A stretch of DNA of 64,000 bases, taken from contig JALEPU010000057.1 in assembly GCA_022766905.1 (NCBI GenBank), forward strand, positions 719 to 64,718. The letters run 5' to 3'. The position numbers and the translations under genes were made by a program. The DNA comes from Lachnospiraceae bacterium. Lineage in GTDB: Bacteria > Bacillota > Clostridia > Lachnospirales > Lachnospiraceae. This document shows, one piece after another, positions 1-64,000 of this stretch. Positions within the stretch are counted from its first letter, which is position 1; each line of letters opens with the position of its first letter. The notes beneath the pieces are model-generated. The model did no database searches. It was not told where the DNA came from and worked only from the letters and a program-made list of their open reading frames with translations.

Positions 1-180
1 ATGGAAAATTTCTTTGGAGTTTTAAAACAAGAAATGTATTATGGAAATACCTACTATAGTTTTGAAGAATTGAAAGAAACTATTGAAAAATATATTGTAT
101 ATTACAATGAAAAACGAATTAAAGAGAAACTTGGCTGGATGAGTCCTGTCGAATACAGACTATCCGCCATGGCTGCATAA
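1..180 (+). CDS. IS3-family transposase OrfB, C-terminal fragment (5' part lies outside the window)
   Basis: Open frame from nt 1 to the TAA at 178-180. Carries the conserved YYN.KR...L...SP..YR tail of rve-type integrases. Confidence 0.75.
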   Translation: MENFFGVLKQEMYYGNTYYSFEELKETIEKYIVYYNEKRIKEKLGWMSPVEYRLSAMAA

Positions 181-213
181 AAAATAGCGTAGCAGCCATT
201 AAACTGCTACGCT
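177..213 (-). terminator. Rho-independent terminator facing into the IS end, readable on the minus strand
   Basis: Perfect 10-bp stem AGCGTAGCAG (186-195) / CTGCTACGCT (204-213) with an 8-nt loop. On the minus strand it is followed by ATTTTTTAT. It lies about 70 nt downstream of the lysS stop. Confidence 0.55.
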
Positions 214-282
214 TAAAAAGTCTAACTTTTTGGGGTCACCTCACACTCTGAAAAGTGCCAGAAAGCCTATGTTTACTCTATT

Positions 283-1773
283 TTATTTATCCAGACTCTT
301 CATCGTCGGGAAGAGCAATACATCCCTGATGGCTGCACTGTCAGTGAGCAGCATGCACATACGGTCGATACCGAATCCGATACCGCCGGTTGGAGGCATA
401 CCGATCTCCAGTGCATTTAAGAAGTCTTCATCTGTGGTGTTGGCTTCTTCGTTACCCTGAGCAAGCTGTTCTTCCTGGGCTTTGAATCTTTCTCTCTGGT
501 CGATTGGGTCATTTAACTCGGAGTAAGCATTTGCCATCTCCCAGCCGTTCATGAAGAACTCAAAACGCTCTACATAGTCCGGATTCTCCGGTTTCTTCTT
601 GGTTAATGGAGAAATCTCGATTGGGTGATCCATGACAAAAGTAGGCTGAAGTAAATGGTCTTCTACGAACTCTTCGAAGAAAAGGTTCAGGATTTCACCT
701 TTAGAATGTCTTTCCTCGAATTCTACATGGTGTTCTTTTGCCACTGCTCTTGCTTCTTCCAAAGTGTTGATCTCGTTAAAGTCAACTCCCGAATATTTCT
801 TCACTGCGTCTACCATGGTAATTCTTTCAAATGGTTTGCCCAGATCCATCTCGATTCCGTTATATACGATCTTGGTGGTGCCAAGAACTTCCTGAGCTAC
901 ATAACGATATAAATTCTCTGTCAGATCCATCATGCCATGATAATCTGTATAAGCCTGATAAAGCTCCATTAAAGTAAATTCCGGATTGTGTCTGGTATCC
1001 AGGCCTTCGTTACGGAAAACTCTTCCGATTTCGTATACTCTTTCCAGACCTCCTACAATCAGTCTCTTCAGGTATAGCTCCAGGGAAATACGCAGCTTTA
1101 AGTCTTCATCTAACGCATTAAAATGGGTCTCAAACGGTCTTGCTGCTGCTCCGCCTGCATTGGATACAAGCATTGGAGTCTCAACTTCCATAAAGCCCTG
1201 GCCATCCAGATATTTGCGGATCGCACTGATAATCTTAGAACGTTTGATAAAGGTATCCTTTACTTCCTGATTCATGATCAGGTCAACGTAGCGCTGACGG
1301 TAACGCATATCTGTGTTGGTAAGACCATGGAATTTCTCCGGCAGAATCTGAAGACTCTTGGATAAGAGTACGATCTTGGTTGCATGAATGGAGATTTCTC
1401 CTGTCTTTGTTTTGAAGACCCGGCCTTCGATACCGATGATATCGCCGATATCCATCTTTTTAAATGCTTTATATTCTTCTACACCAATCTCATCTCTTGC
1501 TACATAAGACTGAATATTACCTTTTAAGTCCTGGATATTACAAAAGGATGCTTTTCCCATGACACGTTTTTGCATCATACGGCCGGCTACTGTTACATCC
1601 TGGCCTTCCAATGCTTCAAAATTATCTTTAATATCCTGGCTGTGATGGCTAACGTCATATTTGGTAATGACAAATGGATCATTGCCTTCTGCCTGCAGAT
1701 TGGCCAGTTTTTCTCTTCTGACCTTAATCAGCTGGTTTACATCTTGTTCCTGTCTCATCTTTTCTTCTGCCAC
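283..1773 (-). CDS. lysS: Lysine--tRNA ligase (class II)
   Basis: 496-aa ORF with an N-terminal OB anticodon-binding region and class II catalytic core motifs ([14 protein letters not shown]). Sits directly downstream of greA, as in many Firmicutes. Confidence 0.95.
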
Positions 1774-1824
1774 AACTACACTCTCCTGTTCCTTTACTTT
1801 TCTGTGACCTGATTCCTGCCGCTC

Positions 1825-2307
1825 TTAGTTTCTCTGGATATCCAGAATCTTAAACTGACAAGTGCCTTCGATTCCTTCTACGTCTACAACATCTCCTACT
1901 TTTTTCCCTACAATGGCTTTTCCGATTGGAGATTCATTGGAAATCTTATTCTCTAAAATATTTGCTTCGGTAGAACCTACTAATTTGTATGTCATCTCTT
2001 CTTCATATTCCATGTCATAAAGACGGATATCGCAGCCAATGCTGACTTTATCCAGTTCTACATCACTGTCATCAAATACTTCGGCATTTCTTAAGATCTT
2101 CTCTAACTCTTCGATTCTGTTCTCTATATCTCTCTGCTCATCTTTTGCTGCATCATATTCTGCATTCTCTGATAAGTCGCCCTGTTCTCTGGCTTCTTTG
2201 ATCTTCTGTGCTACTTCTTTTCTTCTGACAACCTTTAATTCCTGCAACTCATCTTCTAATGCTTTTAATCCTGCATAAGTTAAAATATTTTTCTTCACTT
2301 CAGCCAT
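1825..2307 (-). CDS. greA: Transcription elongation factor GreA
   Basis: [25 protein letters not shown]... is a typical GreA coiled-coil plus C-terminal domain. Start moved to the ATG at 2307 (160 aa); the tracked ORF's 31-aa extension has no RBS. Confidence 0.9.
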
Positions 2308-2411
2308 CTTATAACAACTTCCTTCCCAGGGACTATGCCCCAATTTACTGGTATCATGAAAGAGTCGGTTTCCTCCAATTAGGCAGACTCCGACCCTCAT
2401 AGCATTTCATT

Positions 2412-2440
2412 ATTATAACGTAGCACTTTGCCCTTGTCAA
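2412..2440 (-). promoter_or_regulatory. Consensus sigma-A promoter for greA-lysS
   Basis: The minus strand reads TTGACA (2440-2435), a 17-nt spacer, then TATAAT (2417-2412). This lies about 105 nt upstream of the greA ATG. Confidence 0.6.
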
Positions 2441-2495
2441 CACACATCTTCCCTCACTTTTGGCAGTCTTTCAGGCAAAATCCACAATTCCTCTT

Positions 2496-3527
2496 TTATG
2501 GAAGATATTCATCCACATTTTCTATCGTCACTTCAGAATAAGGCAGATATATGCAATTTTCTTTTTCAAAAGTCAGGCCTTCCAGTCTGGTTTTCATCAC
2601 AAGGGCTTTCGCAAGTTTGACCATGGCCAGTGCTTGTCCTTCTTTGTCATTATAGACGGTTCCGGAAAGCGAACCATCTTTTATTGCTTCCAGTCCAACC
2701 GAAGTTCCGTCAATTCCAAAAAAAACCGGATAAGCAGACTCTGTATAATTCAGTTTTTTATAGGCATCGATTGCACCTAACGCCATGTCATCATTATTGG
2801 CAAGCACAAGTTCAATCTGATTCTGATACTGGCCAATCATTTGAATCATCCGGTTCTGACTCTGTGCCCGATTCCAGTTTGCAATGCCTCCTCCTAATTT
2901 TTCCAGTTCTATTCCATTTTTTTGCAATGTATTCACTGCATTTTCGGTACGGATAATGGCATCCTGATGACCCGGTTCTCCTTCCAGAACTACATATTGA
3001 ATCTTCCCATCTTTATTCCGATCGAGGTTTTTGTCTGCTTTTATTGCCTCTGCCGCCACTTCTCCCTGCATGATACCGGACTGTTTTGCATCTGCACCAA
3101 TATAATAAATCTTGTCCCACTGCTTCATGTCCTCTGCCACCGGTTCCCGATTAAAAAAGATTAATGGCACATCATTGTCTCTTGCAAGATCGATAATTTC
3201 TGATGGATCGGTTCGATCTACCAGATTGACACAAAGGACACTGCATCCGGCTGAAATCAGCTCCTTTACCTGATCATTCTGAGTTCTCTGGGAGCCTGCT
3301 GCATCCATACAGGTCACAGTAACTTCTGTTTCGTCCCCGGAACCCGCATATAATTCTTCTTTAAAACATCCAACCATTTCACTAATAAAGGTATCACTTT
3401 GATTGTAGCAAGCTACCCCTATGTGCATTCGGGTTGTTTTTTTATCCTGTCCTGATTGGCAGCCACAAAGATAAGGTAGCACCATACACAGTGATATCGC
3501 CATGATACATATTTTTTTACCCTTCAT
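2496..3527 (-). CDS. Periplasmic sugar-binding lipoprotein (MglB/ChvE-like, Peripla_BP family), last gene of the sensor operon
   Basis: Has a lipobox (LPYLCGC). The sequence resembles galactose/glucose-binding proteins. Only 21 nt separate it from the upstream PBP-like gene. Confidence 0.8.
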   Translation of the reverse strand: MKGKKICIMAISLCMVLPYLCGCQSGQDKKTTRMHIGVACYNQSDTFISEMVGCFKEELYAGSGDETEVTVTCMDAAGSQRTQNDQVKELISAGCSVLCVNLVDRTDPSEIIDLARDNDVPLIFFNREPVAEDMKQWDKIYYIGADAKQSGIMQGEVAAEAIKADKNLDRNKDGKIQYVVLEGEPGHQDAIIRTENAVNTLQKNGIELEKLGGGIANWNRAQSQNRMIQMIGQYQNQIELVLANNDDMALGAIDAYKKLNYTESAYPVFFGIDGTSVGLEAIKDGSLSGTVYNDKEGQALAMVKLAKALVMKTRLEGLTFEKENCIYLPYSEVTIENVDEYLP

Positions 3528-3548
3528 TTTTATCCCTCTGTCTTTTCC

Positions 3549-4523
3549 TTATTGGCTCATTGTAAATAGAATCTTCTGGTTTTCTTCGGAAAACAGATTT
3601 TCCTGCCGTAATACTGTATAGGAAACCGTTTCACTGTTCATCTTGTAAAAATAATGTTTTAGTTTTTTTGCTGTCTCTGTCATACTTTTATATCCCACAT
3701 TAAATTCATTAGGCACAACCAGACACTGAGCACTTCCTGCATCCAAATAATATACTGCTTCTGTGGAAGATGCAATTCCATAAACTAACGCTCCATGAAG
3801 ATTTCCATAATAGGCACTTTCCCCTGCTAATACCAGACTATTGTCATCGAGAGCTGCCACAATATCAACTTTTGACTGATTTTGCAGATTTTTTACAACA
3901 TCTTCCTGCTCATCGTTGGCAATGGACCAGACAATATTGACGCCGGTTCCTTTCAAAGCTTCCCGGAATCCATTTTCCCTGCTGCTCGTTGCTTCTGAAT
4001 TTCTGCTCTCCACCACAATTCCCACTCGTTTTCCTTCCAGTTTTCCATCGTAATCATGAAGCAATTCTTTTGCCAATGCTTTTCCCATTGCCAAATGATC
4101 CGGCTCTATCACCGGAAAAGTATTTTTCCCTTTTTGCACCGCTACTTTTTCTTCTACCAGCATAATCGGACACTTGATTCCGATTCGTTTTAACATTTTT
4201 TCTGTATCATCACCGGAAACAGGCTGTAAAATAATCGCCCTTGCACCATTCTCGATTTCCTGCGAAATGAGATTTTTTTGTTCCTCAGCTGTAAGTCCGG
4301 TTCCCATATTTACCACCGACATTTCCACCTGCTGATCCTGCGCAGCCATTTTCAGGCCGTATTTAAAAGCGGCCCACTGGCTGTCATCTGCATTCTGAAT
4401 AATCACCGAGACTTTTTCCAGATTTTCTTTCTCTTTTTCCCGAAGTATTATTACTGTAAAAATGATTACCAGCAGTGCCAGAATTGCTTCCATTAAAATA
4501 AATTTATTTCTAGCTTTCTTCAT
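3549..4523 (-). CDS. Membrane-anchored periplasmic-binding-protein-like sugar sensor component
   Basis: One N-terminal TM helix (FILMEAILALLVIIFTVIIL) is followed by a Peripla_BP-type domain. The gene overlaps the kinase gene by 14 nt. Confidence 0.7.
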   Translation of the reverse strand: MKKARNKFILMEAILALLVIIFTVIILREKEKENLEKVSVIIQNADDSQWAAFKYGLKMAAQDQQVEMSVVNMGTGLTAEEQKNLISQEIENGARAIILQPVSGDDTEKMLKRIGIKCPIMLVEEKVAVQKGKNTFPVIEPDHLAMGKALAKELLHDYDGKLEGKRVGIVVESRNSEATSSRENGFREALKGTGVNIVWSIANDEQEDVVKNLQNQSKVDIVAALDDNSLVLAGESAYYGNLHGALVYGIASSTEAVYYLDAGSAQCLVVPNEFNVGYKSMTETAKKLKHYFYKMNSETVSYTVLRQENLFSEENQKILFTMSQ

Positions 4524-6378
4524 TGTTCTTATCCTGTATTTTCATATCATTAATTTCTTCTTTTCGAAGCAAATGTCCTTTTTCCAGAATCTTTCGATTC
4601 TCTTCCGTATAAGGAATTGCAGGAATACAGATGGAAACTGTAGTTCCCTCATCCGGCTCACTTTCAATGACCAGACCGTATTCCTCACCAAACAACAAAC
4701 GGATTCGATTATTTACATTGACAAGTCCTACTCCGGATCCATGTTTTGGAGCTCTGTTACTGTCTGTCAGGAGAAGACTGACTTCTTCTTCCGACATTCC
4801 GATTCCATTGTCGCTGACAGAAAGAATCAGATTTCCATCCAGCCGTTTCCCACTTATTGTGATTTTTCCGCTGTCATCCATGTAGCTGACACCATAATTA
4901 ATCGCATTTTCCAGAATAGGCTGTAAAATCAATTTGACGGTACAATAGGAATACAAGGATTCATCTACATCAAAGGTCACCAAAAATGTATCTTTATATC
5001 GAATTTTCTGGATATTCATGTAACTTTGGGCATGCTGAAGTTCATCCTTAATAGAAATGACTGTCCTGCCTTTCGAAAGGCTGATTCGGAACAGTTTTGC
5101 CAGCTGAGAAATCATAAATACTGCTTCATCATTCCGTTTGCCTTCAATCATCCAGGTAATTGATTCCAGCGTATTGTATAAAAAATGAGGATTGATCTGG
5201 CTTTGCAAAGCATCCATCTCACTTTTCCTTCTTTCATTCTGCTCCAGAACAATATTTCTCATCAAAGTATCAATCTGTTCATAGGATTTTTGAATGGAAT
5301 TTCCAAGATGACGAACTTCCTGAGAACCTCCGATATAAATTTCCGGTTTTTCACCGGCCTCATATTTTTTTACCGATTCATTTAACCGAAGAATTGGCTT
5401 GGAAAGTCTTACTGAAACAGTCCGGCTGATCACCCCCAGCATCATGGTCATTAATAACAGGATAATGCAGAAAAAGTATCTTACATTCACCATTCCATGG
5501 TAGAACGTAGAATAGGGAATCACTCCCACTAATTTCCATCCCGTATAACTGATGGTATTTATAATCACTTTTCGACGTTCCCCTTCAAAAGTTTCATCGT
5601 AGACTCCATCTTTGTATGTAGTCGCTGTTTTACTGTTTTCCTTTAAAATACCGTCATTTAACTGAGCCTGACAGGGATGATAAATAATCTCTCCATTTCC
5701 ATCGCACAGATAATAATATTGCCCTCCTCTGGAAACATTGATCTGATTCATCATCCTGGAAATATTGGAAAAATCCATGTCGACCAGCAAAACTCCCATT
5801 TGAGAATTTCCTCCCAGGGTAAGCTCTATTGCCCGACTCAGGGAAATAACCCAGTAATAGCGATGGGTTCCATCATCAAACAGATTCTGAATATGGGGAG
5901 TGGAAAAATGCATGTTTTCCACCTCATCCATGGCTTGTACAAACCATTCCTGTTTGGTCACATCCGGATCTCTTTTTTGGGAGGCAACCGGTTCTGCCGC
6001 CATCAAGCTTCCAGATCCATTATAGATAGCAATACTTTGAAGGTTGCCTTTATCAGATTCATAAACAAGGTTCATCTTATTTTGTACTTCTCTGTTTACG
6101 TTTGACAGATCACTGTCCTTTATCACATTATAATAAATGGTATCCGATACCTGTCTCATACTAATCAGATAATCTTCCAGACTTTCTCCGGTCTGTTCCA
6201 GAAGCGTCTTTGTATTTTGCACAATTTCCTCTTTATAGGAGATGGAAAATCGAAGATACATCAGACTTCCCAAAAGTATCATAATTGATATGGAAATGAC
6301 AGAAAAAGTCACCATGACAATGGATTGCATTCCTTTGGGTTCCGTTTTCTTAAAATAATTTAAAATTTTATTTTTCAC
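4510..6378 (-). CDS. Sensor histidine kinase, YesM/LytS type (2 TM, extracytoplasmic Cache-like domain, HAMP, His_kinase, HATPase_c)
   Basis: H-box QINPHFLYNTLESI, plus N/G boxes (ILENAINYG, DNGIGM, GSGVGLVNV). Two TM segments flank a roughly 260-aa outside domain. Confidence 0.9.
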   Translation of the reverse strand: MKNKILNYFKKTEPKGMQSIVMVTFSVISISIMILLGSLMYLRFSISYKEEIVQNTKTLLEQTGESLEDYLISMRQVSDTIYYNVIKDSDLSNVNREVQNKMNLVYESDKGNLQSIAIYNGSGSLMAAEPVASQKRDPDVTKQEWFVQAMDEVENMHFSTPHIQNLFDDGTHRYYWVISLSRAIELTLGGNSQMGVLLVDMDFSNISRMMNQINVSRGGQYYYLCDGNGEIIYHPCQAQLNDGILKENSKTATTYKDGVYDETFEGERRKVIINTISYTGWKLVGVIPYSTFYHGMVNVRYFFCIILLLMTMMLGVISRTVSVRLSKPILRLNESVKKYEAGEKPEIYIGGSQEVRHLGNSIQKSYEQIDTLMRNIVLEQNERRKSEMDALQSQINPHFLYNTLESITWMIEGKRNDEAVFMISQLAKLFRISLSKGRTVISIKDELQHAQSYMNIQKIRYKDTFLVTFDVDESLYSYCTVKLILQPILENAINYGVSYMDDSGKITISGKRLDGNLILSVSDNGIGMSEEEVSLLLTDSNRAPKHGSGVGLVNVNNRIRLLFGEEYGLVIESEPDEGTTVSICIPAIPYTEENRKILEKGHLLRKEEINDMKIQDKNNEES

Positions 6379-7978
6379 TTTCTACATGCTCCGTTCTGTA
6401 TTTGGAAGGGGACACTCCAAATCTCCTTTTAAATACATAACTAAAATAATTCGGGTCTGAATACCCCACTTTTTTTGCAATTATATAACTCTTTTCATTG
6501 GTTTCCAAAAGAAGACGGGAAGCCTGATCCATTCGATAATCGGTCAGATAGGCGATAAAAGAATTTCCTGTCTCTTTTTTAAATACTGTGGAAAAATAGG
6601 AATTGGACACCCCTAACGCTCCACAGATATCATCCAGGGAAAGATTCTCATCTGCATAATGGTTACTCACATACTCTTTTGCTTTATAGACAAAGGATTT
6701 GGTCGAATTACTTCGTTCATTTAATAGCTTTTCATGGAGGGTCAGACTAATTCTGGTAAACCATGCCCTCAATTCCTCCATCTCCATATCTAAAAGTTCG
6801 CTGTAAAGATTTTTCATATCTTCCTGAAATTCTCGTATTCCAATCTCATGATTCGAGGCGAAGCGGTACATAGAACTTAAAAGTTCCATTACCATGATTC
6901 CGTACTGCTGGATTGATTTCGCCGGTAAAAAGATATGGTCCAGATATTTATTGACAGCTTCTTTAATCGCTTCCTCAGACCCAAGACGAATACTTTTCAA
7001 TAAATTGGCCAGCTCTGTATCGCTTAACCCTTCCACACTTCCCATCTCGGAAGGAGCGATTTCTCTGATATTGATTGCCCGGGATGATCCATAAAGAACC
7101 CGGTAGGAAACCGCTTCTCTTGCATCCGTATAAGACTTCTTCAATTCAATCAGATCACTGCAGACCCGACCGATTCCAACCGTAACCAAAGCTCCAATAA
7201 TTCTCTTTGCATATTTACAAAAATGGTCACAGTCGTCAGTCAGCTCCGATACTTTATTTTCATGATTGAACTGGACAATTAACACCATATTTCCTGAATA
7301 GGAAAAGCTTTTTGCCCTCCATTTTTCACTTAATCGTTCTTCTGCCTGTTTATTGACTGAAGTTGTAAGCAGCATCGGATTCATATTTTCCGACATCTGA
7401 CTGGAAGAAGTATGAATGACCAGACAACAGAAACAGGGACCGGAAAGAGAAATCTGATAGTAGGACAGATATTTTGGGATTTCTTCTTCTTTCACTTTTC
7501 CCTCAATCAATGCAGAATAAAAAGTGGACTGCAAAAACGGAAGAGAGTCCATATAATATTTTTGTAAAATCTGCGTATTCCTTTTTTCACTGATTTCCTG
7601 ATCCAGCTTTTTCTTCATCTGGGTAAATACCTGGGTCAGCTCTATGGAATTGACCGGTTTTAAAATATATTCTTCTACTTCCAGATGGACAGCTTCTTTG
7701 GCATATTCAAATTCATCAAATCCTGTAAAAATCAGAAGTTTCGTTGCCGGATATTCTGCCTTCACCCGGCTTGCAAGCTCCATGCCGTCCATATAAGGCA
7801 TTTTAATATCTGTCATCACCACATCAGGCTGAAATTCTTCTACCATCTCCAGTGCCTTCATGCCATTGTTGGCATAACCGATGACAGAAAATCCAAGGCC
7901 TTCCCAATCAATTTTTTTCATGATCACCTGGATAACTTCTTCCTCATCATCCACCAAAAGTACTGTATACCGATCCAT
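6368..7978 (-). CDS. Response regulator, YesN type (REC + AraC-family HTH)
   Basis: N-terminal REC domain (LLVDDEE...MTDIKMPYMDG) and a C-terminal double AraC HTH (SYFSTVFKKETG...DPNYFSYVFKRRFG). Overlaps the kinase gene by 11 nt. Confidence 0.9.
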   Translation of the reverse strand: MDRYTVLLVDDEEEVIQVIMKKIDWEGLGFSVIGYANNGMKALEMVEEFQPDVVMTDIKMPYMDGMELASRVKAEYPATKLLIFTGFDEFEYAKEAVHLEVEEYILKPVNSIELTQVFTQMKKKLDQEISEKRNTQILQKYYMDSLPFLQSTFYSALIEGKVKEEEIPKYLSYYQISLSGPCFCCLVIHTSSSQMSENMNPMLLTTSVNKQAEERLSEKWRAKSFSYSGNMVLIVQFNHENKVSELTDDCDHFCKYAKRIIGALVTVGIGRVCSDLIELKKSYTDAREAVSYRVLYGSSRAINIREIAPSEMGSVEGLSDTELANLLKSIRLGSEEAIKEAVNKYLDHIFLPAKSIQQYGIMVMELLSSMYRFASNHEIGIREFQEDMKNLYSELLDMEMEELRAWFTRISLTLHEKLLNERSNSTKSFVYKAKEYVSNHYADENLSLDDICGALGVSNSYFSTVFKKETGNSFIAYLTDYRMDQASRLLLETNEKSYIIAKKVGYSDPNYFSYVFKRRFGVSPSKYRTEHVESEK

Positions 7979-8020
7979 ATTTCCTTTCCCCCGCTTCTAA
8001 ATCCATACATCTTTCTTATT

Positions 8021-8029
8021 ATTTTACCA
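8021..8029 (-). promoter_or_regulatory. Possible extended -10 element (TGGTAAAAT) for the regulator/kinase/PBP operon
   Basis: The minus strand reads ATGGTAAAATAATAAG about 45 nt upstream of the regulator ATG. No good -35 was seen. Confidence 0.3.
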
Positions 8030-8035
8030 TAGATA

Positions 8036-8068
8036 CAAAAAAAGAGCCAGACTCTTACGTCTGACTCT
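8036..8068 (-). terminator. Rho-independent terminator of the mgl-like transporter operon
   Basis: On minus-strand RNA there is a 10-bp stem (one G-U pair) between 8043-8052 and 8059-8068, with a 6-nt loop and 7 U after it. It lies 58 nt downstream of the permease stop. Confidence 0.7.
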
Positions 8069-8125
8069 TTTGAACTCTTTCTTATATCAAGGATACAGTA
8101 ATACTCTGACCGGGTATGCCTGTTT

Positions 8126-9790
8126 TTATTTTTTCTGTACATATTTCAGACAGTCAAGAGTTACTGCAACAAGGATAATGATACCTTCAAATACGAACTG
8201 TAAGTTTGTATCAATACCAAGAATAGTAAGAGAGTATGTAAGTGCTGTAAAGATCAGAACACCAACTACAACACCGGAAATTTTACCGATACCACCGGTA
8301 AAGGATACACCACCTACTACGCAGGCTGCGATTGCGTCCATCTCCCATCCCTGTCCATATGCTGCAGATCCGGAACCTACCATTCTGGCACATTCCAGCC
8401 ATGCACCAAATCCATACAGGATACCTGCAAGAACGAATGCTCCGACTGTTACTGCAAATACGGAAATACCTGAAACAGCAGCTGCTTCCGGATTTCCACC
8501 AACTGCATACAGATTTTTACCAAATGTTGTCTTATTCCAGATGAACCATACAATTACAATGGCTGCTACTGCCCAGAGAATAATGGTTGGGAAACCATTG
8601 ATCTTAGGAATAATCATACCTGGGATTGCAGGGTCAATAGCACCGAAGGATACACCTTTTGTTGCATAGGTAACAAGACCGAAAATAATCAGCATGTTGG
8701 CCATGGTCGAAATAAATGGATGCATCTTAAATTTAGCGGTAAAGAAACCTGCAATTGTGGTAAAGAACGTACACATAACAACACAGACAACTAATGCAAG
8801 GATTACTCTTCCGCCCAGAGGCATATTGGAAAAGTCAAAAATATGTCCGAATACACCTCCGGTATTAGGACCCTGATGCATAATAATGGTTGCTGCTGTC
8901 ATGCCCATACCAATCATACGTCCAATGGAAAGGTCGGTACCTGTTAACAGGATCAGGCCGGCAACACCGAGTGCAAGATACATTCTAGGAGATGCTTGCT
9001 GAAGAATGTTCAGTACGTTGTTGTAAGTAAGCAACGGAGATCCTTTTACAATTGGAGTGATAATACACAGCATAATAAAAATTAATAAAATGGCGATATA
9101 CAAACCATTCTGTAAAAGGAAAGATCTTCTGTTAAATGTATATTTATAGTTTTCCCATTTCTGAGCCATGTTTTCTGCAAAAGTAAACCTGGACATACGA
9201 AGCATATCAATCAGATGGTATTCCCATGTGAAAGCATCGTGCTTTCTGTCTTTGATATCCTGATAGTCTTTTTCCAGCTCAATTTTTGCATCAAACAATC
9301 TGTTCTTATGAACATAGTTCTCATCTTTAATTTCCTGATGATCGGAAAGTTTTGCAACTGCTTCTTTATGCTGTTTTTCCAGCTCTGCAACTTTTTGATC
9401 ATATTTTTGTTTAGCAGCAATTTTCTGCTGTTCACAGCTAGCTTTGATTGGCTGATAATAATCTTTATCAAAATGCTCTTTCAGGTAAGCTTCCGCCTCT
9501 GAAATCAATTTTGAAATCTCATCTTTATTCTGGGCTTCTACAGCCTTTGCAGCTTCCAGTTCTTTTCCAAGCTGTGCAACTCTGTTGTCTTTTTCCTCTT
9601 TATTCAGAGTACGGTCTCTTTTAATATTATCAATTGTATTTTGAAGAGCAACAACTTTATCGGTACCATCTACTCGTAAGCTGTCAATCTTCTCCTGAAT
9701 TTTACCAACGTGATCCTTGATTGGCTTGCGAAGCTCAAGTTCCTGCTCAGCCGTAAGGATCTTACTATTTTCATTAGCCATATCCATCAA
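8126..9790 (-). CDS. Sugar ABC transporter permease (MglC/BPD_transp_2 family) with a roughly 220-aa N-terminal coiled-coil extension
   Basis: The C-terminal roughly 330 aa form a typical 10-TM MglC-like core (LTGTDLSIGR motif). Residues 1 to about 222 are charged and heptad-like (KELEAAKAVEAQNKDEISKLISEAE...). The true start could be one of the Met residues at positions 1-4. Confidence 0.85.
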   Translation of the reverse strand: MMDMANENSKILTAEQELELRKPIKDHVGKIQEKIDSLRVDGTDKVVALQNTIDNIKRDRTLNKEEKDNRVAQLGKELEAAKAVEAQNKDEISKLISEAEAYLKEHFDKDYYQPIKASCEQQKIAAKQKYDQKVAELEKQHKEAVAKLSDHQEIKDENYVHKNRLFDAKIELEKDYQDIKDRKHDAFTWEYHLIDMLRMSRFTFAENMAQKWENYKYTFNRRSFLLQNGLYIAILLIFIMLCIITPIVKGSPLLTYNNVLNILQQASPRMYLALGVAGLILLTGTDLSIGRMIGMGMTAATIIMHQGPNTGGVFGHIFDFSNMPLGGRVILALVVCVVMCTFFTTIAGFFTAKFKMHPFISTMANMLIIFGLVTYATKGVSFGAIDPAIPGMIIPKINGFPTIILWAVAAIVIVWFIWNKTTFGKNLYAVGGNPEAAAVSGISVFAVTVGAFVLAGILYGFGAWLECARMVGSGSAAYGQGWEMDAIAACVVGGVSFTGGIGKISGVVVGVLIFTALTYSLTILGIDTNLQFVFEGIIILVAVTLDCLKYVQKK

Positions 9791-9799
9791 TCTCCCTCA

Positions 9800-11308
9800 T
9801 TATAGGTATTTTGCGCTAAGTCTTAAAAGCTCTTCCTGATCGGTTTCTTTGGTATTTACAATACCGGAAAGGTGGCCGTTCGACATAACACCGATACGGT
9901 TCGTAATTCCAAGAATCTCCGGCATTTCGGAAGAAACAACAATAACTGTTTTTCCTTCTTTTGCCATCTGAATGATCAATTCATATATTTCGTATTTTGC
10001 ACCAACGTCGATTCCTCTAGTAGGCTCGTCCATCATAAAGATCTGTGGATCACGTTCCAGCCATTTTCCAAAAATGACTTTCTGCTGGTTACCACCGGAA
10101 AGACTGGAAATCATATCATCCGGTCCCATACACTTGGTATGCATGATCTTAATCTCTTTTGCAGTTGACTTTACCATTTTCTGATCGGAAAGGGCAATCC
10201 CTGACTTATATTGAGGAAGATTGGCAATCGTTGTATTAAACGTAAGATCTCCTTTTAAGAAAAGTCCGTTAGCCTTTCGTTCCTCTGTAATCATGGCAAA
10301 TCCATGGTCCATGGCCTCTTTGGCGCTGTTAAAATTCATCAGTTTATCTCTGAAATAAACACGTCCTGCAGCTCTCGTCCGGACGCCAAAAATTGTTTCA
10401 AGTAATTCGGTACGGCCTGCACCAACCAGTCCATACAATCCAAAAATTTCTCCTTCCCGTACATCAAATGTAACGTCCTGGAGATAAGGTTCAAACTTCG
10501 TAGACAGATGCTGGATAGAAAGAACTACATCCCCTGGTGTATTATCAACCGGTGGGAATCTGTTCTCCAAAGAACGTCCAACCATGGCTGCGATCAGTTC
10601 GTTCATATTTGTATCCTGCGAACTCTTGGTCATAACCAGATTACCATCACGAAGTACGGATATTTCGTCACAAATTTCAAAAATCTCGTCCATCTTATGA
10701 GAAATATAGATCAGGGCAATTCCCTGTTCCTTTAACATTCTCATCATCTCAAAAAGTTTGTCAACTTCCTGTACTGTCAGAGAAGAAGTCGGCTCATCCA
10801 AAACAATTACTTTTGCATTATAGGAAATCGCTTTGGCAATTTCACACATCTGTCTCTGTGATACAGACATGTTCCGCATTGGCTGTGTCAGGTTCACTGT
10901 CATGCCTAATTTTCGGAACAGCTCGGCAGCTTCTTTTTTCATTCTGCCTTCATCCACTACCCCCATGGAATTGACAGGATAACGGCCGAGGAACAGATTG
11001 TCGATTACATTTCTTTCCAGGCATTGGTTCAGTTCCTGATGAACCATCGCAATACCGTTTTCCAGGGCATCCTTCGGTCCGGAAAAACTGACTTCTTTCC
11101 CGTCCAGAAAAATTGTTCCCTCATCCTTTTGATATGTACCGAAAAGGCACTTCATCATTGTTGACTTACCGGCGCCGTTTTCACCCATAAGTCCCATAAC
11201 AGTTCCCCGCTTTACATCCAGATTGATGTGGTCTAATACCCGGTTTCTGCCAAAGGACTTACTCATGCCGCGTATCGATAAGATAATGTCATCTTTCTTA
11301 TCTGCCAT
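9800..11308 (-). CDS. mglA: Sugar ABC transporter ATP-binding protein with duplicated ABC domains (MglA-like)
   Basis: 502 aa. First ABC domain has Walker A GENGAGKST, signature VSQRQ and Walker B VIVLDEPT. The second degenerate domain has LSGGNQQK and FMMDEPT. Confidence 0.9.
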   Translation of the reverse strand: MADKKDDIILSIRGMSKSFGRNRVLDHINLDVKRGTVMGLMGENGAGKSTMMKCLFGTYQKDEGTIFLDGKEVSFSGPKDALENGIAMVHQELNQCLERNVIDNLFLGRYPVNSMGVVDEGRMKKEAAELFRKLGMTVNLTQPMRNMSVSQRQMCEIAKAISYNAKVIVLDEPTSSLTVQEVDKLFEMMRMLKEQGIALIYISHKMDEIFEICDEISVLRDGNLVMTKSSQDTNMNELIAAMVGRSLENRFPPVDNTPGDVVLSIQHLSTKFEPYLQDVTFDVREGEIFGLYGLVGAGRTELLETIFGVRTRAAGRVYFRDKLMNFNSAKEAMDHGFAMITEERKANGLFLKGDLTFNTTIANLPQYKSGIALSDQKMVKSTAKEIKIMHTKCMGPDDMISSLSGGNQQKVIFGKWLERDPQIFMMDEPTRGIDVGAKYEIYELIIQMAKEGKTVIVVSSEMPEILGITNRIGVMSNGHLSGIVNTKETDQEELLRLSAKYL

Positions 11309-11467
11309 TCTTTTTACTCCTGTATACGCATATTCATATTTCTAAATCCAAATTATCCTAGTTCCCTGAATAGATGATTAGGGAGAAAACCTTCTCCCTA
11401 ATCATTTGCTTTATGTTGTTTCGTCCGGCATCTTCATTCGATGTCTTTTGAAAAACTGTTTTTCCAA

Positions 11468-12757
11468 TTACTGGCTAAGAATAGATGTGTAAGAAGCAGC
11501 GTTGTCTGTCTTAACCATGTTGATTGCGAATGCATCGTACTGGCTTGGGTTTCCAAGTCTGTTTGTGATATTGGACTCTGTCTGTCCGTCACCACCGATG
11601 TATTCAACATCCAGATTCAGAACATCATCATAGTTCTGAAGAAGTGGCTGATAGGTAGCGCTTAAGAAGTTATCTGCTGCGTTGTAGATGTCAAGCCATA
11701 CTTTCTTTGTTGGATGAGCACTTTCATCTAACTGGTTGGATACAGGATCATAAATCTTAGTAGCGTCTGTGAAATCCTGATAGTTATCAGCTGTTACAGC
11801 AACGTTTAATGCATAGTAAGAACGTTGGTCTGCATTGTATACATATACATCATCGGAAAGAACATTACCAGCATCATCAGCTGTACCGATACCTGTGTCA
11901 ATGTCTACACCATCCAGAGCGTTACGAAGAACACGAAGTGTCAGATAAGCCTGAACGTCTGCATGCTGGCTGATTGTTCCGCCGTAGCCTTCTGCGATTG
12001 CTGCTACTGCATCACTGTTAGCATCGTAACCAAATGTTGGAACTTTGTTGTCTTTGGACCATTTGTTGAACATGGACATACCCATACCATCGTTGTTGGA
12101 AGCTACGATATCAATCTGATCACCGAAGGAAGCTTCCCATGTGCTGATTGCGTTACCAGCTGTAGCTGCATCCCATGTAGCACCTGCGGAGTTCTTCATT
12201 TCCTGAGAAGCAAGCTCACGAACTGTATAAGTCTTTCCACCGATTTCCAGTGTTCCGTCTTTTACTGCTGTAGCAGAACCATCTGTGTTGGTTCCAGCAG
12301 GAGTACTGTCGATGTCGCCATCTTTTTCAACTGCTGTATCAAGGGCTTTACGAACACCTCTTGTACGAGCGATAGAATCGTTATGTCCGATATCACCGAT
12401 TGCTAATACGTAACCGATTACTCCATCACCGTTACGGTCGATTGTATCGATATTAGCTTCGATGTAATCTTTGATCATAGTACCCTGAAGTTCTGCACCC
12501 TGATTTGCATCAAATCCAACATAGTATGTATCTTTGTTGAAGTTTAATGCTGTCATATCCAACTCACCTGTAGAGCTGTTGGAAGGCTGACGGTTATACC
12601 ATACTAAAGGTTTGTCTTTGTTTGCAACTTCTGCTGAACTGCCGCCTTCTGCTGCTGCGTCTGTTCCGCCTTCGGAAGAGCTTCCTGAGCCTCCGCAAGC
12701 TGCTAATGAAAGTGCAAGTAAAGCAACTAACATTAATGAAACTACTTTTTTCTTCAT
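11468..12757 (-). CDS. Sugar ABC transporter substrate-binding lipoprotein (MglB-like, enlarged)
   Basis: Start set to the ATG at 12757 (MKKKVVSLMLVALLALSLAACGG lipobox, GGAGG RBS upstream). A Gly/Ser/Ala/Glu-rich linker is followed by a Peripla_BP-like domain of about 380 aa. Confidence 0.8.
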   Translation of the reverse strand: MKKKVVSLMLVALLALSLAACGGSGSSSEGGTDAAAEGGSSAEVANKDKPLVWYNRQPSNSSTGELDMTALNFNKDTYYVGFDANQGAELQGTMIKDYIEANIDTIDRNGDGVIGYVLAIGDIGHNDSIARTRGVRKALDTAVEKDGDIDSTPAGTNTDGSATAVKDGTLEIGGKTYTVRELASQEMKNSAGATWDAATAGNAISTWEASFGDQIDIVASNNDGMGMSMFNKWSKDNKVPTFGYDANSDAVAAIAEGYGGTISQHADVQAYLTLRVLRNALDGVDIDTGIGTADDAGNVLSDDVYVYNADQRSYYALNVAVTADNYQDFTDATKIYDPVSNQLDESAHPTKKVWLDIYNAADNFLSATYQPLLQNYDDVLNLDVEYIGGDGQTESNITNRLGNPSQYDAFAINMVKTDNAASYTSILSQ

Positions 12758-12930
12758 ATTACTCTTTTTCCTCCTTCTTTCGGCACAAGGTTTCGTGCCC
12801 TTTGTTGATATGTCCATTTTAACTGATAGAAGGAGCAAAACATATAGAATATTTTTCTCTTTTCATTAAAATTTTTTGGTTTCCTTTGTATATTTTCTAT
12901 AATATATTCTGTCTTTTTCTCACTTTAACG

Positions 12931-12978
12931 TAAAAAAACGACGAAAAACAGGAAATCAATTCCAGTTTCGTCGTTTTT
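12931..12978 (-). terminator. Rho-independent (bidirectional-looking) terminator after dusB
   Basis: Perfect 12-bp stem AAAACGACGAAA (12935-12946) / TTTCGTCGTTTT (12966-12977). A U-run follows on both strands, with 7 U on the minus strand. Confidence 0.65.
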
Positions 12979-13117
12979 GGGAGTGCAAAGCACGTAAAAA
13001 TCGACGGAAAGCTCATTTGTCGGCCAACTCTTAGTATGAAGGGGTTGTTTCAAAGCAGACAGTGGATAAACATGTCAGATGATGCTTTTTCATAAATTCC
13101 GAAAAATTTGCATTATA

Positions 13118-14125
13118 TTATGGTCTGTATTTTGGACTTGATTGATCATCTTTATTTTGCAACACCCCTTCATACTCTTCTAAAAGTCTGTAGAGGTCCG
13201 TTAATGACTCCATCTCATTGACTTTTCCTCTTAAGCGGGCAGAGCCGGGATAACCCTGGGTATACCAGGCAAGGTGTTTTCTCATTTCCCGGATTCCTGT
13301 ATATTCTCCTTTGAATTCTACCATCATTTCTCCATGACGGCGGATCATAGAAAGAACTTCTCCGATTTTCGGTCTTTCCGGAATCACCCCTGTTTTCTCA
13401 TAAGTGAGAATCTCTCTGAAAATCCATGGATTTCCTTTTGCTCCTCTGGCAATCATGAATCCGTCACACCCTGTCTGCTCTTTCATAGCCTGATAGGATG
13501 CTGCTCCGGTAATATCTCCGCTTCCAATGACCGGAATCGATAATTTTTCCTTCACCCGCCGGATAATATCCCAGTCTGCTTTTCCACTGTAATACTCCTG
13601 CCTGGTTCTTCCATGAACTGCTACAGCCGCCGCCCCGCTTTCCTGAGCAATATGGGCAATCTCTACCGCATTGACTGAGGTCTCATCGAATCCTTTCCGG
13701 ATTTTTACCGTCACCGGAAGTTTCACTGCCTTTACCATGGTTTCTATGATTTGTCCTGCCAGTTTCGGTTCTTTCATAAGGGCAGAGCCTTCCCGGTTAT
13801 TGACGATCTTTGGAACCGGACATCCCATATTAATGTCAATCATCTGATAGCCTTTGTCTTCCAGGGTTTTGGCCATATCTGCCATAAGTTCCGGTTCTGA
13901 ACCAAACAGCTGGACCGCAATGGGCTGCTCTTTTTCGTCTGTAGCAAGAAGGGGCAGCGTATTTTTATTTTTGTAATAAAGCGCTTTTGCGCTGATCATC
14001 TCCGTATATACAAGCCCACATCCCATTTCCTTACATAACAGACGAAATGGCAGGTCTGTTACACCTGCCATTGGGCCCAGCACCAGAGGATTCTCCATTG
14101 TCACATTTCCAATCCTGAATGCCAT
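13118..14125 (-). CDS. dusB: tRNA-dihydrouridine synthase B
   Basis: 335 aa. Dus family motifs are present (LGPMAGVTD, DINMGCP, HGRTR). Confidence 0.9.
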   Translation of the reverse strand: MAFRIGNVTMENPLVLGPMAGVTDLPFRLLCKEMGCGLVYTEMISAKALYYKNKNTLPLLATDEKEQPIAVQLFGSEPELMADMAKTLEDKGYQMIDINMGCPVPKIVNNREGSALMKEPKLAGQIIETMVKAVKLPVTVKIRKGFDETSVNAVEIAHIAQESGAAAVAVHGRTRQEYYSGKADWDIIRRVKEKLSIPVIGSGDITGAASYQAMKEQTGCDGFMIARGAKGNPWIFREILTYEKTGVIPERPKIGEVLSMIRRHGEMMVEFKGEYTGIREMRKHLAWYTQGYPGSARLRGKVNEMESLTDLYRLLEEYEGVLQNKDDQSSPKYRP

Positions 14126-14142
14126 ATCATTACCTCCGAAAG

Positions 14143-14934
14143 CTACGCTCTTTCTTTTTGTTTCTCAAATAAGATCTGCAGTCCTTTTAACGTCAGCATA
14201 GGATCATAATAATCGATCACAGGAGTCTCATCTGCAATAATTTTTCCAAGACCTCCTGTTGCCACGACTTTCACCTGGTCAAATCCGCTTTCTTCTTTCA
14301 TCTTGCGGACAATGTATTCTGTCTGACCGATATAGCCGTAAATCAGGCCTGCCTGCATACTGGTAATCGTCTCTCTTCCCAGAACGGTTCCCGGTTTTTT
14401 AATCTCAATCTCCGGGAGCTTTGCCGTCCCCTGCCAGAGAGCATTGGCTGCTGTACGGATCCCAGGTGAAATCGCTCCAGCCATAAAGGTTCCGTCTCCG
14501 GAAATCAAATCAAAGGTAGTCGCTGTACCATAATCAATGGCGATGACAGGGCCTCCGTAGATTTCATAACTTGCTACCGCATCTACAATTCTGTCTGCTC
14601 CCAGTTCCTTCGGATTGATCGTGGCAATCTTAAGTCCGGTCCGGATACCAGGTCCGACAACAATCGGTTTAATCCGAAAATATTTTCGGAATGAATTGAT
14701 TAATGAATACATCACATTTGGGTTTACAGACGCAATAATAACAGCTTCTATTTCTTCTGTTTCATATCCCTTTATCTGTAATAACTGAGAAATCACAATT
14801 CCATACTCATCTGATGTTCTGGAATTTTTGGTCGTCAATCGAAAACTTTTTAATAATTTTCTTCCTTTAAAGACTCCAAGGGTAATATTGGTATTCCCAA
14901 CGTCCAATACAAGCAATTTATCTTTTTTCATCAT
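14143..14934 (-). CDS. coaX: Type III pantothenate kinase
   Basis: [10 protein letters not shown] ... [12 protein letters not shown] ... GADR motifs of the CoaX/ASKHA fold. 263 aa. Confidence 0.9.
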
Positions 14935-14945
14935 TCTTCTTTCCT

Positions 14946-15266
14946 TTATTGCAGAAAAAACACCTTGTAGTAGGTCTCCAACGCTTCCAGCAGTTCCTTC
15001 TTTTCTTCTCTGATTTGTTTTATCTTTAATGCGCTGCCGATTTCATCAAACAGCAGATCTCCCTCTTTGGCCTGCACCATAAACTGAAGACTTCCATCCT
15101 CTTCGTATTCCAGAGAAAGGATTCCTCCTACTTCCTCTGTATAAAGGACGCACATGATTTTCAGTTCATCTTTTACCTGCTGAGGTAAAGATTGAAAATC
15201 ATCATTTAGATAATACTTCTTTTCATAAGAGTTAGATACGCACAATACTATTTTTTCTTCAAACAT
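14946..15266 (-). CDS. Small conserved hypothetical protein (106 aa, acidic, cytoplasmic)
   Basis: Clean ORF packed tightly between birA and coaX. I do not recognise a family. Confidence 0.5.
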
Positions 15267-15299
15267 TGTGTCCTTCCTTCTTCATCCACCGTCATCTGT

Positions 15300-16280
15300 C
15301 TATACATACCCGTACAGGCCTCTTACCGAAACCTCTCCGGAGATGACTTCTTCCTTCCGGCCTTCTTCATCTGTGACGATCAGAGCTCCCTTTTCATCAA
15401 TGCCCTGGGAAGTGCGAATCTCTTCTTTTCCCTGGCGAAGGATTTTGACCTGTCGTCCTATATTAATAAGCCGGTTATTATATTTTTCCATCAAAGGCAA
15501 CAGGCTGGACTGTCTCATAAACATCTCATAGTTGGTTTCAAAATGATTCAAAACCGCTGCTGCCAGATCTGCCCTGTTAATCTCCTGTCCACTTTCCAAA
15601 GACAAAGAAGTAGCCATGGCAGAGATCTCTTCCGGAAATTCCTTTGTGTTTACATTAATGCCGATTCCAATGACTACATAATGAATACATTCCATCTCAG
15701 CACTCATCTCCGTCAGAATCCCGCATATCTTTTTATCATGACAGACCAGATCATTGGGCCACTTAATCTTACAGTTTAACCCGGTTACTTCTTCCACTGC
15801 TTCTGATGCGGAAAGTGCAATGACAAGAGTCAGCATAGAAGCATGAACCGTCTCCATCTCAGGCCGCAAAAGGAAAGACATGTAAATGCTGTCTCCTTTT
15901 GGGGAACTCCAGCTTCTTCCCCGTCTTCCTTTTCCCTTTGTCTGCATATCAGCTGCCACCACAGTACCATGAGGCGCTCCTTTTGCCGCAAGCCTTTTTG
16001 CCTCTTCATTGGTCGAATCAATCTCTTCTTCATATATAAAATGACGGCCTATGATACGGGTAGAAAGATTCCGATCTACCTCTTCTTTGGTCATTCGATT
16101 AGGGCTTTTTTGCAGACGATATCCTTTTCTGGTCACTGCCTCGATCTCATAGCCTTCTTCCTTCAACTGATTGATCCATTTCCAGACTGCCGTTCTGGAA
16201 ACACCCAGACTGTCACAGATTGTCTGTCCGGAAACAAATCCGTCCCGGCTTCGAAGCAGTTTTAACAATTCTTCTTTCAT
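15300..16280 (-). CDS. birA: Bifunctional biotin--[acetyl-CoA-carboxylase] ligase / biotin operon repressor
   Basis: N-terminal winged HTH (GVSRTAVWKWINQLKEEGY) and the ligase core GKGRRGRSW motif. 326 aa. Confidence 0.9.
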   Translation of the reverse strand: MKEELLKLLRSRDGFVSGQTICDSLGVSRTAVWKWINQLKEEGYEIEAVTRKGYRLQKSPNRMTKEEVDRNLSTRIIGRHFIYEEEIDSTNEEAKRLAAKGAPHGTVVAADMQTKGKGRRGRSWSSPKGDSIYMSFLLRPEMETVHASMLTLVIALSASEAVEEVTGLNCKIKWPNDLVCHDKKICGILTEMSAEMECIHYVVIGIGINVNTKEFPEEISAMATSLSLESGQEINRADLAAAVLNHFETNYEMFMRQSSLLPLMEKYNNRLINIGRQVKILRQGKEEIRTSQGIDEKGALIVTDEEGRKEEVISGEVSVRGLYGYV

Positions 16281-16285
16281 GATTT

Positions 16286-17227
16286 CTATTCAGTTTCTCC
16301 TAAAGTGGCAACCATAACTGCTTTGATGGTATGCATTCTGTTCTCCGCTTCATCAAAGATCACATCTGCATTTGCCTCAAAAACATCTTCTGTAATTTCA
16401 TTGCCTTTTACTGCAGGAAGACAGTGAAGAACGACTGTTTTTTCTTTTCCTGTCTTGTCTAATAATTCTTTATTCACCTGATATGGTCTTAATAGAGCAA
16501 CTCTTTCAGCAGCCTTATCTTCTTCTCCCATGGAGCACCATACATCTGTATAAATACAGTCTGCACCTTTTACAGCTTCCACATCATCTGTAATCGTAAG
16601 GCTAGCACCGCTTTCCTTTGCATATTCCCGGCATAACTCTACCAGATCTTCTCTGGGCCACAGTGCTTTTGGCGCAAGAATCGTACAGTTTACACCCAGT
16701 TTTGTACATCCGATCATAAGAGAGTTGGCCATATTATTTCTTCCGTCACCGGCAAATACAAAGTTCAGCCCTTTGATTTGTCCAAACTGTTCTCTTAAAG
16801 TCAGCATATCTGCCAGAATCTGTGTTGGATGATAATCATCGGTAAGACCGTTCCATACCGGAACTCCGCTGTATTTTGCTAACTTTTCTACATTTTCCTG
16901 TAAAAATCCGCGGAATTCGATTCCATCAAACATTCTTCCCAGAACCCTTGCTGTATCTTCCACGCTTTCTTTATGTCCAAGCTGAATGTCGTCTTTTCCA
17001 AGATATTCCGGATGTCCGCCTTCATCAATACATCCGATGGTAAAAGAACATCTGGTTCTGGTAGAAGGTTTTTCAAAAATCAGAGCAATATTCTTGCCTT
17101 TTAAGCTGTTTCCTGTAATGCCTTTTTTCTTATCTGCTTTTAATTTAGCCGCAAGATCCAGTAAATATTCAATTTCTTCTGCTGTAAAATCTTTCAACGT
17201 CAAAAAGCTGCGTCCTTTTAAGTTCAT
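16286..17227 (-). CDS. argF: Ornithine carbamoyltransferase
   Basis: Has [23 protein letters not shown] and HCLPA motifs, which indicate OTCase rather than ATCase. 313 aa. Confidence 0.85.
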
Positions 17228-17281
17228 TCTGACTTCCTCCTTACTGTCACTTTCGCTTCTTCCGAATTTCTGTTTTTGGAT

Positions 17282-17334
17282 GTGGAGAGCCTGACCGTCC
17301 GGAAAATCATCTCCTGAACCGCCAGGCTCTCCAC
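17282..17334. other. Perfect 12-bp hairpin in the argF leader / ltaS-family 3' region
   Basis: GTGGAGAGCCTG (17282-17293) pairs with CAGGCTCTCCAC (17323-17334) around a 29-nt loop. No U-run follows on either strand. Confidence 0.5.
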
Positions 17335-17347
17335 ACCCACATAGGAA

Positions 17348-17369
17348 TGTATAAAATATCTCTTATACA
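17348..17369. promoter_or_regulatory. Palindrome TGTATAA-N8-TTATACA upstream of argF, a candidate operator
   Basis: The 7-nt arms are perfectly inverted. The site lies about 120 nt upstream of the argF ATG. The half sites loosely resemble ARG-box halves, but the spacing is not classical. Confidence 0.3.
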
Positions 17370-17423
17370 CTAACAAATAAGGACTTATTCGTCAAGAAAA
17401 AGTTTTTGGCCATCGAAGCTCCT

Positions 17424-19289
17424 TTATTCATGTGTAATCTCCTCTTTCATCAAATTGGCATCCAGAACTTTTTTTGAAGTTTCAATCAAAAGCTTGGCCC
17501 TCTCAGAATCATCTTTCCATCCAGTCAAAGAAAGCTCTTTTCCCGTAAATAATTCTACTCTTCTTCCGCTTTCAAACGTGCCGTCTCTTCCCAGTTCATA
17601 AAAAAAATCATTTTTCATAAACGAACCTACCGGCATGTAAGTGACCGGAGCATAAAATCCATCTTCCCGAGCCAGGTTTACCAAATCGCTGCCGAAAATA
17701 TAATCCTGTTTCACAGACAGGTCCATCAGATTCGCCAAAGTCGGCAAAATATCGATCTGTCCTCCTACCGTATCAATCGTTCTTGCTTCTTCCAGACCGG
17801 GAATATGAATCAAAAAAGGAATCCGCATCATTTCATCATAATCATATTCTCTGCCCAGAAGCTGTGTCATCTTTCTTTGTACCGAACCGGTCTCCTTATT
17901 CAGTCCCTGGTGGTCTCCGTAAAAAGCAATGATCGTATCTTCATAAAGCCCTGCCTCTTTTAAATACTCGATGAGCATTCCAATGGCTTCATCCGTATAC
18001 CGGACTGCCTGCATATAATGACCGGCTAAGGTTCCGTCTTCGGAAGAATCAAGTTTTAAACTGCACAGATCTTCATCCAGTTCATAAGGAATATGATTGG
18101 TCAAGGTAATCATGAAAGCAAACCATGGTTCTTCTTTTTCTTTTAAAACATCCACTGCCTGCCGAAACATCTCTTTATCGGTCAGGCCAAAACCGGATTT
18201 TTCTGTCATCTCAAGTTCTGATTCACTGTAAAAAGTCTGGATTCCCTGGTTTTTGTATGCGATATTCCGATTCCAGAATTCTTTCTCGTATCCATGGAAT
18301 GCCATGGTTTCATATCCTTCACTCCGCAAAATCCAGGGAAGCCCATTGTAAGTATTGTTCACATACATCCGATAGCACTCCCGGACAGTAGTTGGATACA
18401 AACTGTTTAAGGCAGCAAATTCAGCATCCGAGGTATTTCCTTTTCCACTGGAGGAAAATACTTTTGAAAAGTACAGACTGTTATTTTGAATCAGCTGATT
18501 GATATTCGGTGTCAGTTCCTGTCCGTTATAGGATTTTCCAATCGTCCAGGTATTTAAGGATTCCACCTGAATCAGAATCAGATTCTTCCCCTTAGCCACC
18601 CCGTGTAATTCGTCACCTTCTGCTTTTGGGACATTTTCCTGAATTATCTTTTTTATCTCATCTGTATTCACATTGGCTTTTTGAATTTCTCCTGCAACCG
18701 TCGTATAAAAATCGTTGGTATGGCAAGTCACAAATTCCAGATGATTGATCCGCATAAAATCTCCATCTAACCCATCGTTAACAGAAATCACCCCGACAAG
18801 GCCAACCATGGCCGCAAAGCAAAGGACAGTTCCGCCTTTCCACCAAATCGTTCGTCTCCATTTTCCTGAAATCCCGGCTCTTGCCTTTTGCCATTCGGCC
18901 ATAAAGGGCAGATCCAACAGAAGAATCAGACCCCAGGGAATAGACAAAGCTCCGGCCAGATTGGTTTCTGTACCTGCCGTAAATAAGCTATCTATCTGCC
19001 ATAATTGATTGATCGATACAAACTGGCCAAAATAGGCATAATAAATCGTATCAATGGTCATAACCAAAGAAAACAGACTATAAAAAATAAGGAATAGGAT
19101 ATGACTTAGTCTGGTGTCCCATCCACTTGCCAGTTCAAAAACCGTAAGAAAAAATCCCAGGGTAATCACCGGAACCCATATCCAGCTTTTCGGAAGTTCC
19201 ATCCATCTATAATAAAGGACCAGCTTCAGGACAAATACCGGAAAAGCCAGCCACCACATCTTTCTTAATTGATTCATCTTTTCTTTCAT
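17424..19289 (-). CDS. LTA synthase family protein (polytopic N-terminus + extracellular sulfatase/alkaline-phosphatase domain)
   Basis: Five N-terminal TM helices are followed by a sulfatase-like domain (LILIQVESLN, GKGNTSDAEF, YGDHQG). 621 aa. Confidence 0.8.
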   Translation of the reverse strand: MKEKMNQLRKMWWLAFPVFVLKLVLYYRWMELPKSWIWVPVITLGFFLTVFELASGWDTRLSHILFLIFYSLFSLVMTIDTIYYAYFGQFVSINQLWQIDSLFTAGTETNLAGALSIPWGLILLLDLPFMAEWQKARAGISGKWRRTIWWKGGTVLCFAAMVGLVGVISVNDGLDGDFMRINHLEFVTCHTNDFYTTVAGEIQKANVNTDEIKKIIQENVPKAEGDELHGVAKGKNLILIQVESLNTWTIGKSYNGQELTPNINQLIQNNSLYFSKVFSSSGKGNTSDAEFAALNSLYPTTVRECYRMYVNNTYNGLPWILRSEGYETMAFHGYEKEFWNRNIAYKNQGIQTFYSESELEMTEKSGFGLTDKEMFRQAVDVLKEKEEPWFAFMITLTNHIPYELDEDLCSLKLDSSEDGTLAGHYMQAVRYTDEAIGMLIEYLKEAGLYEDTIIAFYGDHQGLNKETGSVQRKMTQLLGREYDYDEMMRIPFLIHIPGLEEARTIDTVGGQIDILPTLANLMDLSVKQDYIFGSDLVNLAREDGFYAPVTYMPVGSFMKNDFFYELGRDGTFESGRRVELFTGKELSLTGWKDDSERAKLLIETSKKVLDANLMKEEITHE

Positions 19290-19291
19290 TT

Positions 19292-19334
19292 TAAAAACAA
19301 CAGGCTCCCCAAAATGGGAAGCCCTCTCCTGTTA
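19292..19334 (-). terminator. Probable rho-independent terminator after the SPFH gene
   Basis: Minus-strand RNA forms GGCUUCCC-AUUUUG-GGGAGCC (one bulge), followed by UGUUGUUUUUAAAAUG. The element directly abuts the ltaS-family start codon. Confidence 0.5.
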
Positions 19335-19337
19335 CTG

Positions 19338-20276
19338 TTATTCGGATTTTTCGTCGCTGCCTGCAATCTCTGTGACTGATTTTACAAGGCCTGCAATTCC
19401 CTGAATCTCGGATGGAATAATAATCTTGGTTGCTTTTCCATCTGCTGCCTTTCCGAATGCTTCCAGACTCTTCAGCTGAATGACAGACTGGTCTACTTTT
19501 GCCTCTTTCATAAAACGAAGACCATCTGCATTGGCCTGCTGAATCTTTAAGATTGCCTGTGCCTGACCTTCTGCTTCCCGAATAGTTGCTTCTTTCTTCG
19601 CCTCAGCACGAAGAATTGCTGATTCTTTTTCACCTTCTGCTTCCAGAATCACAGATTCTTTCTGACCTTCTGCACGAAGAATACGGGATTTCTTCTCACC
19701 TTCTGCAATCAGAATCGCTTCACGTCTTTCACGCTCTGCTTTCATCTGTTTCTCCATCGCATCCTGAATTGCTGCCGGTGGAATAATATTCTTCAGTTCG
19801 ACACGATTCACCTTAATACCCCATGGGTCTGTTGCTTCATCCAGGGTTGCTCTCATCTTCGTATTAATGGTCTCTCTGGAGGTCAAAGTCTGATCCAGTT
19901 CCAGATCACCGATAATATTACGAAGAGTGGTAGCTGTCAGATTCTCAATTGCCATAATCGGATTCTCCACACCATAAGCATAAAGCTTCGGATCTGTAAT
20001 CTGATAAAAGACAACCGTATCAATTCTCATGGTTACGTTATCTTTTGTGATAACCGGCTGTGGCGCAAAATCCACTACCTGCTCTTTTAAAATAACCTTC
20101 TTGGATACTCTGTCAATAAAAGGAACCTTTACATGAAGACCTACACTCCATGTCTGCTGATAAGCTCCCAGTCGTTCAATGACAAACGCTTCTGCCTGCG
20201 GAACAATCCGGATATTTGATGCTAACAGAAATACCACAAGCAATAACAGAATTAAGAAAATAATAATTCCTACCAT
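19338..20276 (-). CDS. SPFH/band 7 (stomatin/prohibitin-like) membrane protein
   Basis: N-terminal TM helix, an SPFH domain and a C-terminal repetitive Glu/Ala/Lys coiled coil (EGEKKSRILRAEGQKESVILEAEGEKESAILRAEAKKE). Confidence 0.85.
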   Translation of the reverse strand: MVGIIIFLILLLLVVFLLASNIRIVPQAEAFVIERLGAYQQTWSVGLHVKVPFIDRVSKKVILKEQVVDFAPQPVITKDNVTMRIDTVVFYQITDPKLYAYGVENPIMAIENLTATTLRNIIGDLELDQTLTSRETINTKMRATLDEATDPWGIKVNRVELKNIIPPAAIQDAMEKQMKAERERREAILIAEGEKKSRILRAEGQKESVILEAEGEKESAILRAEAKKEATIREAEGQAQAILKIQQANADGLRFMKEAKVDQSVIQLKSLEAFGKAADGKATKIIIPSEIQGIAGLVKSVTEIAGSDEKSE

Positions 20277-20285
20277 AACATCCTC

Positions 20286-20732
20286 CTATTTTTCTTCATT
20301 CTCATCATATGGTTCTACGATCAGTTTTACTCCCTGAATCTTAAGGATTCTGACCTTTTTGTCCTTTGGAATAGGATTCCCGTCTTCCGATCTTGCGCTC
20401 CATTCCATCCCTCTTACATGAACCTTGCCTTCCCCTTTCAGGTTATCGACCGGGGCTGTTGTCAGGCAAACTTCTCCAACAAGGCTGTCTGCATTGGTCT
20501 TCTGCGTCTTACTGTTTAAAAACTTCTGTGCCCATGGTCTGGTCAGCACCAGAAGAATCAGCGCGGTTATACCGAAAACAATAATCTGGATCCAAAGATT
20601 GACTCCAAAGAGATTCAGGAAACCTGCCAGAAGAGCACCAACAGCAAACCAGATCGTGGTTAGACCCATGGTTGCAATCTCGATCACAATCAGGATTGCT
20701 GCAATCGCAAACCAGTAGTATGCTTCAAACAT
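20286..20732 (-). CDS. NfeD-family membrane protein, partner of the SPFH protein
   Basis: Three TM helices and a C-terminal OB-fold-like domain. The NfeD-SPFH gene pairing is the classic arrangement. Confidence 0.8.
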   Translation of the reverse strand: MFEAYYWFAIAAILIVIEIATMGLTTIWFAVGALLAGFLNLFGVNLWIQIIVFGITALILLVLTRPWAQKFLNSKTQKTNADSLVGEVCLTTAPVDNLKGEGKVHVRGMEWSARSEDGNPIPKDKKVRILKIQGVKLIVEPYDENEEK

Positions 20733-20845
20733 AATCCCACTCCTTCCCTTTATTGTGCCTGATTTTCTACCTTTTATGAAGGTCGTTCAGTTATCCTCAT
20801 TATATTACATCTTTCCTACAGAAACAATAATAGAATTCTTACATT

Positions 20846-21625
20846 TTACTGTCTCTGTCTCAGGACTTCATAACTCATCAGAGTTGCAGCAATGGCTGCA
20901 TTCAAAGATTCCACCTGGCCTTTCATCGGAATCTTAATCATCTCATCCGCGGCCCTTGAAATCTCTGTTGTCAGCCCATTTCCCTCATTTCCAATCAGAA
21001 AAGCGGTCCCTTTTTTATAATCTTTTTCATAAAAATTTGTTCCGTTCAAATGAGCTGCATACACCTTTGTTCCTTTTTCCTGCAATTTTTTGATTGCCAA
21101 ATATAAATCATCCACATAGACAAAGGGAATGCGGAACAATGAGCCCATGGTGGAACGGACTACTTTTGGATTATAAATATCAACCGTATCCCGGCTCATA
21201 ATAATTCCATCCACACCGGCCCCTTCTCCGGTTCTTAAAATCGTTCCCAGGTTCCCCGGATCCTGAAGATTTTCCAGAATCAGAAACAGGGGATTTTTCT
21301 TTTCGTCCACCAGACAGTCAAACTTCCATTCTTCCATTTTTACCACAGCCAGAACTCCCTGAGGAGTTTTGGTCTCAGACAGTTTTTCAAATACATGCTG
21401 CATGGTAAGTTCAATTTGTTCGGAATCCTGATAAGGGGCAAATAACTCCCGATTTTTTTCGTAACATTCCTGGGTTACGTAGATTTTTTCCATTCGTTCC
21501 TCCGGAATCTCCCGGAACATCCGAAGCCCTTCTACCACAAACAGTCCCTGTTCCCGTCTGGTTTTGCTGCTTTTTTGAAGCTTTAATACATTCTTGATCT
21601 GCTTATTTGTTACACTCGAAATCAT
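20846..21625 (-). CDS. TrmH/SpoU-family RNA 2'-O-methyltransferase
   Basis: SpoU_methylase motifs are present (LENLQDPGNLGTILRT, FLIGNEGNG, ESLNAAIA), along with an N-terminal substrate-binding domain. Confidence 0.8.
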   Translation of the reverse strand: MISSVTNKQIKNVLKLQKSSKTRREQGLFVVEGLRMFREIPEERMEKIYVTQECYEKNRELFAPYQDSEQIELTMQHVFEKLSETKTPQGVLAVVKMEEWKFDCLVDEKKNPLFLILENLQDPGNLGTILRTGEGAGVDGIIMSRDTVDIYNPKVVRSTMGSLFRIPFVYVDDLYLAIKKLQEKGTKVYAAHLNGTNFYEKDYKKGTAFLIGNEGNGLTTEISRAADEMIKIPMKGQVESLNAAIAATLMSYEVLRQRQ

Positions 21626-21629
21626 AGTT

Positions 21630-22286
21630 TTACCTTATCTTACTTAATTTTTGAAGATCCTCATTGCGGCCGCTTAAAATAATACTCTGTCCTTCTTTCA
21701 TTCTGGCAGTAGGGCTTGGGGTTACATCCGTTTCTTCCCCATCTTTGATTGCCACTACATTCACACTGTACTGGCCTCTCAAATCCAGTTCGACGAGATT
21801 TTTTCCAATCCAGGAAGCCGGTATATTCATTTCAATCAGGCTTACATCATCGGATATCTCTACCAGATCAATAAACCGTCCCAGTACCATGTTGCGGGCG
21901 GCACTGATTCCCATTTCCTGTTCCGGAATGACAACTTTATCTGCCCCCATTTTTTCCAGAATTGTTTTGTGAATCTCATTTTCTCCTTTGGCCACAATAT
22001 AAGATGCTCCACTCTCTTTTGCCAGAAGGGTTGCCATTACACTGGCCTCCAGATTTTTTGCAATAGCGATAAACACTCCATCCATATTCCCAAGTCCCAG
22101 TGAACGGACCAGTTCCGGATCCGTCACATCTCCTCTTACCGCATAGGTGACTTCACTGGCAATATCGGAAACTTCATCCTCGGAAAGGTCCACAGCCATC
22201 ACCTGACAGCCTGCCTCCGCCAGCGTAAGCGCAACAGTTTTTCCGAAACGGCCTAATCCCAGCACCGCATAACCTTCCTGCATCAT
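21630..22286 (-). CDS. K+ uptake system peripheral subunit (KtrA/TrkA: TrkA_N + TrkA_C)
   Basis: Rossmann motif GLGRFG, 218 aa. Sits immediately downstream of the TrkH/KtrB-type membrane subunit gene. Confidence 0.85.
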   Translation of the reverse strand: MMQEGYAVLGLGRFGKTVALTLAEAGCQVMAVDLSEDEVSDIASEVTYAVRGDVTDPELVRSLGLGNMDGVFIAIAKNLEASVMATLLAKESGASYIVAKGENEIHKTILEKMGADKVVIPEQEMGISAARNMVLGRFIDLVEISDDVSLIEMNIPASWIGKNLVELDLRGQYSVNVVAIKDGEETDVTPSPTARMKEGQSIILSGRNEDLQKLSKIR

Positions 22287-22304
22287 ACTTTCTCCTCCTT
22301 TTTT

Positions 22305-23693
22305 CTATCCAACAATCACTTCTTCTTCCGGGTAATTGATACGAATCTTTTTTCTTCCTTTTTTACGGAATGCAATTACCATGGAAATCGGTCCGATTCT
22401 TCCGATATACATACAGAATATGATAATTACTTTTCCCGCCGTATGAAGGACCGCTGTAAAATCCCTACTTAAGCCCACTGTAGCCAAAGCAGATACTACT
22501 TCATACAAGATAGTCGTTAATGAACCGGCTTCCGCAATCGACATTAGCACAACCATAAAAACCATTGCTGCTGCACTGATGAAAAAGACTGCCAGAGCTT
22601 TTTTCACCGTCGATCTTGGTATAGTCCTGTGAAATACAACGGTTTCCTTTTCCCCTTTTACCACACTCATGGTACAGGCACCGATCATAGCAATCGTAGC
22701 CGTCTTGACACCTCCTGCTGTTCCTACGGGAGAACCGCCGATAAACATCAAAATTGAGCTGATCAGTGCACTGCTTTCGGTAAGTCCTGCCTGACTAACT
22801 GTCGAAAATCCTGCCGTTCTGGTCGTCACAGACTGAAAAAGGGCAGCCTGGATTTTGCCGCCCAGAGAAAGCGGCCCCAAAGTAGCTCTGTTATGATACT
22901 CTAACATAAAAATGAAAAATGCGCCGGAAAAAATCAGAATTCCGGTAGTAGTCAGGACAATTTTAGAATGAAGATTTAACTTACTAAGGCAGTTGCGAAA
23001 ACCTGTCTTTCTCCATTTTCGAACAACTTCAATGACATCCCACCAGACAAAAAAGCCGATACCCCCAACTACAATGAGTAAAATAGTAACGATATTAATC
23101 CATGGATTGGTCACATAAGCGCTTAGACTGTCTCCTCCCATTACATCCATCCCTGCATTACAAAAAGCGGAGATTGCATGGAAGATGGAAACCCAAATTC
23201 CTCTGGCCAGACCATACTCCGGAATAAAACAAAAAGCAGAAAGAATTGCTCCGCATCCTTCCACAATCAGGATTCCAAGCAAAATCTTCCTTGTCAGTCT
23301 GACCAGACCGGACAAGGAGTTCATATTATAAGATTCCTGAATCAAAAGCCTGTTTTTTAAGGTGACCTTCTTTCCCATAATCATAAGAAATAAAATCGCC
23401 AGAGCCACCACTCCGATTCCACCGATCTGAATCAGAATCAGGATTACGAGCTGGCCAAAAAAATTCCAGTATTCATAAATATTTACCAAAGAAAGTCCTG
23501 TCACGCAGACAGAAGTCGTGGACATAAATAAGGCATCCAAAAAAGGCGTCCATTGTCCCTTTCGATTCATGCAGGGCAAAGAAAGCAGCAACGTCCCGAT
23601 TAAAATAACCGTTAAAAATCCTACTGCAATCAACTGAGTACCTGTCAAACCGCTTTTTTTCACTTTGTTTTTATATTCTATCTTCATTCTCAA
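22305..23693 (-). CDS. K+ uptake system membrane subunit (TrkH/KtrB family)
   Basis: 462-aa polytopic protein with repeated pore-loop-like segments (TTSVCVTG, AFCNAGMD, TTRTAGFS, IGGSPVGTAGG). Confidence 0.85.
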   Translation of the reverse strand: MRMKIEYKNKVKKSGLTGTQLIAVGFLTVILIGTLLLSLPCMNRKGQWTPFLDALFMSTTSVCVTGLSLVNIYEYWNFFGQLVILILIQIGGIGVVALAILFLMIMGKKVTLKNRLLIQESYNMNSLSGLVRLTRKILLGILIVEGCGAILSAFCFIPEYGLARGIWVSIFHAISAFCNAGMDVMGGDSLSAYVTNPWINIVTILLIVVGGIGFFVWWDVIEVVRKWRKTGFRNCLSKLNLHSKIVLTTTGILIFSGAFFIFMLEYHNRATLGPLSLGGKIQAALFQSVTTRTAGFSTVSQAGLTESSALISSILMFIGGSPVGTAGGVKTATIAMIGACTMSVVKGEKETVVFHRTIPRSTVKKALAVFFISAAAMVFMVVLMSIAEAGSLTTILYEVVSALATVGLSRDFTAVLHTAGKVIIIFCMYIGRIGPISMVIAFRKKGRKKIRINYPEEEVIVG

Positions 23694-23798
23694 TCTCCTG
23701 ATAAGAAAAATCTCCTGATAAAGAAGAACTTCCTTATGAAAGAAAACAGGCCATCAGCGAACCAACGACCTGTATCTTTATTCTATCTTACTGATCTT

Positions 23799-24788
23799 TT
23801 ATTTGCCTAAGAGAGTTGCAACTTCAATGTCTCTTTCCGGAATATCTTTTTTCATATCCAGTGCCTCTGTAATATCGAAATCACAGAATTCTCCATGCTT
23901 ATATCCAACGACACGATTCGATTTTCCTGCTACCAGTAAATCCACTGCATAAGCACCCATCATGGAAGCATATACACGATCTTTTGCAGTTGGGTTTCCA
24001 CCACGCTGCATGTATCCGAGAATCGTTGCTCTTGTCTCAATTCCTGTTGCTGCCTCAATTCTCTTTGCCATTCCATAGGAATGTCCAATTCCTTCTGCAT
24101 TGACAATCAGGTGATGAACTTTACCTTTTGCCCTGTTCTTTAAGATGTTGTCAATCAGTCTCTGCTCCAGTTTTGGCTGGTTGCCATCATAACGTTCCGG
24201 AATCAAAATATCTTCCGCACCGGTGGCAATACCACACCAAAGTGCAATATATCCGGCTCCTCTACCCATAACCTCAATGATGCTGACACGTTCATGAGAA
24301 GTAGAAGTATCACGAATCTTATCGATTGCTTCCATTGCTGTATTGACAGCTGTATCAAAACCAATCGTATAATCGGTACATGCAATATCCAGGTCAATGG
24401 TACCAGGCATTGCTACCGTATTAATACCCTGTTCTGCCAGTCTCTTAGCACCCTGGAATGAACCGTCACCGCCGATTACAACCAGACCATCAATGCCTGC
24501 TTCTCTGCATGCTTCTGCACCTTTTTGCTGTCCTTCCAGTGTCTTAAACTCTTCACAGCGAGCTGTAAATAAAATAGTACCTCCGCGGGAAATCGTATCC
24601 GATACACTATACTTGCCCATATCAACAATCTCACCATTTAAGAGTCCGTTGTACCCCTTACGGATTCCTTTTACTTTCAAGCCCCTGTCAACTGCAGTAC
24701 GTACGACTGCTCTGATGGCTGCATTCATTGCCGGTGAATCGCCACCACTGGTTAATACGCCAATTGTCTTTACTGCGCTTTTCGCCAT
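23799..24788 (-). CDS. pfkA: ATP-dependent 6-phosphofructokinase
   Basis: IGVLTSGGDSPAMNA, GGDGS, PGTIDLD and MGR motifs. 329 aa. Confidence 0.9.
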   Translation of the reverse strand: MAKSAVKTIGVLTSGGDSPAMNAAIRAVVRTAVDRGLKVKGIRKGYNGLLNGEIVDMGKYSVSDTISRGGTILFTARCEEFKTLEGQQKGAEACREAGIDGLVVIGGDGSFQGAKRLAEQGINTVAMPGTIDLDIACTDYTIGFDTAVNTAMEAIDKIRDTSTSHERVSIIEVMGRGAGYIALWCGIATGAEDILIPERYDGNQPKLEQRLIDNILKNRAKGKVHHLIVNAEGIGHSYGMAKRIEAATGIETRATILGYMQRGGNPTAKDRVYASMMGAYAVDLLVAGKSNRVVGYKHGEFCDFDITEALDMKKDIPERDIEVATLLGK

Positions 24789-24845
24789 GTCCTTACCTCC
24801 GTAAATCTCCTAAGTTGTGATTCAATTCCTATAATCGTTTTTATT

Positions 24846-27800
24846 TTAATCTCTTTTTCCCCTTTTTTCAATAGGCTTTTCTACTACTTTTACATTGGCT
24901 TCATCAAATTTGTCATATAGTGAAAAAATTAACGAGTTATTCAGCTGAATATGGTGCATTTTGTCCAAGCGTTTTCTCGCTTTTTCCCTTCTACAGTAGA
25001 TGACCACCGGAGTTGTGCCTGAATTTTGCTCCAGAATTTCTACAAGAACACCGGATTGTATCTGATATTCTTCAATCGATGAAAATTGAATCCAAAGCTC
25101 TTTTGGCACCTGATCAAAAGGAATCACCTGCTCACAGATTAATTTTCCTTCTTCTTCCGATACGGAAGCCCTGCCGCGAATCAACAGTTTCTGATCCTCT
25201 TCCAAGTATTCCCGGTATCTGGTATAATCTCTCGGGAAAATAATGACTTCCACCGTTCCAAACAAATCTTCCAGGGAAAGAAAAGCCATATTCTGATTAT
25301 TCTTTGTCAATTTCACTGTTTTTCCGGCAACCATACCGCCAATGGTATAGGTAAGTCCATCCCTTACTTTTGCTCTCTGTGTCTCTTCATCAATGAGAAA
25401 ATCCAAAGAAGACGCTGTCGTATTTTTTTCAATCAGTCCGATATAGTCTTCCAGAGGATGTCCGCTGATATATACCCCCAGCACTTCTTTTTCAAAAGCC
25501 AGAAGTTCCTCTTTGGAATATTCACCAACGTCCGGGTATTTGACTTCAAATTCTTTTTTTTCTTCCTCTTCCAGAAAATCCATCAAAGACATCTGGCCTG
25601 TCATGGCCTCTTTTCTTTGCCGGTTTGCCTCATTTAAGATACCTGCATAAGCCTGCATCTGCTGTTTTCTTGTATAGCCAAATTCATCCAGCGCACCTGA
25701 TTTAATCAGATTTTCCAGCGTTCTTTTATTCATCTCCTTGGAAGTAAGCCGCTCGGCCAAATCCATCAGACTCTTATAAGGCCCATGGGCCCGGCGTTCC
25801 GTTACAATGGATTCAATCACAGGCTTTCCAAGACTTTTGATTGCAGAAAGTCCATATCGAATTTTTCCGCCTGATACCGAAAAACCACTTTCTCCTTCAT
25901 TGACACTTGGCGGGAGAATCTCAATACCCATCTGTCTGCAGGTATAAATATACTCAATAATCTTGTGTGGATTATTCAGCACAGAAGTCAAAAGTGCTGC
26001 CATATATTCCACCGGATAATAATATTTTAAATATGCCGTCTGGTAAGCCACTACTGCGTAAGCCGCCGCATGGGACTTGTTAAATGCATATTTGGCAAAA
26101 TCAATCATCTCATCATAAATATGATTTGCTACATGTTCCGGAATCCCTCTCTTGATACAACCGTCGATTCCCTCTTCTTCATTGCCATACACGAAATTCT
26201 GTCTTTCTTTCAGCATAACATCTGCTTTTTTCTTCGACATGGCACGACGAACAAGATCACTTCTTCCCAGTGTATAACCGGCAAGCTCCATAACGATCTG
26301 CATAACCTGTTCCTGGTATACAATGCAACCATAAGTCGGTGCCAGAATTTTCTCCAGTTCCGGACAATCATATCGAATGGATGCTTTATCATTTTTCCCC
26401 TTAATATACTTTGGAATGAAATCCATAGGGCCCGGACGGTAAAGAGAAATACCTGCAATGACATCTTCCAGGCTTTCCGGCTGAAGTTCCCGCATAAAAG
26501 ACTTCATTCCGGCACTTTCTAACTGAAATACACCTTCCGTCTTCGCCTGCGACAACATTTCATACACATTTTTATCATTATAATCAATCTTTTCAATTTC
26601 TATTACTTTTCCCGTATCTTTTTCAATGAGATGTACGGCATCCTGGATTACCGTCAGCGTACGAAGTCCTAAAAAGTCCATTTTAAGAAGGCCCAGTTCT
26701 TCGATGGTCGTCATGGTAAACTGGGTCGTAATAGCATCATCACTCCCCCTTGATAGCGGAACATATTCATCGATTGCCTCCTGACCGATCACGACTCCGG
26801 CAGCATGCATGGAAGAATGCCTCGGCAGGCCTTCCAGACGTTTTGCCATATCGATCATATGATGCATCTGGTCATCGGTCTCATATACTTTCCGCAAATC
26901 CGGATTCATGGAAAGGGCTTTGTCCAAAGTAATATGCAGATCATTCGGAACCATCTTTGCCACCGCATCTACCTGGGCATAAGGAATATCCATCACTCTT
27001 CCCACATCCCGAAGAACCGCCTTTGCCGCCATGGTTCCAAAGGTAATAATCTGAACAACTTTTTCTTTTCCATATTTTTCAACTACGTAATCAATGACCT
27101 CCTGTCTTCGTTCGAAACAGAAGTCAATATCAATATCCGGCATGGAAACACGTTCCGGATTTAAGAAACGCTCAAAGAGAAGATTATACCGAATCGGGTC
27201 AATGTTGGTAATGGTAAGACAATAGGAAACCAGGCTTCCTGCCGCAGAACCACGCCCCGGTCCGACTGCAATCCCATGCTGTCTTGCATAGTGAATAAAA
27301 TCCCATACAATCAGGAAATAATCCACATATCCCATGTTCTTAATCGTATTCAGCTCATAATAAAGCCGATCATATAACTCTTTTCCCGGATTTTCATACC
27401 GCTTCACAATGCCTTCTTCGCAAAGCTGCTTTAAATATAAAAAAGCATCTCCGCCACCCGGAACATCAAATTTTGGAACCTTTTGCTCTCCAAAAACGAT
27501 TTCCACATTACACATATCGGCAATCTTGTGTGTATTCTCAATGGCTTCTCTGGCATAAGGAAACAGCCTTTTCATCTCTTCTTCTGATTTACAGAAATAT
27601 TGTCCTCCTTCATAACGCATCCGGTTTTCATCTGCCAGTTTCTTACCGGTCTGAATACAAAGGAGAATATCATGGGCCTCTGCATCGGTATCATAAATAT
27701 AATGAATATCATTGGTCACAACAAGGGGAATCCCTGTCTCCTTAGACATGCGGAGCAGACTGTTATTTACATCTCTTTGTTCGGAAAGTCCATGATCCTG

Positions 27801-28325
27801 AAGTTCCAGATAAAACGAATCTTCTCCAAATAAATCCCGATATTTTAAGGCAGTCTTTTTGGCTTCTTCATATTGTCCCTTTCGAATCAGGGAAGGAATT
27901 TCTCCTGCCAGACAGGCAGAAAGGGCAATGATCCCTTCATGGAACTGCTCCAGTACTTCATAATCCACCCTTGGCTTATAGTAAAACCCTTCTGTAAACC
28001 CTCTGGATACAATCTTCATCAGATTATGGTATCCAAGATCATTTTTCGCCAGAAGTACCATGTGGTAATACCGATCTTCACCTTTTACACTTTCCCTGTC
28101 AAATCGGGACCCGGGAGCCACATAAATCTCACATCCGATGATCGGCTTAATCCCGGCTTCTTTGGCCGCACGATAAAAGTCAATGACTCCATACATGACT
28201 CCATGGTCCGTAATGGCAATGCTGTCCATACCCAGCTCTTTGACCCGGGCTACCAATTCTTTGATTTTACTGGAACCATCCAGCAGACTATATTCTGTAT
28301 GCACATGTAAATGGGTAAAACTCAT
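24846..28325 (-). CDS. dnaE: DNA polymerase III alpha subunit, DnaE type
   Basis: N-terminal PHP domain (FTHLHVHTEYSLLDG), polymerase core (PDIDIDF), and HhH and OB domains. 1159 aa. Confidence 0.95.
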   Translation of the reverse strand: MSFTHLHVHTEYSLLDGSSKIKELVARVKELGMDSIAITDHGVMYGVIDFYRAAKEAGIKPIIGCEIYVAPGSRFDRESVKGEDRYYHMVLLAKNDLGYHNLMKIVSRGFTEGFYYKPRVDYEVLEQFHEGIIALSACLAGEIPSLIRKGQYEEAKKTALKYRDLFGEDSFYLELQDHGLSEQRDVNNSLLRMSKETGIPLVVTNDIHYIYDTDAEAHDILLCIQTGKKLADENRMRYEGGQYFCKSEEEMKRLFPYAREAIENTHKIADMCNVEIVFGEQKVPKFDVPGGGDAFLYLKQLCEEGIVKRYENPGKELYDRLYYELNTIKNMGYVDYFLIVWDFIHYARQHGIAVGPGRGSAAGSLVSYCLTITNIDPIRYNLLFERFLNPERVSMPDIDIDFCFERRQEVIDYVVEKYGKEKVVQIITFGTMAAKAVLRDVGRVMDIPYAQVDAVAKMVPNDLHITLDKALSMNPDLRKVYETDDQMHHMIDMAKRLEGLPRHSSMHAAGVVIGQEAIDEYVPLSRGSDDAITTQFTMTTIEELGLLKMDFLGLRTLTVIQDAVHLIEKDTGKVIEIEKIDYNDKNVYEMLSQAKTEGVFQLESAGMKSFMRELQPESLEDVIAGISLYRPGPMDFIPKYIKGKNDKASIRYDCPELEKILAPTYGCIVYQEQVMQIVMELAGYTLGRSDLVRRAMSKKKADVMLKERQNFVYGNEEEGIDGCIKRGIPEHVANHIYDEMIDFAKYAFNKSHAAAYAVVAYQTAYLKYYYPVEYMAALLTSVLNNPHKIIEYIYTCRQMGIEILPPSVNEGESGFSVSGGKIRYGLSAIKSLGKPVIESIVTERRAHGPYKSLMDLAERLTSKEMNKRTLENLIKSGALDEFGYTRKQQMQAYAGILNEANRQRKEAMTGQMSLMDFLEEEEKKEFEVKYPDVGEYSKEELLAFEKEVLGVYISGHPLEDYIGLIEKNTTASSLDFLIDEETQRAKVRDGLTYTIGGMVAGKTVKLTKNNQNMAFLSLEDLFGTVEVIIFPRDYTRYREYLEEDQKLLIRGRASVSEEEGKLICEQVIPFDQVPKELWIQFSSIEEYQIQSGVLVEILEQNSGTTPVVIYCRREKARKRLDKMHHIQLNNSLIFSLYDKFDEANVKVVEKPIEKRGKRD

Positions 28326-28350
28326 CTTTCTTTTCCTCGCCTTGCGCCTT

Positions 28351-28393
28351 CAAATAAAAGAAAAGAACCGTCTTTCCGATTCCTGACGGTTCT
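28351..28393 (-). terminator. Rho-independent terminator between the small membrane-protein gene and dnaE
   Basis: Perfect 9-bp stem AGAACCGTC (28364-28372) / GACGGTTCT (28385-28393). On the minus strand it is followed by UUUCUUUUAUUU. Confidence 0.65.
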
Positions 28394-28407
28394 CTTGTCT
28401 TCATGCT

Positions 28408-28656
28408 CTACTCTTCTGTTACAGTTGGTATGATAAAACCATAAGAATCCTGAGTAATCAGACTCGAAAAATCAACCTCCGGCCTCTTTGCCACCTGATA
28501 ACTATAATATCCCCAGTATCCGAATCCGCCAATCACGACAATTCCTACCAGAACTCCTATTACTTTCCGAACCTTACGCATCTTTTTCTCTCTTGCGTTG
28601 ATTTTCTTACGGTTTGCTTTATATTTTTTATATTCATCTACTTTTCTCTGACTCAT
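28408..28656 (-). CDS. Small basic single-TM protein (hypothetical)
   Basis: Start set to the ATG at 28656, which has a GGAG 9 nt upstream. Lys/Arg-rich N-terminus followed by one TM helix (VIGVLVGIVVIGGFGYWGYY). Confidence 0.5.
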   Translation of the reverse strand: MSQRKVDEYKKYKANRKKINAREKKMRKVRKVIGVLVGIVVIGGFGYWGYYSYQVAKRPEVDFSSLITQDSYGFIIPTVTEE

Positions 28657-28864
28657 CTTCTTACTCTCCATCTATCTTATGATCATGCAAAATATCATGT
28701 TATTTTCTTACATAGCAACAGCCATAATATCGCTGTTGCTATTTATTATATCGCATTTAAAATGGTAAGACAAGACACTTTTCACTGAAAAATTTGCAAA
28801 AATCTGAACAATTTATGAAGCATGGATTTTGCCACTTCTATTTTTTTATTTATCTGCTTTTTTC

Positions 28865-30466
28865 TTATCCTCTCAGTATCTCTTCCAGCGCAAGATAAGC
28901 ATCTTCATCTTTCTTTTGTTCTTCCAACGGAAGTTCATCAAAAGGTACCAGCAGAGGATGCTTTCTTTTTTTCTTATCCCGAACCGGTGCATACTCCCAG
29001 TTGTTCATAAAATGATATCGATTCCACCTGATATGTTCAATCTGCCAAAGTTTTTTCTTTTCCTCTTCATTCAACTGATGATATGCCTTCACTGCCTCAT
29101 CTCCGATTCCCGGTTCATCCATCCTTCGATCTGCCCCCAGAAGCAACCTGATTTTTTCCGGAATATGATCTGCCTGAGCAACATTGGAATATCTTAAAAA
29201 GGTGGTCAGTTTACTCCAGTCTTCAAGGAGATTCGGACAGGAAACACATTGATTCAGAGAACACAAATTTCCATTTTGTTTATTTTGGCATGGTTTTCCA
29301 TCTACTGTACCGTCACAACAATATTGTGCAAAATATCTGCTGTGAATCAGTTTTGCATGGTAAAACAGCTTTTCTTTCAGAATTGTCTCAGGATCGTATA
29401 ATTCTTTATTTACGCCAAAAGGAACAATGTTTTCTTTTTCCAGATTCCATAATGCAGACAACATTTTCTCATCGGAAAATTTCATATAACAGGCAGTATC
29501 CGCATAATAGGTTTTTAATTCATTTAACAGTTCAATGTTTTTTGCATCCATATCTTCAATCAGAATAACCCGGTCAAAAAAGTGATTTCTTTCCAGAATT
29601 TCATACCACTCCATGTCATAAAAATACACCGTATCATGATTGTCACAAATAGAATCATAAGGTTTCGCATCCCGTTCTTCTCCTTTTTCATTGATAATCT
29701 TAACATGAACGGTTTTGCTCAAATGATAATGTTTGGACAAATAGGCATGATAATCGCCTGCGATATGATATTCGATCTGAGAATCCGTAGAAATCACATT
29801 TTTCAAAATAGCCTGAGTTAACAGTCTTTGTCCGTAATTGTCAAAACCCAGCAAAAGTATTTTTTCTTTTTTATTCGTAACAGGATATTTATTCCAATAA
29901 TCTCTGGCACAATTCTCAGCTATATTACAAACAACCAGCTGTCTGTTTTCATAACTTCCCCGCAGTATTTTTTCCGAACACAAAAATACTTCTTTTTCAC
30001 TGCCATAAAACATTTTTGTTCCATGTTCATCCATAAAATGATACATATCAAAATCGTCTTCAAACATAAGAATATGCCTTGGAGCCCGAAAAGCAATTGA
30101 TTTATCCGAACAGATTGCTTTATTTCCCAGACTCTCCATGACAAGATCCTTATTTGCACTATCTCCGTGAATGGCAATCACATTATTCGTCCTGATTTTC
30201 ACCCAGATTCTGATATAATCTACCATAGAATAAAGAGCAGCTGCAATTGCAGCTGCTGTAGCAACAGGAGCCATAAACCTTGCAAACTCCGTAGCCGGAT
30301 TTAATACTTTGGCTTCTACACTAAATTCCATCACATATAATTGTGCTGTCTTATAAATGCAGTCCCAAAAAGTTCCCTCGTTTAAATTTATGATTCCATA
30401 TAATCCTACAATTCCAGGGACAAAAAACAGAAGTTTCCAGATCCTTTCCCACTTCTTTTTTTTCAT
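28865..30466 (-). CDS. Membrane protein: N-terminal 2-TM channel-like segment, two Rossmann-like modules, Cys-rich insert and tandem C-terminal RyR domains
   Basis: Start set to the ATG at 30466 (GGAGAGGA RBS; 533 aa). The C-terminus HIRWNRYHFMNNWEYAPVRDKKKRKHPLLVPFDELPLEEQKKDED matches the RyR-domain signature. An earlier half-repeat reads LIHSRYFAQ...WSKL..FLRYSNVAQADHIPEKIRLLG. Confidence 0.7.
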   Translation of the reverse strand: MKKKKWERIWKLLFFVPGIVGLYGIINLNEGTFWDCIYKTAQLYVMEFSVEAKVLNPATEFARFMAPVATAAAIAAALYSMVDYIRIWVKIRTNNVIAIHGDSANKDLVMESLGNKAICSDKSIAFRAPRHILMFEDDFDMYHFMDEHGTKMFYGSEKEVFLCSEKILRGSYENRQLVVCNIAENCARDYWNKYPVTNKKEKILLLGFDNYGQRLLTQAILKNVISTDSQIEYHIAGDYHAYLSKHYHLSKTVHVKIINEKGEERDAKPYDSICDNHDTVYFYDMEWYEILERNHFFDRVILIEDMDAKNIELLNELKTYYADTACYMKFSDEKMLSALWNLEKENIVPFGVNKELYDPETILKEKLFYHAKLIHSRYFAQYCCDGTVDGKPCQNKQNGNLCSLNQCVSCPNLLEDWSKLTTFLRYSNVAQADHIPEKIRLLLGADRRMDEPGIGDEAVKAYHQLNEEEKKKLWQIEHIRWNRYHFMNNWEYAPVRDKKKRKHPLLVPFDELPLEEQKKDEDAYLALEEILRG

Positions 30467-30482
30467 CAATTCCTCTCCTCCA

Positions 30483-31055
30483 TCAGAACGTGTCCAGATC
30501 ATCCTCATAATCATGGGTTGCAACATATTTGACATACTCAATTGCTTCCCTGACAGGCGGCAGACAAAGTACAACAAAAGAAATCAGCGCTTCTGCACCA
30601 ATATAACCGCCACAGTAAATCAAACCATATCTAATGTTTGCTGCCATAGTCTGATCAACCATGTAATAGAACCAGACACAGTTCCATACACTTTCTATGT
30701 ACCGGAAAAGAACAGCAAAGAGATAACCTTTCTGAAGGCCTTTTTTCTGATGAGAGAAAAATCCTCCCAGCCCAAGAACCCCGTATCCCAGAAGATAATC
30801 CCATACTTCCGGTACATTGATAATACCTGGATAATCCAGAACATATTTGATTGCTCCGAAACAAAAACAGGTAAACAACCCGGTTGGCCCGCCGTAAAAA
30901 TATCCTGCCAGGCAGAGAATCATCATGCTAAGACAGGTGACTTCTCCTCCTTCTTTCAACTGAAGAGGCTGCATATAAGAAAGCAGCAGGCTCAGTGCAA
31001 GAAGGGTGATAATCCAAAACCATTTTCGATTCCACAGATATCCTTCTTTTATCAT
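30483..31055 (-). CDS. ThiT/YuaJ-like polytopic membrane protein (ECF S-component-like)
   Basis: Start set to the ATG at 31055, which forms an ATGA overlap with the upstream stop. GGEVTCLSMMILCLAGYFYGGPTGLF...LDYPGI...LGYGVLGLGGFF follows the ThiT (Thia_YuaJ) pattern. About 190 aa with 6 predicted TM helices. Confidence 0.55.
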   Translation of the reverse strand: MIKEGYLWNRKWFWIITLLALSLLLSYMQPLQLKEGGEVTCLSMMILCLAGYFYGGPTGLFTCFCFGAIKYVLDYPGIINVPEVWDYLLGYGVLGLGGFFSHQKKGLQKGYLFAVLFRYIESVWNCVWFYYMVDQTMAANIRYGLIYCGGYIGAEALISFVVLCLPPVREAIEYVKYVATHDYEDDLDTF

Positions 31056-32947
31056 TTTTCCACCGATCCTTTTTCTCTTAATTTCTGTTTTCTTATATGG
31101 CGGTTTTTCTTGCTCAGAATGTACCACACGAGCAGAATCAATCCGCCTCCGCCCAGCACGACAACATCAAAGGTATTAGATGCCGATTCCACCGGAATTC
31201 CGCAGCTTTCATAAAACCTGCTTAAAAGACCTACCATATATTCCTGGACCTGCAAAATTGCCAGAATTGTTGCTGCTATATTAATAACCGCTCCGTTTCT
31301 ACGTTCATCTCTGGCATTTTTGATATCTACTATATGTTCCAGAAATTCCTGTTGCTCATAGTAATCCCGCCGCAATTCATCGTTTCCAAAGGCCTGTTTG
31401 ATCTGATCCGCTTCTCTTTGCGTTCCGTAATATTTAAAATTATTGCTTTGCCAGAACTTAATGGTTTTTGCATAATCTCTGTAAATCTGTCCGATATATT
31501 CATAGGAAACATCGCCTTCATGGGCAAGGGCATTGGATACTTTTATGGTCACTTTATTTAAAGCAGTATTTTGGAAAATCACCATTTCCACAATAAAAAT
31601 ATAGGTTGCGGTAAGTTCTATTCTCTCTTTTAATTCTTCCGGCTGAAACTCCTTCAAAATAAATGCAACCACCGCTTCCGTCATATAGACTTCATAATAG
31701 TCGTATACAGCCCGGTTTTTCTCCGCCTGCTCTTTCAATTCTTCATACTGAATATGAAAATCCTGATGCATACTGTTATAAGCTTCTGCCGTTAAAATAT
31801 TATAAAATTCCCGTTCTATTTCCGGTTTATTGGACATACAGATAATACTTTTTCCGGTTCCACAGGGAAGAAGACCAAACTCTTCTTTTAAGTACTGATT
31901 CAGTTCCTGATACTGATAAAAGCCCTTTTCATCCATGTCATTTTTATGACGGATTTTCAGGTAGCCATGACTTAACTGGTCCTCCACCTGAGAAGTGGAA
32001 TATCTGCAATCCGGAATAAAAAGCATAACTACATACATATGAGAAGAATGATGAGCAAGCAGGGAAAGGTACACCTTTTCTTCCCCCTGAATGTATGGTC
32101 TTGCGTTCTCATCTTCCTCGTCTTCATAGGTATCCAGGGTGTGAAGAAACATAAATTCTCCCAGATAAACTCTTTTTAATTCATTCACTACCGTATTCTG
32201 ACATTCATAATTCAGGCAGTCATCCAAAGCATTTAACAGGTAGCCTGCCACTTCCGGAGTTTTTGCATTTTTTATGCTGTATTCTTCTCCAAACAGTTTT
32301 TCTACTTTTGTATTTTTTTTATTGTCTGCATAGGGAAGAAAAAGATATACATCATCTTTGTAGGTCTTGAAATAAAGATCTTTCTTCAACAGCTTTTTCA
32401 GATAGATTCCGTCGCAAAGATAGACTTTATTTTCATCATGAATCTCCCGGTAAATGCGAAACATTCTGCTCCTCAAAAATTTCTGCCCATCTTCGGAAAC
32501 AGCAGTTGCAGAAATAGCATGAATCGGGTAACCTTCCTCTTCCAGCTCGTTGAGATAATCTACAAAACCGTCTGTTAATGTCATCACCACATTTTTATCA
32601 GACCGGTATTCTGGTGAAACGGCAATAGAAATAATAAACAAATTATTATCTTCCTCTTTGGAATAATCTGCCATTTCATCCGGTCTGATATCATCATCCC
32701 GTATTTCCATGCCCGTCTCTACAATTTCATCCCAAAGCTTTGGTTTTACCGGGAAAAAATTGATATAACCTGCAACTTTGTCTCCATCCATTACACAGAC
32801 AAAAGTTCTGGGATTTTCTTTGTATCTGTCTTCCATGTTCACCAGTTCTCCCACATACTGGTCCGGATAGCATTTTGCATCAATTTCCATAATTTTTGGC
32901 AAAAATGCAAGTCCCATCTCTTCGCCTTTTAAAATACTATACTTCAT
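31052..32947 (-). CDS. GNAT-family N-acetyltransferase fused to a large helical domain and a C-terminal 2-TM hairpin
   Basis: Start set to the ATG at 32947 (AGGAG RBS, 23 nt after the potD stop). The first roughly 190 aa look like a GNAT fold (VAGYINFFP..., FIISIAVSPEYR). The last 80 aa contain two TM helices (AVINIAATILAILQV / VVVLGGGGLILLVWYIL). Confidence 0.6.
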   Translation of the reverse strand: MKYSILKGEEMGLAFLPKIMEIDAKCYPDQYVGELVNMEDRYKENPRTFVCVMDGDKVAGYINFFPVKPKLWDEIVETGMEIRDDDIRPDEMADYSKEEDNNLFIISIAVSPEYRSDKNVVMTLTDGFVDYLNELEEEGYPIHAISATAVSEDGQKFLRSRMFRIYREIHDENKVYLCDGIYLKKLLKKDLYFKTYKDDVYLFLPYADNKKNTKVEKLFGEEYSIKNAKTPEVAGYLLNALDDCLNYECQNTVVNELKRVYLGEFMFLHTLDTYEDEEDENARPYIQGEEKVYLSLLAHHSSHMYVVMLFIPDCRYSTSQVEDQLSHGYLKIRHKNDMDEKGFYQYQELNQYLKEEFGLLPCGTGKSIICMSNKPEIEREFYNILTAEAYNSMHQDFHIQYEELKEQAEKNRAVYDYYEVYMTEAVVAFILKEFQPEELKERIELTATYIFIVEMVIFQNTALNKVTIKVSNALAHEGDVSYEYIGQIYRDYAKTIKFWQSNNFKYYGTQREADQIKQAFGNDELRRDYYEQQEFLEHIVDIKNARDERRNGAVINIAATILAILQVQEYMVGLLSRFYESCGIPVESASNTFDVVVLGGGGLILLVWYILSKKNRHIRKQKLREKGSVEK

Positions 32948-32970
32948 TGCATGCTCCTGACCTTGACCCT

Positions 32971-34032
32971 TTAGTCTGCTTTCAGCTCTTTCCACAATTC
33001 ATTCATAAAATCTGTCGTTTTTTCATCAGTCATGAGAGATACTTCGCAGTCCTTTGTGGCATCGTCAGATGGAACCAAAGCCTCATCTGCCCGATCTTCC
33101 TCTGACAGACTTTCAATCACTGCTTCATTTGGTGTAGAATAGTAAATATATTCAAAATTCTTCTGGGCAATATCTTCTCTGCACAGGAAATCTAAAAACT
33201 TCTGTGCAGCATCCATATTGTCACAGTATTTTGTAACACACCAGGAATCCAGCCATACATTGGAACCTTCCTTTGGAATCACATAAGCCAGATTTTCATT
33301 GTACTGATGTCCCAGATAAGCCTCTCCGGAATATACAACAGCCATAGTTGCATTCCCTGCAACAACTTCATCTCTGGCTTCGTCTACCAGATAAGCCTGT
33401 ACATCCGGTTTCTGTTTTAAAAGCAGTTCCTGAGCCTCTTTCAGTTCTTTTTCATCGCTGCTGTTCAAAGAATATCCAAGGGCTTTCAACGCCAGCATGA
33501 ACATATCACGCATACTGTTCTGCATGACGATTTCACCGGAATATTCTCCATTAAATAATACATTCCAGCTGTCTACCGGCTCTTTTACCTTGGTCGTATC
33601 ATAAAGGATACCTAAAGTTCCCCAAAAATACGGAACCGTATAGTTGTTATCCGGGTCAAATGCTTTTGAAAATTCCCAGTATTTATCTCCAATATTCTCT
33701 TTGTTTTCCAGGGCATCTATATCAATTTCCTGTAACTCTCCTTCACTAATCAGTTTTTGAAGCATATAATCCGTAGAGCAAAGCAAATCATATTCGATTG
33801 CACCGGATTTATATTTGGTATACATCTCTTCCGGAGTCAAAGCCTCTTCATATTTCACTTCAATTCCTGTCTCTTCCGTAAACTGATCCAAAACATCCGG
33901 ATCCATATATTCTCCGTAATTAAAAACTGTCAGAGTATCTGTCACTTCTGTCTTTTTGCTTCCGCATCCGGTCAGAACCCCGGAACATGCCATTACTGCA
34001 GCCATTACAAAACATACGATTCTTTTTTTCAT
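32971..34032 (-). CDS. potD: Spermidine/putrescine ABC transporter substrate-binding lipoprotein
   Basis: Lipobox LTGCGS, a PotD-like SBP_bac_8 sequence, and its position after potABC. Confidence 0.85.
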   Translation of the reverse strand: MKKRIVCFVMAAVMACSGVLTGCGSKKTEVTDTLTVFNYGEYMDPDVLDQFTEETGIEVKYEEALTPEEMYTKYKSGAIEYDLLCSTDYMLQKLISEGELQEIDIDALENKENIGDKYWEFSKAFDPDNNYTVPYFWGTLGILYDTTKVKEPVDSWNVLFNGEYSGEIVMQNSMRDMFMLALKALGYSLNSSDEKELKEAQELLLKQKPDVQAYLVDEARDEVVAGNATMAVVYSGEAYLGHQYNENLAYVIPKEGSNVWLDSWCVTKYCDNMDAAQKFLDFLCREDIAQKNFEYIYYSTPNEAVIESLSEEDRADEALVPSDDATKDCEVSLMTDEKTTDFMNELWKELKAD

Positions 34033-34076
34033 TTCTCGTCCTCTCTCTTTCTTTCTAACTAATATCCTGCATAATA

Positions 34077-34874
34077 TTATCCGATGTAGGATTTCTCTTC
34101 CTTTTTTCTGGATGGAAAATAATTTACCACCAGCAAAATCATAAATACAAATACAAAAATAATCGTAGACAGAGCATACATCTCCGGTTTGATTCCTTTT
34201 CGTATTTCTCCGTATATCATGGTGGAGAGAGTATTAACTCCTGCTCCTTTTGTAAAATAGGTTATTACAAAATCATCCATAGACATGGTAAATGCCATGA
34301 AAAAACCGGAAAGAATTCCACCTGTAAGCTGAGGCAGAATAATCTTAAAAAACGCATAGACTGCATTCGCCCCCAAGTCTCTTGCTGCTTCATAAATACT
34401 CAGGTTCATCTGCTTGATCTTTGGCATCACGCTTAGAATGACATAAGGAATATTAAATGTAATATGAGCAAGTAAGACACTTCCAAATCCCAGGGGAATA
34501 AAATGAACAAACCAGAGCATCAGAGCAATACCGGTTACAATGTCCGCATTTAACATCGGGATATTGGTAAGTATCATCATAATCTTATAATTTCTTTGTC
34601 GCATCGCATGGATACCTAATGCTCCAAGCACTCCTACCACAGTTGCAATCAGCGCTGACATAAGAGCCAGAATCAAAGTCGTTGCCAAAGCTTCCTTAAT
34701 CTGCCGGTTGGAAAACAGTCTCTGATACCAGTTTAAAGTAAATCCTCCCCAGGTTACCCGGGATCTGGAATCATTGAAAGAAAGTACAATCAGCACCAGA
34801 ATAGGAGCATACAAAAATATCATAATGATGCCGATATAAAACCGACTCACCCAGTCTTTTATCTTTTCTACCAT
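34077..34874 (-). CDS. potC: Spermidine/putrescine ABC transporter permease
   Basis: 265 aa, 6 TM helices, EAA loop (YEAARDLGA). Confidence 0.85.
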   Translation of the reverse strand: MVEKIKDWVSRFYIGIIMIFLYAPILVLIVLSFNDSRSRVTWGGFTLNWYQRLFSNRQIKEALATTLILALMSALIATVVGVLGALGIHAMRQRNYKIMMILTNIPMLNADIVTGIALMLWFVHFIPLGFGSVLLAHITFNIPYVILSVMPKIKQMNLSIYEAARDLGANAVYAFFKIILPQLTGGILSGFFMAFTMSMDDFVITYFTKGAGVNTLSTMIYGEIRKGIKPEMYALSTIIFVFVFMILLVVNYFPSRKKEEKSYIG

Positions 34875-35704
34875 ATTGCCGAGCCCTTTCCTTCTACTTC
34901 ATTTTTCGTGGTAAATGCCATACTGATTAATACAAAGATCATCAGGGAGACAGATAGTCCGGATCCCAGATTCCAGTTGACACTCTTGGTAAATTCCTGT
35001 TCGATAATATTTCCGATTAACTGAAGCTTGCCGCCTCCTAAAATATCTGATATTACAAATGACGTCATGGAAGGCACAAAAACCATCACAATTCCACTTA
35101 ACAACCCGGGAACGGATAAAGGAAAAATGATTTTCCGAAAAATCGTAAGACTTCCGGCGCCTAAATCTTTTGCAGCTTCAATGATATCTTCATCAATTTC
35201 CGATATGGCATTAAAAATCGGAAGTACCATAAAAGGAAGGTAGTCATAAACAACACCGATCATAATCGCCGTTCCCGTATTGGCAATGGCTAACGGCTCG
35301 ATTCCAACCTTCTGAAGGAGAAAATTCAAAATTCCATTAGAAGATAAAATCATCTGCCAGGCCAGAATCCTTAAAATAAAATTCATCCACATAGGAAGGA
35401 TCAGTACAAAAATCATAAAGCCCTGTTTTCCCATATTCAGCCTTCTCAGTGCCATCACGAGAGGATAGGACAAGAGAATACATACAAAAGTACATCCCAA
35501 CGCAATCTCCAGAGAAAAGATCATCGCTTTCATATGAATCGGGTCTGCAATAGCCAGAATATTATCCAGCGTAAATCCTCCGTCCCGCCCTGTTAATGCA
35601 TAGCGGAAAATCACGATCATCGGAATCAGGGTAAATCCAATGACCCAGAGCACATAGGGAGAAGACAGCCAGCTTCTCGGATTGACCGATTTTAATTTAT
35701 TCAT
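34868..35704 (-). CDS. potB: Spermidine/putrescine ABC transporter permease
   Basis: 278 aa, 6 TM helices, EAA loop (IEAAKDLGAG). Overlaps both potA and potC. Confidence 0.85.
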   Translation of the reverse strand: MNKLKSVNPRSWLSSPYVLWVIGFTLIPMIVIFRYALTGRDGGFTLDNILAIADPIHMKAMIFSLEIALGCTFVCILLSYPLVMALRRLNMGKQGFMIFVLILPMWMNFILRILAWQMILSSNGILNFLLQKVGIEPLAIANTGTAIMIGVVYDYLPFMVLPIFNAISEIDEDIIEAAKDLGAGSLTIFRKIIFPLSVPGLLSGIVMVFVPSMTSFVISDILGGGKLQLIGNIIEQEFTKSVNWNLGSGLSVSLMIFVLISMAFTTKNEVEGKGSAIW

Positions 35705-36770
35705 CTTCTTTTATAACCTCCGCATCCTTAGAATGAGGTTTATGCATAATCTGAATATTGTCAGGCAGAATCGTAAGTCCTACCATATCTCCGATTGGAG
35801 CCGGATTGACACTTTGAACGGACCAGTCATAATCCCCTACCTGAACTTTGATCTCATAGTATGCGCCTTTAAATATAATGGAAATAACCCTTCCCGAAAG
35901 GAATCCTTCGTTCTCTCCTACAATCACCAGATCCTCCGGCCGGATTACCACATCTACCGGTTCATCTTTTCCAAATCCGGTATCCACACATAAGATTGGT
36001 ACATTCTGAATCTCAACCAGACAATCTTCTCTCATAATTCCATCAATAATATTACTGTCTCCGATGAAATCGGCTACAAAAGCATTCTGTGGCTCATCAT
36101 AAATACTCTTTGATGTACCCATCTGCTGAATGATTCCTTTGTTCATGACAATAATCCGGTCCGACATGGTAAGGGCCTCTTCCTGATCATGGGTAACATA
36201 GACAAAGGTAATACCAACTTCTTTTTTTATCTTAATCAGCTCCCGCTGCATCCCATGACGAAGTTTTAAATCCAGCGCACCAAGAGGTTCATCCAAAAGA
36301 AGAATCTCCGGTTCATTTACAATGGCTCTTGCTATGGCAACCCTCTGCTGCTGACCACCGCTTAATGAAGTCGGTTTTCTCTTTCCATACCCATCCATAT
36401 TAACCAGTTTCAGTGCGTATGCTACTTTATCTTTGATGTATTGGGCACTTTTCTTTTTCAGTTTCAAACCAAACGCAATGTTTTCCTCCACATTCATGTG
36501 GGGGAATAAAGAATATTTCTGAAATACCGTGTTTACATTACGTTTGTCCGGAGATAATCCGGTAATATCCTTTCCTTCAAATAATACTCTTCCTTCGTCC
36601 GGCTTTTCAAATCCTCCGATAATCCGAAGAGTTGTTGACTTCCCACAGCCGGAAGGGCCTAAAAGGGTAATAAATTCATTCCTTTTAATCTCAAGATTCA
36701 TATTATTCAATATTTTCTTGCCATCAAAAGACTTACTTATAGAGTCTAATTCTAAAATAACGTCTTTCAT
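35697..36770 (-). CDS. potA: Spermidine/putrescine ABC transporter ATP-binding protein
   Basis: Start set to the ATG at 36770 (GGAGGA RBS). Walker A GPSGCGKST, signature LSGGQQQR, Walker B LLLDEPLGALD, plus a TOBE-like C-terminus. Confidence 0.9.
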   Translation of the reverse strand: MKDVILELDSISKSFDGKKILNNMNLEIKRNEFITLLGPSGCGKSTTLRIIGGFEKPDEGRVLFEGKDITGLSPDKRNVNTVFQKYSLFPHMNVEENIAFGLKLKKKSAQYIKDKVAYALKLVNMDGYGKRKPTSLSGGQQQRVAIARAIVNEPEILLLDEPLGALDLKLRHGMQRELIKIKKEVGITFVYVTHDQEEALTMSDRIIVMNKGIIQQMGTSKSIYDEPQNAFVADFIGDSNIIDGIMREDCLVEIQNVPILCVDTGFGKDEPVDVVIRPEDLVIVGENEGFLSGRVISIIFKGAYYEIKVQVGDYDWSVQSVNPAPIGDMVGLTILPDNIQIMHKPHSKDAEVIKEDE

Positions 36771-36781
36771 TCCTGTCCTCC

Positions 36782-37330
36782 TTAAAAGCTTGGCGGAGTG
36801 CTGATCCAAAGAATCGAAGCAACTTTTTTGCAAGCTGAAGTTATCCGATGTTTTTTATTTGCAGGGAAAATAAAAGAATCCCCTTTTTTCACTTTATAAA
36901 CAGATTCGCCATATTGAAGCATAATAGTTCCATCCAATACGTACCCAAACTCTTCCCCCTCATGGGGCTTATCAAAGGGCATGGTCTGTCCCGGCTGCAA
37001 TTTCACCAGAATCGGTTCTAAGCTTCTGCTCTGAGCAGAGGCAATCAGCCAGGTCGTGCTGTTTTGATTGTCGTCCGTCTTTTCAAAATAATCTTCTTTG
37101 TGATACACGATCTGCAAATCATTATCTTCATGAAAAAAGTCGGATAAATTTGTTCCGAGACACTCGACAATATCCGACAGCGTTGACACAGAAGGTGCCG
37201 TAAGTCCTCGTTCTAACTGGGAAATAAATCCCTTCGTAAGCTCGGTTCTGTCTGCAAGTTCTTCCTGTGTCAGTCCATTCTGGTTTCGCAGATTCCTGAT
37301 TTTTTCTCCTATCTGCTCCTCTATATTCAT
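36782..37330 (-). CDS. XRE-family HTH + cupin transcriptional regulator (PuuR-like) heading the pot operon
   Basis: N-terminal HTH_3 (IRNLRNQNGLTQEELADRTELTKGFISQLERG) and a C-terminal cupin_2 domain. 182 aa. Confidence 0.8.
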   Translation of the reverse strand: MNIEEQIGEKIRNLRNQNGLTQEELADRTELTKGFISQLERGLTAPSVSTLSDIVECLGTNLSDFFHEDNDLQIVYHKEDYFEKTDDNQNSTTWLIASAQSRSLEPILVKLQPGQTMPFDKPHEGEEFGYVLDGTIMLQYGESVYKVKKGDSFIFPANKKHRITSACKKVASILWISTPPSF

Positions 37331-37377
37331 CTTTAACCATCCTTACTTTTACTAAACATTTTGTTTCATCCTTCTTA

Positions 37378-37405
37378 ATTATACATATACTAAATCTAAA
37401 GTCAA
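37378..37405 (-). promoter_or_regulatory. Sigma-A promoter of the regulator/pot operon
   Basis: The minus strand reads TTGACT (37405-37400), a 16-nt spacer ending in TG, then TATAAT (37383-37378). This lies about 48 nt upstream of the ATG. Confidence 0.55.
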
Positions 37406-37526
37406 CTATTATTTCTTTTTTCCTGCTTTCCATACAAAAAAGAACCTTCTAAGACAAAAAACATTCATAATCTAAGACCATAATTTCCCCTTTTTCGCAA
37501 TTTACTGCAAAGAAAAATCCATTTTA

Positions 37527-37555
37527 TATACAATCCTGTCAATCTATGTTATACT
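37527..37555 (+). promoter_or_regulatory. Extended -10 promoter for prsW
   Basis: TATACA (37527-37532), a 17-nt spacer containing TGT, then TATACT (37550-37555). It lies upstream of the AGGAGG RBS and the ATG at 37588. Confidence 0.4.
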
Positions 37556-37587
37556 TTATCAAAACAAATGATGATAGGAGGATTTTT

Positions 37588-38319
37588 ATGGCTACTTTGA
37601 TCTTTATGTATGCAGCTCTGATTCCACCCCTTTTTTTAATGTGGATGGTATACCGCCAGGATAAAGTGGAGAGAGAACCTGTCGGTCTGGTTTTACAGGT
37701 TTTTCTGCTGGGATGTATCATTCCCGTTCCTGTTATTTTCGTGGAATCGCTGTTTGAAAGTATTCTCAGCATCTTCGGAAACGGATTTCTCTATCAGCTT
37801 TTAGAGAACTTTATCGGAGTTGCCCTTGTAGAAGAATTTTTTAAATACCTGATTCTTCGGATCCGCATCTGGAATCACAAGGAGTTCAATTATCGTTTTG
37901 ATGCTATCGTATATGCAGTTGCAGCTTCCCTTGGATTTGCTGCTGTTGAAAACATTGCCTATGTTTTCAATTTTGGTATTCAGGTTGCTTTTTCCAGAGC
38001 TCTTCTTGCTATCCCCGGTCATACCATATTTGCTATTTTCATGGGGTTATATCTGGGTAAAGCAAAATACTGTGTTTATATAAGCAAAAAAGAAGAATTG
38101 GATCCGAGAACCAGGAACAATGTACTCGCAAGATCCCGCCATTACCGCCGTCTTGCTTTGCTGGTTCCCGTCCTTCTCCATGGATTTTATGATTTTGTCC
38201 TTTCGATCGACGGTATTCTTCCAGCCCTCTTATTTTTGGCTTTCGTTATTATCATGGATATTATCTCAATCCGGACGGTATCCCAGACCGGACTTCATGA
38301 TACCTCTGTTCAGGATTAA
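37588..38319 (+). CDS. prsW: PrsW-family intramembrane glutamic/metallo-protease
   Basis: Start set to the ATG at 37588 (AGGAGG 8 nt upstream). Has the EExxK motif (ALVEEFFKYL) and the HxxxD motif (LHGFYDF). Polytopic membrane protein. Confidence 0.75.
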   Translation: MATLIFMYAALIPPLFLMWMVYRQDKVEREPVGLVLQVFLLGCIIPVPVIFVESLFESILSIFGNGFLYQLLENFIGVALVEEFFKYLILRIRIWNHKEFNYRFDAIVYAVAASLGFAAVENIAYVFNFGIQVAFSRALLAIPGHTIFAIFMGLYLGKAKYCVYISKKEELDPRTRNNVLARSRHYRRLALLVPVLLHGFYDFVLSIDGILPALLFLAFVIIMDIISIRTVSQTGLHDTSVQD

Positions 38320-38408
38320 GGGATTCTTTCCACAGACAGAACCTACCCACCGCTTCATGCTCTGCGCATCTGAAGTGGGAGACTTACTTCATTCGGTTAA
38401 AAAGAAAA

Positions 38409-38475
38409 AAGACGGTAAGAAATGTTTCCGATTCCTATGGAATCCAAACTGTTCTTATCGTCTTTTCTTTTTTTC
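38409..38475. terminator. Bidirectional terminator between convergent prsW and asnA
   Basis: 13-bp stem between 38409-38421 and 38452-38464 (one G-U pair on the plus strand). An inner GATTCC/GGAATC stem is present. U-runs follow on both strands. Confidence 0.65.
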
Positions 38476-38539
38476 ATCATAAATATGTAGATGATGCAAG
38501 GGTCAAAAGATCCTGCATTCCATGCCTCAGCACGGTTCT

Positions 38540-39550
38540 TTACAGCAAATGTACTCCTTTTGCTTCTGCCTGTTCATAGATTTCATCCGGCCAGACAGAT
38601 ACCTGTACTTCTCCGATATGTGCTTTTCTTAAGAAAAACATACAGATTCTGGACTGACCGATTCCGCCTCCAATGGTATACGGAAGCTCACCGTTTAACA
38701 AAGCCTTCTGAAACGGAAGTTCGGCCCGTTCTTCACATCCTGCAATCTTAAGCTGTTTTGCAAGAGTTTCTTCATCTACACGAATACCCATAGAAGATAA
38801 TTCCAATGCAATATCCAGAACCGGATAATAGATCAGAATATCTCCGTTCAGATTCCAATCATCATAGTCCGGCGCTCTTCCATCGTGCTTTTCTCCATTG
38901 GAAAGGACACCACCAATCTGCATTAAGAAAACAGCCCCATGTTTTTTTACCGCTTCATATTCTCTTTCCTTAGGACTCATTCCCGGATAGGTATCCACAA
39001 GCTCCTGGGACGTTAAAAACGTAATTTCTTCCGGCAGGAAACATTCCACATAGCTGTATTTGTTTGCGACGTATTTTTCTGTCACACGAAGGGCTTCATA
39101 TACGGATTTCACCACATCCCGCAGAGTCTCTTCATTGCGGTCTTCTTTGTTGATGATTTTTTCCCAGTCCCACTGGTCCACAAAAATAGAATGAATATTA
39201 TCTGTATCCTCATCCCGGCGGATTGCATTCATATCCGTATAAAGTCCTTCTCCTACTTCAAATCCATAACGTTTTAAAGCCTGACGTTTCCATTTTGCCA
39301 GAGAATGAACAATCTCAAACGGCTTGTCACCCTGTTCCTTTACTCCAAAGCTTACCGGCCGCTCTACTCCGTTCAGGTTATCATTTAACCCTGATTCGGG
39401 GGATACAAATAGCGGAGCAGATACTCTTTTTAAATTCAGCTGAGTTGCCAGTTCCCGCTGAAAGAAATCCTTTACCTGCTTGATGGCAACTTCTGTCTCT
39501 TTGATTCCCAGAAGGGACTGATACCCCTTTGGAATAACAATCTGACTCAT
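38540..39550 (-). CDS. asnA: Aspartate--ammonia ligase (asparagine synthetase A)
   Basis: Start set to the ATG at 39550 (GGAGGA RBS); the tracked ORF begins at a TTG. Typical AsnA sequence (KRVSAPLFV..., GGGIGQSRICMF). Confidence 0.9.
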   Translation of the reverse strand: MSQIVIPKGYQSLLGIKETEVAIKQVKDFFQRELATQLNLKRVSAPLFVSPESGLNDNLNGVERPVSFGVKEQGDKPFEIVHSLAKWKRQALKRYGFEVGEGLYTDMNAIRRDEDTDNIHSIFVDQWDWEKIINKEDRNEETLRDVVKSVYEALRVTEKYVANKYSYVECFLPEEITFLTSQELVDTYPGMSPKEREYEAVKKHGAVFLMQIGGVLSNGEKHDGRAPDYDDWNLNGDILIYYPVLDIALELSSMGIRVDEETLAKQLKIAGCEERAELPFQKALLNGELPYTIGGGIGQSRICMFFLRKAHIGEVQVSVWPDEIYEQAEAKGVHLL

Positions 39551-39579
39551 CTTCCTGTCCTCCAATCCTTCTCTATCTC

Positions 39580-40971
39580 TTATAATTCACAGTTCTTCAC
39601 AGTTCTTGGGAATGGAATAACGTCACGAATATTACCCATACCGGTCAGATACATAACGCATCGTTCAAATCCCAGACCAAATCCTGCATGTCTTGCTGTT
39701 CCGTATTTACGAAGATCCAGATAGAAGTCATAGTCCTCTTTGTTAAGTCCCAGTTCTTCCATACGAGCAACCAGCTTATCATAATCATCTTCTCTCTGGC
39801 TGCCGCCGATAATCTCTCCAATGCCCGGAACAAGGCAATCCATGGCTGCTACTGTCTTATTGTCCTCGTTCATCTTCATATAGAACGCTTTAATTTCCTT
39901 TGGATAATCAGTTACAAAAACAGGACGTTTAAATTCTTTCTCGGTCAGGTAACGTTCATGTTCTGTCTGAAGATCACAGCCCCAGGATACTTTATATTCA
40001 AATTCATCATTATGTTTCTCTAAAATCTCAATTGCTTCTGTATATGTCACATGGGCAAAATCAGATTCTGCTACATGGTGAAGACGCTCAATCAAGCCCT
40101 TGTCCACGAATTTGTTGAAGAACTCCATCTCTTCCGGAGCATTCTCCAATACATATTGGATAATATATTTTAACATGCTTTCTGCCAGCATCATATCATC
40201 CTTCAGATCGGCAAATGCCATCTCAGGTTCAATCATCCAGAATTCTGCTGCGTGTCTGGTCGTGTTGGAATTTTCCGCACGGAAGGTAGGTCCAAAAGTA
40301 TAAATATTCTTAAACGCCATGGCATAAGTCTCACCATTTAACTGACCGCTTACGGTAAGATTGGTTGGTTTTCCAAAGAAGTCCTGACTGAAGTCGATGC
40401 TGCCATCCTCTGTTTTCGGCAGGTTATTTAAATCCAGCGTAGTAACCTGGAACATCTCTCCTGCTCCCTCACAGTCACTTCCTGTAATCAATGGTGTGTG
40501 TACATAGACAAAATCTCTTTCCTGGAAGAACTTATGAATTGCGTAAGCAATCAGAGATCTTACACGGAATACTGCCTGGAACGTATTGGTTCTTGGTCTT
40601 AAGTGAGAAATGGTTCTTAAATATTCAAAACTGTGTCTCTTTTTCTGAAGAGGGTAATCCGGGGCAGAGGCTCCTTCAATGGTAACTTCGGATGCCTGAA
40701 TCTCAAAAGGCTGTTTTGCCTGAGGTGTTGGAGTTACAGTTCCTTTTACGATGATTGCAGCTCCTACATTTAACTTTCCAATCTCTGCAAAATTAGAAAG
40801 GCTGTCTGAATAAACAACCTGAAGAGGCTCAAAAAATGTACCGTCGTTTACTACTAAGAATCCAAATGTTTTTGAATCCCTTTTACTTCTTAACCAACCG
40901 CCTATGGTCACTTCATGATTTGCATAGGTCTCCTGGTTTCTGAATAAATCTTTGATTGAGGTTAATTCCAT
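39580..40971 (-). CDS. asnS: Asparagine--tRNA ligase
   Basis: Start set to the ATG at 40971 (463 aa). OB domain plus class IIb motifs ([29 protein letters not shown]). Confidence 0.9.
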
Positions 40972-41010
40972 GGTTAAAGCTCCTTTGCTTTTCTTTTTCA
41001 TATATATTGT

Positions 41011-41039
41011 ATAATACAATGTTGGAAGCAAAACTTCAA
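41011..41039 (-). promoter_or_regulatory. Candidate sigma-A promoter for asnS-asnA
   Basis: The minus strand reads TTGAAG (41039-41034), a 17-nt spacer, then TATTAT (41016-41011). The resulting leader is only about 30 nt. Confidence 0.4.
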
Positions 41040-41041
41040 GT

Positions 41042-42052
41042 TTATTTCAAAGTCAGATTTTCTATATTTTTTATCACGATGGTCTTTCCGCCACCCGGTT
41101 CTTCAATGACTTCCACGTTGCTTTTTGAATTATATTCTTCCATGGGAATCGTAATCTCAATTCCCGTATCGGTTAAAAGCACTTGTTTTTCCAGTTTCTT
41201 TACGGTACTTTCATTGGCTACCGTAAAAGTATCATACTGCATATCATATCGTTCCAGCACCTCGTCATAATCCTGCTTCATCTCTGCATGGTTTCCAAAA
41301 ATCTTGTCTCCGATTTCATTCACGTTAAATTCCTGGTTTTCCACAAACTCCTGCTGTAAAATGCTTTTTGCTTCCATTTTCGCATTGATATCACGGTCAT
41401 CATATTTGTTATTGATATCCTGGATCGCTTTTGTTAAAATATTCAGCTTTTTCTTTGCCGGTAAATCTGCATGACAGAAAAATACTTTTTCCGATAAATA
41501 ATTCACTTTTTCTCCATTGATTTCATATCGTTTTTCAATCAGGCGGATTTCCATGGTTTTCAGATTAATGACAGCCGCTTCCGAAAGTCTGGACGATTCC
41601 GGAGGAAGAATAATTCTCTCTTTTATAATATCATTTTGATTCTCATCCGGCTGGGTATGAATGAAATTTTCTTTATAGTTCATTTTCAGCAAAGCAAGAT
41701 GAACGGTACTCTCCACCTGAAAACTTGCCATGACAAAGTCTGCAGAAGGAATCTGACCGCTGTCACACATCACATCGAAAATACACTCTGCTATTTTTTT
41801 GCTGACCGATACATATTCTTCCTCGTTATCCTCTTCGAAGGTTTCCAGCATGGCATAAATCGGAGAATTTTCCTCATCAAATTTACACTTTTTCATATCA
41901 TCGCTGGAAATCAGTTTATAAATATGGCCCCTAATAAAGTCATTCAAATCCGGTCCAAGCTCCAGAAAGGAGTCGGATAAGCCCAGGTAGCCTTTCTGAT
42001 AATCTAAAATATGTACAATTGCTTTACGGATTATAATATCATCTTTTTGCAT
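41042..42052 (-). CDS. Nucleoid-associated protein, NdpA/YejK (37-kDa NAP) family-like
   Basis: Start set to the ATG at 42052 (GGAGGA RBS). The N-terminal [11 protein letters not shown] motif and the overall size resemble Firmicute NA37-family proteins. Assigned from memory of the family only. Confidence 0.5.
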
Positions 42053-42115
42053 CTTCCATCCTCCGTTTATCAACATTCATGACTATTTTACGGGAAAATG
42101 CAAATTCCCGCAAGA

Positions 42116-45100
42116 CTAACCTGATTTTTCATTCTGATTTCTCTTCTTCCTTTGCAAGACCCTGAAAAGAAAAAGTCCGGCAATGATAGTTCCTCCTATT
42201 CCGGATAGAACAAAATAAAATAGGTTGTGATTGGAAATCTGTACCCAAAAATCGGGAGAAATCACACAGTCCATATTCTCCATAATTCCTATATTTCCTG
42301 CTTTGTCTATGACAATAAGGCCAATCGTCTGCTTTGCTGATTTGGCTGGAAGACTTACCCCTACTGTTTCATCATCCTGATGATCAAAATCAGCTGCTGT
42401 CATTGTCTTATATTTCCTGCCATCTACCATAAGATATGCCTGGTCCAGGCAGTAATTATCCATGGCTCGAATATAAATCCGATGTTCCTCTTCCCGGTAA
42501 CCGGTTTCTTCCAGCCCGGAAATAACCCCCGTTGGTGCTGTTTTATCAATAACGAACTCTATCGTTTTGTTTTTGATTTCATTGGTCATTTTATTTGCTG
42601 CCTGATCTTCCGAATAAAAGGTAACCGTATATCGGTTTTCTTCTTCAAACACTTCTGCATTTACCTGATAATGATACTGAAACCAGCTATATTGATTTCT
42701 GGATTCTTTTACCGTATAATCAATTCCTTCCTGTAAAATCTTATTTGCGTGATTTTCATCCCGTACTGTAATTTCTTTCTTTTTTAAAGGATTCACATTT
42801 ACTTCTGTAACATCCAGTTCTGTTTCCCGATTCGAATAATATTGATCCAGTAATTCCTGCGTCTTTACTCCAAACATATAGTTAGAACCAAAACGATTTA
42901 CGGAGAACATTTTACTGACTTTTGTTTGATTTCCTGCCTTATCTGTTGCAATCAACTCCATGGTATAAATATCATCCACTTCTTCTTTTCTTCGGAAGTC
43001 TTTCCACTGCTGTGTCCTGCCATTGTGGATTGATATAGGAGCTTCCCGGTCATAGGTAACAATCCCATTCTTTTTGCCTTCTAAAGAAACGGTATACTGT
43101 TCTAAATTTGTATCAGAAAACCGAATTCCCGGCGCTACAATATCATTGTTTGCTGAATGGTCCTCAATATTGGTAATTTCACACTTCGGTCCGGTACGAT
43201 CAATGGTAAAATCTGCTGCCTTCACTTCCTGTGCTTTATTTCCTGCCAGATCTGTATAATGGAATCTTAGTGTATAGTCTCCATCGCTTCCATAATAGAT
43301 TGTGGCTTTATAAGCATCACCATCTTTCTTCCATTGGCTTACCGATGGATTTTTCATTTTCTGTCCATCATTGGAAGCTGTCATCTGATACACTACATCT
43401 GATTCACGAAAGTTGTGTTCTAAGATAGATAGCGTCGCTGTACGAGGCGATTTGTAATATTTCCCATTGGCCACATCATTGTTGTCGAAACGGATAGAAA
43501 GCACAGGTGCGGTTTTGTCAATCGTAAATGTATCTGTTTTATCCCAAACAGCAGTATTCACTGCATAGTCAGTAATGGTAAATTTTAAGTCAAAATCTCC
43601 ATCTTCTGTGTAAGAAACTGTTGCTTCGTGGCTATCCCCATTGTGGCTCCATTCACTGATTACAACACCTTTTATTCCATTTTCACCAAAGCTATCCCAT
43701 TTTACTCCATTTTCGTCAAAGTTTCTTTCTATTACGGTTATATGAGCGATTCTGATCTGATTATAATATTTTTCGTTTTGGACAGGAGCGCTGCTTGTCC
43801 AGGATACTTTTATTTCAGGTTTTTTGCTGTCAATCACATATTGTTCTTCTGCCTTTTCTGTGTATCCTGCATTATCCATATAAGAAAGTTCTACTTTTGT
43901 CGGCGCATCTTTATTAGTATGATTTACATCATTGGCCGGTATCGTTAAAGTTTGCTCCAGGACATACTGATTCTTACTTTCATTTTCTTCCTTATCATCG
44001 CTTCCTGGATTTTCTTTATCACCATGACGGATTTCAATTGACGTACCGGCTTTATATCGATAAGCGCGAATACCGGATTGACTGTCATAAATCGAAAGAT
44101 TTATCTGAACAGGTTGATTATAATAATGGATATTTCCTATCGTTCTGCTTGGTCTGGTTATCGTTGTAATCTTAACTTTGCTGGTTTTTTTGTGCTTTTC
44201 TTCCGTCTCCGATACTACCCCTTTTGGCTGCATCAGATTTCCTTCGTTCATAGAACGGTCAACTGCGTATGCCTGTATCCGGCCTTTAAAATTTTCATCC
44301 AGTATGATGGCTTTGCCGGTCCATTTTCCTAGATCATCACTTTCATTTTTTAGAACGTCCTTTTTTATGATTTGACCATTTTCATCGATTATCTGATAAC
44401 CAATGGATTTTACGCCGCTAATCTCGTCATGTGCCGTAATAAGGGCAAATATCTTGTCCTGTCCAAAATAAGAATAATGGGTATATGGCATAAAATCTAA
44501 CAGTTTACTGCCGGATTTGTTTTTGGCAAATATCATGTCACTCAACTTCGTTCCTTCTGCTTTTCCAATCACAATTTTCGGTTTCTTCCTGTCAATGGTA
44601 ATTTTATCCGACTCTTTTCCTGTTCGTTTTGCAAGATCTTCATAAAAATAGGATAGATTACAGTTTCCTTCTTCTTTCCAGGAAATTACCGTAGTCCAAA
44701 CCTGTTTTTCATTTCCTTTTTCATCCATTCTCCAGGAAGAAGACCACCCTGTCCTGCTTTTTCCAATTCTATTATCATCATAGTATTTTACGGCGCTTTT
44801 AGAACTGTCTTTCTGATAAAAATAGGTACAATAATCCAAATCAAACTCTTCTGCCCGAAAGTTCTCTTCTGTGATTGTGATTGTGATATCCGTTGATTTC
44901 TGATAATAATTTCTGCCATCCTGTATATTTTCAGGTTTTTGGTTAAAGGAAACTTCAATCACAGGATCTGTCATATCAACCGTAATGACCGGGCTTGTGT
45001 ATGTTCCGACTGTCATGCAATTTGCGGTTTCACCCTTTTCCATTTTTCTATTTAGGCTTTGGGGCTCCATCCGATTACCGGCAGGATCTGCATAAGTCAG

Positions 45101-46996
45101 GGTAAAAGTGTAATGACCTTCCTGATCAATTGGAAACTTATAGGTATATGTGCCATTCTTTTCTTTTTTCCAATCCTTCTGTTTCAAATCGTATGTGGTT
45201 ACATCAGAAACAGCGTGATCATCTGCCTTATAATTTACAACGAACAAAGGATTTTTTATCTCGGCGATATTCTCATCCATGTTTTCCTCGTTTTCAAAGT
45301 TCTTCTCTTGCAAAGAAAACGTCACATTGGTTGATTCCCGGATAAAACATTCTACTGTACTGTCTTTGATGTTCTTTCCTTCGATATCTTTTGCATCTTT
45401 ATCCGTTACATTTGTCCAGGCGTCCCCATATGTTACCTCTAATACTGGTGCTGTATGGTCAAGAATTACTTCTTTTTCCAAAACAGCAGTACCATTTGTC
45501 TCATCTAATTTGGCATGATTTCCTGCTTTATCCTGTGCAGAAATTTTAAATATCCAGGGCCCTTCTTCGTCAAAACTAAATATAAAGTCATTGTCTTTTG
45601 TATTTTTCAGCTTTCCTTCTCCGGAATCCAGCGTAAAGCCTTTTTCTGCATTTGTTTCCTGATTGATTGCTGTAACGTTCACCGACTCTTTCTCCAGATA
45701 AGTTTCGACAATAGAAAATGTCATCACAAAGTCATCGTTTTCACTATTGGTAAGAAAAACAGGACCTTTTTGATTTGTGATTTCCTGATTCTTACTGTTA
45801 TTGTAAAAATGAATGTTACAAATGACCGGAATTTCTTTGTCGACAATCAAATCCACACTGGTAAAAATGCCATTTTCAATTGTTCCCCCTATCAAATTGC
45901 TGCCTGCTGTCATTTGATTATCAGCACAGTCTTCATAAAAAAATTTCAGAACATATCGCTCAATTGGATTTGTTTCCTGGTTGGCAGTAAGGGGCTTTGC
46001 GGAAAATGTAGCAGCCGGATATGGTTTCCATGAACCATTTCCATTTTTATATTCTCCGCTTTTCCCTGTTTGAACAGAATATTCGTATGTACCGTTTAAT
46101 TCTTTCTTTTCATCATAGAAATTTTCTTCCTTCAAATAAAAAGATGGAGAAATATCATTTTTATAGTAGATAGCTTCATTTTCATAATACTTTCCGTCCT
46201 CTTCCGGCGAAAATGAAACCGATAATTCCGGAGATGAGTTATCATATTTTATTTTGTCAGTGATTCTTTCATTGCATTTGTTTCCAGCTCGATCCACTGC
46301 CCAGATTGTATAAAAATGATTTCCCTCTACACATGGAATCGAATAGTTTCCATTCATCGATAACGCTGTTTGAATATCAGAATCTTTTGTCTTTTCATCT
46401 ACGCAATAGAAAACATTCGCCACTCCATTTGCGTCATGGGCTGATACCTGAATTTTCAGATCTTCATCGTGGTACCAACCTTTTTCGTTTGCCTTTCCGC
46501 TCATCTCCCAGGAGATAATCTCCGGCATCGTTTTGTCGAAAACAAACTGAACCAAAGAGGACATCTGCTTTAGCGTAGCATCTATCTTATTTACATTTTG
46601 CATTTGAAAATAAAGAATTCCTTCTGTATCAACCTGGTCATTTTCCAACGAGGATCCACAGTCTCTCCAGTCAAGAATTGTATGGATTTCATTTTTATCC
46701 GAAATCTGAACCACTCTGAATTGATTGTAAGTAGAATTTAAGAAATGTAGTTTTGATAAATCTCTGATATAATCGATTCCGCCTTCTGTATTGCCGTATC
46801 CTTCTGATAGAAAATAATCTTCTGTTTTGGTTATATCATATTTTCCCTCTGTTTTATTTTGTTTTACAGGAATATCTGTTGCCTTTGTTTCATCGAAGGC
46901 TTTCGCTAACACAGGAAATCCAAAAACTAATTTCATAGTAAGGGTGATCGCTAAAAAATAAGCCGGCATCCATTTAAAATGTCTGTTGTTTTTCAT
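42116..46996 (-). CDS. Giant (1626 aa) surface protein: signal peptide, about 10 Ig-like beta-sandwich modules, C-terminal TM anchor
   Basis: Signal peptide PAYFLAITLTMKLVFGFPVLAKA. A recurring module-boundary signature, D-x-AGN followed by D-x-T/K-x-P, occurs 10 times. C-terminal hydrophobic helix FYFVLSGIGGTIIAGLFLF is followed by RVLQRKKRN. No LPXTG motif. Confidence 0.8.
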   Translation of the reverse strand: MKNNRHFKWMPAYFLAITLTMKLVFGFPVLAKAFDETKATDIPVKQNKTEGKYDITKTEDYFLSEGYGNTEGGIDYIRDLSKLHFLNSTYNQFRVVQISDKNEIHTILDWRDCGSSLENDQVDTEGILYFQMQNVNKIDATLKQMSSLVQFVFDKTMPEIISWEMSGKANEKGWYHDEDLKIQVSAHDANGVANVFYCVDEKTKDSDIQTALSMNGNYSIPCVEGNHFYTIWAVDRAGNKCNERITDKIKYDNSSPELSVSFSPEEDGKYYENEAIYYKNDISPSFYLKEENFYDEKKELNGTYEYSVQTGKSGEYKNGNGSWKPYPAATFSAKPLTANQETNPIERYVLKFFYEDCADNQMTAGSNLIGGTIENGIFTSVDLIVDKEIPVICNIHFYNNSKNQEITNQKGPVFLTNSENDDFVMTFSIVETYLEKESVNVTAINQETNAEKGFTLDSGEGKLKNTKDNDFIFSFDEEGPWIFKISAQDKAGNHAKLDETNGTAVLEKEVILDHTAPVLEVTYGDAWTNVTDKDAKDIEGKNIKDSTVECFIRESTNVTFSLQEKNFENEENMDENIAEIKNPLFVVNYKADDHAVSDVTTYDLKQKDWKKEKNGTYTYKFPIDQEGHYTFTLTYADPAGNRMEPQSLNRKMEKGETANCMTVGTYTSPVITVDMTDPVIEVSFNQKPENIQDGRNYYQKSTDITITITEENFRAEEFDLDYCTYFYQKDSSKSAVKYYDDNRIGKSRTGWSSSWRMDEKGNEKQVWTTVISWKEEGNCNLSYFYEDLAKRTGKESDKITIDRKKPKIVIGKAEGTKLSDMIFAKNKSGSKLLDFMPYTHYSYFGQDKIFALITAHDEISGVKSIGYQIIDENGQIIKKDVLKNESDDLGKWTGKAIILDENFKGRIQAYAVDRSMNEGNLMQPKGVVSETEEKHKKTSKVKITTITRPSRTIGNIHYYNQPVQINLSIYDSQSGIRAYRYKAGTSIEIRHGDKENPGSDDKEENESKNQYVLEQTLTIPANDVNHTNKDAPTKVELSYMDNAGYTEKAEEQYVIDSKKPEIKVSWTSSAPVQNEKYYNQIRIAHITVIERNFDENGVKWDSFGENGIKGVVISEWSHNGDSHEATVSYTEDGDFDLKFTITDYAVNTAVWDKTDTFTIDKTAPVLSIRFDNNDVANGKYYKSPRTATLSILEHNFRESDVVYQMTASNDGQKMKNPSVSQWKKDGDAYKATIYYGSDGDYTLRFHYTDLAGNKAQEVKAADFTIDRTGPKCEITNIEDHSANNDIVAPGIRFSDTNLEQYTVSLEGKKNGIVTYDREAPISIHNGRTQQWKDFRRKEEVDDIYTMELIATDKAGNQTKVSKMFSVNRFGSNYMFGVKTQELLDQYYSNRETELDVTEVNVNPLKKKEITVRDENHANKILQEGIDYTVKESRNQYSWFQYHYQVNAEVFEEENRYTVTFYSEDQAANKMTNEIKNKTIEFVIDKTAPTGVISGLEETGYREEEHRIYIRAMDNYCLDQAYLMVDGRKYKTMTAADFDHQDDETVGVSLPAKSAKQTIGLIVIDKAGNIGIMENMDCVISPDFWVQISNHNLFYFVLSGIGGTIIAGLFLFRVLQRKKRNQNEKSG

Positions 46997-47017
46997 AAAT
47001 TCCTCCTTTTCTTTTTT

Positions 47018-47233
47018 CTATATCTGCTCTTCTGTATGAATCAAGATTATTTCTTTTGTCACAGTAAAATGGACAGATGAATTCGTTGTTTTTCCGGTCA
47101 AATATTGAAATACCTTGTCAATTCGATATTTCCAAAACAGAAAAATATCAAGTATGAGCAGTAATAAGAATAGAATGAGACAGACGAAAAAAATAGTCTG
47201 ATATAAATTGATTTGATATTTCATTGTTTCCAT
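47018..47233 (-). CDS. 71-aa single-TM protein with a Thr/Ser-rich C-terminal tail
   Basis: TM helix IFFVCLILFLLLLILDIFLFW, followed by KYRIDK and TGKTTNSSVHFTVT. Wedged between the kinase gene (8-nt gap) and the giant gene (21-nt gap). Confidence 0.5.
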   Translation of the reverse strand: METMKYQINLYQTIFFVCLILFLLLLILDIFLFWKYRIDKVFQYLTGKTTNSSVHFTVTKEIILIHTEEQI

Positions 47234-47241
47234 TCTTTACG

Positions 47242-48948
47242 TCACCTTCCTTTTCTTCTGCTCAGACTGCTGTACGCAATTTCAACCTTTCGCTTTGCAT
47301 TGATTAAATTATTTTTTAAGTGATTTATCTTTTTATTGATGGCATCATTTTTGTCATCACTGAGCTTCTCAATTCTGTTTTCGATCTTATTGATTTCTTC
47401 ATAAATTTTTTCCTGTGTTACTCCATTTGCTAAAAAATTTTCTGCATGATTACTTATTTGTACTGCAATCTCATTATAAAGAGTAAGTGCTGTTGTTTTA
47501 TTTCCCACATCGATAAATTCATTTTGATTCAATTTTGATAAATCCTCAAAAAACCGATTATATCCTGCAATAGTATTTTCACCGCTCAAGTCTTCTTTTC
47601 CCAGTGCCTCATAGTATGATCCAATCCTGCTGTATATTTCAGCTCTTTTTTTCTGTAAAGAATCAATACTTTTTACTCTTGTATTTATGACAGGATAAAA
47701 CCAGTTCTTCGCTGTATATTTTCCTTGCGTTCCCTTATACTTAAAAAAATAATTAATTCCCATCTGAAAACAAAATGGAATATATTCTTCCTTGTTCTTT
47801 TTCAGATAATCAATATTTCTTGCAGAGCCATTTATGGCATAAAGTGCAGAGGAAACTTTCCGTTCATCTTCTATGGAAAATTCTTCATCTTTTAGATAAT
47901 CTCCAAGCATTGCAAAATATGCTTTGCTGCTTCCGGGATTTAGTCTGATTGCTTCTTTATAATATTTTTGCTTTTCATCAGACAACGAAGATTGCGCTGC
48001 TCGTTCCAGATAAACCTCATAATTTTTTGATTTTATGTGATATATTTTCGTACTGCAAAAAAGAGCTCCCAGACCAAACAAAAGGGTAAATCCTGCGCAT
48101 AGGGAAAACTGTATCATTTTCTTTTTTTGTGATCTATGAAATGATTCATCCAGTTCTTTGTAATGCTCCAGTGCTTCTAACAAGTCAATGCAATTCTGAT
48201 ACCGGTCTTTCGGATTTAATTGAGTACATTTTAATAAAATCTTCTCAAAGCCAGTCGATAAATTTTCATCCCAATAACGAATTGGATACATTTCATAAGG
48301 CGGTGCCGCCGGATTATGCCCTGTTACCAGATGATATAATGTTGTGCCAAGACAATAGATATCTGTTCTTGCATCTGTCTGTCCATGACCTCCGAATTGT
48401 TCCGGTGCCGCATATCCTCTTGTCCCCAGACATGTGGTATCTTCTACATGACTGTTTTTAAATTCTCTTGCCGTGCCAAAATCAATGAGCGTTACATTAC
48501 CATCCGGTTTCAGCATGATATTTGCTGGTTTCATATCTCTGTAAATAATAGGAGGAACCTGAGCATGAAGATATTTTAAAACCTGACAAAGCTGTTTTCC
48601 CCATTCAATGACATTTTCCTGAGGCTGTGCTCCATGTTCTTTCAGTAATTTACTTAATGGTTCTCCTTCTATAAAATCCATAACAATCAGGAGTGAATCT
48701 TTCTCATCTATGACATCGACAATGTCCGGAAGGTTGGGATGACTTAATTTTTTTAATATATTGGTTTCAGCAATCAATCCCTGCCTTACAATTTCAAAAT
48801 CCTGGATTCCATCTTTACGAAGTTCTTTGATTGCCCACTGCTTATTGGCTCTTTCATTTAAAGCAAGATAGACAACGCTCATTCCACCTTGGCCGATTTT
48901 GTTTAAAATTTTATATGTTCCATTTATCGTGGAACCAATTTCCAGCAT
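47242..48948 (-). CDS. Hanks-type Ser/Thr protein kinase with one TM helix and an extracytoplasmic helical (TPR-like) domain; no PASTA repeats
   Basis: GQGGMSVVY, AIKEL, YRDMKPANIML, DFGTA and GYAAPEQ motifs. TM helix at about aa 289-311. The C-terminal 255 aa are helical-repeat-like. Confidence 0.9.
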   Translation of the reverse strand: MLEIGSTINGTYKILNKIGQGGMSVVYLALNERANKQWAIKELRKDGIQDFEIVRQGLIAETNILKKLSHPNLPDIVDVIDEKDSLLIVMDFIEGEPLSKLLKEHGAQPQENVIEWGKQLCQVLKYLHAQVPPIIYRDMKPANIMLKPDGNVTLIDFGTAREFKNSHVEDTTCLGTRGYAAPEQFGGHGQTDARTDIYCLGTTLYHLVTGHNPAAPPYEMYPIRYWDENLSTGFEKILLKCTQLNPKDRYQNCIDLLEALEHYKELDESFHRSQKKKMIQFSLCAGFTLLFGLGALFCSTKIYHIKSKNYEVYLERAAQSSLSDEKQKYYKEAIRLNPGSSKAYFAMLGDYLKDEEFSIEDERKVSSALYAINGSARNIDYLKKNKEEYIPFCFQMGINYFFKYKGTQGKYTAKNWFYPVINTRVKSIDSLQKKRAEIYSRIGSYYEALGKEDLSGENTIAGYNRFFEDLSKLNQNEFIDVGNKTTALTLYNEIAVQISNHAENFLANGVTQEKIYEEINKIENRIEKLSDDKNDAINKKINHLKNNLINAKRKVEIAYSSLSRRKGR

Positions 48949-48964
48949 ATTTCTCCTCCATTTC

Positions 48965-49732
48965 TCAACATGTTTTTATAAGAACAGCGGATATGTTATC
49001 CATCTCTTTGCGATATTTATTTAATTCCGTTAAATTAATCAGCTGGTTTCCCATGACCTTTTCTGAGGACATCCTGGAAGGATTTAATCTTTGGTAAATT
49101 TCCTGAGGTTTTATAACACGATAAAAGCCATCGGAACAAAGAAGATAACAGGAATTTTTCTTTGTCACGCCTTCATAAAATGCAGGCTTTATTAAATCAG
49201 ATGCTCCTACACATTGTAAAAGTACATTTTTTCGCGGATCCTTTTGGGCTTCTTCCTTGGTCATTCGTCCTCGGTCAATTTCTCTTTGAACAACGGTCTG
49301 ATCTTTTGTTAACTGAATCATGTGACTGGTTAACTCATAACCCCGGGAATCACCTACATGGATTACATAATATTGCTTCTCTGTAAGCAAAAGGGCAACC
49401 ACTGTTGTCCCCATTAGGGAATGTTCTTTCGCTGCATAATGGCTTATTCTGCTTCCACATGTTGTTATGACTTTTTCCATACTTCTTTGTATCACCTGAC
49501 TTTTCATTCCTGTAGAAAGATAATCGGGAAATTTTTCTTCAAACCATTTTGAAAAAGATCGAATTAAAGTTGCACTGGCCAGTTCTCCTTTCCATAGTCC
49601 TCCCATTCCATCGCAGATTACAGCAAGACATATTTTTCCGTAATCTGTATTTGCTTCTTTGATTAAGATCGAATCCTGGTTTGTATGCTTTTTTATTCCC
49701 ACATCTGTGTGAACTGCGGTTAAAAAGTTCAT
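48965..49732 (-). CDS. PP2C-family Ser/Thr protein phosphatase
   Basis: TDVGIKKHTNQDS, CDGMGG, GDSRGY and CSDGF metal-binding motifs. 255 aa. Confidence 0.9.
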   Translation of the reverse strand: MNFLTAVHTDVGIKKHTNQDSILIKEANTDYGKICLAVICDGMGGLWKGELASATLIRSFSKWFEEKFPDYLSTGMKSQVIQRSMEKVITTCGSRISHYAAKEHSLMGTTVVALLLTEKQYYVIHVGDSRGYELTSHMIQLTKDQTVVQREIDRGRMTKEEAQKDPRKNVLLQCVGASDLIKPAFYEGVTKKNSCYLLCSDGFYRVIKPQEIYQRLNPSRMSSEKVMGNQLINLTELNKYRKEMDNISAVLIKTC

Positions 49733-49848
49733 AAAGACCTTATTCTCCTTATTTTATTTATTTTTCCTGTGGTACATTGCAATGTGATATGAGTTCAATC
49801 GAATGTTAGAATTCTGTAGATCATAGATATTGAACTGAGATTGAATTT

Positions 49849-49877
49849 ATTATAACTCACTTCATTTCTTATTTCAA
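49849..49877 (-). promoter_or_regulatory. Near-consensus sigma-A promoter of the phosphatase/kinase/giant-protein operon
   Basis: The minus strand reads TTGAAA (49877-49872), a 17-nt spacer, then TATAAT (49854-49849). The resulting leader is about 110 nt. Confidence 0.55.
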
Positions 49878-50002
49878 GTTATTTTTCTATTTTTTTACAT
49901 TTATATATTTTTTTGTTTCCACGTTTTTTTTTCGAATTTTGGTTATTTCTATTATGAAATGCAGAGGTTTTCCGAATGATAGAAAAGAAGCGCCTATGAC
50001 AC

Positions 50003-50038
50003 AAAAAAAAGCGCCAACTTGCTAGAGCAAGTCGACGC
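50003..50038 (-). terminator. Rho-independent terminator of the butyryl-CoA operon
   Basis: On minus-strand RNA there is a 12-bp stem between 50011-50022 and 50027-50038 (two G-U pairs), with a 4-nt loop and 8 U after it. It lies 33 nt after the etfA stop. Confidence 0.75.
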
Positions 50039-50070
50039 TTCTACATTTCACATGTTAAAGATTATATGAA

Positions 50071-51099
50071 TTATTTATCAGCTAATACAGCTTTTACTTT
50101 CTCTGTCAGCAGAGGAAGGATCTGATTTAAGTCGCCAACAATACCGTAGTCAGCTACATCAAAAATAGGAGCTGTCTCGTCTTTGTTGATTGCGATGATA
50201 ATGTCGGACTCTTCCATACCAGCTACATGCTGAATTGCTCCGGAGATACCGATTGCAAAGTATACATGTGGACGTACGGTTTTACCTGTCTGTCCAACCT
50301 GCTGATCCTTCTCTGTCCAGCCTGAATCAACAGCTGCACGGGAAGAAGATACGGTTCCGCCGATTGCATCTGCAAAATCATATAAGAGTTTGAAGTTTTC
50401 TTTGCTTCCAACTCCACGTCCGCCGGATACAAGAATCTTAGCGTCCATGATATCAACCTTATCAGAAATCTTCTTAACAACTTCTTCTACTGTTACGTAT
50501 TTGTTGTTCTTTGTCAGTTCTGGGTTGAATTCGATTACTTCTGCCTTCTTAGAAGGATCTTTTTCTAATTTCTGCATAACGCCTGGACGTACGGTAGCCA
50601 TCTGTGGTCTGTTCTTCTTAATTAAGATAGTAGCCATGATGTTACCGCCGAATGCAGGACGGGTCATTCTTAAGTTATGTAAACCGCTGTCCGGATCTGC
50701 TTCCGGGTCGATTTCCAGTTTTGTACAGTCAGCTGTCAGACCGGATTTTACTCTTGCGGAAATACGTGGAGCAAGATCACGTCCGATTGCTGTTGCACCG
50801 TAAAGAACGATCTCTGGTTTGAACTCGTTAATTACTGCATCCATAGCCTGTGTATAAGGCTCTGTTGTATATTCAGCTAATACAGGGTCATCAACGATGA
50901 TAACTTTGTCAGCACCATAAGCTGCAAGATCATCTGCTAATCCCTTAACACCGGAACCAAGCACTACTGCTGTTACATCTGTTCCCAGGTCAGCTGCTAA
51001 TTCATTTGCTTTTCCGATTAATTCGTATGTTACACCGCTTACTTTGGCATCTACCTGCTGAGCGAAGACAAATACGCCTTTATAATCCTGTAAACTCAT
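50071..51099 (-). CDS. etfA: Electron transfer flavoprotein alpha subunit
   Basis: 342 aa, with the C-terminal FAD-binding region. Position after etfB and bcd. Confidence 0.9.
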   Translation of the reverse strand: MSLQDYKGVFVFAQQVDAKVSGVTYELIGKANELAADLGTDVTAVVLGSGVKGLADDLAAYGADKVIIVDDPVLAEYTTEPYTQAMDAVINEFKPEIVLYGATAIGRDLAPRISARVKSGLTADCTKLEIDPEADPDSGLHNLRMTRPAFGGNIMATILIKKNRPQMATVRPGVMQKLEKDPSKKAEVIEFNPELTKNNKYVTVEEVVKKISDKVDIMDAKILVSGGRGVGSKENFKLLYDFADAIGGTVSSSRAAVDSGWTEKDQQVGQTGKTVRPHVYFAIGISGAIQHVAGMEESDIIIAINKDETAPIFDVADYGIVGDLNQILPLLTEKVKAVLADK

Positions 51100-51150
51100 T
51101 TTTCTTACCTCTTTCTTTTCTAATTCATGTATCGATTTACTGCCTCTGGC

Positions 51151-51939
51151 TTAGATAACAAATTTTTCTTTTAATTTAGCAACGATATAATCAGCTGCTC
51201 CTTCTGCGTCTAATCCAGTTTCCTTTACTCCAGCTGGTTTTAACTGTTTCGGGAAGGACTGTGCTACATTAGTAGGTGAACCTTTCAGTCCAAGCTTGTC
51301 ATCGTCTACATCAACATCAGCGCGTGTGATGATATGAACTTCTTTTTCTCTGTAAGCGTCAAAAATTCCGCCAGGAGTCATATAACGAGGTGTGTTCATC
51401 TCGCCAAGAGCTGTTACCAGACATGGCATCTGAACTCTTACAGTATGATATCTGTCATCATACTGACGTTTTACAACGATAGAATCTCCGTCTACTTTAA
51501 TATCCTCAGCATAGGATACGTTTGGAATATCCAGCCATTCAGCGATCTGTGGTCCAACCTGAGCGGTGTCACCATCGATAGCCTGACGACCTGCGATAAT
51601 TAAATCAAAATCACCAATCTTAGCGATGCCGGCAGCTACTGTGTAAGAAGTAGCAAGTGTATCAGCACCACCAAATGCTCTGTCTGTTACAAGGTAAGCT
51701 TCATCAGCACCCATAGCTAAAGCTTCTCTTAATGCTGCGTCTGCCTGTGGAGGTCCCATAGAAATAACAGTTACTGTTGCACCTGTTTCATCTTTAATCT
51801 GAAGGGCTGCCTCTAAACCTGCTTTATCATCCGGGTTGATGATACTTGGTACACCATCACGGATCAATGTACCTTTAACAGGATCCAATTTTACTTCGTT
51901 TGTATCCGGAACTTGTTTAATACATACTACGATTTTCAT
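51151..51939 (-). CDS. etfB: Electron transfer flavoprotein beta subunit
   Basis: Start set to the ATG at 51939 (MKIVVCIKQVPD..., AGGAGA RBS). 262 aa. Confidence 0.9.
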   Translation of the reverse strand: MKIVVCIKQVPDTNEVKLDPVKGTLIRDGVPSIINPDDKAGLEAALQIKDETGATVTVISMGPPQADAALREALAMGADEAYLVTDRAFGGADTLATSYTVAAGIAKIGDFDLIIAGRQAIDGDTAQVGPQIAEWLDIPNVSYAEDIKVDGDSIVVKRQYDDRYHTVRVQMPCLVTALGEMNTPRYMTPGGIFDAYREKEVHIITRADVDVDDDKLGLKGSPTNVAQSFPKQLKPAGVKETGLDAEGAADYIVAKLKEKFVI

Positions 51940-52029
51940 GTATATGTCTCTCCTTACTATTCTTTGATTCATACTTTTCTTACGTTTTTCGAAAAAACAT
52001 CCGAAAAACATCGACTTCTTCTGGGTAAA

Positions 52030-53184
52030 TTATTTCAGTAAGTTACCAGAGATAACCATACGCTGAACTTCAGATGTTCCTTCGTAGATCTCAGTAATCT
52101 TAGCATCACGCATCATACGCTCTACATCGTATTCTCTTGTGTAACCATATCCACCATGGAGCTGTACAGCCTTGGTAGTAACTTCCATAGCAACTTCTGC
52201 TGCAAATAATTTTGCCATAGCTGCTTCTACGGAGAATACTTTCTGAGTTTCTTTTGCTCTTGCTGCTCTGTAAACCATCATCTGAGCTGCCTGTGTCTTG
52301 GTAGCCATATCTGCTAACTGGAACTGAGTGTTCTGGAAAGCACTGATTGTACGACCAAACTGTTTTCTTTCTTTTGTGAAGTTAATCGCTGACTGTAAAG
52401 CGCCTTCTGCAAGACCAAGAGCCTGGGAAGCGATACCGATACGTCCGCCATCCAGAGTCTGCATAGCAAGTGCAAAACCTTTGCCAAGTTTACCTAACAG
52501 ATTTTCCTTTGGAATTCTGCAGTCCTGGAAAATAAGTTCGTATGTAGCTGAACCACGGATACCCATCTTTTTCTCTTTTGTTCCGAATGTGAATCCCGGT
52601 GTTCCTTTTTCTACGATAAATGCGGAGAAGCTCTTTTTCTGTCTTCCTCTCTTATCTGTTGTAATATCTGTAATTGCAATAACAATATAAACATCTGCAT
52701 AAGAACCGTTTGTGATGAAGCATTTGGATCCGTTTAATACCCATTCGTCACCATCTAAAACAGCCTTTGTCTGAGCACCCTGAGCATCTGTACCTGCACC
52801 AGGTTCTGTCAGAGCGAAAGCACCCAATTTCTCACCTTTTGCCAGTGGAACCAGGTATTTCTGTTTCTGTTCTTCTGTACCATGTTTGTAAATAGGATCT
52901 GCGCAAAGAGATGTATGTGCAGATACAACTACTGCTGTAGTACCACATACTTTAGCCAGTTCTTCTACACACATAATGTAGGTTAAAGTATCGCAGCCCT
53001 GTCCGCCATATTCCTTTGGGAATGGGATACCAAGGAATCCATTCGCTGCCATCTTTTTCACTGTCTCAGCAGGGAACTGTTCTAATTCATCAGTCTCCTG
53101 TGCAAGAGGTTTTACCTCTGTCTCAGCGAACTGTCTGAAAAGACCTCTCGCCATTTCATGTTCTTTGCTCAAAGTAAAATCCAT
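52030..53184 (-). CDS. bcd: Butyryl-CoA dehydrogenase (short-chain acyl-CoA dehydrogenase)
   Basis: Start set to the ATG at 53184 (MDFTLSKEHEMAR..., GGAGGA RBS). Acyl-CoA dehydrogenase motifs are present, including the C-terminal YEGTSEVQ. Confidence 0.9.
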   Translation of the reverse strand: MDFTLSKEHEMARGLFRQFAETEVKPLAQETDELEQFPAETVKKMAANGFLGIPFPKEYGGQGCDTLTYIMCVEELAKVCGTTAVVVSAHTSLCADPIYKHGTEEQKQKYLVPLAKGEKLGAFALTEPGAGTDAQGAQTKAVLDGDEWVLNGSKCFITNGSYADVYIVIAITDITTDKRGRQKKSFSAFIVEKGTPGFTFGTKEKKMGIRGSATYELIFQDCRIPKENLLGKLGKGFALAMQTLDGGRIGIASQALGLAEGALQSAINFTKERKQFGRTISAFQNTQFQLADMATKTQAAQMMVYRAARAKETQKVFSVEAAMAKLFAAEVAMEVTTKAVQLHGGYGYTREYDVERMMRDAKITEIYEGTSEVQRMVISGNLLK

Positions 53185-53293
53185 GATTATTTCCTCCATT
53201 TTTTGATCATTCCGATTTTGGTAATTCACGAAAAGCAGCCGCAAGGCAGTATCCCCGAAAAGGACATCTGCCACGCGACTCTTATTTTATATA

Positions 53294-54133
53294 TTATTTT
53301 CTGTAATCGTAGAAACCTACGCCTGTCTTCTGACCTAATTTACCGCCACGTACCATTTTTCTTAACAGTGGATGTGGACGATATTTGGAATCACCGGTCT
53401 CGTTGTATAATACTTCCATGATAGCCAGGCAGATATCAAGACCAACCAGGTCACCTAAAGCTAAAGGTCCCATTGGGTGGTTAGCGCCTAATTTCATAGC
53501 TGTATCAATACCTTCTACAGATGCAACACCGTCTGCATAGATACCAACTGCTTCGTTGATCATTGGGATTAAGATTCTGTTTACAACGAATCCGGCAGCT
53601 TCTTCTACCTGTACAGGTGTTTTGCCGATTTCTTCGGAGATAGCTTTGATCTTGTCTACCATTTCATCCGGAGTATTCAGACCAGCGATAACTTCGATTA
53701 ATTTCATAACAGGAGCTGGGTTGAAGAAATGCATACCAATAACCGGTCTGTCAAGTCCTGCACCAATCTCTGTGATGGATAAAGAAGATGTGTTTGTAGC
53801 AAACATACAATCCGGTTTACAGATATCCTGTAACTCTTTGAATGTCTGTTTCTTTACTTCCATAACTTCCAGAGCTGCTTCTACGATTAAATCACAGTCA
53901 CCACAGATTTCTTTTGTACCTGTTGTGATCTTAGCCAGAATAGCATCTGCCTTTTCCTGATCCATTTTGCCTTTTGCAACACGTTTGTCAAAGCCTTTTT
54001 TGATTTTTGCTTTGCCGTTTGCAGCAAATTCGTCATTGATATCACATAAAAATACTTCATAGCCTTCTGTCTGAGCAAAAGCCTGAGCAATACCGGAACC
54101 CATTGTTCCTGCACCAATAATTCCTACTTTCAT
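53294..54133 (-). CDS. hbd: 3-hydroxybutyryl-CoA dehydrogenase
   Basis: Start set to the ATG at 54133 ([26 protein letters not shown]). 279 aa. Confidence 0.9.
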
Positions 54134-54205
54134 CGTATAAAACCTCCTTCTCTTCTGCGAGAGTATATCATAGTACATTAATTGATAACTGATTCTAAAA
54201 TAAAT

Positions 54206-54982
54206 TTATTTATTCTTGAAGCCTTCTACTTTTCTCTTCTCGAGGAATGCAGCCATACCTTCAATCTGATCTTCTGTCTTGAAGCAGCTTCCAAATAACT
54301 TCTCTTCGATTACGATAGCCTGATCCATATCTACCTGAAGACCATCATTGATTGCTTTCTTGCAAGCACGAACAGCGATAGGAGCCTGCTTTGCAATACC
54401 TGCTGCCATCTTCTTAGCTGCCGGCATTAACTCTTCCAATGGATATACAGCATTAACAAGACCGATTCTTAAAGCTTCATCTGCTTTAATATTACGTGCT
54501 GTATAAATCATCTGTTTTGCCATACCTGGGGAAACCAGACGAGCAAGTCTCTGCGTTCCGCCAAATCCAGGAGTGATTCCCAGACCAACATCAGGCTGTC
54601 CAAAAACTGCATTTTCAGAACAGATTCTGATATCGCAGCTCATGGAAATCTCACATCCGCCACCTAAAGCAAATCCATTCACTGCAGCAATTACAGGAAT
54701 TGGGAATGTCTCAATCTTACGGAATACATCGTTACCGATCTTACCGAAAGCTTCGCCTTCTTCTGGTGTTAATGTGCTCATCTCTCCAATATCAGCGCCG
54801 GCTACAAAGGATTTCTCGCCTGCACCTGTTAAGATCAGACATCTGGTTGCGTCTAAATCGATGCTGTCTAATGTTGCATCTAATTCTTTTAAAACTTCAC
54901 TATTTAATGCATTCAGAGCCTTTGGACGATTAATGGTAATAACGCCTACAAAGCCTTCCTGTTCATATGTAATAAATCCCAT
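54206..54982 (-). CDS. crt: Short-chain enoyl-CoA hydratase (crotonase)
   Basis: Crotonase fold (GAGEKSFVAGADI, NGFALGGGCE). Start probably the ATG at 54982 (AGGAG 10 nt upstream); 54991 or 55006 are alternatives. Confidence 0.85.
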   Translation of the reverse strand: MGFITYEQEGFVGVITINRPKALNALNSEVLKELDATLDSIDLDATRCLILTGAGEKSFVAGADIGEMSTLTPEEGEAFGKIGNDVFRKIETFPIPVIAAVNGFALGGGCEISMSCDIRICSENAVFGQPDVGLGITPGFGGTQRLARLVSPGMAKQMIYTARNIKADEALRIGLVNAVYPLEELMPAAKKMAAGIAKQAPIAVRACKKAINDGLQVDMDQAIVIEEKLFGSCFKTEDQIEGMAAFLEKRKVEGFKNK

Positions 54983-55081
54983 CAGATTCATACTCCTTTC
55001 CGACATTTCATTCAGATACAGATGTCCAGATTCAGAAAAGCTTTTCTGAATCTGGACGAATAATCAAATTTTAATTCAAAA

Positions 55082-56263
55082 CTAATCTCTGAAAACGATG
55101 GTTGAGCATCCCATACCACCGCCGATACACAGTGTAGCAAGACCCTTCTTAGCATCACGTCTTACCATCTCGTGTAATAATGTAACAAGGATACGGCATC
55201 CTGATGCTCCTACCGGATGTCCAAGAGCGATAGCGCCGCCGTTCACATTCAGTTTGTCATTGTCAAATCCAAGGTCTCTTCCTACTGCTAAGGACTGAGC
55301 TGCGAAAGCTTCGTTTGCTTCGATTAAGTCCATATCATCGATAGAAAGACCAGTCTTTGCTAAAACTTTCTTTGTAGATGCAACAGGTCCAACACCCATG
55401 ATAGAAGGATCAACTCCGCCTAATGCTCCAGCTACCCATGTAGCCATTGGTGTAATTCCAAGTTCTGCTGCTTTTTCTTCGCTCATAACAACGATTGCTG
55501 CTGCACCATCATTGATACCTGAAGAGTTAGCTGCTGTAACGATACCATCTTTCTTGAAAGCTGGACGTAATTTTGCAATGCTTTCTGCTGTTGTTCCAGG
55601 ACGTGGTCCCTCATCTGCATCAACAACAACCGTTTTCTTCTTTAACTGAACTTCTACAGGAACGATCTCATCTTTGAATTTGCCTGCTGCAATTGCTGCT
55701 TCAGCTTTCTGCTGGCTCCATGCTGCAAACTCATCTAATTCTTCACGGGATAATCCCCACTGTTCTGCTACGTTTTCTGCTGTGATACCCATGTGATACT
55801 GATTAAAAGCATCCCATAATGCATCGTTAACCATACAGTCTTTTAATGTACCGTTGTTCATTCTGTAACCAAAACGAGCTTTGTCTAAGCAGAATGGAGC
55901 AAGGGACATGTTTTCCATACCACCTGCAACTACAATATCAGCTTCGCCAGCTAAAATCTTAGTTGCTGCTAAGTTTACACAGTTCAAACCAGAACCACAA
56001 ACTACGTTAATTGTAACTGCAGGAACTTCAATAGGAAGACCAGCTTTAATGGAAGCCTGACGAGCAACGTTCTGTCCAAGACCAGCCTGAATAACGCATC
56101 CCATTAAAACTTCATCTACTGCTGCAGGATCAACGCCAGCTCTGTTTAATGCTTCTTTAATAACGATAGATCCTAAATCTGCTGCAGGTACTGTGCTTAA
56201 AGCTCCTCCCATTGTACCAATTGCTGTACGGCAAGCTCCTGCTAAAACTACTTTTTTCGCCAT
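55082..56263 (-). CDS. thlA: Acetyl-CoA acetyltransferase (thiolase)
   Basis: Start set to the ATG at 56263 ([25 protein letters not shown]). Active-site regions [14 protein letters not shown] and CIGGGMG. 393 aa. Confidence 0.9.
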
Positions 56264-56401
56264 AATAATTACCCTCCATGTAATAATTGATCTTTCATCC
56301 GCCAATGAAAGACAGGTTATATTATCACTGCAAACCCTTCTCTTCAAACAAAGAAAACATATGCCGATTTATATGTTTTTTTGGGTCTTACAGCATTCAC
56401 T

Positions 56402-56419
56402 GTGTTAATAATATCACAA
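56402..56419 (-). promoter_or_regulatory. Imperfect palindrome overlapping the -10, a candidate Rex-type operator
   Basis: The minus strand reads TTGTGAT-ATTA-TTAACAC. Compare the published Rex consensus forms TTGTGAA-N4-TTCACAA and TTGTTAA-N4-TTAACAA. Confidence 0.3.
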
Positions 56420-56436
56420 TCATTATCTCTTTGCAA
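56408..56436 (-). promoter_or_regulatory. Sigma-A promoter of the thl-crt-hbd-bcd-etfBA operon
   Basis: The minus strand reads TTGCAA (56436-56431), a 17-nt spacer ending in TGA, then TATTAT (56413-56408). The resulting leader is about 135 nt. Confidence 0.5.
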
Positions 56437-56634
56437 GTGTTGAACAAAAAAAATTCACACAAGATTTGTCCCTTATTTATTCTGTCTAATGAAACCACCT
56501 TTTTATCTTAGGTTTTTGTAATGTATACACTATACAATGCTAATGTTTTCTTTTCACGTTTTTAGTAGGAACTAGTACATATTTCTCATATTGTTCTAAT
56601 AGTTTATACAATTCCCAATACTTCGTCAAAGAAA

Positions 56635-56717
56635 TAACATGATATCCAAGGTATCAAAGTTGTGCCTTTCATGCTTGCATGAACAGGCATGACCTTGATA
56701 CCTTGGATATCATGTTA
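56635..56717. repeat. 83-nt near-perfect hairpin / inverted repeat
   Basis: The arms 56635-56657 and 56695-56717 are 23 bp of perfect complementarity. Pairing continues inward with one mismatch, two G-U pairs and one bulge, ending at an inner palindrome TTCATGC-TT-GCATGAA. Confidence 0.85.
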
Positions 56718-56831
56718 CACTTTGTCTTTCTTACCATTTACGGTAAAATAAAAGAAGTTACTGTATACAAGAGAAACAGTCTGTTTCTTTGTCCCAGTAA
56801 CTCCTTCAAATTTAAAGAATATAATATTTTT

Positions 56832-57113
56832 TTAATTAAACAGCCCTAAACTTAATAATAGTTCCAGCACAACAAAACCTGTCAGCACTTTTGTATAAGT
56901 CTTGCTTACTTCATAATGGTAATCCGGATTATATTTTGACCGGTAAACAGCATTTACTATGATGTTCGCTACAAATAAAATGGCTGCTGCCCAGATAATC
57001 CACATATGCTTTCCTACGATCTGAGAGTCCATCAGAAAGAAGTAAATAATTGCACCTGGAATAATCAGATAACTTAAAATCTGATTAAAAATAGTAATGA
57101 TTTTGTCATTCAT
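56832..57113 (-). CDS. Small 3-TM membrane protein (hypothetical, 93 aa)
   Basis: Clean ORF with three hydrophobic helices. It is flanked by the hairpin repeat and its degenerate copy. Confidence 0.45.
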   Translation of the reverse strand: MNDKIITIFNQILSYLIIPGAIIYFFLMDSQIVGKHMWIIWAAAILFVANIIVNAVYRSKYNPDYHYEVSKTYTKVLTGFVVLELLLSLGLFN

Positions 57114-57154
57114 ATTCTACTATCCCTCCATAAATCAATTTATCTGATTCAGAG

Positions 57155-57215
57155 ATCAAAAGGTCATGCATGATCATGTAAGCATGAAATGCATAAATTT
57201 TTAACCCTGGTATGA
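57155..57215. repeat. Degenerate copy of the 56635-56717 repeat
   Basis: A by-eye alignment of ATCAAAAGGTCATGCATGATCATGTAAGCATGAAATGCATAAATTT... with the reverse complement of 56650-56705 gives roughly 75-80% identity, including GGTCATGC and AAGCATGAAA blocks. Confidence 0.5.
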
Positions 57216-57368
57216 TTTTAATTCCAGTATACCATATCTTCCTTTTAAAATGAACACACAACTTTTACAATATACATCACAACTTAGTCAGCGGTTTTTT
57301 CCGATTGCTTTCGTATAATGAAAAGAAAAAAACGCATATTAATGGTAAGAAAGGAAAGGGAGAAAACA

Positions 57369-57606
57369 ATGAAGAAATTTATGGAAATTGCCAAAAACCA
57401 TTCTCTACTCCCTGAATCCAACCGATAATGCTTCCATCGGAACCATTTTGGGCTGTTTCCAGGACAGCAGTGCCACAGAAAAAATTCAGCAGGGAAGTGT
57501 CTGGTGGTTCAATGATCACAAGAAAGGAATGATTGATCAGATGACTTCTCTAGCAAACAAAAAGAGAGAAAATCTGCAACATGATTTTCTCTCTTTTTTC
57601 AACTAA
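57369..57606 (+). pseudogene. uxaC: Relic of glucuronate isomerase (uxaC), a roughly 55-codon internal fragment
   Basis: [27 protein letters not shown]...[26 protein letters not shown] matches the conserved LNPxDN...FGSGWWFND.KDGM block of UxaC, which is about 470 aa. Nothing of the N-terminal 350 aa or the C-terminal 60 aa remains. Confidence 0.7.
57562..57599 (+). terminator. Rho-independent terminator at the break point of the uxaC relic
   Basis: Perfect 13-bp stem AAGAGAGAAAATC (57562-57574) / GATTTTCTCTCTT (57583-57595), an 8-nt loop, then TTTT. Confidence 0.7.
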
Positions 57607-57608
57607 AC

Positions 57609-58646
57609 TTATTTATTACTTGTTCCATCCTCAATCAACACCTTCATGGTACCGCCGCAGACCATACCTTCCTCTTCTGCCACAGTTCCTGTCATATCTA
57701 CCTGGCGAATCAGATATCCCCCTGTTCCGATTATGCCTCTTGCCTCCTGCATAATGGCAGATTCCGCACAGCCGCCTCCAATGGTTCCGTCTATCATTCC
57801 ATTTTCATAGACAATCATCTTAGCACCGGCTTTTCGAGGTACGGAGCCTTTCGTAGAAAGAATGGTTACGATTGCTTTTCCCATTCCGGAAAATGGTTCC
57901 GGTACACGAGCCAGTTTTTCCATGACCCGCATATCGATATCGGATTGGAGTGTCCGCATCTGACCCTCTTTGGGTTTTCTTTTTGTTTCGATGATTTCTG
58001 CCAGAATCGAGATAGCAATTTCTTCCGGGGTCACCGCACCAATGGAAAGTCCTACCGGAGAATGAAGCTTTTCCAGCCAGGATTCTTCCATTCCTTCTTC
58101 CACCAGCTGTTCTTTCAGGCTTTTTACTCTTCTTCTGGAACCAATCATACCAAGATAAGCACTTGCCGGCTGCCGATACAAACTTCTTAGACATTCCCCG
58201 TCCCAGCGATGTCCTCTGGTCAAAATCACCACATAATCGGAAGAACGGATCTCTAGTTTTTCAATGGCCGACTGAAAGCCTTCACAGAGCACCTCTCTTG
58301 CCCATGGAAACCTGGTCCGGTTGGCAAAATACGGTCTGTCATCTACTACGGTAACTGCAAAACCAATCTTGGCTCCAAACTCCGCCAATGCCAGAGAAAC
58401 ATGGCCTCCTCCAAGGAGAATCATCCGTTCCTCCCGGCAGAACGGTTCTGCAATCGTAATCTTTCCTTCTTCTTCCAAAAGCACAGGCCTTCCCTCTTCG
58501 CAGGCCTGTCCGGCCAGTTCTTTCTCCTGTTCCTTTCCATTCTCAAAAATGTATTTTTCCAGATGTTCCCCCAGAACGGTAATCAGAGCAACCTGTTCTT
58601 TTTTTTCAAGCTGATCCAATAGATTTTCATAAAGGTTCTTTTCCAT
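57609..58646 (-). CDS. XdhC/CoxI-family molybdenum-hydroxylase accessory protein
   Basis: XdhC_CoxI N-domain and the XdhC Rossmann domain (MILLGGGHVSLALAEFGAKIGFAVTVVDDRP), plus a second C-terminal XdhC_CoxI-like segment. Start probably the ATG at 58646. Confidence 0.7.
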   Translation of the reverse strand: MEKNLYENLLDQLEKKEQVALITVLGEHLEKYIFENGKEQEKELAGQACEEGRPVLLEEEGKITIAEPFCREERMILLGGGHVSLALAEFGAKIGFAVTVVDDRPYFANRTRFPWAREVLCEGFQSAIEKLEIRSSDYVVILTRGHRWDGECLRSLYRQPASAYLGMIGSRRRVKSLKEQLVEEGMEESWLEKLHSPVGLSIGAVTPEEIAISILAEIIETKRKPKEGQMRTLQSDIDMRVMEKLARVPEPFSGMGKAIVTILSTKGSVPRKAGAKMIVYENGMIDGTIGGGCAESAIMQEARGIIGTGGYLIRQVDMTGTVAEEEGMVCGGTMKVLIEDGTSNK

Positions 58647-58795
58647 ATCTGTCTTTTCCTTTCCCTGCCGTAAGACTATCATATTCTATATAAACTTCTT
58701 ATAAAACCGGCTATTTAACATCCATTTATTACCTTCGTATCATTACTTTCATCTTAATAAAAAACAGGGAAATGGTCAAGAAGGGATTCTCTTTT

Positions 58796-59398
58796 CTATC
58801 TACTTCCCAGAAGCCAGGTAAGCAGACTGGTAACTCCCATACTGTATAACCATAAGGCAAAGGGTTTTCCCAGAAGAATAATGATGATAAATCTGACCAG
58901 TTTCATTCTGGTAAGGCCTGCCAGATAGCAAAGCAGGTCGTCTGGTGCTACCGGAAGAAAAATAGCAATACCAAACATCAGATCAAATTTATTTTTCTCC
59001 CGTTCCAGCCAGTGTTCATATTTTTCAAACCGTTTTTCATTGGTAACCGCCTGTACGAATGCTCTTCCATATCTGCGGGCCAATAAAAAAGCTGCAACAG
59101 AACCGGCACAAATCCCAACATAATTATAGACAAATCCCCAACCTGAACCAAAGGCGATTACCCCGGCTACGCATCCAATACTGGCCGGAAGAATAGGGAG
59201 GACCACCTGCGCAGCCTGAATGATAACAAAAATAAGCGGTGCCCAAAATCCAAAATTCAACAGAAAAAACCGTAACCGTTCCGGAGAAGCAAAAATTCCT
59301 TTTTGGTATCCCAAAATCAAAAAGGCTGCTAAAATGCCAAATCCTGCTATGGTAATGCCATTTACCGCTGTACGAAAAGCCGTCCTGCCTTTCTCCAT
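58796..59398 (-). CDS. TVP38/TMEM64 (DedA/SNARE-associated) family membrane protein
   Basis: Start set to the ATG at 59398. Polytopic, with an IFLPVAPDDLLCYLAG motif region. Overlaps the 3' end of the upstream glycosyltransferase gene by 37 nt. Confidence 0.6.
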   Translation of the reverse strand: MEKGRTAFRTAVNGITIAGFGILAAFLILGYQKGIFASPERLRFFLLNFGFWAPLIFVIIQAAQVVLPILPASIGCVAGVIAFGSGWGFVYNYVGICAGSVAAFLLARRYGRAFVQAVTNEKRFEKYEHWLEREKNKFDLMFGIAIFLPVAPDDLLCYLAGLTRMKLVRFIIIILLGKPFALWLYSMGVTSLLTWLLGSR

Positions 59399-60462
59399 AA
59401 TACAGCCATCTCCTTCCTGTTTTCTCTTTTCTTTGCTCTTTCCTTTTCTCGTTCCATACAGATATGATGGTAAAAATAATCCCATTGCATTTTGATTCTG
59501 CCTTCACTGTAATAAGAATGTCCCTGCAAAGATTTTTCTTTTTGTTCTTCGTAATAAGAAGCATTTTCTTTTAACTGGGTGAAAAACCTAAGAAAATCTT
59601 CTGTATCCTTTCCTTTTAAACAATAATCAAATAATATATTTTCATAAATTGGCAGGTCCCGTACCACAACCGGAATCTGACAGCTCATTGCCTCCAAAAT
59701 GGTCATCGGAAACAATTCTTCATAAGAAGGAAGGAAAAACACATCTGCCATATTATAAATCCGATTCATCTTCTTCCGTTCAATCACTCCCAGCATTTTA
59801 AGATTAGGAGGAAGCTGTTTCAGCGCCTCCTGGATTTCTTCATATCCATCCATGATTTTTCCGAAAGGAAATCCCCCTGCCCACACAAATGTCAGATCCG
59901 GATTCTTTTTGGCCAGTTCAACATAGTCAAAAAATCCTTTCCTTTTTTGGAGCTGTCCGACACAAAGAACGGTAAAGCAATCTTCTTTCACTTTGTACTC
60001 TCTTCGGATTTTCTTCTTTTCTTCCTGATTCAGTGGATAAAATTGTTTTTCTGATACAAAATTAGGAATATAACTTACCTTTTCTCTTGGAATTCCGTAT
60101 TCCTCTAATAAATCAATAAAATAGGGATTTACAGTAACAAGCCGGTCCATCTTCTTATAAAAGTAAATGATATATTTGTAAAATATCCTTTTTGCAAAGG
60201 ACGGCAGACGAATACTTCCATCCACAGTTCTTGGAAGAAAATGAACATAACCTACCCGGATACTTCCCGGATGCATCATGCACCACAAAAGGAATTCCGG
60301 ATTAATGGTATGGCAATGAATCACATCACTTTTCTTCCATTCATTTTCCACAACCTGAAATTCATCTAACTGAGCCGCCAGGGCAACTTGTTCATCATGG
60401 GCGGACAAGACTCCCTGTCCTTTTACTGTGTGTGCCTTCGATAACATATTAATCTTTTTCAT
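59362..60462 (-). CDS. Glycosyltransferase family 4 (GT-B, Glycos_transf_1)
   Basis: 366 aa. The C-terminal region LPSYEELFPMTILEAMSCQIPVVV is the typical EX7E-type GT4 motif region. Confidence 0.7.
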   Translation of the reverse strand: MKKINMLSKAHTVKGQGVLSAHDEQVALAAQLDEFQVVENEWKKSDVIHCHTINPEFLLWCMMHPGSIRVGYVHFLPRTVDGSIRLPSFAKRIFYKYIIYFYKKMDRLVTVNPYFIDLLEEYGIPREKVSYIPNFVSEKQFYPLNQEEKKKIRREYKVKEDCFTVLCVGQLQKRKGFFDYVELAKKNPDLTFVWAGGFPFGKIMDGYEEIQEALKQLPPNLKMLGVIERKKMNRIYNMADVFFLPSYEELFPMTILEAMSCQIPVVVRDLPIYENILFDYCLKGKDTEDFLRFFTQLKENASYYEEQKEKSLQGHSYYSEGRIKMQWDYFYHHICMEREKERAKKRENRKEMAVLWRKAGRLFVQR

Positions 60463-60637
60463 ATGTAACTACCTCACTTTTTTCAATCGAACATCTTTGT
60501 CATTTAAGTATAACGAAGGAACATTACTTTTTTCCTCAATCAAAACTTACGATTTCATTACGTAACTGTAAAATATTTCTACAGAAATAATTTTTTATTT
60601 TTTGAAGATTTTTTCTTATGGGTCTCGTTATACTTAA

Positions 60638-61192
60638 GTGAACATAGAAAACAGACTGAAAATCAAAGCGATCAGGGAGGTGGAAAAAATTCATTCGAAT
60701 GAGTATTTTGAAAATTTAATAGAAGAATACGGCAATCTTATTTTTTCCATCTGCTATCGGTTTACCAATCATTATTTTGATGCCCAGGACCTGGCACAAG
60801 AAACGTTTCTTTCTGCCTACCGTTCCCTGGATCAATTTGATGGAACCTATCCCAAAGCCTGGCTTACACGAATTGCAACCAACAAGTGTCTGGATTATCA
60901 AAAACAGGCGGCCAGAAAAACAAGCCCTACGGAAGATAGCTTTTTTCTGACCATCGAAGAGAAACAGGATACACCGGAAGAAATCTGTCTCAATGACGAT
61001 ATCCGAAACCGGCTTCTTCTTTTAATCAGGAAGCTGGAAGAACCTTATCAGTCCATTGCTTATGATTATTTCTATCTGGAAATGTCACCAAAAGAGATTG
61101 CAGAAAAAAAACAGAAAAATGTAAAAACCATTCAGACTCAGATTTACCGGGCCAAAGCCCGGATGAAAAAATTATGGAAGGAGGTCTTTTAG
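60638..61192 (+). CDS. ECF-type RNA polymerase sigma-70 factor
   Basis: Region 2 (DAQDLAQETFLSAY) and region 4 (MSPKEIAEKKQKNVKTIQTQIYRAKARMKK). The ORF opens at a GTG with no clear RBS, so the start is uncertain. Confidence 0.8.
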   Translation: MNIENRLKIKAIREVEKIHSNEYFENLIEEYGNLIFSICYRFTNHYFDAQDLAQETFLSAYRSLDQFDGTYPKAWLTRIATNKCLDYQKQAARKTSPTEDSFFLTIEEKQDTPEEICLNDDIRNRLLLLIRKLEEPYQSIAYDYFYLEMSPKEIAEKKQKNVKTIQTQIYRAKARMKKLWKEVF

Positions 61193-61660
61193 ATGTCAAA
61201 TCAGCCTGGCTGCCATTATAGCAGCGAAGATTTTTCCCGTTTTCGGGAAGGAAAGATGAGTGAAGATGAACAGCTTATTTTCATGACCCATATCGGAAAC
61301 TGCACCTATTGTGCCCAATCTTTTGCAGATGCCATGGAACAGGATCTGGCACCGGTTCCTCCTGATTTTAAGCGGGATCTTATGACTGAAACCAGCAGAA
61401 TCCAAAAGCGAAAAACATCCGCAAAACAAACTTTTTATCGTTATTGTTTTCAGGTCAGCTTTTCTATGTGTGCTGCTATCGCCCTGGTTTTTTCCAGGAA
61501 CCACCTCGATCTTAGCCAATTTGCGGTAGCAAAAATTCCAAAAAAGAATTTTTCTATTACTGCTTATGTTAATGACAAATTAGAAAATTTTACAGATACC
61601 TTGTCTGACACAATATCTATTTCATGGGAGGAATTAATTCATGACAAGAAAGAAAAATAA
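61193..61660 (+). CDS. Anti-sigma factor (zf-HC2 type, one TM helix)
   Basis: HIGNCTYCAQSF zinc-finger motif and the TM helix FQVSFSMCAAIALVF. Its ATG abuts the sigma gene stop (TAGATG). Confidence 0.7.
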   Translation: MSNQPGCHYSSEDFSRFREGKMSEDEQLIFMTHIGNCTYCAQSFADAMEQDLAPVPPDFKRDLMTETSRIQKRKTSAKQTFYRYCFQVSFSMCAAIALVFSRNHLDLSQFAVAKIPKKNFSITAYVNDKLENFTDTLSDTISISWEELIHDKKEK

Positions 61661-62198
61661 GTTTTTAACCTTCTTCTTTTCACTAATGCCGGGAGCTGCT
61701 CATATGTATATGGGCTTTTCCAAAATAGGAATTTCCCTGATGGGAGGATTCTTTTTCATTATTTTTTTAGCATCCACCTTTAACCTGGACGCTGCGCTGT
61801 TCCTGCTTCCGATTATCTGGTTTTACTCTTTCTTTGATGCCAATAATAAAAATTCTACGGATGATGAAGAATTTTACCAGCTGGAAGATGACTATCTCAT
61901 TCATATCAGTCAGATTGACCAATTTCAGAAATTATGGGATAAAAAAGGAAATATTGTGATTGCTCTGGCTCTGATTTTTGGCGGCATCTATCTGCTTGTC
62001 AATCCAATCATGAACAAAATTTTAGACAGCAACCTGCTTTCACCGGATGAGGCAGATTTTATCTGGAGTATTTACAGAATGATTCCTCAATGCGTACTTG
62101 CTATCTGCATTATCCTTTTTGGAATCCGGTTAATCCGGGGGAAAAAGCAGGAATTAGAAGAAACGGAAGGAAGTGATTATGATGGAAGGACCTACTAG
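61641..62198 (+). CDS. Polytopic membrane protein (hypothetical), co-transcribed with the sigma/anti-sigma pair
   Basis: 185 aa, 4 predicted TM helices. Overlaps the anti-sigma gene by 20 nt. Confidence 0.5.
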   Translation: MTRKKNKFLTFFFSLMPGAAHMYMGFSKIGISLMGGFFFIIFLASTFNLDAALFLLPIIWFYSFFDANNKNSTDDEEFYQLEDDYLIHISQIDQFQKLWDKKGNIVIALALIFGGIYLLVNPIMNKILDSNLLSPDEADFIWSIYRMIPQCVLAICIILFGIRLIRGKKQELEETEGSDYDGRTY

Positions 62199-62532
62199 TA
62201 CCAATCAGACAGCAGCCAGCCGGGTACCGGAAAAAATGCCTGTAAGAAGAGTCGGCTCTTTAACTCTTGGCATTTGCCTGGTAGGTTACGGTATTTTATT
62301 TCTTGCCAACAAACTTTTTTCCATATCATATGAGTTTATTTTTCAGCTCTGGCCTGTCTTATTTATCCTGTTAGGCCTTGAAGTGCTGGCCGGCTCCATC
62401 TTTCATAAAAACGAAAAAATCAGGCTGGACTTTTTTGCCTGCCTGATGATTTTTCTGGCAATCTGTTTTGCCATGTGCCTGGCCTGTGTGGACTATGGAA
62501 TCCAACATGGGTATGTCCACTTTGGCTGGTAG
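62173..62532 (+). CDS. Small polytopic membrane protein (hypothetical)
   Basis: 119 aa, 3-4 TM helices. Overlaps the previous gene by 26 nt. Confidence 0.45.
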   Translation: MIMMEGPTSTNQTAASRVPEKMPVRRVGSLTLGICLVGYGILFLANKLFSISYEFIFQLWPVLFILLGLEVLAGSIFHKNEKIRLDFFACLMIFLAICFAMCLACVDYGIQHGYVHFGW

Positions 62533-62533
62533 C

Positions 62534-62812
62534 TTATATTTGATAATCCGTCTGTTCCTGATTTCGAAATTCCAACGGAGTAATTCCATACTTCTTTTTA
62601 AACAAACGGGAAAAATATCCCACATCTTTATAATGCAAACGGGCCGCAATTTCTATCACCTTCAATCGGGTTTTTTTCAAAAGAAAAGCGGCCCGCTTTA
62701 ATTTTACCACAGTCAGATAATCTACAAATCTTTGTTCTGTATGGGCCGTAAAAATAGTACTAAGATAAGATGTGTTCAAATAATATCTGGCCGCAATGGT
62801 CTTTTGCTTCAC
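62534..62812 (-). pseudogene. AraC-family HTH fragment: C-terminal DNA-binding domain only, probably a truncated gene
   Basis: Only the roughly 90-aa double-HTH region is present (SYLSTIFTAH..., DVGYFSRLFKKKYGITPLEFR). The frame is closed by a TAA about 55 nt upstream, and there is no sensor or dimerisation domain. Confidence 0.5.
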
Positions 62813-62881
62813 ATCTTCTTCCGGATGATACAGAATAAAACATGCCTGTTTCCAAAGGTTTTACAAAATAGTCATAGGCTC

Positions 62882-63692
62882 CTAATATAATTCCCTGTCT
62901 GGCATACTGAAAATCAGTAAATTCACTGCATATTTTAATTGATTGATAAAGGCAAATGCCCGTTCTTTTGTATAAAGACGAATCGTAAAAGTCCCTCCGC
63001 CTCTGTTATGAAATTGTTCCTTTGCAATCCGATGATAAGGGCTGGATTTTAAAAGAGGATAATTAACTCTTTGAATTCCTTCCTCTCCTTCCAGATTTTC
63101 AGCCAGGTAGCAGGCATTTTCACAATGCCGCTCCATCCGAAGCCCCAGAGTCTCCAGTCCAAGTTCATTGTAAAAAGCATTCATCGGACTAAGGCAGCAC
63201 CCGAAATTTCTCAGAGTATCATTCCGCAATCTGGCCAGAAAAGCAAATTTACCAAATTTCACATAATCGGCAAGAGCCGGATATTTTTCTTTCGTCCATT
63301 TAAAATGACCGCTGTCAGTCAGAATCCCTCCGATGGAGTTGCTGCTTCCATTGATGTATTTGGAAGAAGAATGAACAATGATGTCTGCTCCAAGGGCAAT
63401 TCCCTGTGCCAGGGCAGATGTTGCTGTTGTGTGATCTAACAGAAACGGAAGATGAAACTCATGAATCAACCGGGCTGCCTCCCTGATATCCGTCACATCC
63501 AGTCTGGGATTTCCTATGTAGGATTACTGATACGGGTATAAGCAAAACCCGGTGCCTGATTTTGAAATACTTTTTCTATTTTTTCCGCGATTCCTGTCCA
63601 AACGCGCTGGACTGATAAATCGGTGTTAACGTTGCTCCTGTCGTGGCATCGCCTTTAAAATTTCCATGAAGCAATCCCGTATCAAACTTCAT
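62882..63692 (-). pseudogene. metY: O-acetylhomoserine sulfhydrylase (MetY-like PLP enzyme) pseudogene
   Basis: The N-terminus MKFDTGLLHG...TLTPIYQSSAFGQES runs into a TAG at 63576-63578. A shifted frame continues AEKIEKVFQNQAPGFAYTRISNPT, then a TAG at 63514-63516. About 140 codons are missing before ...GNPRLDVTDIREAARL...GADIIVHSSSKYI... The total length is about 270 codons, against about 425 expected. Confidence 0.7.
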
Positions 63693-63703
63693 CTGTCTCA
63701 CCT

Positions 63704-64000
63704 CTATAAAATCCCATCGCACTGAACCTGTTCATAATCAATCGGTTTATCAATCGTCGGGGTTTCTCCGCAGACCGGACAATCTTTTACCTTTTTAGGA
63801 AGCTTTACTTTTCTGAAATTCATAGAAAGCGCATCATAAGTCAATAAATAACCGGTCAGCAATTCTCCCACACCCAGCAAATATTTGATGGCTTCCATAG
63901 CCTGAAGACTACCAATCACACCGCCCATGGCTCCAATTACTCCGGCCTGTTTGCAGGTCGGAACTGCGTCCTTTGGCGGAGGATCTTTGAAAATACAACG
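63704..64000 (-). CDS. ThiF/MoeB/HesA-family E1-like adenylyltransferase, C-terminal part (gene continues beyond the window)
   Basis: The frame is open to nt 64000: RCIFKDPPPKDAVPTCKQAGVIGAMGGVIGSLQAMEAIKYL...CPVCG. This matches the ThiF/MoeB C-terminal region. Confidence 0.8.
   Translation of the reverse strand, partial: RCIFKDPPPKDAVPTCKQAGVIGAMGGVIGSLQAMEAIKYLLGVGELLTGYLLTYDALSMNFRKVKLPKKVKDCPVCGETPTIDKPIDYEQVQCDGIL

What the first reader, a model, noticed from the sequence alone, without database searches (positions are those of the whole stretch)
28865..32947. Three uncharacterised membrane proteins joined directly to the 3' end of the polyamine (potABCD) operon
**Seen in the sequence**
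- The potD stop (32971) is followed 23 nt later by an AGGAG RBS and an ATG at 32947.
- That gene's TGA overlaps the next ATG as ATGA (31052-31055).
- The third gene starts 16 nt after the second gene's stop, with a GGAGAGGA RBS.
- I see no hairpin with a U-run anywhere between 37330 and 28865. All eight genes (PuuR-like regulator, potA, potB, potC, potD and the three unknowns) therefore look like one transcription unit.

**The three unknowns**
- A GNAT acetyltransferase fused to a roughly 360-aa helical domain and a C-terminal 2-TM hairpin.
- A ThiT/YuaJ-like 6-TM protein with no ECF A/T genes nearby.
- A 2-TM plus double-Rossmann protein ending in tandem RyR domains.

I know of no described system that combines these parts.

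**Inference only**
- GNATs are the enzymes that acetylate polyamines (SpeG, PaiA).
- A membrane-tethered GNAT, a small-molecule-binding S-component-like protein and a channel-like RyR protein behind a polyamine importer suggest a polyamine modification, sensing or export module.
Basis: partly seen in the sequence, partly recalled or inferred. Interest (0 to 1): 0.78.

Follow-up and report, generated by a model that had tools for sequence, protein, structure and literature searches.

The report
Polyamine importer operon's conserved membrane add-on
Two of the three unknown genes behind this gut bacterium's polyamine importer form a conserved, undescribed acetyltransferase-plus-membrane-binding-protein pair that probably handles polyamines, whereas the third gene is an unrelated passenger from a family usually found beside TIR immune genes.

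Summary
The gene layout is as described: a 23-nt gap, an ATGA overlap and a 16-nt gap, each with a ribosome-binding site, and no convincing terminator between the puuR-like promoter and gene 3.

The three genes are not one system.

**Genes 1 and 2 are a real pair.**
- Gene 1 is a GNAT, then an unknown 360-aa domain, then a 2-TM hairpin. Gene 2 is a ThiT-family 6-TM protein.
- They are adjacent in 55 of 56 species-level loci and fused into one protein in three.
- In 26 of 61 loci they follow puuR-potABCD in this exact order, across at least five deep clades.
- No literature on the pair was found.
- My best guess, which is inferred, is a membrane complex that acetylates a polyamine-type amine and moves it or its product across the membrane.

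**Gene 3 is independent.**
- It has 2 TM helices, Rossmann-like domains and one RyR domain.
- None of 84 other loci with a relative carries pot, gene 1 or gene 2.
- 33 of 70 such loci have a TIR gene within 3 kb.
- Its RyR domain keeps the H-W-H-D cADPR-binding residues of phage RyDEP.
- It is probably an orphan Thoeris-like sensor or effector.

The parts
37378..37405 (-). Sigma-70-like promoter (TTGACT-16-TATAAT) upstream of the puuR-like gene. It is the likely start of the transcription unit.
   Evidence: 11 of 12 matches, the best site in the scanned region. This is a consensus match only and has not been mapped experimentally.
36782..37330 (-). PuuR-like regulator (HTH_3 plus cupin).
   Evidence: Cupin_2 and HTH_3 matches; best NCBIfam hit is PuuR at 95 bits, below the equivalog cut-off of 211. 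It heads the operon in 17 or more related loci.
35697..36770 (-). potA, the polyamine ABC transporter ATPase.
   Evidence: TIGR01187 potA at 364.6 bits, above the cut-off of 355.6. The start at 36770 follows the gene call on the identical contig L062.
34868..35704 (-). potB permease.
   Evidence: best hit is PotB at 207 bits.
34077..34874 (-). potC permease.
   Evidence: best hits are PotC-type permeases at 222-225 bits.
32971..34032 (-). potD, the lipoprotein-type spermidine/putrescine binding protein.
   Evidence: PotD is the best hit at 215.6 bits; 4eqb at E=5e-75 and E. coli PotD 1pot at E=2e-54.
31052..32947 (-). Gene 1 (631 aa): N-terminal GNAT, then the unknown 'domain X', then a C-terminal 2-TM hairpin.
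   Evidence: The family has 130 clusters, none carrying a functional name: those with a source name are called 'hypothetical protein' and most have no name. The AF2 model has pLDDT 85.9.
32381..32947 (-). GNAT-fold domain, residues 1-189. Family-invariant residues include G60, Y61, N63, F64, the acidic D84-D85(-D86) motif, S107, G154 and R167.
   Evidence: Foldseek hits to Ard1, Naa10, Naa50, RimI and the CurA GNAT at E about 1e-5; alignment A6.
31289..32380 (-). Domain X, residues 190-553: a cytoplasmic alpha/beta domain plus long helices, with no known family.
   Evidence: no Pfam match; no PDB sequence match at E<=10; 378 clusters at 50% identity, many of them standalone proteins; some relatives carry GGACT in place of GNAT.
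31115..31288 (-). Two-TM hairpin, residues about 554-575 and 593-611, followed by a basic cytoplasmic tail.
   Evidence: for hydropathy. for the helices. One search shows that the fusions continue into the ThiT-like domain after this tail.
30483..31055 (-). Gene 2 (190 aa): a divergent ThiT-family 6-TM protein with the ECF S-component fold. It has an EGGxVT loop motif and invariant E155 and P166.
28865..30466 (-). Gene 3 (533 aa): 2 TM helices with an intervening short helix, a tandem Rossmann (RCK-like) region, a Cys cluster and one RyR (R12-like) domain. It is not part of the pot/gene 1/gene 2 module.
28901..29044 (-). Pfam RyR match, residues 475-522. It holds invariant H478 and W481, with H503 and D520 nearby. 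These have the same spacing as the cADPR-binding H75, W78, H100 and D117 of phage RyDEP.
   Evidence: PMC13232231, sections 4-5.
28712..28741 (-). Strong hairpin with a stem of about 11 bp (9 bp exactly complementary in the sequence) and no U-run. It lies in the spacer after gene 3, just downstream of a promoter-like site at 28773-28745.
   Evidence: Its role is unknown.
28408..28671 (-). Conserved small single-TM ORF (87 aa) between gene 3 and dnaE.
   Evidence: 58% identity to the equivalent ORF in L063; one TM helix.
28363..28384 (-). First convincing intrinsic-terminator-like site downstream of the operon: a G+C-rich stem followed by TTCTTTTATT.

Best explanation
**The operon.** The window carries a puuR-like/potABCD polyamine-uptake operon. 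Its 3' end is extended by a conserved two-gene membrane module.

**The module.**
- Gene 1 is a cytoplasmic GNAT-fold acyltransferase. A previously undescribed domain of about 360 aa (domain X) and a 2-TM hairpin hold it at the membrane.
- Gene 2 is a divergent ThiT-family 6-TM small-molecule-binding protein.
- The two products work as one physical complex. This is shown by near-obligate adjacency and by natural fusions.

**Most likely function (inferred, not shown).**
- The complex couples N-acylation of a polyamine-type amine to its passage through the membrane protein.
- One version is a safety valve: it acetylates excess imported spermidine or putrescine and releases the product.
- The other version is uptake with metabolic trapping.
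- Either way it is co-expressed with the PotABCD importer under the PuuR-like regulator.

**Gene 3.**
- Gene 3 is probably co-transcribed here but is functionally unrelated.
- It is an orphan member of a family of membrane proteins with RCK-like and RyR domains. That family is usually encoded next to TIR-domain genes.
- It most likely senses an ADPR-type nucleotide signal.
For: **Shown**
- The junction geometry is as described and there is no intergenic terminator.
- Gene 2 follows gene 1 in 55 of 56 loci. In L012, L018 and L019, and in about 15 protein clusters of 880-908 aa carrying PF09515, they are fused.
- GNAT and domain X also occur as two separate ORFs in L049, L052, L053 and L055.
- The order puuR-potABCD-gene 1-gene 2 is found in 26 of 61 species-level loci. 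These fall in at least five deep clades of the gene 1 tree, with identity down to 37%.
- The same order is found in the most abundant human-gut variant.
- Non-pot loci share no other functional neighbour.
- Topology fits a complex: the GNAT is cytoplasmic, the hairpin ends in a basic tail, and the fusions then enter TM1 of the S-component fold from the cytoplasm.
- Gene 2 is a distinct subfamily, set apart from the lower-scoring ThiT-family hits, some of them annotated ThiT, by a score gap from 169 to 139 bits. It lacks most thiamine-binding residues but keeps the acidic residue at the position of ThiT E84.

**Supporting inference**
- The family has an invariant acidic DDD motif in the GNAT, and invariant acidic and aromatic residues in gene 2. 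Both suit a cationic ligand.
- In some relatives the enzyme domain on X is GGACT, another enzyme family acting on amine conjugates.
- The precedent of B. subtilis blt-bltD (a spermidine exporter next to a polyamine acetyltransferase) and of E. coli SpeG comes from my own knowledge.

**Gene 3**.
Against: - There is no biochemical evidence.
- The GNAT profile shows no significant similarity to SpeG, PaiA, SSAT or BltD-type enzymes. The best PDB hit is a diamine acetyltransferase at E=0.22.
- The canonical R/Q-x-x-G-x-G/A CoA loop is degenerate, and the usual catalytic Tyr position appears to be Phe. Activity and substrate are therefore open.
- More than half of the loci (Coriobacteriia, Treponema, some Lachnospiraceae) have the pair without pot genes nearby.
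- Gene 2 could be an ordinary ECF S-component using a module encoded elsewhere.
- The fold of domain X could not be searched on its own.
- Distant domain X relatives with a GGACT domain sit in mobile or defence-like contexts, one of them next to a TIR gene.
Confidence: 0.45

Rival explanations
1. All three genes form one polyamine modification, sensing or export module, with the RyR protein acting as its channel.
For: - All three genes are tightly spaced on one strand with ribosome-binding sites and no terminator between them.
- The same arrangement is present on an independently assembled, near-identical contig, L062.
Against: - Gene 3 is absent from all 61 gene 1 loci and from the abundant Roseburia-like operon.
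- None of 84 independent gene 3-family loci has pot, gene 1 or gene 2.
- Gene 3 travels with the small ORF and dnaE in another genome that lacks pot upstream.
- Its family partners with TIR genes.
Confidence: 0.04
2. Gene 2 is a genuine group II ECF S-component. It is energised by an EcfAA'T module encoded elsewhere and imports a micronutrient or amine other than thiamine. Gene 1 modifies or traps that compound on entry. The link to pot is shared regulation or related substrates.
For: - PF09515 scores above its cut-off.
- The family profile aligns over the full length of the ThiT structures 4tkr and 3rlb.
- The small-xxx-small motif in TM1 at the position of ThiT AxxxA is kept as (A/S)xxxS, with S26 nearly invariant.
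- From established knowledge, group II S-components normally lack adjacent ecf genes.
Against: - No ecf genes lie in the 64-kb window, and their presence elsewhere in the genome cannot be checked.
- Covalent fusion of an S-component to a 2-TM anchor carrying about 550 cytoplasmic residues is unusual for a protein that must topple on EcfT.
- Gene 2 scores far below the ThiT equivalog cut-off (45 against 108 bits).
Confidence: 0.25
3. Genes 1 and 2 form a sensor or regulator rather than a metabolic device. The ThiT-like protein senses extracellular or membrane polyamine. The tethered GNAT then acetylates a protein target, for example a Pot subunit, to tune uptake.
For: - The best structural matches of the GNAT domain include protein N-terminal acetyltransferases: Ard1, Naa10, Naa50 and RimI.
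- Domain X looks like a signalling or scaffold domain that is re-used with other enzyme heads.
- The pair is placed inside the importer operon.
Against: - Foldseek E-values do not separate protein-acetylating GNATs from small-molecule GNATs.
- The pair occurs without neighbouring pot genes in many taxa.
- No target is indicated.
Confidence: 0.12
4. Genes 1 and 2, and also gene 3, are accessory conflict or defence cargo inserted between potD and dnaE. The association with pot would then be positional, not functional.
For: - The distribution is patchy: 61 of 185,579 species representatives by pattern scan, which is a lower bound.
- Distant GGACT-X relatives sit in mobile or defence-like contexts, one of them next to a TIR gene.
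- Gene 3 belongs to a TIR-associated family.
Against: - The same order and short potD-gene 1 gaps recur in at least five deep clades, which chance insertion does not explain.
- There are no TIR-like ORFs in 1.07 Mb of gene 1 loci.
- There are no PADLOC hits.
- The GC content of genes 1 and 2 is typical for the window.
Confidence: 0.06

Closest known systems
ThiT / YuaJ, the thiamine-specific S-component of ECF transporters (PF09515; PDB 3rlb, 4tkr)
   Same: - Gene 2 has the same 6-TM fold family. PF09515 scores 49 bits, and the family profile hits 4tkr at E=1.7e-5.
- It keeps an acidic residue at the position of ThiT E84.
- It keeps a small-xxx-small motif in TM1.
   Different: - It scores far below the ThiT equivalog cut-off.
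- Trp34, His125, Trp133, Tyr146 and Asn151 of ThiT are not conserved.
- It has its own EGGxVT, E155 and P166 signature.
- It is always paired with, or fused to, the GNAT-X protein.
- No ECF module lies in the window.
Polyamine acetyltransferase plus exporter arrangements: B. subtilis blt-bltD, E. coli SpeG, B. subtilis PaiA. This comparison comes from my own knowledge and was not retrieved here.
   Same: A GNAT enzyme is genetically coupled to a membrane transport protein in a polyamine-homeostasis context.
   Different: - No detectable sequence relationship exists to those GNATs.
- The membrane partner has an S-component fold, not an MFS or SMR exporter fold.
- The enzyme is itself membrane-anchored through an unknown domain, and sometimes fused to the partner.
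- The pair is embedded in the importer operon.
Pnu-type transporters with cytoplasmic trapping kinases, such as PnuC with NadR. This comparison comes from my own knowledge.
   Same: The concept is the same: a small passive membrane carrier is coupled to a cytoplasmic enzyme that modifies the substrate.
   Different: The folds and the chemistry differ. The coupling here would be by acylation, and it is physical (tether or fusion).
Phage RyDEP and the RyR Repeat12 domain family (PF02026; PMC13232231)
   Same: The C-terminal domain of gene 3 matches PF02026. It keeps the four ligand-contacting residues (H, W, H, D) with identical spacing of 3, 25 and 42.
   Different: - Gene 3 is a cellular membrane protein with 2 TM helices and tandem Rossmann-like domains, not a small soluble phage protein.
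- Whether it binds or cleaves a ligand is untested.
Thoeris systems with membrane or channel effectors, such as type X (TIR plus an 'ion channel' effector, ThsK; bioRxiv 10.64898/2025.12.03.692087)
   Same: Gene 3 relatives are encoded next to TIR-domain genes in 33 of 70 loci. They combine a predicted nucleotide-binding domain with a membrane domain.
   Different: - The neighbouring TIR proteins sampled here are large: TIR with STAND NTPase and TPR, TIR with a beta-propeller, or TIR with Sel1.
- No ThsK sequence was available for comparison.
- There is no PADLOC hit.
- In this window there is no TIR gene at all.
RCK-gated K+ channels and TrkA/KtrA gating rings (MthK, GsuK, Kch)
   Same: - The topology is TM, short helix, TM, followed by two Rossmann-like domains.
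- There are weak Foldseek matches to 4j9v, 4gx0 and 5but.
   Different: - There is no TVGYG-type selectivity filter.
- There is no Ion_trans Pfam match, and TrkA_N is only weak in 5 of 28 members.
- hhalign against E. coli Kch gives a probability of 0.7%.

Membership tests
ECF S-component, ThiT family (PF09515 / TIGR02357) | Match to the Pfam family model above the gathering score | tested here: met
   49.4 bits against 25.8, covering profile positions 7-170 of 177.
ECF S-component, ThiT family (PF09515 / TIGR02357) | Equivalog-level match to ThiT, indicating the same function | tested here: not met
   45.3 bits against a cut-off of 108.45; a score gap from 169 to 139 bits separates the gene 2 subfamily from the lower-scoring ThiT-family hits, some of which sources annotate as ThiT.
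ECF S-component, ThiT family (PF09515 / TIGR02357) | Thiamine-binding residues of L. lactis ThiT: W34, E84, H125, W133, Y146, N151. The residue list is from my own knowledge, and the positions were checked against the 3rlb sequence in the alignment. | tested here: not met
   only the acidic residue at the E84 position (D/E-Y) is conserved. The alignment is distant, so single positions are approximate.
ECF S-component, ThiT family (PF09515 / TIGR02357) | Small-xxx-small (AxxxA) motif in TM1, used to dock on EcfT | tested here: inconclusive
   (A/S)xxxS lies at the aligned position and S26 is at least 90% conserved. The motif could equally pack against the gene 1 hairpin.
ECF S-component, ThiT family (PF09515 / TIGR02357) | An EcfA/A'/T energising module present in the genome | not testable with these tools
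   no second ABC_tran pair in the 64-kb window. The rest of the genome is not available.
GNAT acyltransferases (PF00583) | GNAT fold | tested here: met
   AF2 pLDDT above 90 over residues 1-190. Foldseek hits to many GNAT structures, E 4e-6 to 1e-4, target TM-score about 0.7; the Pfam match is only marginal, 21.3 against 20.7.
GNAT acyltransferases (PF00583) | Canonical acetyl-CoA pyrophosphate-binding loop R/Q-x-x-G-x-G/A | tested here: not met
   the equivalent segment reads Y-R-(S/G/D)-x-(K/E), with no conserved G-x-G. CoA binding is therefore unproven.
Polyamine N-acetyltransferases (SpeG, PaiA, SSAT, BltD) | Detectable sequence relationship to characterised members | tested here: not met
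   the GNAT-domain profile against all PDB sequences gives only 6yug (diamine acetyltransferase) at E=0.22, which is not significant.
PotABCD spermidine/putrescine ABC importer | Four subunits in potA-B-C-D order, each with a Pot protein as its best match | tested here: met
   PotA passes TIGR01187, and PotB, PotC and PotD are best hits but below the E. coli equivalog cut-offs. PotD structures 4eqb, 4gl0 and 1pot are the top hits.
RyR / Repeat12 nucleotide-binding domain (PF02026) | Pfam match above the gathering score | tested here: met
   32.1 against 27.4; 28 of 28 family members match at E<=1 (best 9.2e-10). Only one domain is found, not a tandem pair.
RyR / Repeat12 nucleotide-binding domain (PF02026) | Ligand-contacting residues H75, W78, H100 and D117 of RyDEP | tested here: met
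   H478, W481, H503 and D520 are invariant in 28 sequences, with the same spacing. The residues are defined in PMC13232231. Equivalence is inferred from motif and spacing, not from a structural superposition.
Thoeris-type TIR signalling system (effector or sensor component) | A TIR-domain gene adjacent to the candidate effector | tested here: not met
   In this window there is no TIR-like ORF in 64 kb. At family level the feature is met: 33 of 70 loci within 3 kb and 23 within 300 nt, against 0 in 1.07 Mb of control loci.
Thoeris-type TIR signalling system (effector or sensor component) | Match to a known defence-system model | tested here: not met
   no PADLOC-DB v2 hit for any of the three proteins.
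RCK-regulated K+ channels | Pore loop with a TVGYG-type filter and an Ion_trans or TrkA_N profile match | tested here: not met
   the sequence between the two TM helices has no such filter; no Ion_trans match, and TrkA_N is weak in 5 of 28; hhalign against Kch gives 0.7%; only weak fold similarity to gating rings.
CorA-type 2-TM cation channels (considered for domain X) | Profile similarity and a GMN motif after TM1 | tested here: not met
   hhalign against E. coli CorA gives 0.2%; no PDB sequence hit at E<=10. There is no GMN motif. A fold-level comparison of residues 190-631 alone could not be run.

The most novel reading that the evidence does not exclude
The GNAT-X protein and its ThiT-like partner constitute a new kind of transport-coupled acylation machine. 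In this reading an ECF-type S-component fold is used without an ECF module. It is hard-wired by tether or fusion to an acyltransferase, so that a polyamine is acetylated as it crosses the membrane. This would be a polyamine safety valve or trap built into the importer operons of abundant gut Clostridia such as Roseburia-like species.
Probability: 0.2. Interest if true: 0.8.

Novelty: new variant of a known kind. Interest (0 to 1): 0.6.

Why it matters
**Polyamines and the gut.**
- Polyamines and their acetylated forms are major metabolites exchanged between gut microbes and the host.
- How Gram-positive gut anaerobes buffer or release them is poorly understood.
- A conserved, unannotated two-protein membrane device is wired into the potABCD operon of abundant Lachnospiraceae and Oscillospirales. 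That makes it a concrete, testable candidate for this role.

**Protein architecture.**
- The device would be the first S-component-fold protein shown to work as a fixed partner of an enzyme.
- It also defines a new domain family of about 360 aa, with 378 clusters at 50% identity. The domain carries interchangeable enzyme heads (GNAT, GGACT or none).

**Gene 3.**
- Gene 3 points to a family of bacterial membrane proteins with an RyR domain. They keep the cADPR-binding residues and sit next to TIR genes.
- This bears on the proposed evolutionary link between bacterial TIR signalling and cADPR regulation of animal ryanodine receptors.

Tried and rejected
1. **CorA-like identity for domain X.** This lead came from the alpha/beta domain, long helices and 2-TM layout. 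hhalign against E. coli CorA gave 0.2% probability. There was no PDB sequence hit and there is no GMN motif. I reject it at sequence level; the fold was not testable.
2. **Foldseek of the whole gene 1 model.** It returned only GNAT hits. The structure-prediction cap meant domain X could not be submitted alone.
3. **K+-channel identity for gene 3.** There is no selectivity filter and no Pfam match, and hhalign against Kch gave 0.7%.
4. **PADLOC defence models.** None matched any of the three proteins.
5. **Functional hints from neighbours in loci without pot genes.** I found only AraC, AAA_14/DUF4143, CBS, purA, guaB, PBP, GGDEF and T2SS genes, with no common theme.
6. **Contexts of standalone domain X proteins.** These were uninformative. 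A Mycoplasma crocodyli relative lies convergent to a pot-like ABC operon, but that is a single case.
7. **Metagenome scan with the gene 2 alignment.** It failed because no conserved stretch was long enough.
8. **Literature searches.** Searches for a GNAT/ThiT-like polyamine module and for TIR plus RyR membrane proteins found nothing specific.
9. **Base composition as a sign of horizontal transfer.** Gene 3 has the lowest GC of the local genes compared (0.364, about 1.7 sd below the window mean). This is not decisive.

Full report
**1. Observation**

All genes of interest lie on the minus strand. Reading the sequence confirms the junctions.
- The potD stop is at 32973-32971. AGGAG lies at 32958-32954 and the gene 1 ATG at 32947, giving a 23-nt gap.
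- The gene 1 TGA and the gene 2 ATG share ATGA at 31055-31052.
- The gene 2 TGA is at 30485-30483. GGAGAGGA follows, and the gene 3 ATG is at 30466, giving a 16-nt gap.

The upstream genes really are a polyamine importer.
- NCBIfam gives PotA, PotB, PotC, PotD and PuuR as best hits, and PotA passes the TIGR01187 cut-off.
- PotD matches the S. pneumoniae, Listeria and E. coli PotD structures at E=5e-75 to 2e-54.

Signals for transcription are as follows.
- The best promoter-like site of the region (TTGACT-16-TATAAT, 37405-37378) precedes the puuR-like gene.
- The consensus scan finds a few terminator-like hairpins on the minus strand. All lie inside coding sequence, and their number (13 against 8.7 +/- 3.7 expected) is not above chance.
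- The first convincing terminator lies at 28384-28363, after a small conserved ORF downstream of gene 3.
- Co-transcription of all eight genes, possibly nine, is therefore plausible but unproven.

Three details of the description need correction.
- The middle of gene 1 is alpha/beta plus helical, not purely helical.
- Gene 3 has one RyR domain, not two.
- The hairpin statement is slightly too absolute.

**2. Genes 1 and 2 are one unit**

Gene 1 has 130 relatives at 90% clustering; none carries a functional name, and the few that sources name are called 'hypothetical protein'. About 15 of them, at 880-908 aa, carry a C-terminal PF09515 domain. The alignment shows these are end-to-end fusions of gene 1 and gene 2.

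A pattern scan of one genome per species returned 61 loci. They come from Lachnospiraceae, Oscillospirales, Coriobacteriia and Treponema.
- Of the 56 loci with a full-length gene 1 and room downstream, 55 have gene 2 directly after it, and 3 of those are fused.
- The GNAT part and the rest can also be separate ORFs, as in L049, L052, L053 and L055.

Topology is consistent with a complex.
- The hairpin (about 554-575 and 593-611) returns the chain to the cytoplasm.
- A basic tail follows.
- In the fusions, TM1 of the S-component fold comes next.

**3. Link to potABCD**

In 26 of 61 loci the pair follows puuR-potA-potB-potC-potD in the same order. The potD-to-gene-1 gap is 1-154 nt, median about 23.
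- On a neighbour-joining tree of gene 1 proteins, the pot-linked loci fall in at least five deep clades. These include members only 37-39% identical to the window protein.
- The most abundant gene 2 cluster appears in 162 blocks of the collection, from metagenome assemblies. It shows the same seven-gene operon followed by lgt, with no gene 3.
- Loci without pot genes share no other functional neighbour.
- Pot is therefore the only recurrent partner.

**4. What the parts are**

*Gene 1, residues 1-189.* This is a confident GNAT fold.
- Its CoA loop is degenerate.
- It has an invariant acidic RDDD motif.
- It shows no significant similarity to any solved polyamine acetyltransferase.

*Gene 1, residues 190-553 (domain X).* This region has no Pfam or PDB sequence match.
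- A profile search of 1.84 billion representatives finds 378 clusters.
- Many of these are standalone proteins of 385-425 aa.
- Some carry a GGACT/AIG2 domain in place of GNAT.
- Domain X is thus a re-usable membrane scaffold for small enzymes.
- A CorA-like reading was tested and not supported.

*Gene 2.* This is a distinct subfamily of the ThiT family.
- PF09515 scores above its cut-off, but the ThiT equivalog score is far below cut-off.
- The family profile hits ThiT structures at E=1.7e-5.
- A score gap separates it from the lower-scoring ThiT-family hits, some annotated ThiT.
- Of the thiamine-contacting residues, only the acidic residue at the E84 position is kept.
- The family has its own EGGxVT, E155 and P166 signature.

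**5. Mechanism**

*Shown:* a conserved physical and genetic coupling of a GNAT-fold enzyme to a ThiT-fold membrane protein, preferentially inside polyamine-importer operons.

*Inferred:* the complex acylates a polyamine-type amine at the membrane and passes substrate or product through the ThiT-like protein. This could be a release valve for excess imported polyamine or uptake with trapping.
- From my own knowledge, the functional analogies are B. subtilis blt-bltD and E. coli SpeG.
- The GGACT-headed relatives fit a general theme of amine conjugates.
- I put about 0.35 on the acetylation-and-translocation step itself.
- I put about 0.85 on the claim that genes 1 and 2 form a complex functionally tied to Pot.

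*Main rival:* gene 2 is an ordinary group II ECF S-component, and gene 1 modifies its cargo.

**6. Gene 3 is a passenger**

Gene 3 does not travel with the pot module.
- It is absent from all 61 gene 1 loci.
- A relative 46% identical sits in the same downstream synteny (gene 3, small ORF, dnaE, pfk, trkH, trkA). Upstream of it lies a Tubulin_2/transglutaminase cluster instead of pot.
- The small ORFs in the two loci are 58% identical.
- A metagenome scan gave 80 more loci. None has pot, gene 1 or gene 2.

Its family partners with TIR genes instead.
- Four independent neighbour clusters are TIR-domain proteins: TIR with STAND and TPR, TIR alone, TIR/ThsB-like with a beta-propeller, and TIR with Sel1.
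- A TIR-like ORF lies within 3 kb in 33 of 70 loci with enough flank, and within 300 nt in 23.
- The control is 0 TIR-like ORFs in 1.07 Mb of gene 1 loci.

The domains point to nucleotide sensing at the membrane.
- The AF2 model (pLDDT 89.8) resembles RCK gating rings and RyR Repeat12 only weakly.
- The family-invariant H478, W481, H503 and D520 reproduce the spacing of the cADPR-contacting H75, W78, H100 and D117 of phage RyDEP (PMC13232231).
- Gene 3 is therefore best read as an orphan member of a TIR-associated, ADPR-type-ligand-sensing membrane protein family. There is no TIR gene in the window.
- Its relation to the 'ion channel' effector of type X Thoeris (bioRxiv 10.64898/2025.12.03.692087) could not be tested.

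**7. Verdict**

- The gene 1/gene 2 module is real, conserved, unannotated and not found in the searchable literature.
- It is a new variant built from known folds plus one unknown domain.
- Interest is moderate to high, and the biochemical function remains to be shown.

Noticed in passing
window 28865-30466; loci L066, L078-L080, L083-L089, L096-L098, L100, L102, L104, L107-L112, L117, L123-L125, L127, L132, L133, L141, L142, L144, L147, L152, L153: The gene 3 family (2 TM helices, Rossmann-like domains, one RyR domain) is encoded next to TIR-domain genes in about half of the loci with visible flanks. It keeps the four cADPR-contacting residues of phage RyDEP. It may be an undescribed or recently described Thoeris-type effector or sensor. 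The copy in this window has no TIR partner.
   Followed up: partly
L063 1-7983; L067 1-7893; L079 upstream of 7001; L066 808-2100: The closer gene 3 relatives (46-64% identity) follow a conserved cluster. It consists of a Tubulin_2 (PF13809) protein, two large unannotated proteins (about 665 aa and about 1300 aa) and a transglutaminase-core protein. The function of this cluster is unknown.
   Followed up: no
L073 3592-6328; L074 2411-4006; L075 1994-3589: Distant domain X relatives carry a GGACT/AIG2 domain instead of GNAT. They sit in mobile or defence-like contexts. One is followed by a 313-aa TIR protein, and others lie near a YagK/YfjJ-type gene.
   Followed up: partly
L069 7001-8746 (Mycoplasma crocodyli CP001991.1): A 581-aa domain X protein of a mycoplasma lies convergent to a potABCD-like ABC operon, separated only by rpsT. 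This hints at a second, independent association with polyamine transport, but it is a single case.
   Followed up: no
window 28712-28741 (minus strand): A strong hairpin with a stem of about 11 bp and no U-run lies right after a promoter-like site (28773-28745). It sits in the 193-nt spacer between gene 3 and the small ORF. It could be a 5'-UTR element or a processing or termination signal.
   Followed up: partly
window 28408-28671: A small single-TM ORF (87 aa, lysine-rich N-terminus) is conserved immediately upstream of dnaE in at least two divergent genomes, at 58% identity. It has no family assignment.
   Followed up: partly
window 30236-30257 (minus strand, inside gene 3): A perfect 9-bp-stem palindrome, AGCAGCTGCAATTGCAGCTGCT, encodes the Ala-rich stretch AAAIAAA of TM2. 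The scan flagged it as terminator-like. It is most likely a by-product of the coding sequence.
   Followed up: no
window, outside 28000-38400 (for example 42116-46996 and the block 47242-56347): - The rest of the window is a housekeeping chromosomal region.
- It includes a butyrate-pathway gene set: thiolase, crotonase, 3-hydroxybutyryl-CoA dehydrogenase, acyl-CoA dehydrogenase and EtfAB.
- It also includes a sugar ABC system and a 1626-aa ORF that was not examined.
- Exact gene-by-gene coordinates were not assigned.
   Followed up: no

Follow-up and report, generated by a model that had tools for sequence, protein, structure and literature searches.

A membrane-anchored GNAT-fold protein and its ThiT-derived partner at the distal end of a polyamine-uptake operon in Lachnospiraceae

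Comparative evidence shows that a cytoplasmic GNAT-fold head, a novel domain that we call X and an in-out-in transmembrane (TM) hairpin form one conserved protein, P0001, which is encoded in the 64,000-nucleotide stretch of Lachnospiraceae DNA analyzed here (the window; Table 1). Evidence of the same kind, namely gene overlap, adjacency, single-gene fusion in one clade and a three-gene split in another, shows that this GNAT-X-2TM protein works with a ThiT-derived membrane protein of the S-component fold, its partner. Because it is always found with this partner and usually behind a polyamine importer, P0001 probably couples the capture of a cationic amine to its modification, rather than acting as a CorA-type channel. 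The best explanation, to which we give a rough probability of 0.4, is that the two proteins would constitute a membrane complex in which the S-component-like partner binds a cationic amine, probably a polyamine, and this binding is coupled to acylation. With the same reserve, P0001 would be the large subunit of a membrane module that is complete in itself.

Table 1. Features of the P0001 locus, in the order of transcription (positions in the window).
Feature	Position	Strand	Basis or remarks
Best sigma-70-like promoter match before the regulator gene	37378..37405	-	TTGACT-16-TATAAT, 11/12, consensus match only
PuuR-like HTH_3 + cupin regulator, first gene of the operon	36782..37330	-	NCBIfam
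potABCD, spermidine/putrescine ABC importer	32971..36770	-	Immediately upstream of P0001, same strand
potA	35697..36770	-	Above TIGR01187 cut-off; best NCBIfam match PotA
potB	34868..35704	-	Best NCBIfam match PotB
potC	34077..34874	-	Best NCBIfam match PotC
potD	32971..34032	-	Best NCBIfam match PotD
CDS of the GNAT / X-domain / 2-TM protein P0001	31052..32947	-	631 aa; stop TGA 31052-31054; 142 full-length homologues
GNAT-fold domain, residues 1-190	32378..32947	-	Pfam, AF2 model, Foldseek, alignments including Naa60
X domain, alpha/beta part, residues ~191-435	31643..32377	-	Models, pLDDT mostly >90; no PDB/BFVD neighbor, no Pfam family
X domain, helical bundle or stalk, residues ~436-552	31292..31642	-	Models, hydropathy, conservation
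In-out-in TM hairpin, TM1 residues ~553-575, TM2 residues ~593-613	31109..31291	-	Hydropathy, model helices
Lys/Arg-rich cytoplasmic tail, net charge +7	31055..31108	-	Hydropathy/charge analysis, fused relatives
Partner gene, 190-aa ThiT-derived S-component-fold membrane protein	30483..31055	-	PF09515, NCBIfam, profile and alignments

The P0001 gene starts 23 nt past the potD stop codon, with AGGAG 7 nt ahead of its ATG at 32947, and its product consists of the GNAT-fold head, ~360 residues of alpha/beta and helical structure, the C-terminal hairpin and the basic tail. This architecture is kept end to end by 142 homologues of 35-98% identity, so it reflects neither chance nor an assembly artefact, and a survey of its distribution found carriers of the fusion in 53 of 185,579 GTDB species. 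Cultured carriers are Roseburia lenta NSJ-9, Lachnospiraceae bacterium XBB2008 and Ruminococcaceae bacterium YRB3002. The original prediction had allowed that the two halves might normally be separate genes, joined here by an artefact; separation does occur in one minor clade, that of Roseburia lenta (6 species), where the module is three separate overlapping genes and the split is natural rather than artefactual, but it does not extend to any other carriers. The further proposal that the fusion matches no characterized family was borne out, as Pfam and NCBIfam searches of P0001 matched no family beyond a weak GNAT match, a profile search of the full-length family against the PDB gave no match, and a literature search that included the supplements of a survey of S-component folds found no such architecture (PMC11109136). 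A role as a 2-TM effector of anti-phage defence was considered and rejected when PADLOC returned no match.

GNAT features had been proposed for the first ~190 residues, and structure prediction supports this fold where the Pfam evidence is marginal. An AlphaFold2 model of P0001 (pLDDT 86, pTM 0.79; pLDDT >90 over residues 1-190) gave ~84 Foldseek matches in the PDB at E<=1e-3 (best E=1e-5), and the best 50 of these were all GNAT-fold proteins (Ard1/Naa, CurA GNATL, SxtA), with TM scores of ~0.7 normalized on the target. Pfam Acetyltransf_1 matches residues 18-115 at E=3e-4 with 21.3 bits against a cut-off of 20.7, over profile positions 3-72 only. Motif A is degenerate: P0001 reads R-S-D-K-N-V and the family consensus is Y-R-[GDS]-x-[ED]-[AV] in place of the acetyl-CoA signature R/Q-x-x-G-x-G/A, both glycines of which are missing. 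In the alignment with Naa60, the best sequence-profile match to the head among solved structures, though a weak one (E=0.4), F-R-K-H-G-I-G stands opposite Y-R-D-K-E-A-I at this motif. Since the usual Tyr position of GNAT helix alpha4 is also occupied by Leu, the head could use another acyl donor or be non-catalytic, as judged from these residues. No NCBIfam family matches P0001 at E<=1, and there is no likeness to SpeG-type polyamine acetyltransferases in that search. The head contains an invariant acidic loop, I-R-D-D-D-I-x-P-x-E (residues 82-91); the invariant residues, which include D84, D85 and D86 of this loop and D323, E388, E454, a Tyr and a Trp of X, are acidic or aromatic, the chemistry expected for a cationic ligand.

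The alpha/beta part of X is composed of eight long strands plus helices and carries the motif S-T-S-Q-x-E-D-Q-L-S, and its stalk includes a hydrophobic helix (residues 445-463) in which E454, Q459 and N460 are conserved. The acidic stretch noted at the outset is present as TYEDEEDENA. Two closely spaced TM helices had been placed at nt 31115-31294, and Kyte-Doolittle 19-residue windows peak at residues 557-575 (1.66) and 593-611 (2.12), which map to nt ~31109-31291, so that the models and hydropathy together support both the GNAT fold and the hairpin. The loop between TM1 and TM2 contains a conserved F-Y...G-I, and residues 613-631 form the predicted Lys/Arg-rich tail, a segment that serves as the linker to the S-component domain in fused relatives. 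The in-out-in topology is assigned because of the basic flanks and because the hairpin of the fused relatives runs into an N-in ThiT-like domain. A three-TM topology that uses helix 445-463 was rejected, since it would place the +7 tail and the N-in ThiT domain of the fusions on the wrong side of the membrane.

The original prediction had likened this layout to that of CorA/ZntB-type channels, and an oligomeric cation channel of this type that lacks GMN and uses the GNAT as a regulatory head is one possible reading of P0001. The gross topology is indeed shared, one distant relative has a sub-threshold PF01544 match (E=0.024), and hhalign with a narrow profile placed the last 110 residues on the CorA stalk, TM1 and TM2 with a probability of 26%, with F-Y...G-I-P opposite F-Y-G-M-N...G-I-P-F. 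With a broader profile, however, the hhalign probability fell to 6% and the match moved to a different region. The GMN loop is absent, as had been noted, with L-L-S-R-F-Y-E-S-C-G-I-P following TM1 in P0001 and a family consensus of F-Y-x-x-x-G-I. PF01544 does not match P0001 at E<=1, and searched genome-wide it finds two other, true CorA genes but not this one. The Foldseek search that had been proposed for residues 190-631 (model pLDDT 87) gave a best PDB match of only E=0.1 and no CorA in the best 50 rows, and members of the wider family of X-2TM proteins share no conserved hairpin sequence. Homology to CorA found no robust support in the Pfam, whole-genome HMM, Foldseek and hhalign searches, the last at two profile depths, and was rejected; the likeness in gross topology stands, and a CorA-like channel is a most improbable function for the protein.

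A search of BFVD with the same model found no significant neighbor either. Scattered weak Foldseek rows of TTM type (Pct1, Cet1, LEF-4 and a CYTH protein; E 0.4-2.5, probability <0.1) raised a TTM/CYTH fold for the beta-rich part of X, which was rejected because the ExExK motif is missing and acidic rather than basic residues are conserved.

The X domain and hairpin define a wider unclassified family of 402 representatives, in which the head is nearly always a GNAT (fused or encoded by a separate upstream gene) or a GGACT/AIG2 gamma-glutamylamine cyclotransferase; Pfam scans of 79 members revealed no recurring family. The alternative GGACT head points to small-molecule amide chemistry. The fold of this ~400-member X-2TM family is predicted with confidence, and none of the solved structures resembles it. 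In distant relatives whose X-2TM protein stands alone and whose GNAT is encoded by a separate upstream gene, the neighborhood has genes for glycosyltransferases, PMT, a polysaccharide deacetylase and VanZ. This would fit a role in modification of the cell envelope, where the anchored GNAT would acylate an amine of a lipid-linked or membrane-proximal precursor of the envelope, with the lipid or precursor handled by the partner. A membrane tether suits a membrane-bound substrate, but these contexts come from two distant loci only, and the clade of the window never has envelope genes nearby and has instead pot and PuuR-like genes and a ThiT-derived small-molecule binder, so we consider this role rather improbable.

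The partner gene and the potABCD/PuuR-like operon setting were both overlooked in the original prediction. The ATG of the partner overlaps the stop codon of P0001 (ATGA at 31052-31055), which couples translation of the two genes, a ThiT-like gene lies directly downstream of the GNAT-X-2TM gene in 51 of 53 species representatives, and in one clade the two are fused into single genes whose products (~880-908 aa) carry PF09515. The ThiT ancestry of the partner is evident from its match to PF09515 (49.4 bits against a gathering threshold of 25.8, E=7e-13), from the match of its family profile to the solved Lactococcus lactis ThiT (4MES and 3RLB, E=5e-6) and from its 37% identity to the Anaerofustis ThiT, a protein with a TPP riboswitch. 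Several features nevertheless show that the partner has diverged from an ordinary ThiT. It scores 45.3 bits against the NCBIfam equivalog for the energy-coupled thiamine transporter ThiT (TIGR02357), far below the cut-off of 108.45, and the position of the thiamine-contacting Asn is Cys, Asp or Ser in 25 of 25 partners, which have also lost the Trp-rich loop of ThiT and retain the pocket Asp/Glu-Tyr and an invariant Glu155. The AxxxA of helix 1, which in S-components is the docking motif for EcfT (PMC11109136), is present at the aligned place in true ThiT and missing in the partner of the window and 21 of the 25 partners. Features of its own include an N-terminal W-N-x-K-x-x-W motif and a partner-specific acidic C-terminal tail, A-T-H-D-Y-E-D-D-L-D-T-F (conserved form T-H-x-x-E-D-D-x-x-x-F), which the fused forms lack.

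A thiamine-related function would have the partner still bind thiamine, a pyrimidine precursor or an antivitamin, and the GNAT modify its amino group for salvage or detoxification. The ThiT lineage of the partner favors this, and its largely ThiT-like pocket and its status as the only PF09515 protein of the host genome also count for a thiamine-like ligand. An Rfam search over the 64-kb window, however, matched no family, hence no TPP riboswitch at the partner (the only one of the host genome precedes tenA), and the replaced Asn, the lost loop, the low equivalog score and the polyamine genes that accompany the partner in the operon argue against it, leaving thiamine chemistry with a slim chance.

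The operon context is that of polyamine uptake. Among potA-D only potA passes a curated cut-off (TIGR01187), and the regulator has PuuR as its best NCBIfam match, over its full length at E=3e-27 but below the equivalog cut-off. PotD is encoded directly upstream of the pair in 30 of 53 loci, in which the pair forms the distal end of the PuuR-like/potABCD operon; the tree has such loci in each of its two deep clades and needs at least 5 changes of state to account for them, and the setting is common to most carriers among the Lachnospiraceae and Oscillospiraceae, the host genome included. In at least 20 of the 53 carriers, pot genes are missing from the neighborhood, and the loci without pot share no other recurring neighbor. 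The basis of the link between the pair and polyamines is this gene neighborhood. A functional link to the downstream RyR-domain gene was rejected, since that gene is never conserved beside the module.

The loss of AxxxA invites a reading as a signalling 'transceptor', in which the partner would sense a ligand, as 5TMR sensor kinases do, the hairpin and X would relay the signal, and the GNAT would either bind a ligand as a pseudoenzyme or acetylate proteins and so tune PotABCD or some other target. Recruitment of the S-component fold for receptor modules is known, and receptor use goes together with loss of AxxxA (PMC11109136), which fits such a role; the degenerate motif A, the protein N-terminal acetyltransferases among the best structural neighbors of the head, and the long helices that join the hairpin to the cytoplasmic domains in the models are also consistent with it. 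On the other hand, no output domain or regulator is consistently tied to the module, many genomes carry it without pot genes, the Naa likeness in Foldseek is generic to the GNAT fold, and the GGACT head of relatives points away from signalling. We regard a signalling function as unlikely.

If P0001 and its partner couple amine capture to acylation, the partner would bind a cationic amine at the outer face of the membrane, most likely a polyamine-class compound rather than thiamine, and move it inward with no ECF ATPase module involved. At the cytoplasmic exit, the GNAT head, kept in place by the hairpin and X, would N-acylate the amine, and the acidic tail of the partner probably binds to the basic tail or linker of GNAT-X. 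In effect, the amine would be taken up by chemical trapping, which would equally amount to a way of buffering or detoxifying imported polyamine. Points that count against this explanation are the degenerate motif A, the missing SpeG likeness, the carriers without pot genes and the envelope-glycan contexts of distant relatives. A bolder and doubtful possibility is an ECF-independent uptake machine, a group-translocation-like mechanism for cationic amines, in which the S-component would topple on a 2-TM scaffold instead of EcfT and be driven by N-acylation of its cargo instead of ATP; X-2TM would then be a general platform that presents amine-modifying enzymes, gamma-glutamylamine cyclotransferases as well as GNATs, to a variety of membrane partners.

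The pair may be an unrecognized accessory of the polyamine-uptake operon in many gut and rumen Lachnospiraceae, with potential relevance to microbial production or consumption of polyamines and acetylpolyamines in the gut. In addition, a natural and repeatedly conserved fusion of an S-component with a putative modifying enzyme offers a compact system for the idea of metabolic trapping, and bears on the mechanism by which S-components transport substrate when no ECF ATPase module is present.

Among known systems, CorA/ZntB proteins of the MIT superfamily share with P0001 the order of cytoplasmic domain, long helices, C-terminal 2-TM hairpin and basic tail, but not the GMN motif, a Pfam match, structural likeness or robust profile likeness. 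The eukaryotic membrane-anchored GNATs Naa60 and NAT8/NAT8L likewise hold a GNAT fold at the membrane by C-terminal or internal hydrophobic helices; their anchors are unrelated, and they reside in eukaryotic organelles and have neither an X domain nor a transporter-like partner. GNAT enzymes are also genetically coupled to polyamine transporters in Bacillus subtilis (blt-bltD) and E. coli (SpeG with PotABCD), presumably for polyamine homeostasis, as small soluble proteins with canonical acetyl-CoA motifs. The coupling of a GNAT to polyamine transporter genes recurs here, whereas the GNAT of P0001 is membrane-tethered via a novel 440-aa module, has a degenerate motif A and an S-component-fold companion, and lacks NCBIfam likeness to SpeG.

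Like ThiT-family S-components such as L. lactis ThiT, the partner is a small membrane protein of several helices, in which an acidic and aromatic pocket is conserved, and like the solitary S-components BioY and BtuM it apparently works with no ECF module dedicated to it. It differs from ThiT in that a TPP riboswitch and a conserved AxxxA are absent and the thiamine-contact residue is replaced; it has its own N-terminal motif and acidic tail, and it is always paired with or fused to GNAT-X-2TM, an arrangement that does not appear in the S-component survey (PMC11109136). The proposed logic would, by analogy, resemble that of the Pnu family, for example PnuT with thiamine kinase, in which facilitated uptake is combined with metabolic trapping (PMC5749112), since in both cases an enzyme inside the cell would, by modifying the substrate, give direction to a carrier that is not driven by ATP. 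The trapping enzyme of Pnu systems is a separate soluble kinase, whereas the putative enzyme here is tethered or fused and would acylate, rather than phosphorylate, its substrate.

P0001 is a stop-free 631-residue product that joins a GNAT head, a middle domain (X) and a C-terminal membrane hairpin. Its ATG lies 7 nt after an AGGAG and 23 nt from the stop of potD; a longer GTG start was rejected, as it would overlap potD and is unneeded (see table). Pfam detects Acetyltransf_1 only marginally, at residues 18-115 (E=3e-4, 21.3 vs 20.7 bits), and neither Pfam nor NCBIfam has a family for the other 440 residues. AlphaFold2, given 44 homologues, produced a confident model (pLDDT 86.2, pTM 0.79) that gave 84 Foldseek matches at E<=1e-3, the best 50 of which are all GNAT-fold proteins aligned to about the first 190 residues, where the original prediction had seen GNAT features. 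Hydropathy places the membrane segments at residues 557-575 (KD 1.66) and 593-611 (KD 2.12), in agreement with the two closely spaced helices proposed earlier; the basic tail behind them (net charge +7), an acidic stretch and the lack of a GMN motif were likewise found as described.

Coordinates of features discussed in the text
Feature	Sequence	Coordinates (strand)	Detail
P0001 gene	window	31052-32947 (-)	ATG at 32947
Rejected GTG start of P0001	window	32995	
Overlap of P0001 TGA and partner ATG	window	31052-31055	ATGA
RyR-domain membrane protein gene	window	28865-30466 (-)	directly downstream of partner
TPP riboswitch, same genome	C42	58447-58548	L082:1501-1602
Three-gene module	L052	7001-9588	Roseburia lenta NSJ-9
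Interrupted module	L022	7001-9595	GNAT-X frame ends at 8392
Stand-alone X-2TM relative	L063	4376-6716	
Stand-alone X-2TM relative	L064	570-6209	
Mycoplasma crocodyli relative	L066	5001-6746	WP_013054629.1, 581 aa

Modelled separately, residues 190-631 also fold with confidence (pLDDT 86.7, pTM 0.78) into eight long strands with packing helices, followed by a helical bundle whose final helix runs into the first membrane segment. Foldseek searches of the PDB (best E=0.1) and BFVD gave no significant neighbor of this model, with no CorA in the best 50 rows. The CorA-like layout suggested earlier finds support as gross topology but not as homology: P0001 has no match to PF01544, the family that retrieves two genuine CorA genes elsewhere in this genome, and hhalign of a clade profile against a CorA alignment assigned the final 110 residues a probability of 26%, in a suggestive register (F-Y...G-I-P opposite F-Y-G-M-N...G-I-P-F), that fell to 6%, in a different region, with a broader, more informative profile of X plus hairpin (X-2TM). 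On these grounds we treat the resemblance as topological only; when four alternative functions were ranked by falling likelihood, a CorA-like channel came last.

The GNAT fold of P0001 is intact, and invariant residues of the head comprise D23, Y27, G33, R41, G60, Y61, F64, P66, D84, D85, S107 and G154. Motif A lacks its glycines and Leu occupies the usual α4 Tyr position; catalysis is plausible, though the head may use another acyl donor or serve for binding alone.

A search of 5.8 billion proteins recovered 142 full-length relatives (35-98% identity), every one unnamed or ‘hypothetical’, so the fusion is not an artefact. The gene occurs in 53 of 185,579 species (one genome per GTDB species), mostly gut or rumen Lachnospiraceae, plus Oscillospiraceae/Acutalibacteraceae, Ruminococcus, Coriobacteriia, Treponema and one Bacilli MAG. 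Since it is absent from all 60 close relatives of this genome, it is a patchy, horizontally mobile accessory gene.

Beyond these carriers, searching 1.84 billion representatives with a profile defined an X-2TM family of 402 proteins; none of those scanned matched a Pfam family or PADLOC model. Many members are stand-alone proteins of ~400 aa, and those examined are each immediately preceded by a separate gene for a GNAT-like protein; others bear a canonical GNAT. Across a whole sub-branch the N-terminal head is a GGACT/AIG2 γ-glutamylamine cyclotransferase, with PF06094 (E down to 6e-15) replacing GNAT in P0207, P0231, P0233, P0270, P0271, P0274, P0276, P0283 and P0289, so the membrane platform has been reused with a second amine/amide enzyme. 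With such heads and no known family, X-2TM is therefore a still unclassified platform that anchors enzymes of amine or amide chemistry at the membrane. The stand-alone relatives at L063 and L064, which follow a separate small GNAT-like gene, adjoin genes for VanZ, a polysaccharide deacetylase and PMT-type and GT2/GT4 glycosyltransferases. Such neighbors suggest, tentatively, that distant branches act on the envelope; for the module itself, handling of envelope precursors is the second likeliest of the four alternatives. A relative with a weak N-terminal GNAT signal (read with TGA=Trp) also occurs in a minimal mycoplasma, Mycoplasma crocodyli.

Within the family, a ThiT-like partner is specific to the clade of P0001, where it is obligatory. 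The P0001 stop overlaps the start of this 190-aa membrane protein (PF09515, Thia_YuaJ/ThiT, E=7e-13), and in 51 of 53 loci tblastn identified the gene that directly follows as ThiT-like; in one exception the contig ends early, and the Bacilli MAG truly lacks the gene. A single gene of about 880-900 aa joins both frames in L001/L002, L018, L024 and L025, with ~12 such fusions among the relatives from the 5.8-billion-protein search, while Roseburia lenta NSJ-9 and five related species (L029, L046, L049-L051) have three overlapping genes for a 201-aa GNAT, a 455-aa X-2TM and a 214-aa ThiT-like protein; this cultured isolate offers a convenient experimental system. Fused and split forms each make up one clade in a maximum-likelihood tree of the X-2TM region. 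Treponema sequences fall at two separate places in this tree, and their MAGs hold fused (L024, L025) and two-gene (L040-L042) forms in different clades, implying at least two transfers across phyla. At L022, a MAG locus, ~600 nt separate the end of the GNAT-X frame from the partner gene, which may reflect a frameshift, pseudogene or assembly error.

Fusion, fission and strict adjacency together provide strong evidence that the three modules act as one complex. The predicted topology is coherent: basic flanks place both hairpin ends in the cytoplasm, and in fusions the hairpin leads into the N-terminus of the S-component domain, which, from knowledge of ThiT, we take to be cytoplasmic. The C-terminus of unfused partners is a conserved acidic tail (A-T-H-x-x-E-D-D-x-x-x-F), missing from fused forms; we infer that it probably docks onto the GNAT-X protein's basic tail or linker.

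The module frequently ends a polyamine-uptake operon. Upstream of P0001, and in the same orientation, are four transporter genes whose best NCBIfam matches are PotA, PotB, PotC and PotD (potA above the TIGR01187 cut-off) and, first, an HTH_3 plus cupin regulator whose best full-length match is PuuR; the strongest promoter-like site stands ahead of the regulator, and the potD, GNAT-X and partner genes are not separated by any convincing terminator. In 30 of 53 species the module directly follows potD, and in one more potD is within 3 kb; these species belong to both deep branches of the tree (minimum five changes of state), and carriers without pot genes showed no other recurring neighbor. The RyR-domain gene is next to the module in none of the 53 related loci, and so is probably independent of it in function. 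We infer that the complex would capture or translocate a cationic amine, most likely of the polyamine class, and N-acylate it at the inner face of the membrane, a coupling that could serve trapping or homeostasis. Action of the module as a sensor or regulator is the likeliest of the four alternatives to this amine-handling role.

A thiamine-related role ranks third, and the comparison with ThiT bears on it. A profile of 25 partners matches the solved L. lactis ThiT (E=5e-6), and the nearest named relative of the partner (37% identity) is an Anaerofustis ThiT preceded by a TPP riboswitch; Rfam gave no match in the window. This genome lacks a canonical ThiT, its sole PF09515 gene being the GNAT partner, and the only TPP riboswitch detected in it precedes tenA (TenA, thiaminase II) and an ABC ATPase gene on a separate contig. 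The partner scores 45, far under the 108-bit ThiT equivalog cut-off. At the column of L. lactis Asn151, which we take to be a thiamine contact, true ThiT has Asn, and all 25 partners have Cys, Asp or Ser. The Trp-rich loop is gone, with Asp/Glu86-Tyr87, several Tyr and Glu155 retained, leaving an acidic, aromatic pocket that would suit a cation. EcfT genes are found in this genome; the helix-1 AxxxA motif that mediates EcfT docking (PMC11109136) is at the aligned position in true ThiT and missing from this partner and from 21 of the 25. By these features the partner derives from ThiT and is not an ordinary ThiT any more.

Follow-up and report, generated by a model that had tools for sequence, protein, structure and literature searches.

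Threonine phosphorylation read by FHA domains is known from the PpkA/PppA/Fha1 set of the Pseudomonas H1 type VI secretion system and from GarA/OdhI-type switches, which join E-T-T-S motifs to FHA domains. The epibiont sensing and response (Esr) pathway of Actinomycetes combines a surface filament of Ig repeats with Ser/Thr kinases and a phosphatase, and its output is an FHA protein (Wang et al., bioRxiv Sept 2026, PMC13622651). It is reported by its authors as essentially confined to Actinomycetes (PMC13622651). In the type IV and type VII systems of Gram-positive bacteria, kinase-fold bitopic proteins have a precedent: EssB/YukC (type VIIb) and TraF (type IV, pIP501) are bitopic pseudokinases, and YukC binds the FHA domains of YukB (PMC9600267, PMC13037476). 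The aggregation and mating adhesins of Gram-positive conjugative plasmids include PrgB of pCF10 and surface proteins of the pXO16 agr region, which was mapped to 25 kb (PMC9673590, PMC8835621). The aggregation (Agr+) phenotype of pXO16 has long lacked an explanation.

The window analysed here, a stretch of 64,000 nt from a Lachnospiraceae bacterium, carries a four-gene operon for a PP2C-type phosphatase, a Hanks-type kinase, a 71-aa membrane protein and a giant Ig-repeat surface protein. In our judgement, there is an even chance that this operon is a reduced chromosomal copy of a conserved Bacillota contact-signalling cassette, linked to mobile elements and made up of fibre, kinase, phosphatase, adaptor and FHA protein. 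The sequence-only reading of this stretch knew of no described system that couples a kinase/phosphatase pair to an Ig-repeat protein. In principle such a system exists, as Esr follows the same logic (PMC13622651); for the five-gene cassette itself, a literature search found no earlier description.

As had been read from the letters, the four ORFs are co-directional, all on the minus strand, and lie at 48965..49732 (phosphatase), 47242-48948 (kinase), 47018..47233 (71-aa protein) and 42116..46996 (giant protein). They are separated by gaps of 16, 8 and 21 nt, respectively, and constitute a real operon. Its upstream spacer is AT-rich, with a length of 338 nt (340 nt had been claimed) and a GC content of 28.4%. 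The proposed sigma-70-type promoter TTGAAA-17-TATAAT (49849..49877, minus strand) is present; it matches 11 of 12 positions and is the best site in a scan of 41000-51000. The match alone is weak evidence, because the 10-kb scan returned 33 promoter-like sites against 33.3 in shuffled sequences. The promoter call is backed, however, by its position in the only long spacer, by the intrinsic terminator of etfA just upstream and by a near-identical leader in the related locus L008. This terminator (50007..50042, minus strand) has a 16-bp stem with seven G-C pairs, followed by a T run, and marks the upstream boundary of the operon. The AT-rich 5' leader occupies 49733..49848 (minus strand), and L008 has almost the same last 110 nt although its kinase is only 90% identical. 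An Rfam search assigned the leader to no RNA family. The sole Rfam match, an L20 leader, stayed below its gathering score (27 bits against 58.7); it overlaps with the terminator of etfA and was dismissed as a chance hit.

Within the operon, the coding strand shows no terminator-like site from 47018 to 47242, and the sole promoter-like site close to this interval (47372-47344, 9/12) is at chance level, in keeping with the single transcription unit proposed earlier. The housekeeping flanks are likewise as described, with bcd-etfB-etfA on one side and NA37/asnS on the other (Pfam). Downstream of the giant gene there is no terminator, just a 6-bp hairpin without a T run, and read-through into NA37 and asnS is therefore possible. 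The operon transcript may thus continue into these genes, of which NA37, encoding a nucleoid-associated protein (41042..42076, minus strand), lies 39-63 nt downstream of the giant gene. NA37 is also found 3' of the giant gene in the related loci L007 and L008.

The kinase has 568 aa and consists of a cytoplasmic kinase domain (aa 1-275, 48124..48948, minus strand; Pfam Pkinase, 1e-49), a single transmembrane helix detected in a hydropathy window (aa 278-296, 48061..48117, minus strand) and an extracytoplasmic all-alpha domain that defines the family (aa 297-568 plus the stop codon, 47242..48060, minus strand). The earlier description of a PASTA-less single-pass kinase with a helical or TPR-like outer part is borne out, as Pfam detects no PASTA repeat and one transmembrane helix precedes a C-terminal part of 272 aa. 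This ectodomain contains one TPR-like motif, and a profile search of the PDB sequences returned TPR proteins only. Its AlphaFold model is all-alpha, with 14 helices and a pLDDT of 86.6. At E<=1e-10, the ectodomain profile matched 583 clusters. Of the 150 best that were listed, the full-length proteins (~570 aa) carry it at about aa 300-570, and many of the matches listed are shorter fragments. Full-length homologues are 48-70% identical to the window kinase. Residues G19, G21, K41, D138, D156-F-G, T171 and A-P-E are invariant in all 68 unique family kinases. A scan of viral contigs found no relative; one 4.6-kb fragment labelled "Bacteriophage sp.", which is unannotated, matches the ectodomain at 29% identity.

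The phosphatase is a cytoplasmic protein of 255 aa (Pfam PP2C_2/PP2C), the metal-binding residues of which (D20, D41-G-M-G-G, D128, D201-G and D245-N) are invariant across 69 family members. Its gene stands upstream of the kinase at every tabulated locus with upstream DNA. With strict distance thresholds this count falls to 71 of 75, but the four misses are threshold artefacts in which the PP2C ORF is present. Membership of the PADLOC defence systems PD-T4-6 and MADS (mad6) was ruled out: the matches are to generic kinase, PP2C and trypsin domains, the kinase is hit within aa 1-280 only, and neither the giant nor the 71-aa protein is hit at all.

The pair resembles PrkC/PrpC (Stk1/Stp1), which also comprises a one-TM Hanks kinase with a PP2C gene ahead of it in the operon. 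An ordinary housekeeping pair of this kind might by coincidence lie beside an unrelated adhesin, and the best NCBIfam matches of the two proteins are indeed the Stk1 and Stp1 families. Both scores fall below the family cut-offs, however, with 202 bits against 450 for the kinase (NF033483) and 174.9 bits against 230 for the phosphatase (Stp1/IreP, NF033484). The kinase match is confined to aa 5-268, that is to the catalytic domain, and PASTA repeats are absent. Unlike PrkC/PrpC, the window pair is accessory, low in GC, deleted in some natural strains and always linked to a fibre. Such a coincidence has hardly any probability left and is already refuted by the conserved linkage described below.

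The order [trypsin-like–TM–FHA] – PP2C – kinase – small TM protein – giant Ig protein is constant across about 90 related loci (L001-L010 and 79 metagenome loci), which represent 32 kinase lineages at 90% identity, and recurs on a Bacillus plasmid. At every locus with enough DNA the neighbours of the kinase/phosphatase pair are unchanged, and a lack of conserved linkage, which would have refuted the sequence-only reading, is thus not observed. The linkage of the four genes is not due to chance, and each of the four window proteins has its orthologue in the cassette. The full Bacillota cassette has five parts: a trypsin-like/TM/FHA protein, a PP2C phosphatase, a Hanks kinase, a small adaptor and a giant Ig fibre.

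The fibre of the window has 1626 aa and is built from Pfam Big_13/Big_3_x domains. A signal peptide (about aa 1-32) is followed by a variable tip (about aa 33-200), Ig-like repeats, a transmembrane helix (aa 1591-1609, 42170-42226, minus strand) and a short basic tail. No LPXTG motif is present, in agreement with the C-terminal anchor without a sortase motif noted before. The protein contains nine D-x-A-G-N motifs and is among the shortest fibres of the cassette family. Over the C-terminal 1000-1400 aa, it shares 31-38% identity with the giants of L001, L005 and L006. Compared with L008, the tip is about 30% identical and carries a 108-aa indel, whereas the remainder is 74-96% identical. Pfam finds no domain in aa 1-200, and a search with the N-terminal 300 aa gave no match, not even to the exact window protein, which the protein collection does contain. 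A single-sequence AlphaFold model of the tip (pLDDT 31) is unusable.

The 71-aa single-pass membrane protein is the minimal form of the putative phospho-acceptor adaptor of the cassette. In family adaptors, the transmembrane helix is joined by a basic juxtamembrane stretch, an acidic region that bears T-x-[LIVM]-[LI] repeats, and a motif conserved at the C-terminus. Their threonine motifs of the E-T-T-L-L type number a median of three per protein, against 0.31 in shuffled sequences (86 unique sequences). The hallmark ends, TM-[YF]-x-T-G-[KR] at the start and F-x-I-x-K-E-I-x-L-I-H-T-E-E-x-I at the end, are both kept in the window protein: its N-terminal transmembrane helix and Y-L-T-G-K match the 195-aa protein of L001, and its C-terminal K-E-I-I-L-I-H-T-E-E-Q-I matches the C-terminus of the L006 protein. 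The ORF is intact in L008, where the product is 76% identical. The E-T-T-L-L-type repeats number zero in the small proteins of the window, L008 and L007. The 71-aa ORF is probably unannotated, because its product is not present in the protein collection searched and the giant and the kinase carry consecutive NCBI accession numbers.

The fifth component, the FHA protein, has a trypsin-like domain outside the cell, a transmembrane helix, and its FHA domain in the cytoplasm. Only 11 of 57 FHA proteins retain a complete trypsin triad, which makes a proteolytic output unlikely in most lineages. Threonine motifs of the E-T-T-L-L type occur in the linker of 36 of the 57, ahead of the FHA domain, as in GETTLLDAGAGETTLL of L001. 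No FHA or trypsin match was found anywhere in the window, where the etfA terminator and the promoter stand upstream of the PP2C gene instead. A reduction series leads to this state: L102 combines the FHA protein with a 158-aa adaptor, L101 has an adaptor of 143 aa and no FHA protein, L007 has a 90-aa adaptor, and the window and L008 have neither FHA protein nor repeats and a 71-aa adaptor. The coupling of FHA loss to repeat loss is read from a single clade, and L101 still has its 143-aa adaptor without an FHA protein. The window operon is a reduced, chromosomally fixed derivative of the larger cassette, without FHA reader and without adaptor threonine repeats.

The most likely mode of action can be outlined for the full cassette. 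The fibre, the tip of which is swapped between strains, and the kinase ectodomain would report contact at the cell surface. The kinase would then phosphorylate the threonine motifs of the adaptor, PP2C would reset this phosphorylation, and the FHA protein would read the phosphothreonines. On mobile elements, this signal would link contact between cells, in mating-pair formation, aggregation or exclusion, to the type IV or type VII secretion machine encoded next door. The window copy has lost the FHA reader and the threonine repeats and retains the fibre, the kinase/phosphatase switch and a 71-aa stub. The genes present, their conserved order, the intact catalytic residues, the enrichment of the motif, the settings on mobile elements and the natural knock-outs are seen directly, and who phosphorylates what, what the fibre binds and what the output is are inferred. 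Such a scheme would resemble PpkA/PppA/Fha1, where a threonine motif is phosphorylated by a transmembrane Hanks kinase, reset by a PP2C phosphatase and read by an FHA domain. In GarA/OdhI, an E-T-T-x motif adjoins the FHA domain within one protein, as in the linker of the cassette FHA protein. These systems differ from the cassette in hosts, partners and machine, and they are not known to include a giant fibre or a multi-repeat membrane adaptor.

In other gut Firmicutes, the genes around the cassette point to mobile DNA in many lineages. In about five clusters, PrgI (4e-14) and a VirB4 of the CD1110 family (1e-53) lie directly 3' of the giant gene, and type IV transfer genes stand beside the cassette in L043-type loci. 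Other loci are flanked by topoisomerase III-like genes, a VirB11/T2SSE-like ATPase, a dUTPase and long co-directional ORF arrays without family matches. A distant copy on the 350-kb Bacillus thuringiensis plasmid pXO16 includes a PP2C, an FHA protein, a kinase 36% identical over its full length and an Ig giant 30% identical over 900 aa. The cassettes of L001, L005, L006 and L009 sit among housekeeping genes; the link to conjugative or mobile DNA is frequent and not universal. The window, with about 42 kb on one side and 14 kb on the other, is devoid of type IV and type VII genes and of any FHA protein, and for this reason the proposed secretion-coupled output cannot run here as it would elsewhere.

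The sequence-only reading had suggested an outside-in signalling or surface-display control module. The anatomy fits transmembrane signalling, but the idea that a commensal controls the surface display of an adhesin is too narrow, because the cassette typically resides on conjugative or mobile DNA beside secretion genes. Put forward tentatively, a more specific possibility is that the cassette is a contact-sensing or mating-pair module that licenses the adjacent type IV or type VII machine, a Bacillota counterpart of Esr and perhaps the basis of the Agr+ phenotype of pXO16. PrgB and the pXO16 agr proteins, like the cassette giant on mobile elements, are large surface proteins encoded beside transfer genes (PMC9673590, PMC8835621). 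PrgB, however, is LPXTG-anchored and has no kinase/phosphatase partners, whereas the window giant has no LPXTG motif.

The likeness to Esr is one of logic and parts and comprises several elements. Both have a Sec-exported Ig-repeat surface filament without LPXTG and a clustered set of Ser/Thr kinase(s) and phosphatase, as does the window. Esr and the full cassette further share an FHA reader or output protein, phosphothreonine in a disordered region (predicted for the cassette), a frequently adjacent secretion system and a diversifying distal tip. Esr possesses vWA and MoxR partners, a filament-anchoring transglutaminase (EsrD) and a WD40 tip. The cassette fibre, in contrast, has its own C-terminal transmembrane anchor, the receptor kinase spans the membrane once and has a TPR-like ectodomain, and the putative phospho-acceptor is a separate small membrane protein with E-T-T-L-L repeats. 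The FHA protein, with its trypsin-like domain outside the cell and its transmembrane helix, differs in architecture from the FHA output EsrG, and the window copy has no FHA component at all. Finally, the cassette belongs to Bacillota and has type IV as its commonest secretion neighbour, whereas Esr belongs to Actinomycetes and often lies next to type VII genes.

The cassette might, by analogy with Esr, be a threat sensor, in which the fibre detects an attacker (epibiont, phage or competitor) and threonine phosphorylation triggers a defence such as type VII secretion or surface remodelling. The parts match Esr logic, including the FHA output phosphorylated in a disordered region and the often adjacent type VII system (PMC13622651). 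In L010, WXG100 genes stand on one side of the cassette and an EssC-like gene on the other. Even nearly identical strains have swapped fibre tips, and loss-of-function alleles segregate, as expected of a surface structure in conflict. However, a type VII link occurs in only one of the 32 lineages within the DNA seen, and type IV or conjugation contexts are commoner. As EssC and WXG100 are found only in L010 among about 90 loci, a general type VII secretion link was ruled out. The vWA, MoxR and transglutaminase partners appear neither in the window genes scanned nor in the neighbourhood listings, which are non-exhaustive and show no beta-propeller partner either, and Esr is, according to its authors, essentially confined to Actinomycetes (PMC13622651). 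A threat sensor is thus rather unlikely.

The likeness to EssB/YukC and TraF is one of topology: a cytoplasmic N-terminal kinase fold, one transmembrane helix and an alpha-helical outer domain. The cassettes of L010 and L043 are, like these proteins, placed beside type VII or type IV genes, and the YukC–YukB FHA partnership resembles the kinase and FHA protein of the cassette. From this it could be proposed that the kinase, the small membrane protein and the giant are structural secretion parts that replace EssB/YukC (or TraF), EssA and EsaA, the window copy being an orphan. In L010, the stretch from the WXG100 genes to the EssC-like gene holds the cassette and gives no match to the EssB, EssA or EsaA families; type IV channel genes follow the giant gene immediately in about five lineages, and YukC binds the FHA domains of YukB as the cassette kinase has its fixed FHA partner. 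The catalytic motifs of EssB, YukC and TraF are degenerate, however, whereas those of the cassette kinases are intact in 68 of 68, with a phosphatase partner, which argues for signalling rather than a scaffold. In a Foldseek search of the PDB, the ectodomain model matched no fold (best E 0.27), and the matches listed include neither YukC nor EssB. The kinase was therefore ruled out as an EssB/YukC homologue, the ectodomain being without sequence or fold match and the catalytic residues intact. EssB, YukC and TraF are encoded with secretion genes, whereas several cassettes, including that of the window, lie far from any. A structural role is accordingly improbable.

Lachnospiraceae rank among the major producers of butyrate and trade mobile DNA heavily, and the ways in which their conjugative elements find and hold partners are almost uncharted. 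A widespread conserved cassette is a testable candidate for contact-dependent type IV or type VII control in Gram-positive bacteria. If this is true, the logic of "Ig filament plus Thr-phosphorylation" known from Actinomycetes would extend to a second phylum, with different parts. The message of the window operon itself is modest, as it is a reduced and dispensable derivative.

The accessory character of the operon is reflected in its composition, with a GC content of 0.364 against 0.414 +/- 0.024 for the other window genes, and in its divergence: the cassette proteins are 76-90% identical to those of L008, the flanking NA37 98.8%. Natural variants of the same species, L097 and L099, which are 99.7% identical to the window, lack a 953-bp segment (48926..49878), with 15 bp of microhomology at the deletion junction. 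The deletion removes the promoter, the leader, the PP2C gene and the first 23 nt of the kinase gene. Among the eight strains shown for this species, five have all genes intact, two carry the promoter-PP2C deletion and one has a nonsense mutation in the giant gene; further L097-like contigs were found outside this tally. The existence of such natural loss-of-function alleles indicates that the operon is dispensable in the gut.

These alleles, the low GC content and the missing FHA partner and adaptor repeats would also suit a decaying relic, left over from an old mobile-element insertion and of no useful role in this species. This explanation is unlikely, because the reduced arrangement, together with NA37, is common to the window and L007 despite a kinase identity of just 63% and has thus long been retained. 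All catalytic residues of both enzymes are intact, and the kinase and phosphatase sequences remain under purifying selection. The 71-aa ORF is likewise unbroken, with its end motifs conserved in L008, and five of the eight strains shown keep every gene. For the reading as a reduced copy of a contact-signalling cassette, the intact and defective strains of the window's species represent ready-made mutants.

The operon occupies the minus strand of the window between 42116 and 49877, and its four co-directional open reading frames (ORFs) were all found where the sequence-only reading had placed them: the genes for a PP2C phosphatase (48965–49732) and a kinase (47242–48948), a 71-aa ORF (47018–47233) and the giant ORF of 1626 aa (42116–46996). 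The intergenic gaps of 16, 8 and 21 nt were the same on re-measurement, and a plausible ribosome-binding site lies ahead of each gene. The proposed promoter (TTGAAA-17-TATAAT, 49877–49849, minus strand) ranks first in a 10-kb scan, with 11 of 12 positions matching. By itself, this match is little proof, because promoter-like sites as a class are as frequent in shuffled sequences (33.3) as observed (33). The promoter is backed by its setting: an AT-rich spacer of 338 nt with 28% GC (about 340 nt had been claimed), a strong etfA terminator just upstream (50042–50007, minus strand), and a leader whose last 110 nt are almost identical in the close relative L008, though the L008 kinase is only 90% identical. 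The coding strand within the operon has no terminator-like site except weak 5–6-bp stems inside the giant gene, and a search for an independent promoter or terminator at 47018–47242 found nothing of note. The only hairpin downstream of the giant gene is short and lacks a T run; NA37 begins 39–63 nt beyond the giant gene. Since there is no T-run terminator, read-through into NA37 and asnS is possible.

Both enzymes of this Lachnospiraceae MAG are intact. The phosphatase (MCI5595845) has the PP2C fold, with metal-binding aspartates that are all kept across 69 relatives. The kinase (MCI5595844) has a canonical Hanks domain, in which G19, G21, K41, D138, DFG, T171 and APE do not vary across all 68 unique sequences of the family. 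As had been read from the DNA, it has a single TM helix (aa 278–296) and, in place of PASTA repeats, a helical outer domain, which measures 272 aa (about 255 aa claimed). This domain has a TPR-like motif at its start and is modelled by AlphaFold as 14 helices (pLDDT 86.6); a Foldseek comparison with solved structures gave no match (best E 0.27). The kinase and phosphatase score far under the cut-offs of the Stk1 and Stp1 family models.

Full-length kinase homologues, ectodomain included, are 48–70% identical and common in Lachnospiraceae (Faecalicatena, Frisingicoccus, Hespellia). At E≤1e-10, an ectodomain profile retrieves 583 clusters built at 50% identity. Among the best 150 of these, many hits are shorter fragments, and in the full-length proteins of about 570 aa the ectodomain lies at about aa 300–570. 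Neighbourhoods were collected by contig look-ups and a metagenome scan with the ectodomain (79 loci), and their ORFs were sorted into families by local iterative profile searches. At a 90% identity threshold, the kinases fall into 32 clusters. One order holds in every locus for which enough DNA is available, which bears out the co-conservation that had been proposed as a check: an FHA protein (trypsin-like domain, FIVAR, TM, FHA), PP2C, kinase, a small TM protein of 71–427 aa, in some loci next a 4-TM protein of about 145 aa, and a giant Ig protein of 1044 to more than 4700 aa. Under strict distance thresholds, and with loci with enough DNA as the denominator, PP2C is present in 71/75 loci, the FHA protein in 59/66, the small protein in 77/78 and the giant in 60/64. 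When re-checked against the ORF table, the misses proved to be threshold artefacts, save for locus L010, whose FHA proteins lie elsewhere within the locus, and L067, which has an unrecognisable partial ORF of 1011 aa downstream. Judged by sequence comparison, all four window proteins are orthologous to members of this cassette, with identities of 53–56% for PP2C, 50–58% for the kinase and 31–38% for the giant over the C-terminal 1000–1400 aa. A chance adjacency to a housekeeping PrkC pair was refuted.

The exact 71-aa sequence is absent from the protein collection, and the giant and kinase have consecutive accessions (MCI5595843, MCI5595844); the ORF is therefore probably unannotated in the NCBI record. 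Gene callers also skipped it in the contigs of the window's own species (L092–L099), although it is conserved and part of a family numbering about 80 sequences. It matches the N-terminus of a 195-aa protein in L001 and the C-terminus of a 188-aa protein in L006. Across lineages, an N-terminal TM helix is followed by a basic juxtamembrane stretch (…T-G-K/R…), an acidic low-complexity middle in which GSEETTLL, GETTVL, DETELL and similar motifs recur, and the conserved C-terminal motif F-x-I-x-K-E-I-x-L-I-H-T-E-E-x-I. Among 86 unique small proteins, the median count of the pattern T-[TSAEDQ]-[LIVM]-[LI] is 3 per protein, against 0.31 in shuffles, and in its make-up the small protein resembles a multi-site phospho-acceptor. 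The same threonine motif recurs just ahead of the FHA domain in the cytoplasmic linker of the FHA protein (in L001, GETTLLDAGAGETTLL), with one or two copies in 36 of 57 such proteins. The classic FHA ligand is a threonine with a hydrophobic residue at +3, and an E-T-T motif next to an FHA domain is reminiscent of GarA and OdhI. Since only 11 of 57 FHA proteins retain the complete trypsin triad H/D/S, their outer domain is mostly a pseudoprotease.

The giant protein (MCI5595843) has an N-terminal signal peptide, Big_13/Big_3-type Ig repeats and nine D-x-A-G-N motifs. It ends, as claimed, in a TM helix with a short basic tail and lacks a sortase motif (no LPXTG). Its tip (aa 1–200) is only about 30% identical between the window and L008, with a 108-aa indel. 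A word-indexed homology search of the protein collection with the N-terminal 300 aa (window 46007–46906) gave no match; the same collection contains the exact full-length giant, so that either relatives of the tip escaped the index or none is detectable outside its 90% cluster.

Elsewhere, the cassette is found in mobile-element contexts as well as among housekeeping genes. In about five kinase clusters (e.g. L043, L021, L047 and L083), type IV secretion genes lie directly 3' of the giant, in the order giant, small TM protein, polytopic protein of about 354–372 aa, PrgI-family protein (E 4e-14) and VirB4-like ATPase (CD1110 family, 1e-53 on the N-terminal 260 residues); upstream, co-directional ORFs that match no family form a long array. 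Other clusters, amid similar ORFs, adjoin genes for topoisomerase III-like proteins, a VirB11/T2SSE-like ATPase, dUTPase and HTH regulators. In L001, L005, L006 and L009, housekeeping genes flank the cassette. Among PLSDB plasmids, tblastn matches to the ectodomain are limited to ten B. thuringiensis plasmids of about 350 kb, including NC_018516, which according to reviews is pXO16, known for aggregation-mediated conjugation. There, the genes span 24 kb and encode an FHA protein, PP2C, a kinase (36% identical, full length), a small TM protein of 283 aa in which TQILDEGTQILDEGT is repeated, and an "Ig-like domain repeat protein" of 2402 aa, about 900 aa of which align at 30% identity. In NZ_CP045024.1, the stretch between the FHA gene and the Ig-like gene, both included, runs from 127.9 to 152.0 kb. 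The pXO16-type FHA protein (L090 5–1258 = NZ_CP045024.1 127944–129197) has no trypsin domain, and its N-terminal 150 residues contain, judged by eye, a putative degenerate kinase-like region. Lys/Ala-rich low-complexity proteins of about 180–310 aa, without Pfam or NCBIfam match, lie upstream of the cassette in three otherwise differing mobile-element contexts (L043 156–974, L059 1848–2945, L039 82–714). Faecalicatena-type loci encode a second membrane kinase directly 3' of the giant, and its ectodomain is of the TPR type (L001 21543–21758, L005 18652–20565, L006 19772–21511, L015–L017); in L015–L017, one more ORF bearing the family ectodomain comes next, which hints at a second cassette in tandem.

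A type VII link is confined to L010 among about 90 loci, where two WXG100 genes with DUF5085 genes lie on one side of the cassette and, on the other, an EssC-like gene with an FHA domain and, from precomputed annotation, FtsK_SpoIIIE domains. This locus, in which no protein matches the EssB, EssA or EsaA families, invites the rival reading of a structural module like EssB/EssA/EsaA, together with kinase topology, for which EssB/YukC and TraF (bitopic pseudokinases; PMC9600267, PMC13037476) are the nearest known proteins. A second rival, a threat sensor like Esr (PMC13622651), draws on the nearest known system by logic. Membership in Esr or in the EssB/YukC/TraF group fails on defining features, and PADLOC returned generic domain matches only. 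The best-supported reading is that the operon encodes a surface fibre with a receptor kinase/phosphatase switch, originally from a mobile-element module. The fibre or the kinase ectodomain would sense contact, the kinase would phosphorylate the small TM protein as adaptor, the FHA protein would read its phosphorylated threonines, and the output may act on secretion by the adjoining type IV, rarely type VII, machine. The cassette is a further version of a known theme, signalling by Thr phosphorylation that is coupled to a surface filament and to a secretion machine; an earlier description was not found in the literature searched, which leaves out most subscription journals.

The window copy itself is best explained as a reduced, chromosomally fixed derivative of that module. 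In L102 (kinase 62% identical to that of the window), the FHA protein is present and the adaptor has 158 aa. L101 (66%) has no FHA protein and an adaptor of 143 aa; its PP2C gene is preceded by a LytTR regulator and a gap of 257 nt. The L007 contig (63%) begins at the kinase and has an adaptor of 90 aa, while L008 (90%) and the window lack the FHA protein and have adaptors of 71 aa without repeats. This series, from a single clade, indicates that the FHA reader and its presumed docking sites were lost together. The fibres of the window, L007 and L008 (1044–1626 aa) are the shortest of the set, frameshifted long-read contigs aside, and the reduced arrangement is old, being common to L007 as well. 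L101 (4668 bp) encodes overlapping parts of one LytTR regulator at both ends and only 113 aa of the giant; the alternatives are a circular assembly artefact and a genuine fibre-gene deletion in that lineage. In the clade nearest the window, the cassette is directly preceded by genes for an AgrC-like HATPase_c_5 protein and a LytTR response regulator (L003 4506–7239, L101 3–452, L102 152–871), which suggests quorum-type transcriptional control there; the window lacks such a regulator.

In each of eight contigs of the window's species, which have an identical EtfA and 99.7% identical DNA, the cassette lies between etfA and NA37-asnS-asnA. In L092, a point nonsense mutation (L092 16488, window 44612 region) breaks the giant gene into ORFs of 794 and 809 aa. 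At least two contigs, L097 and L099, lack 953 bp (window 48926–49878) with a 15-bp microhomology at the junction, and further L097-like contigs exist beyond those listed; the deletion takes the promoter, the leader, the entire PP2C gene and the kinase start. The GC content of the cassette, which was to be compared with the flanks, is 0.364 against 0.414 ± 0.024 in other window genes. Between the window and L008, NA37 is 98.8% identical, compared with 85% for PP2C, 90% for the kinase, 76% for the 71-aa protein and 84% for the giant. Together, the strain variants, GC content and L008 divergence point to a fast-evolving, tip-swapping and dispensable locus. Such dispensability could be read as that of a functionless relic, yet both enzymes are intact. 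The earlier proposal of a signalling or surface-display module is partly supported: conserved linkage and the transmembrane anatomy fit it, and the reduced and dispensable state of the window copy calls for its revision. It is the family-level finding that deserves follow-up, with the window copy as a reduced, dispensable example.

Two adjacent window genes also have a low GC content (0.37–0.38): the product of one (28865–30577) has 570 aa and a RyR domain at its C-terminus, and that of the other (31052–32995) has 647 aa and no Pfam or PADLOC match. They may represent another accessory pair.
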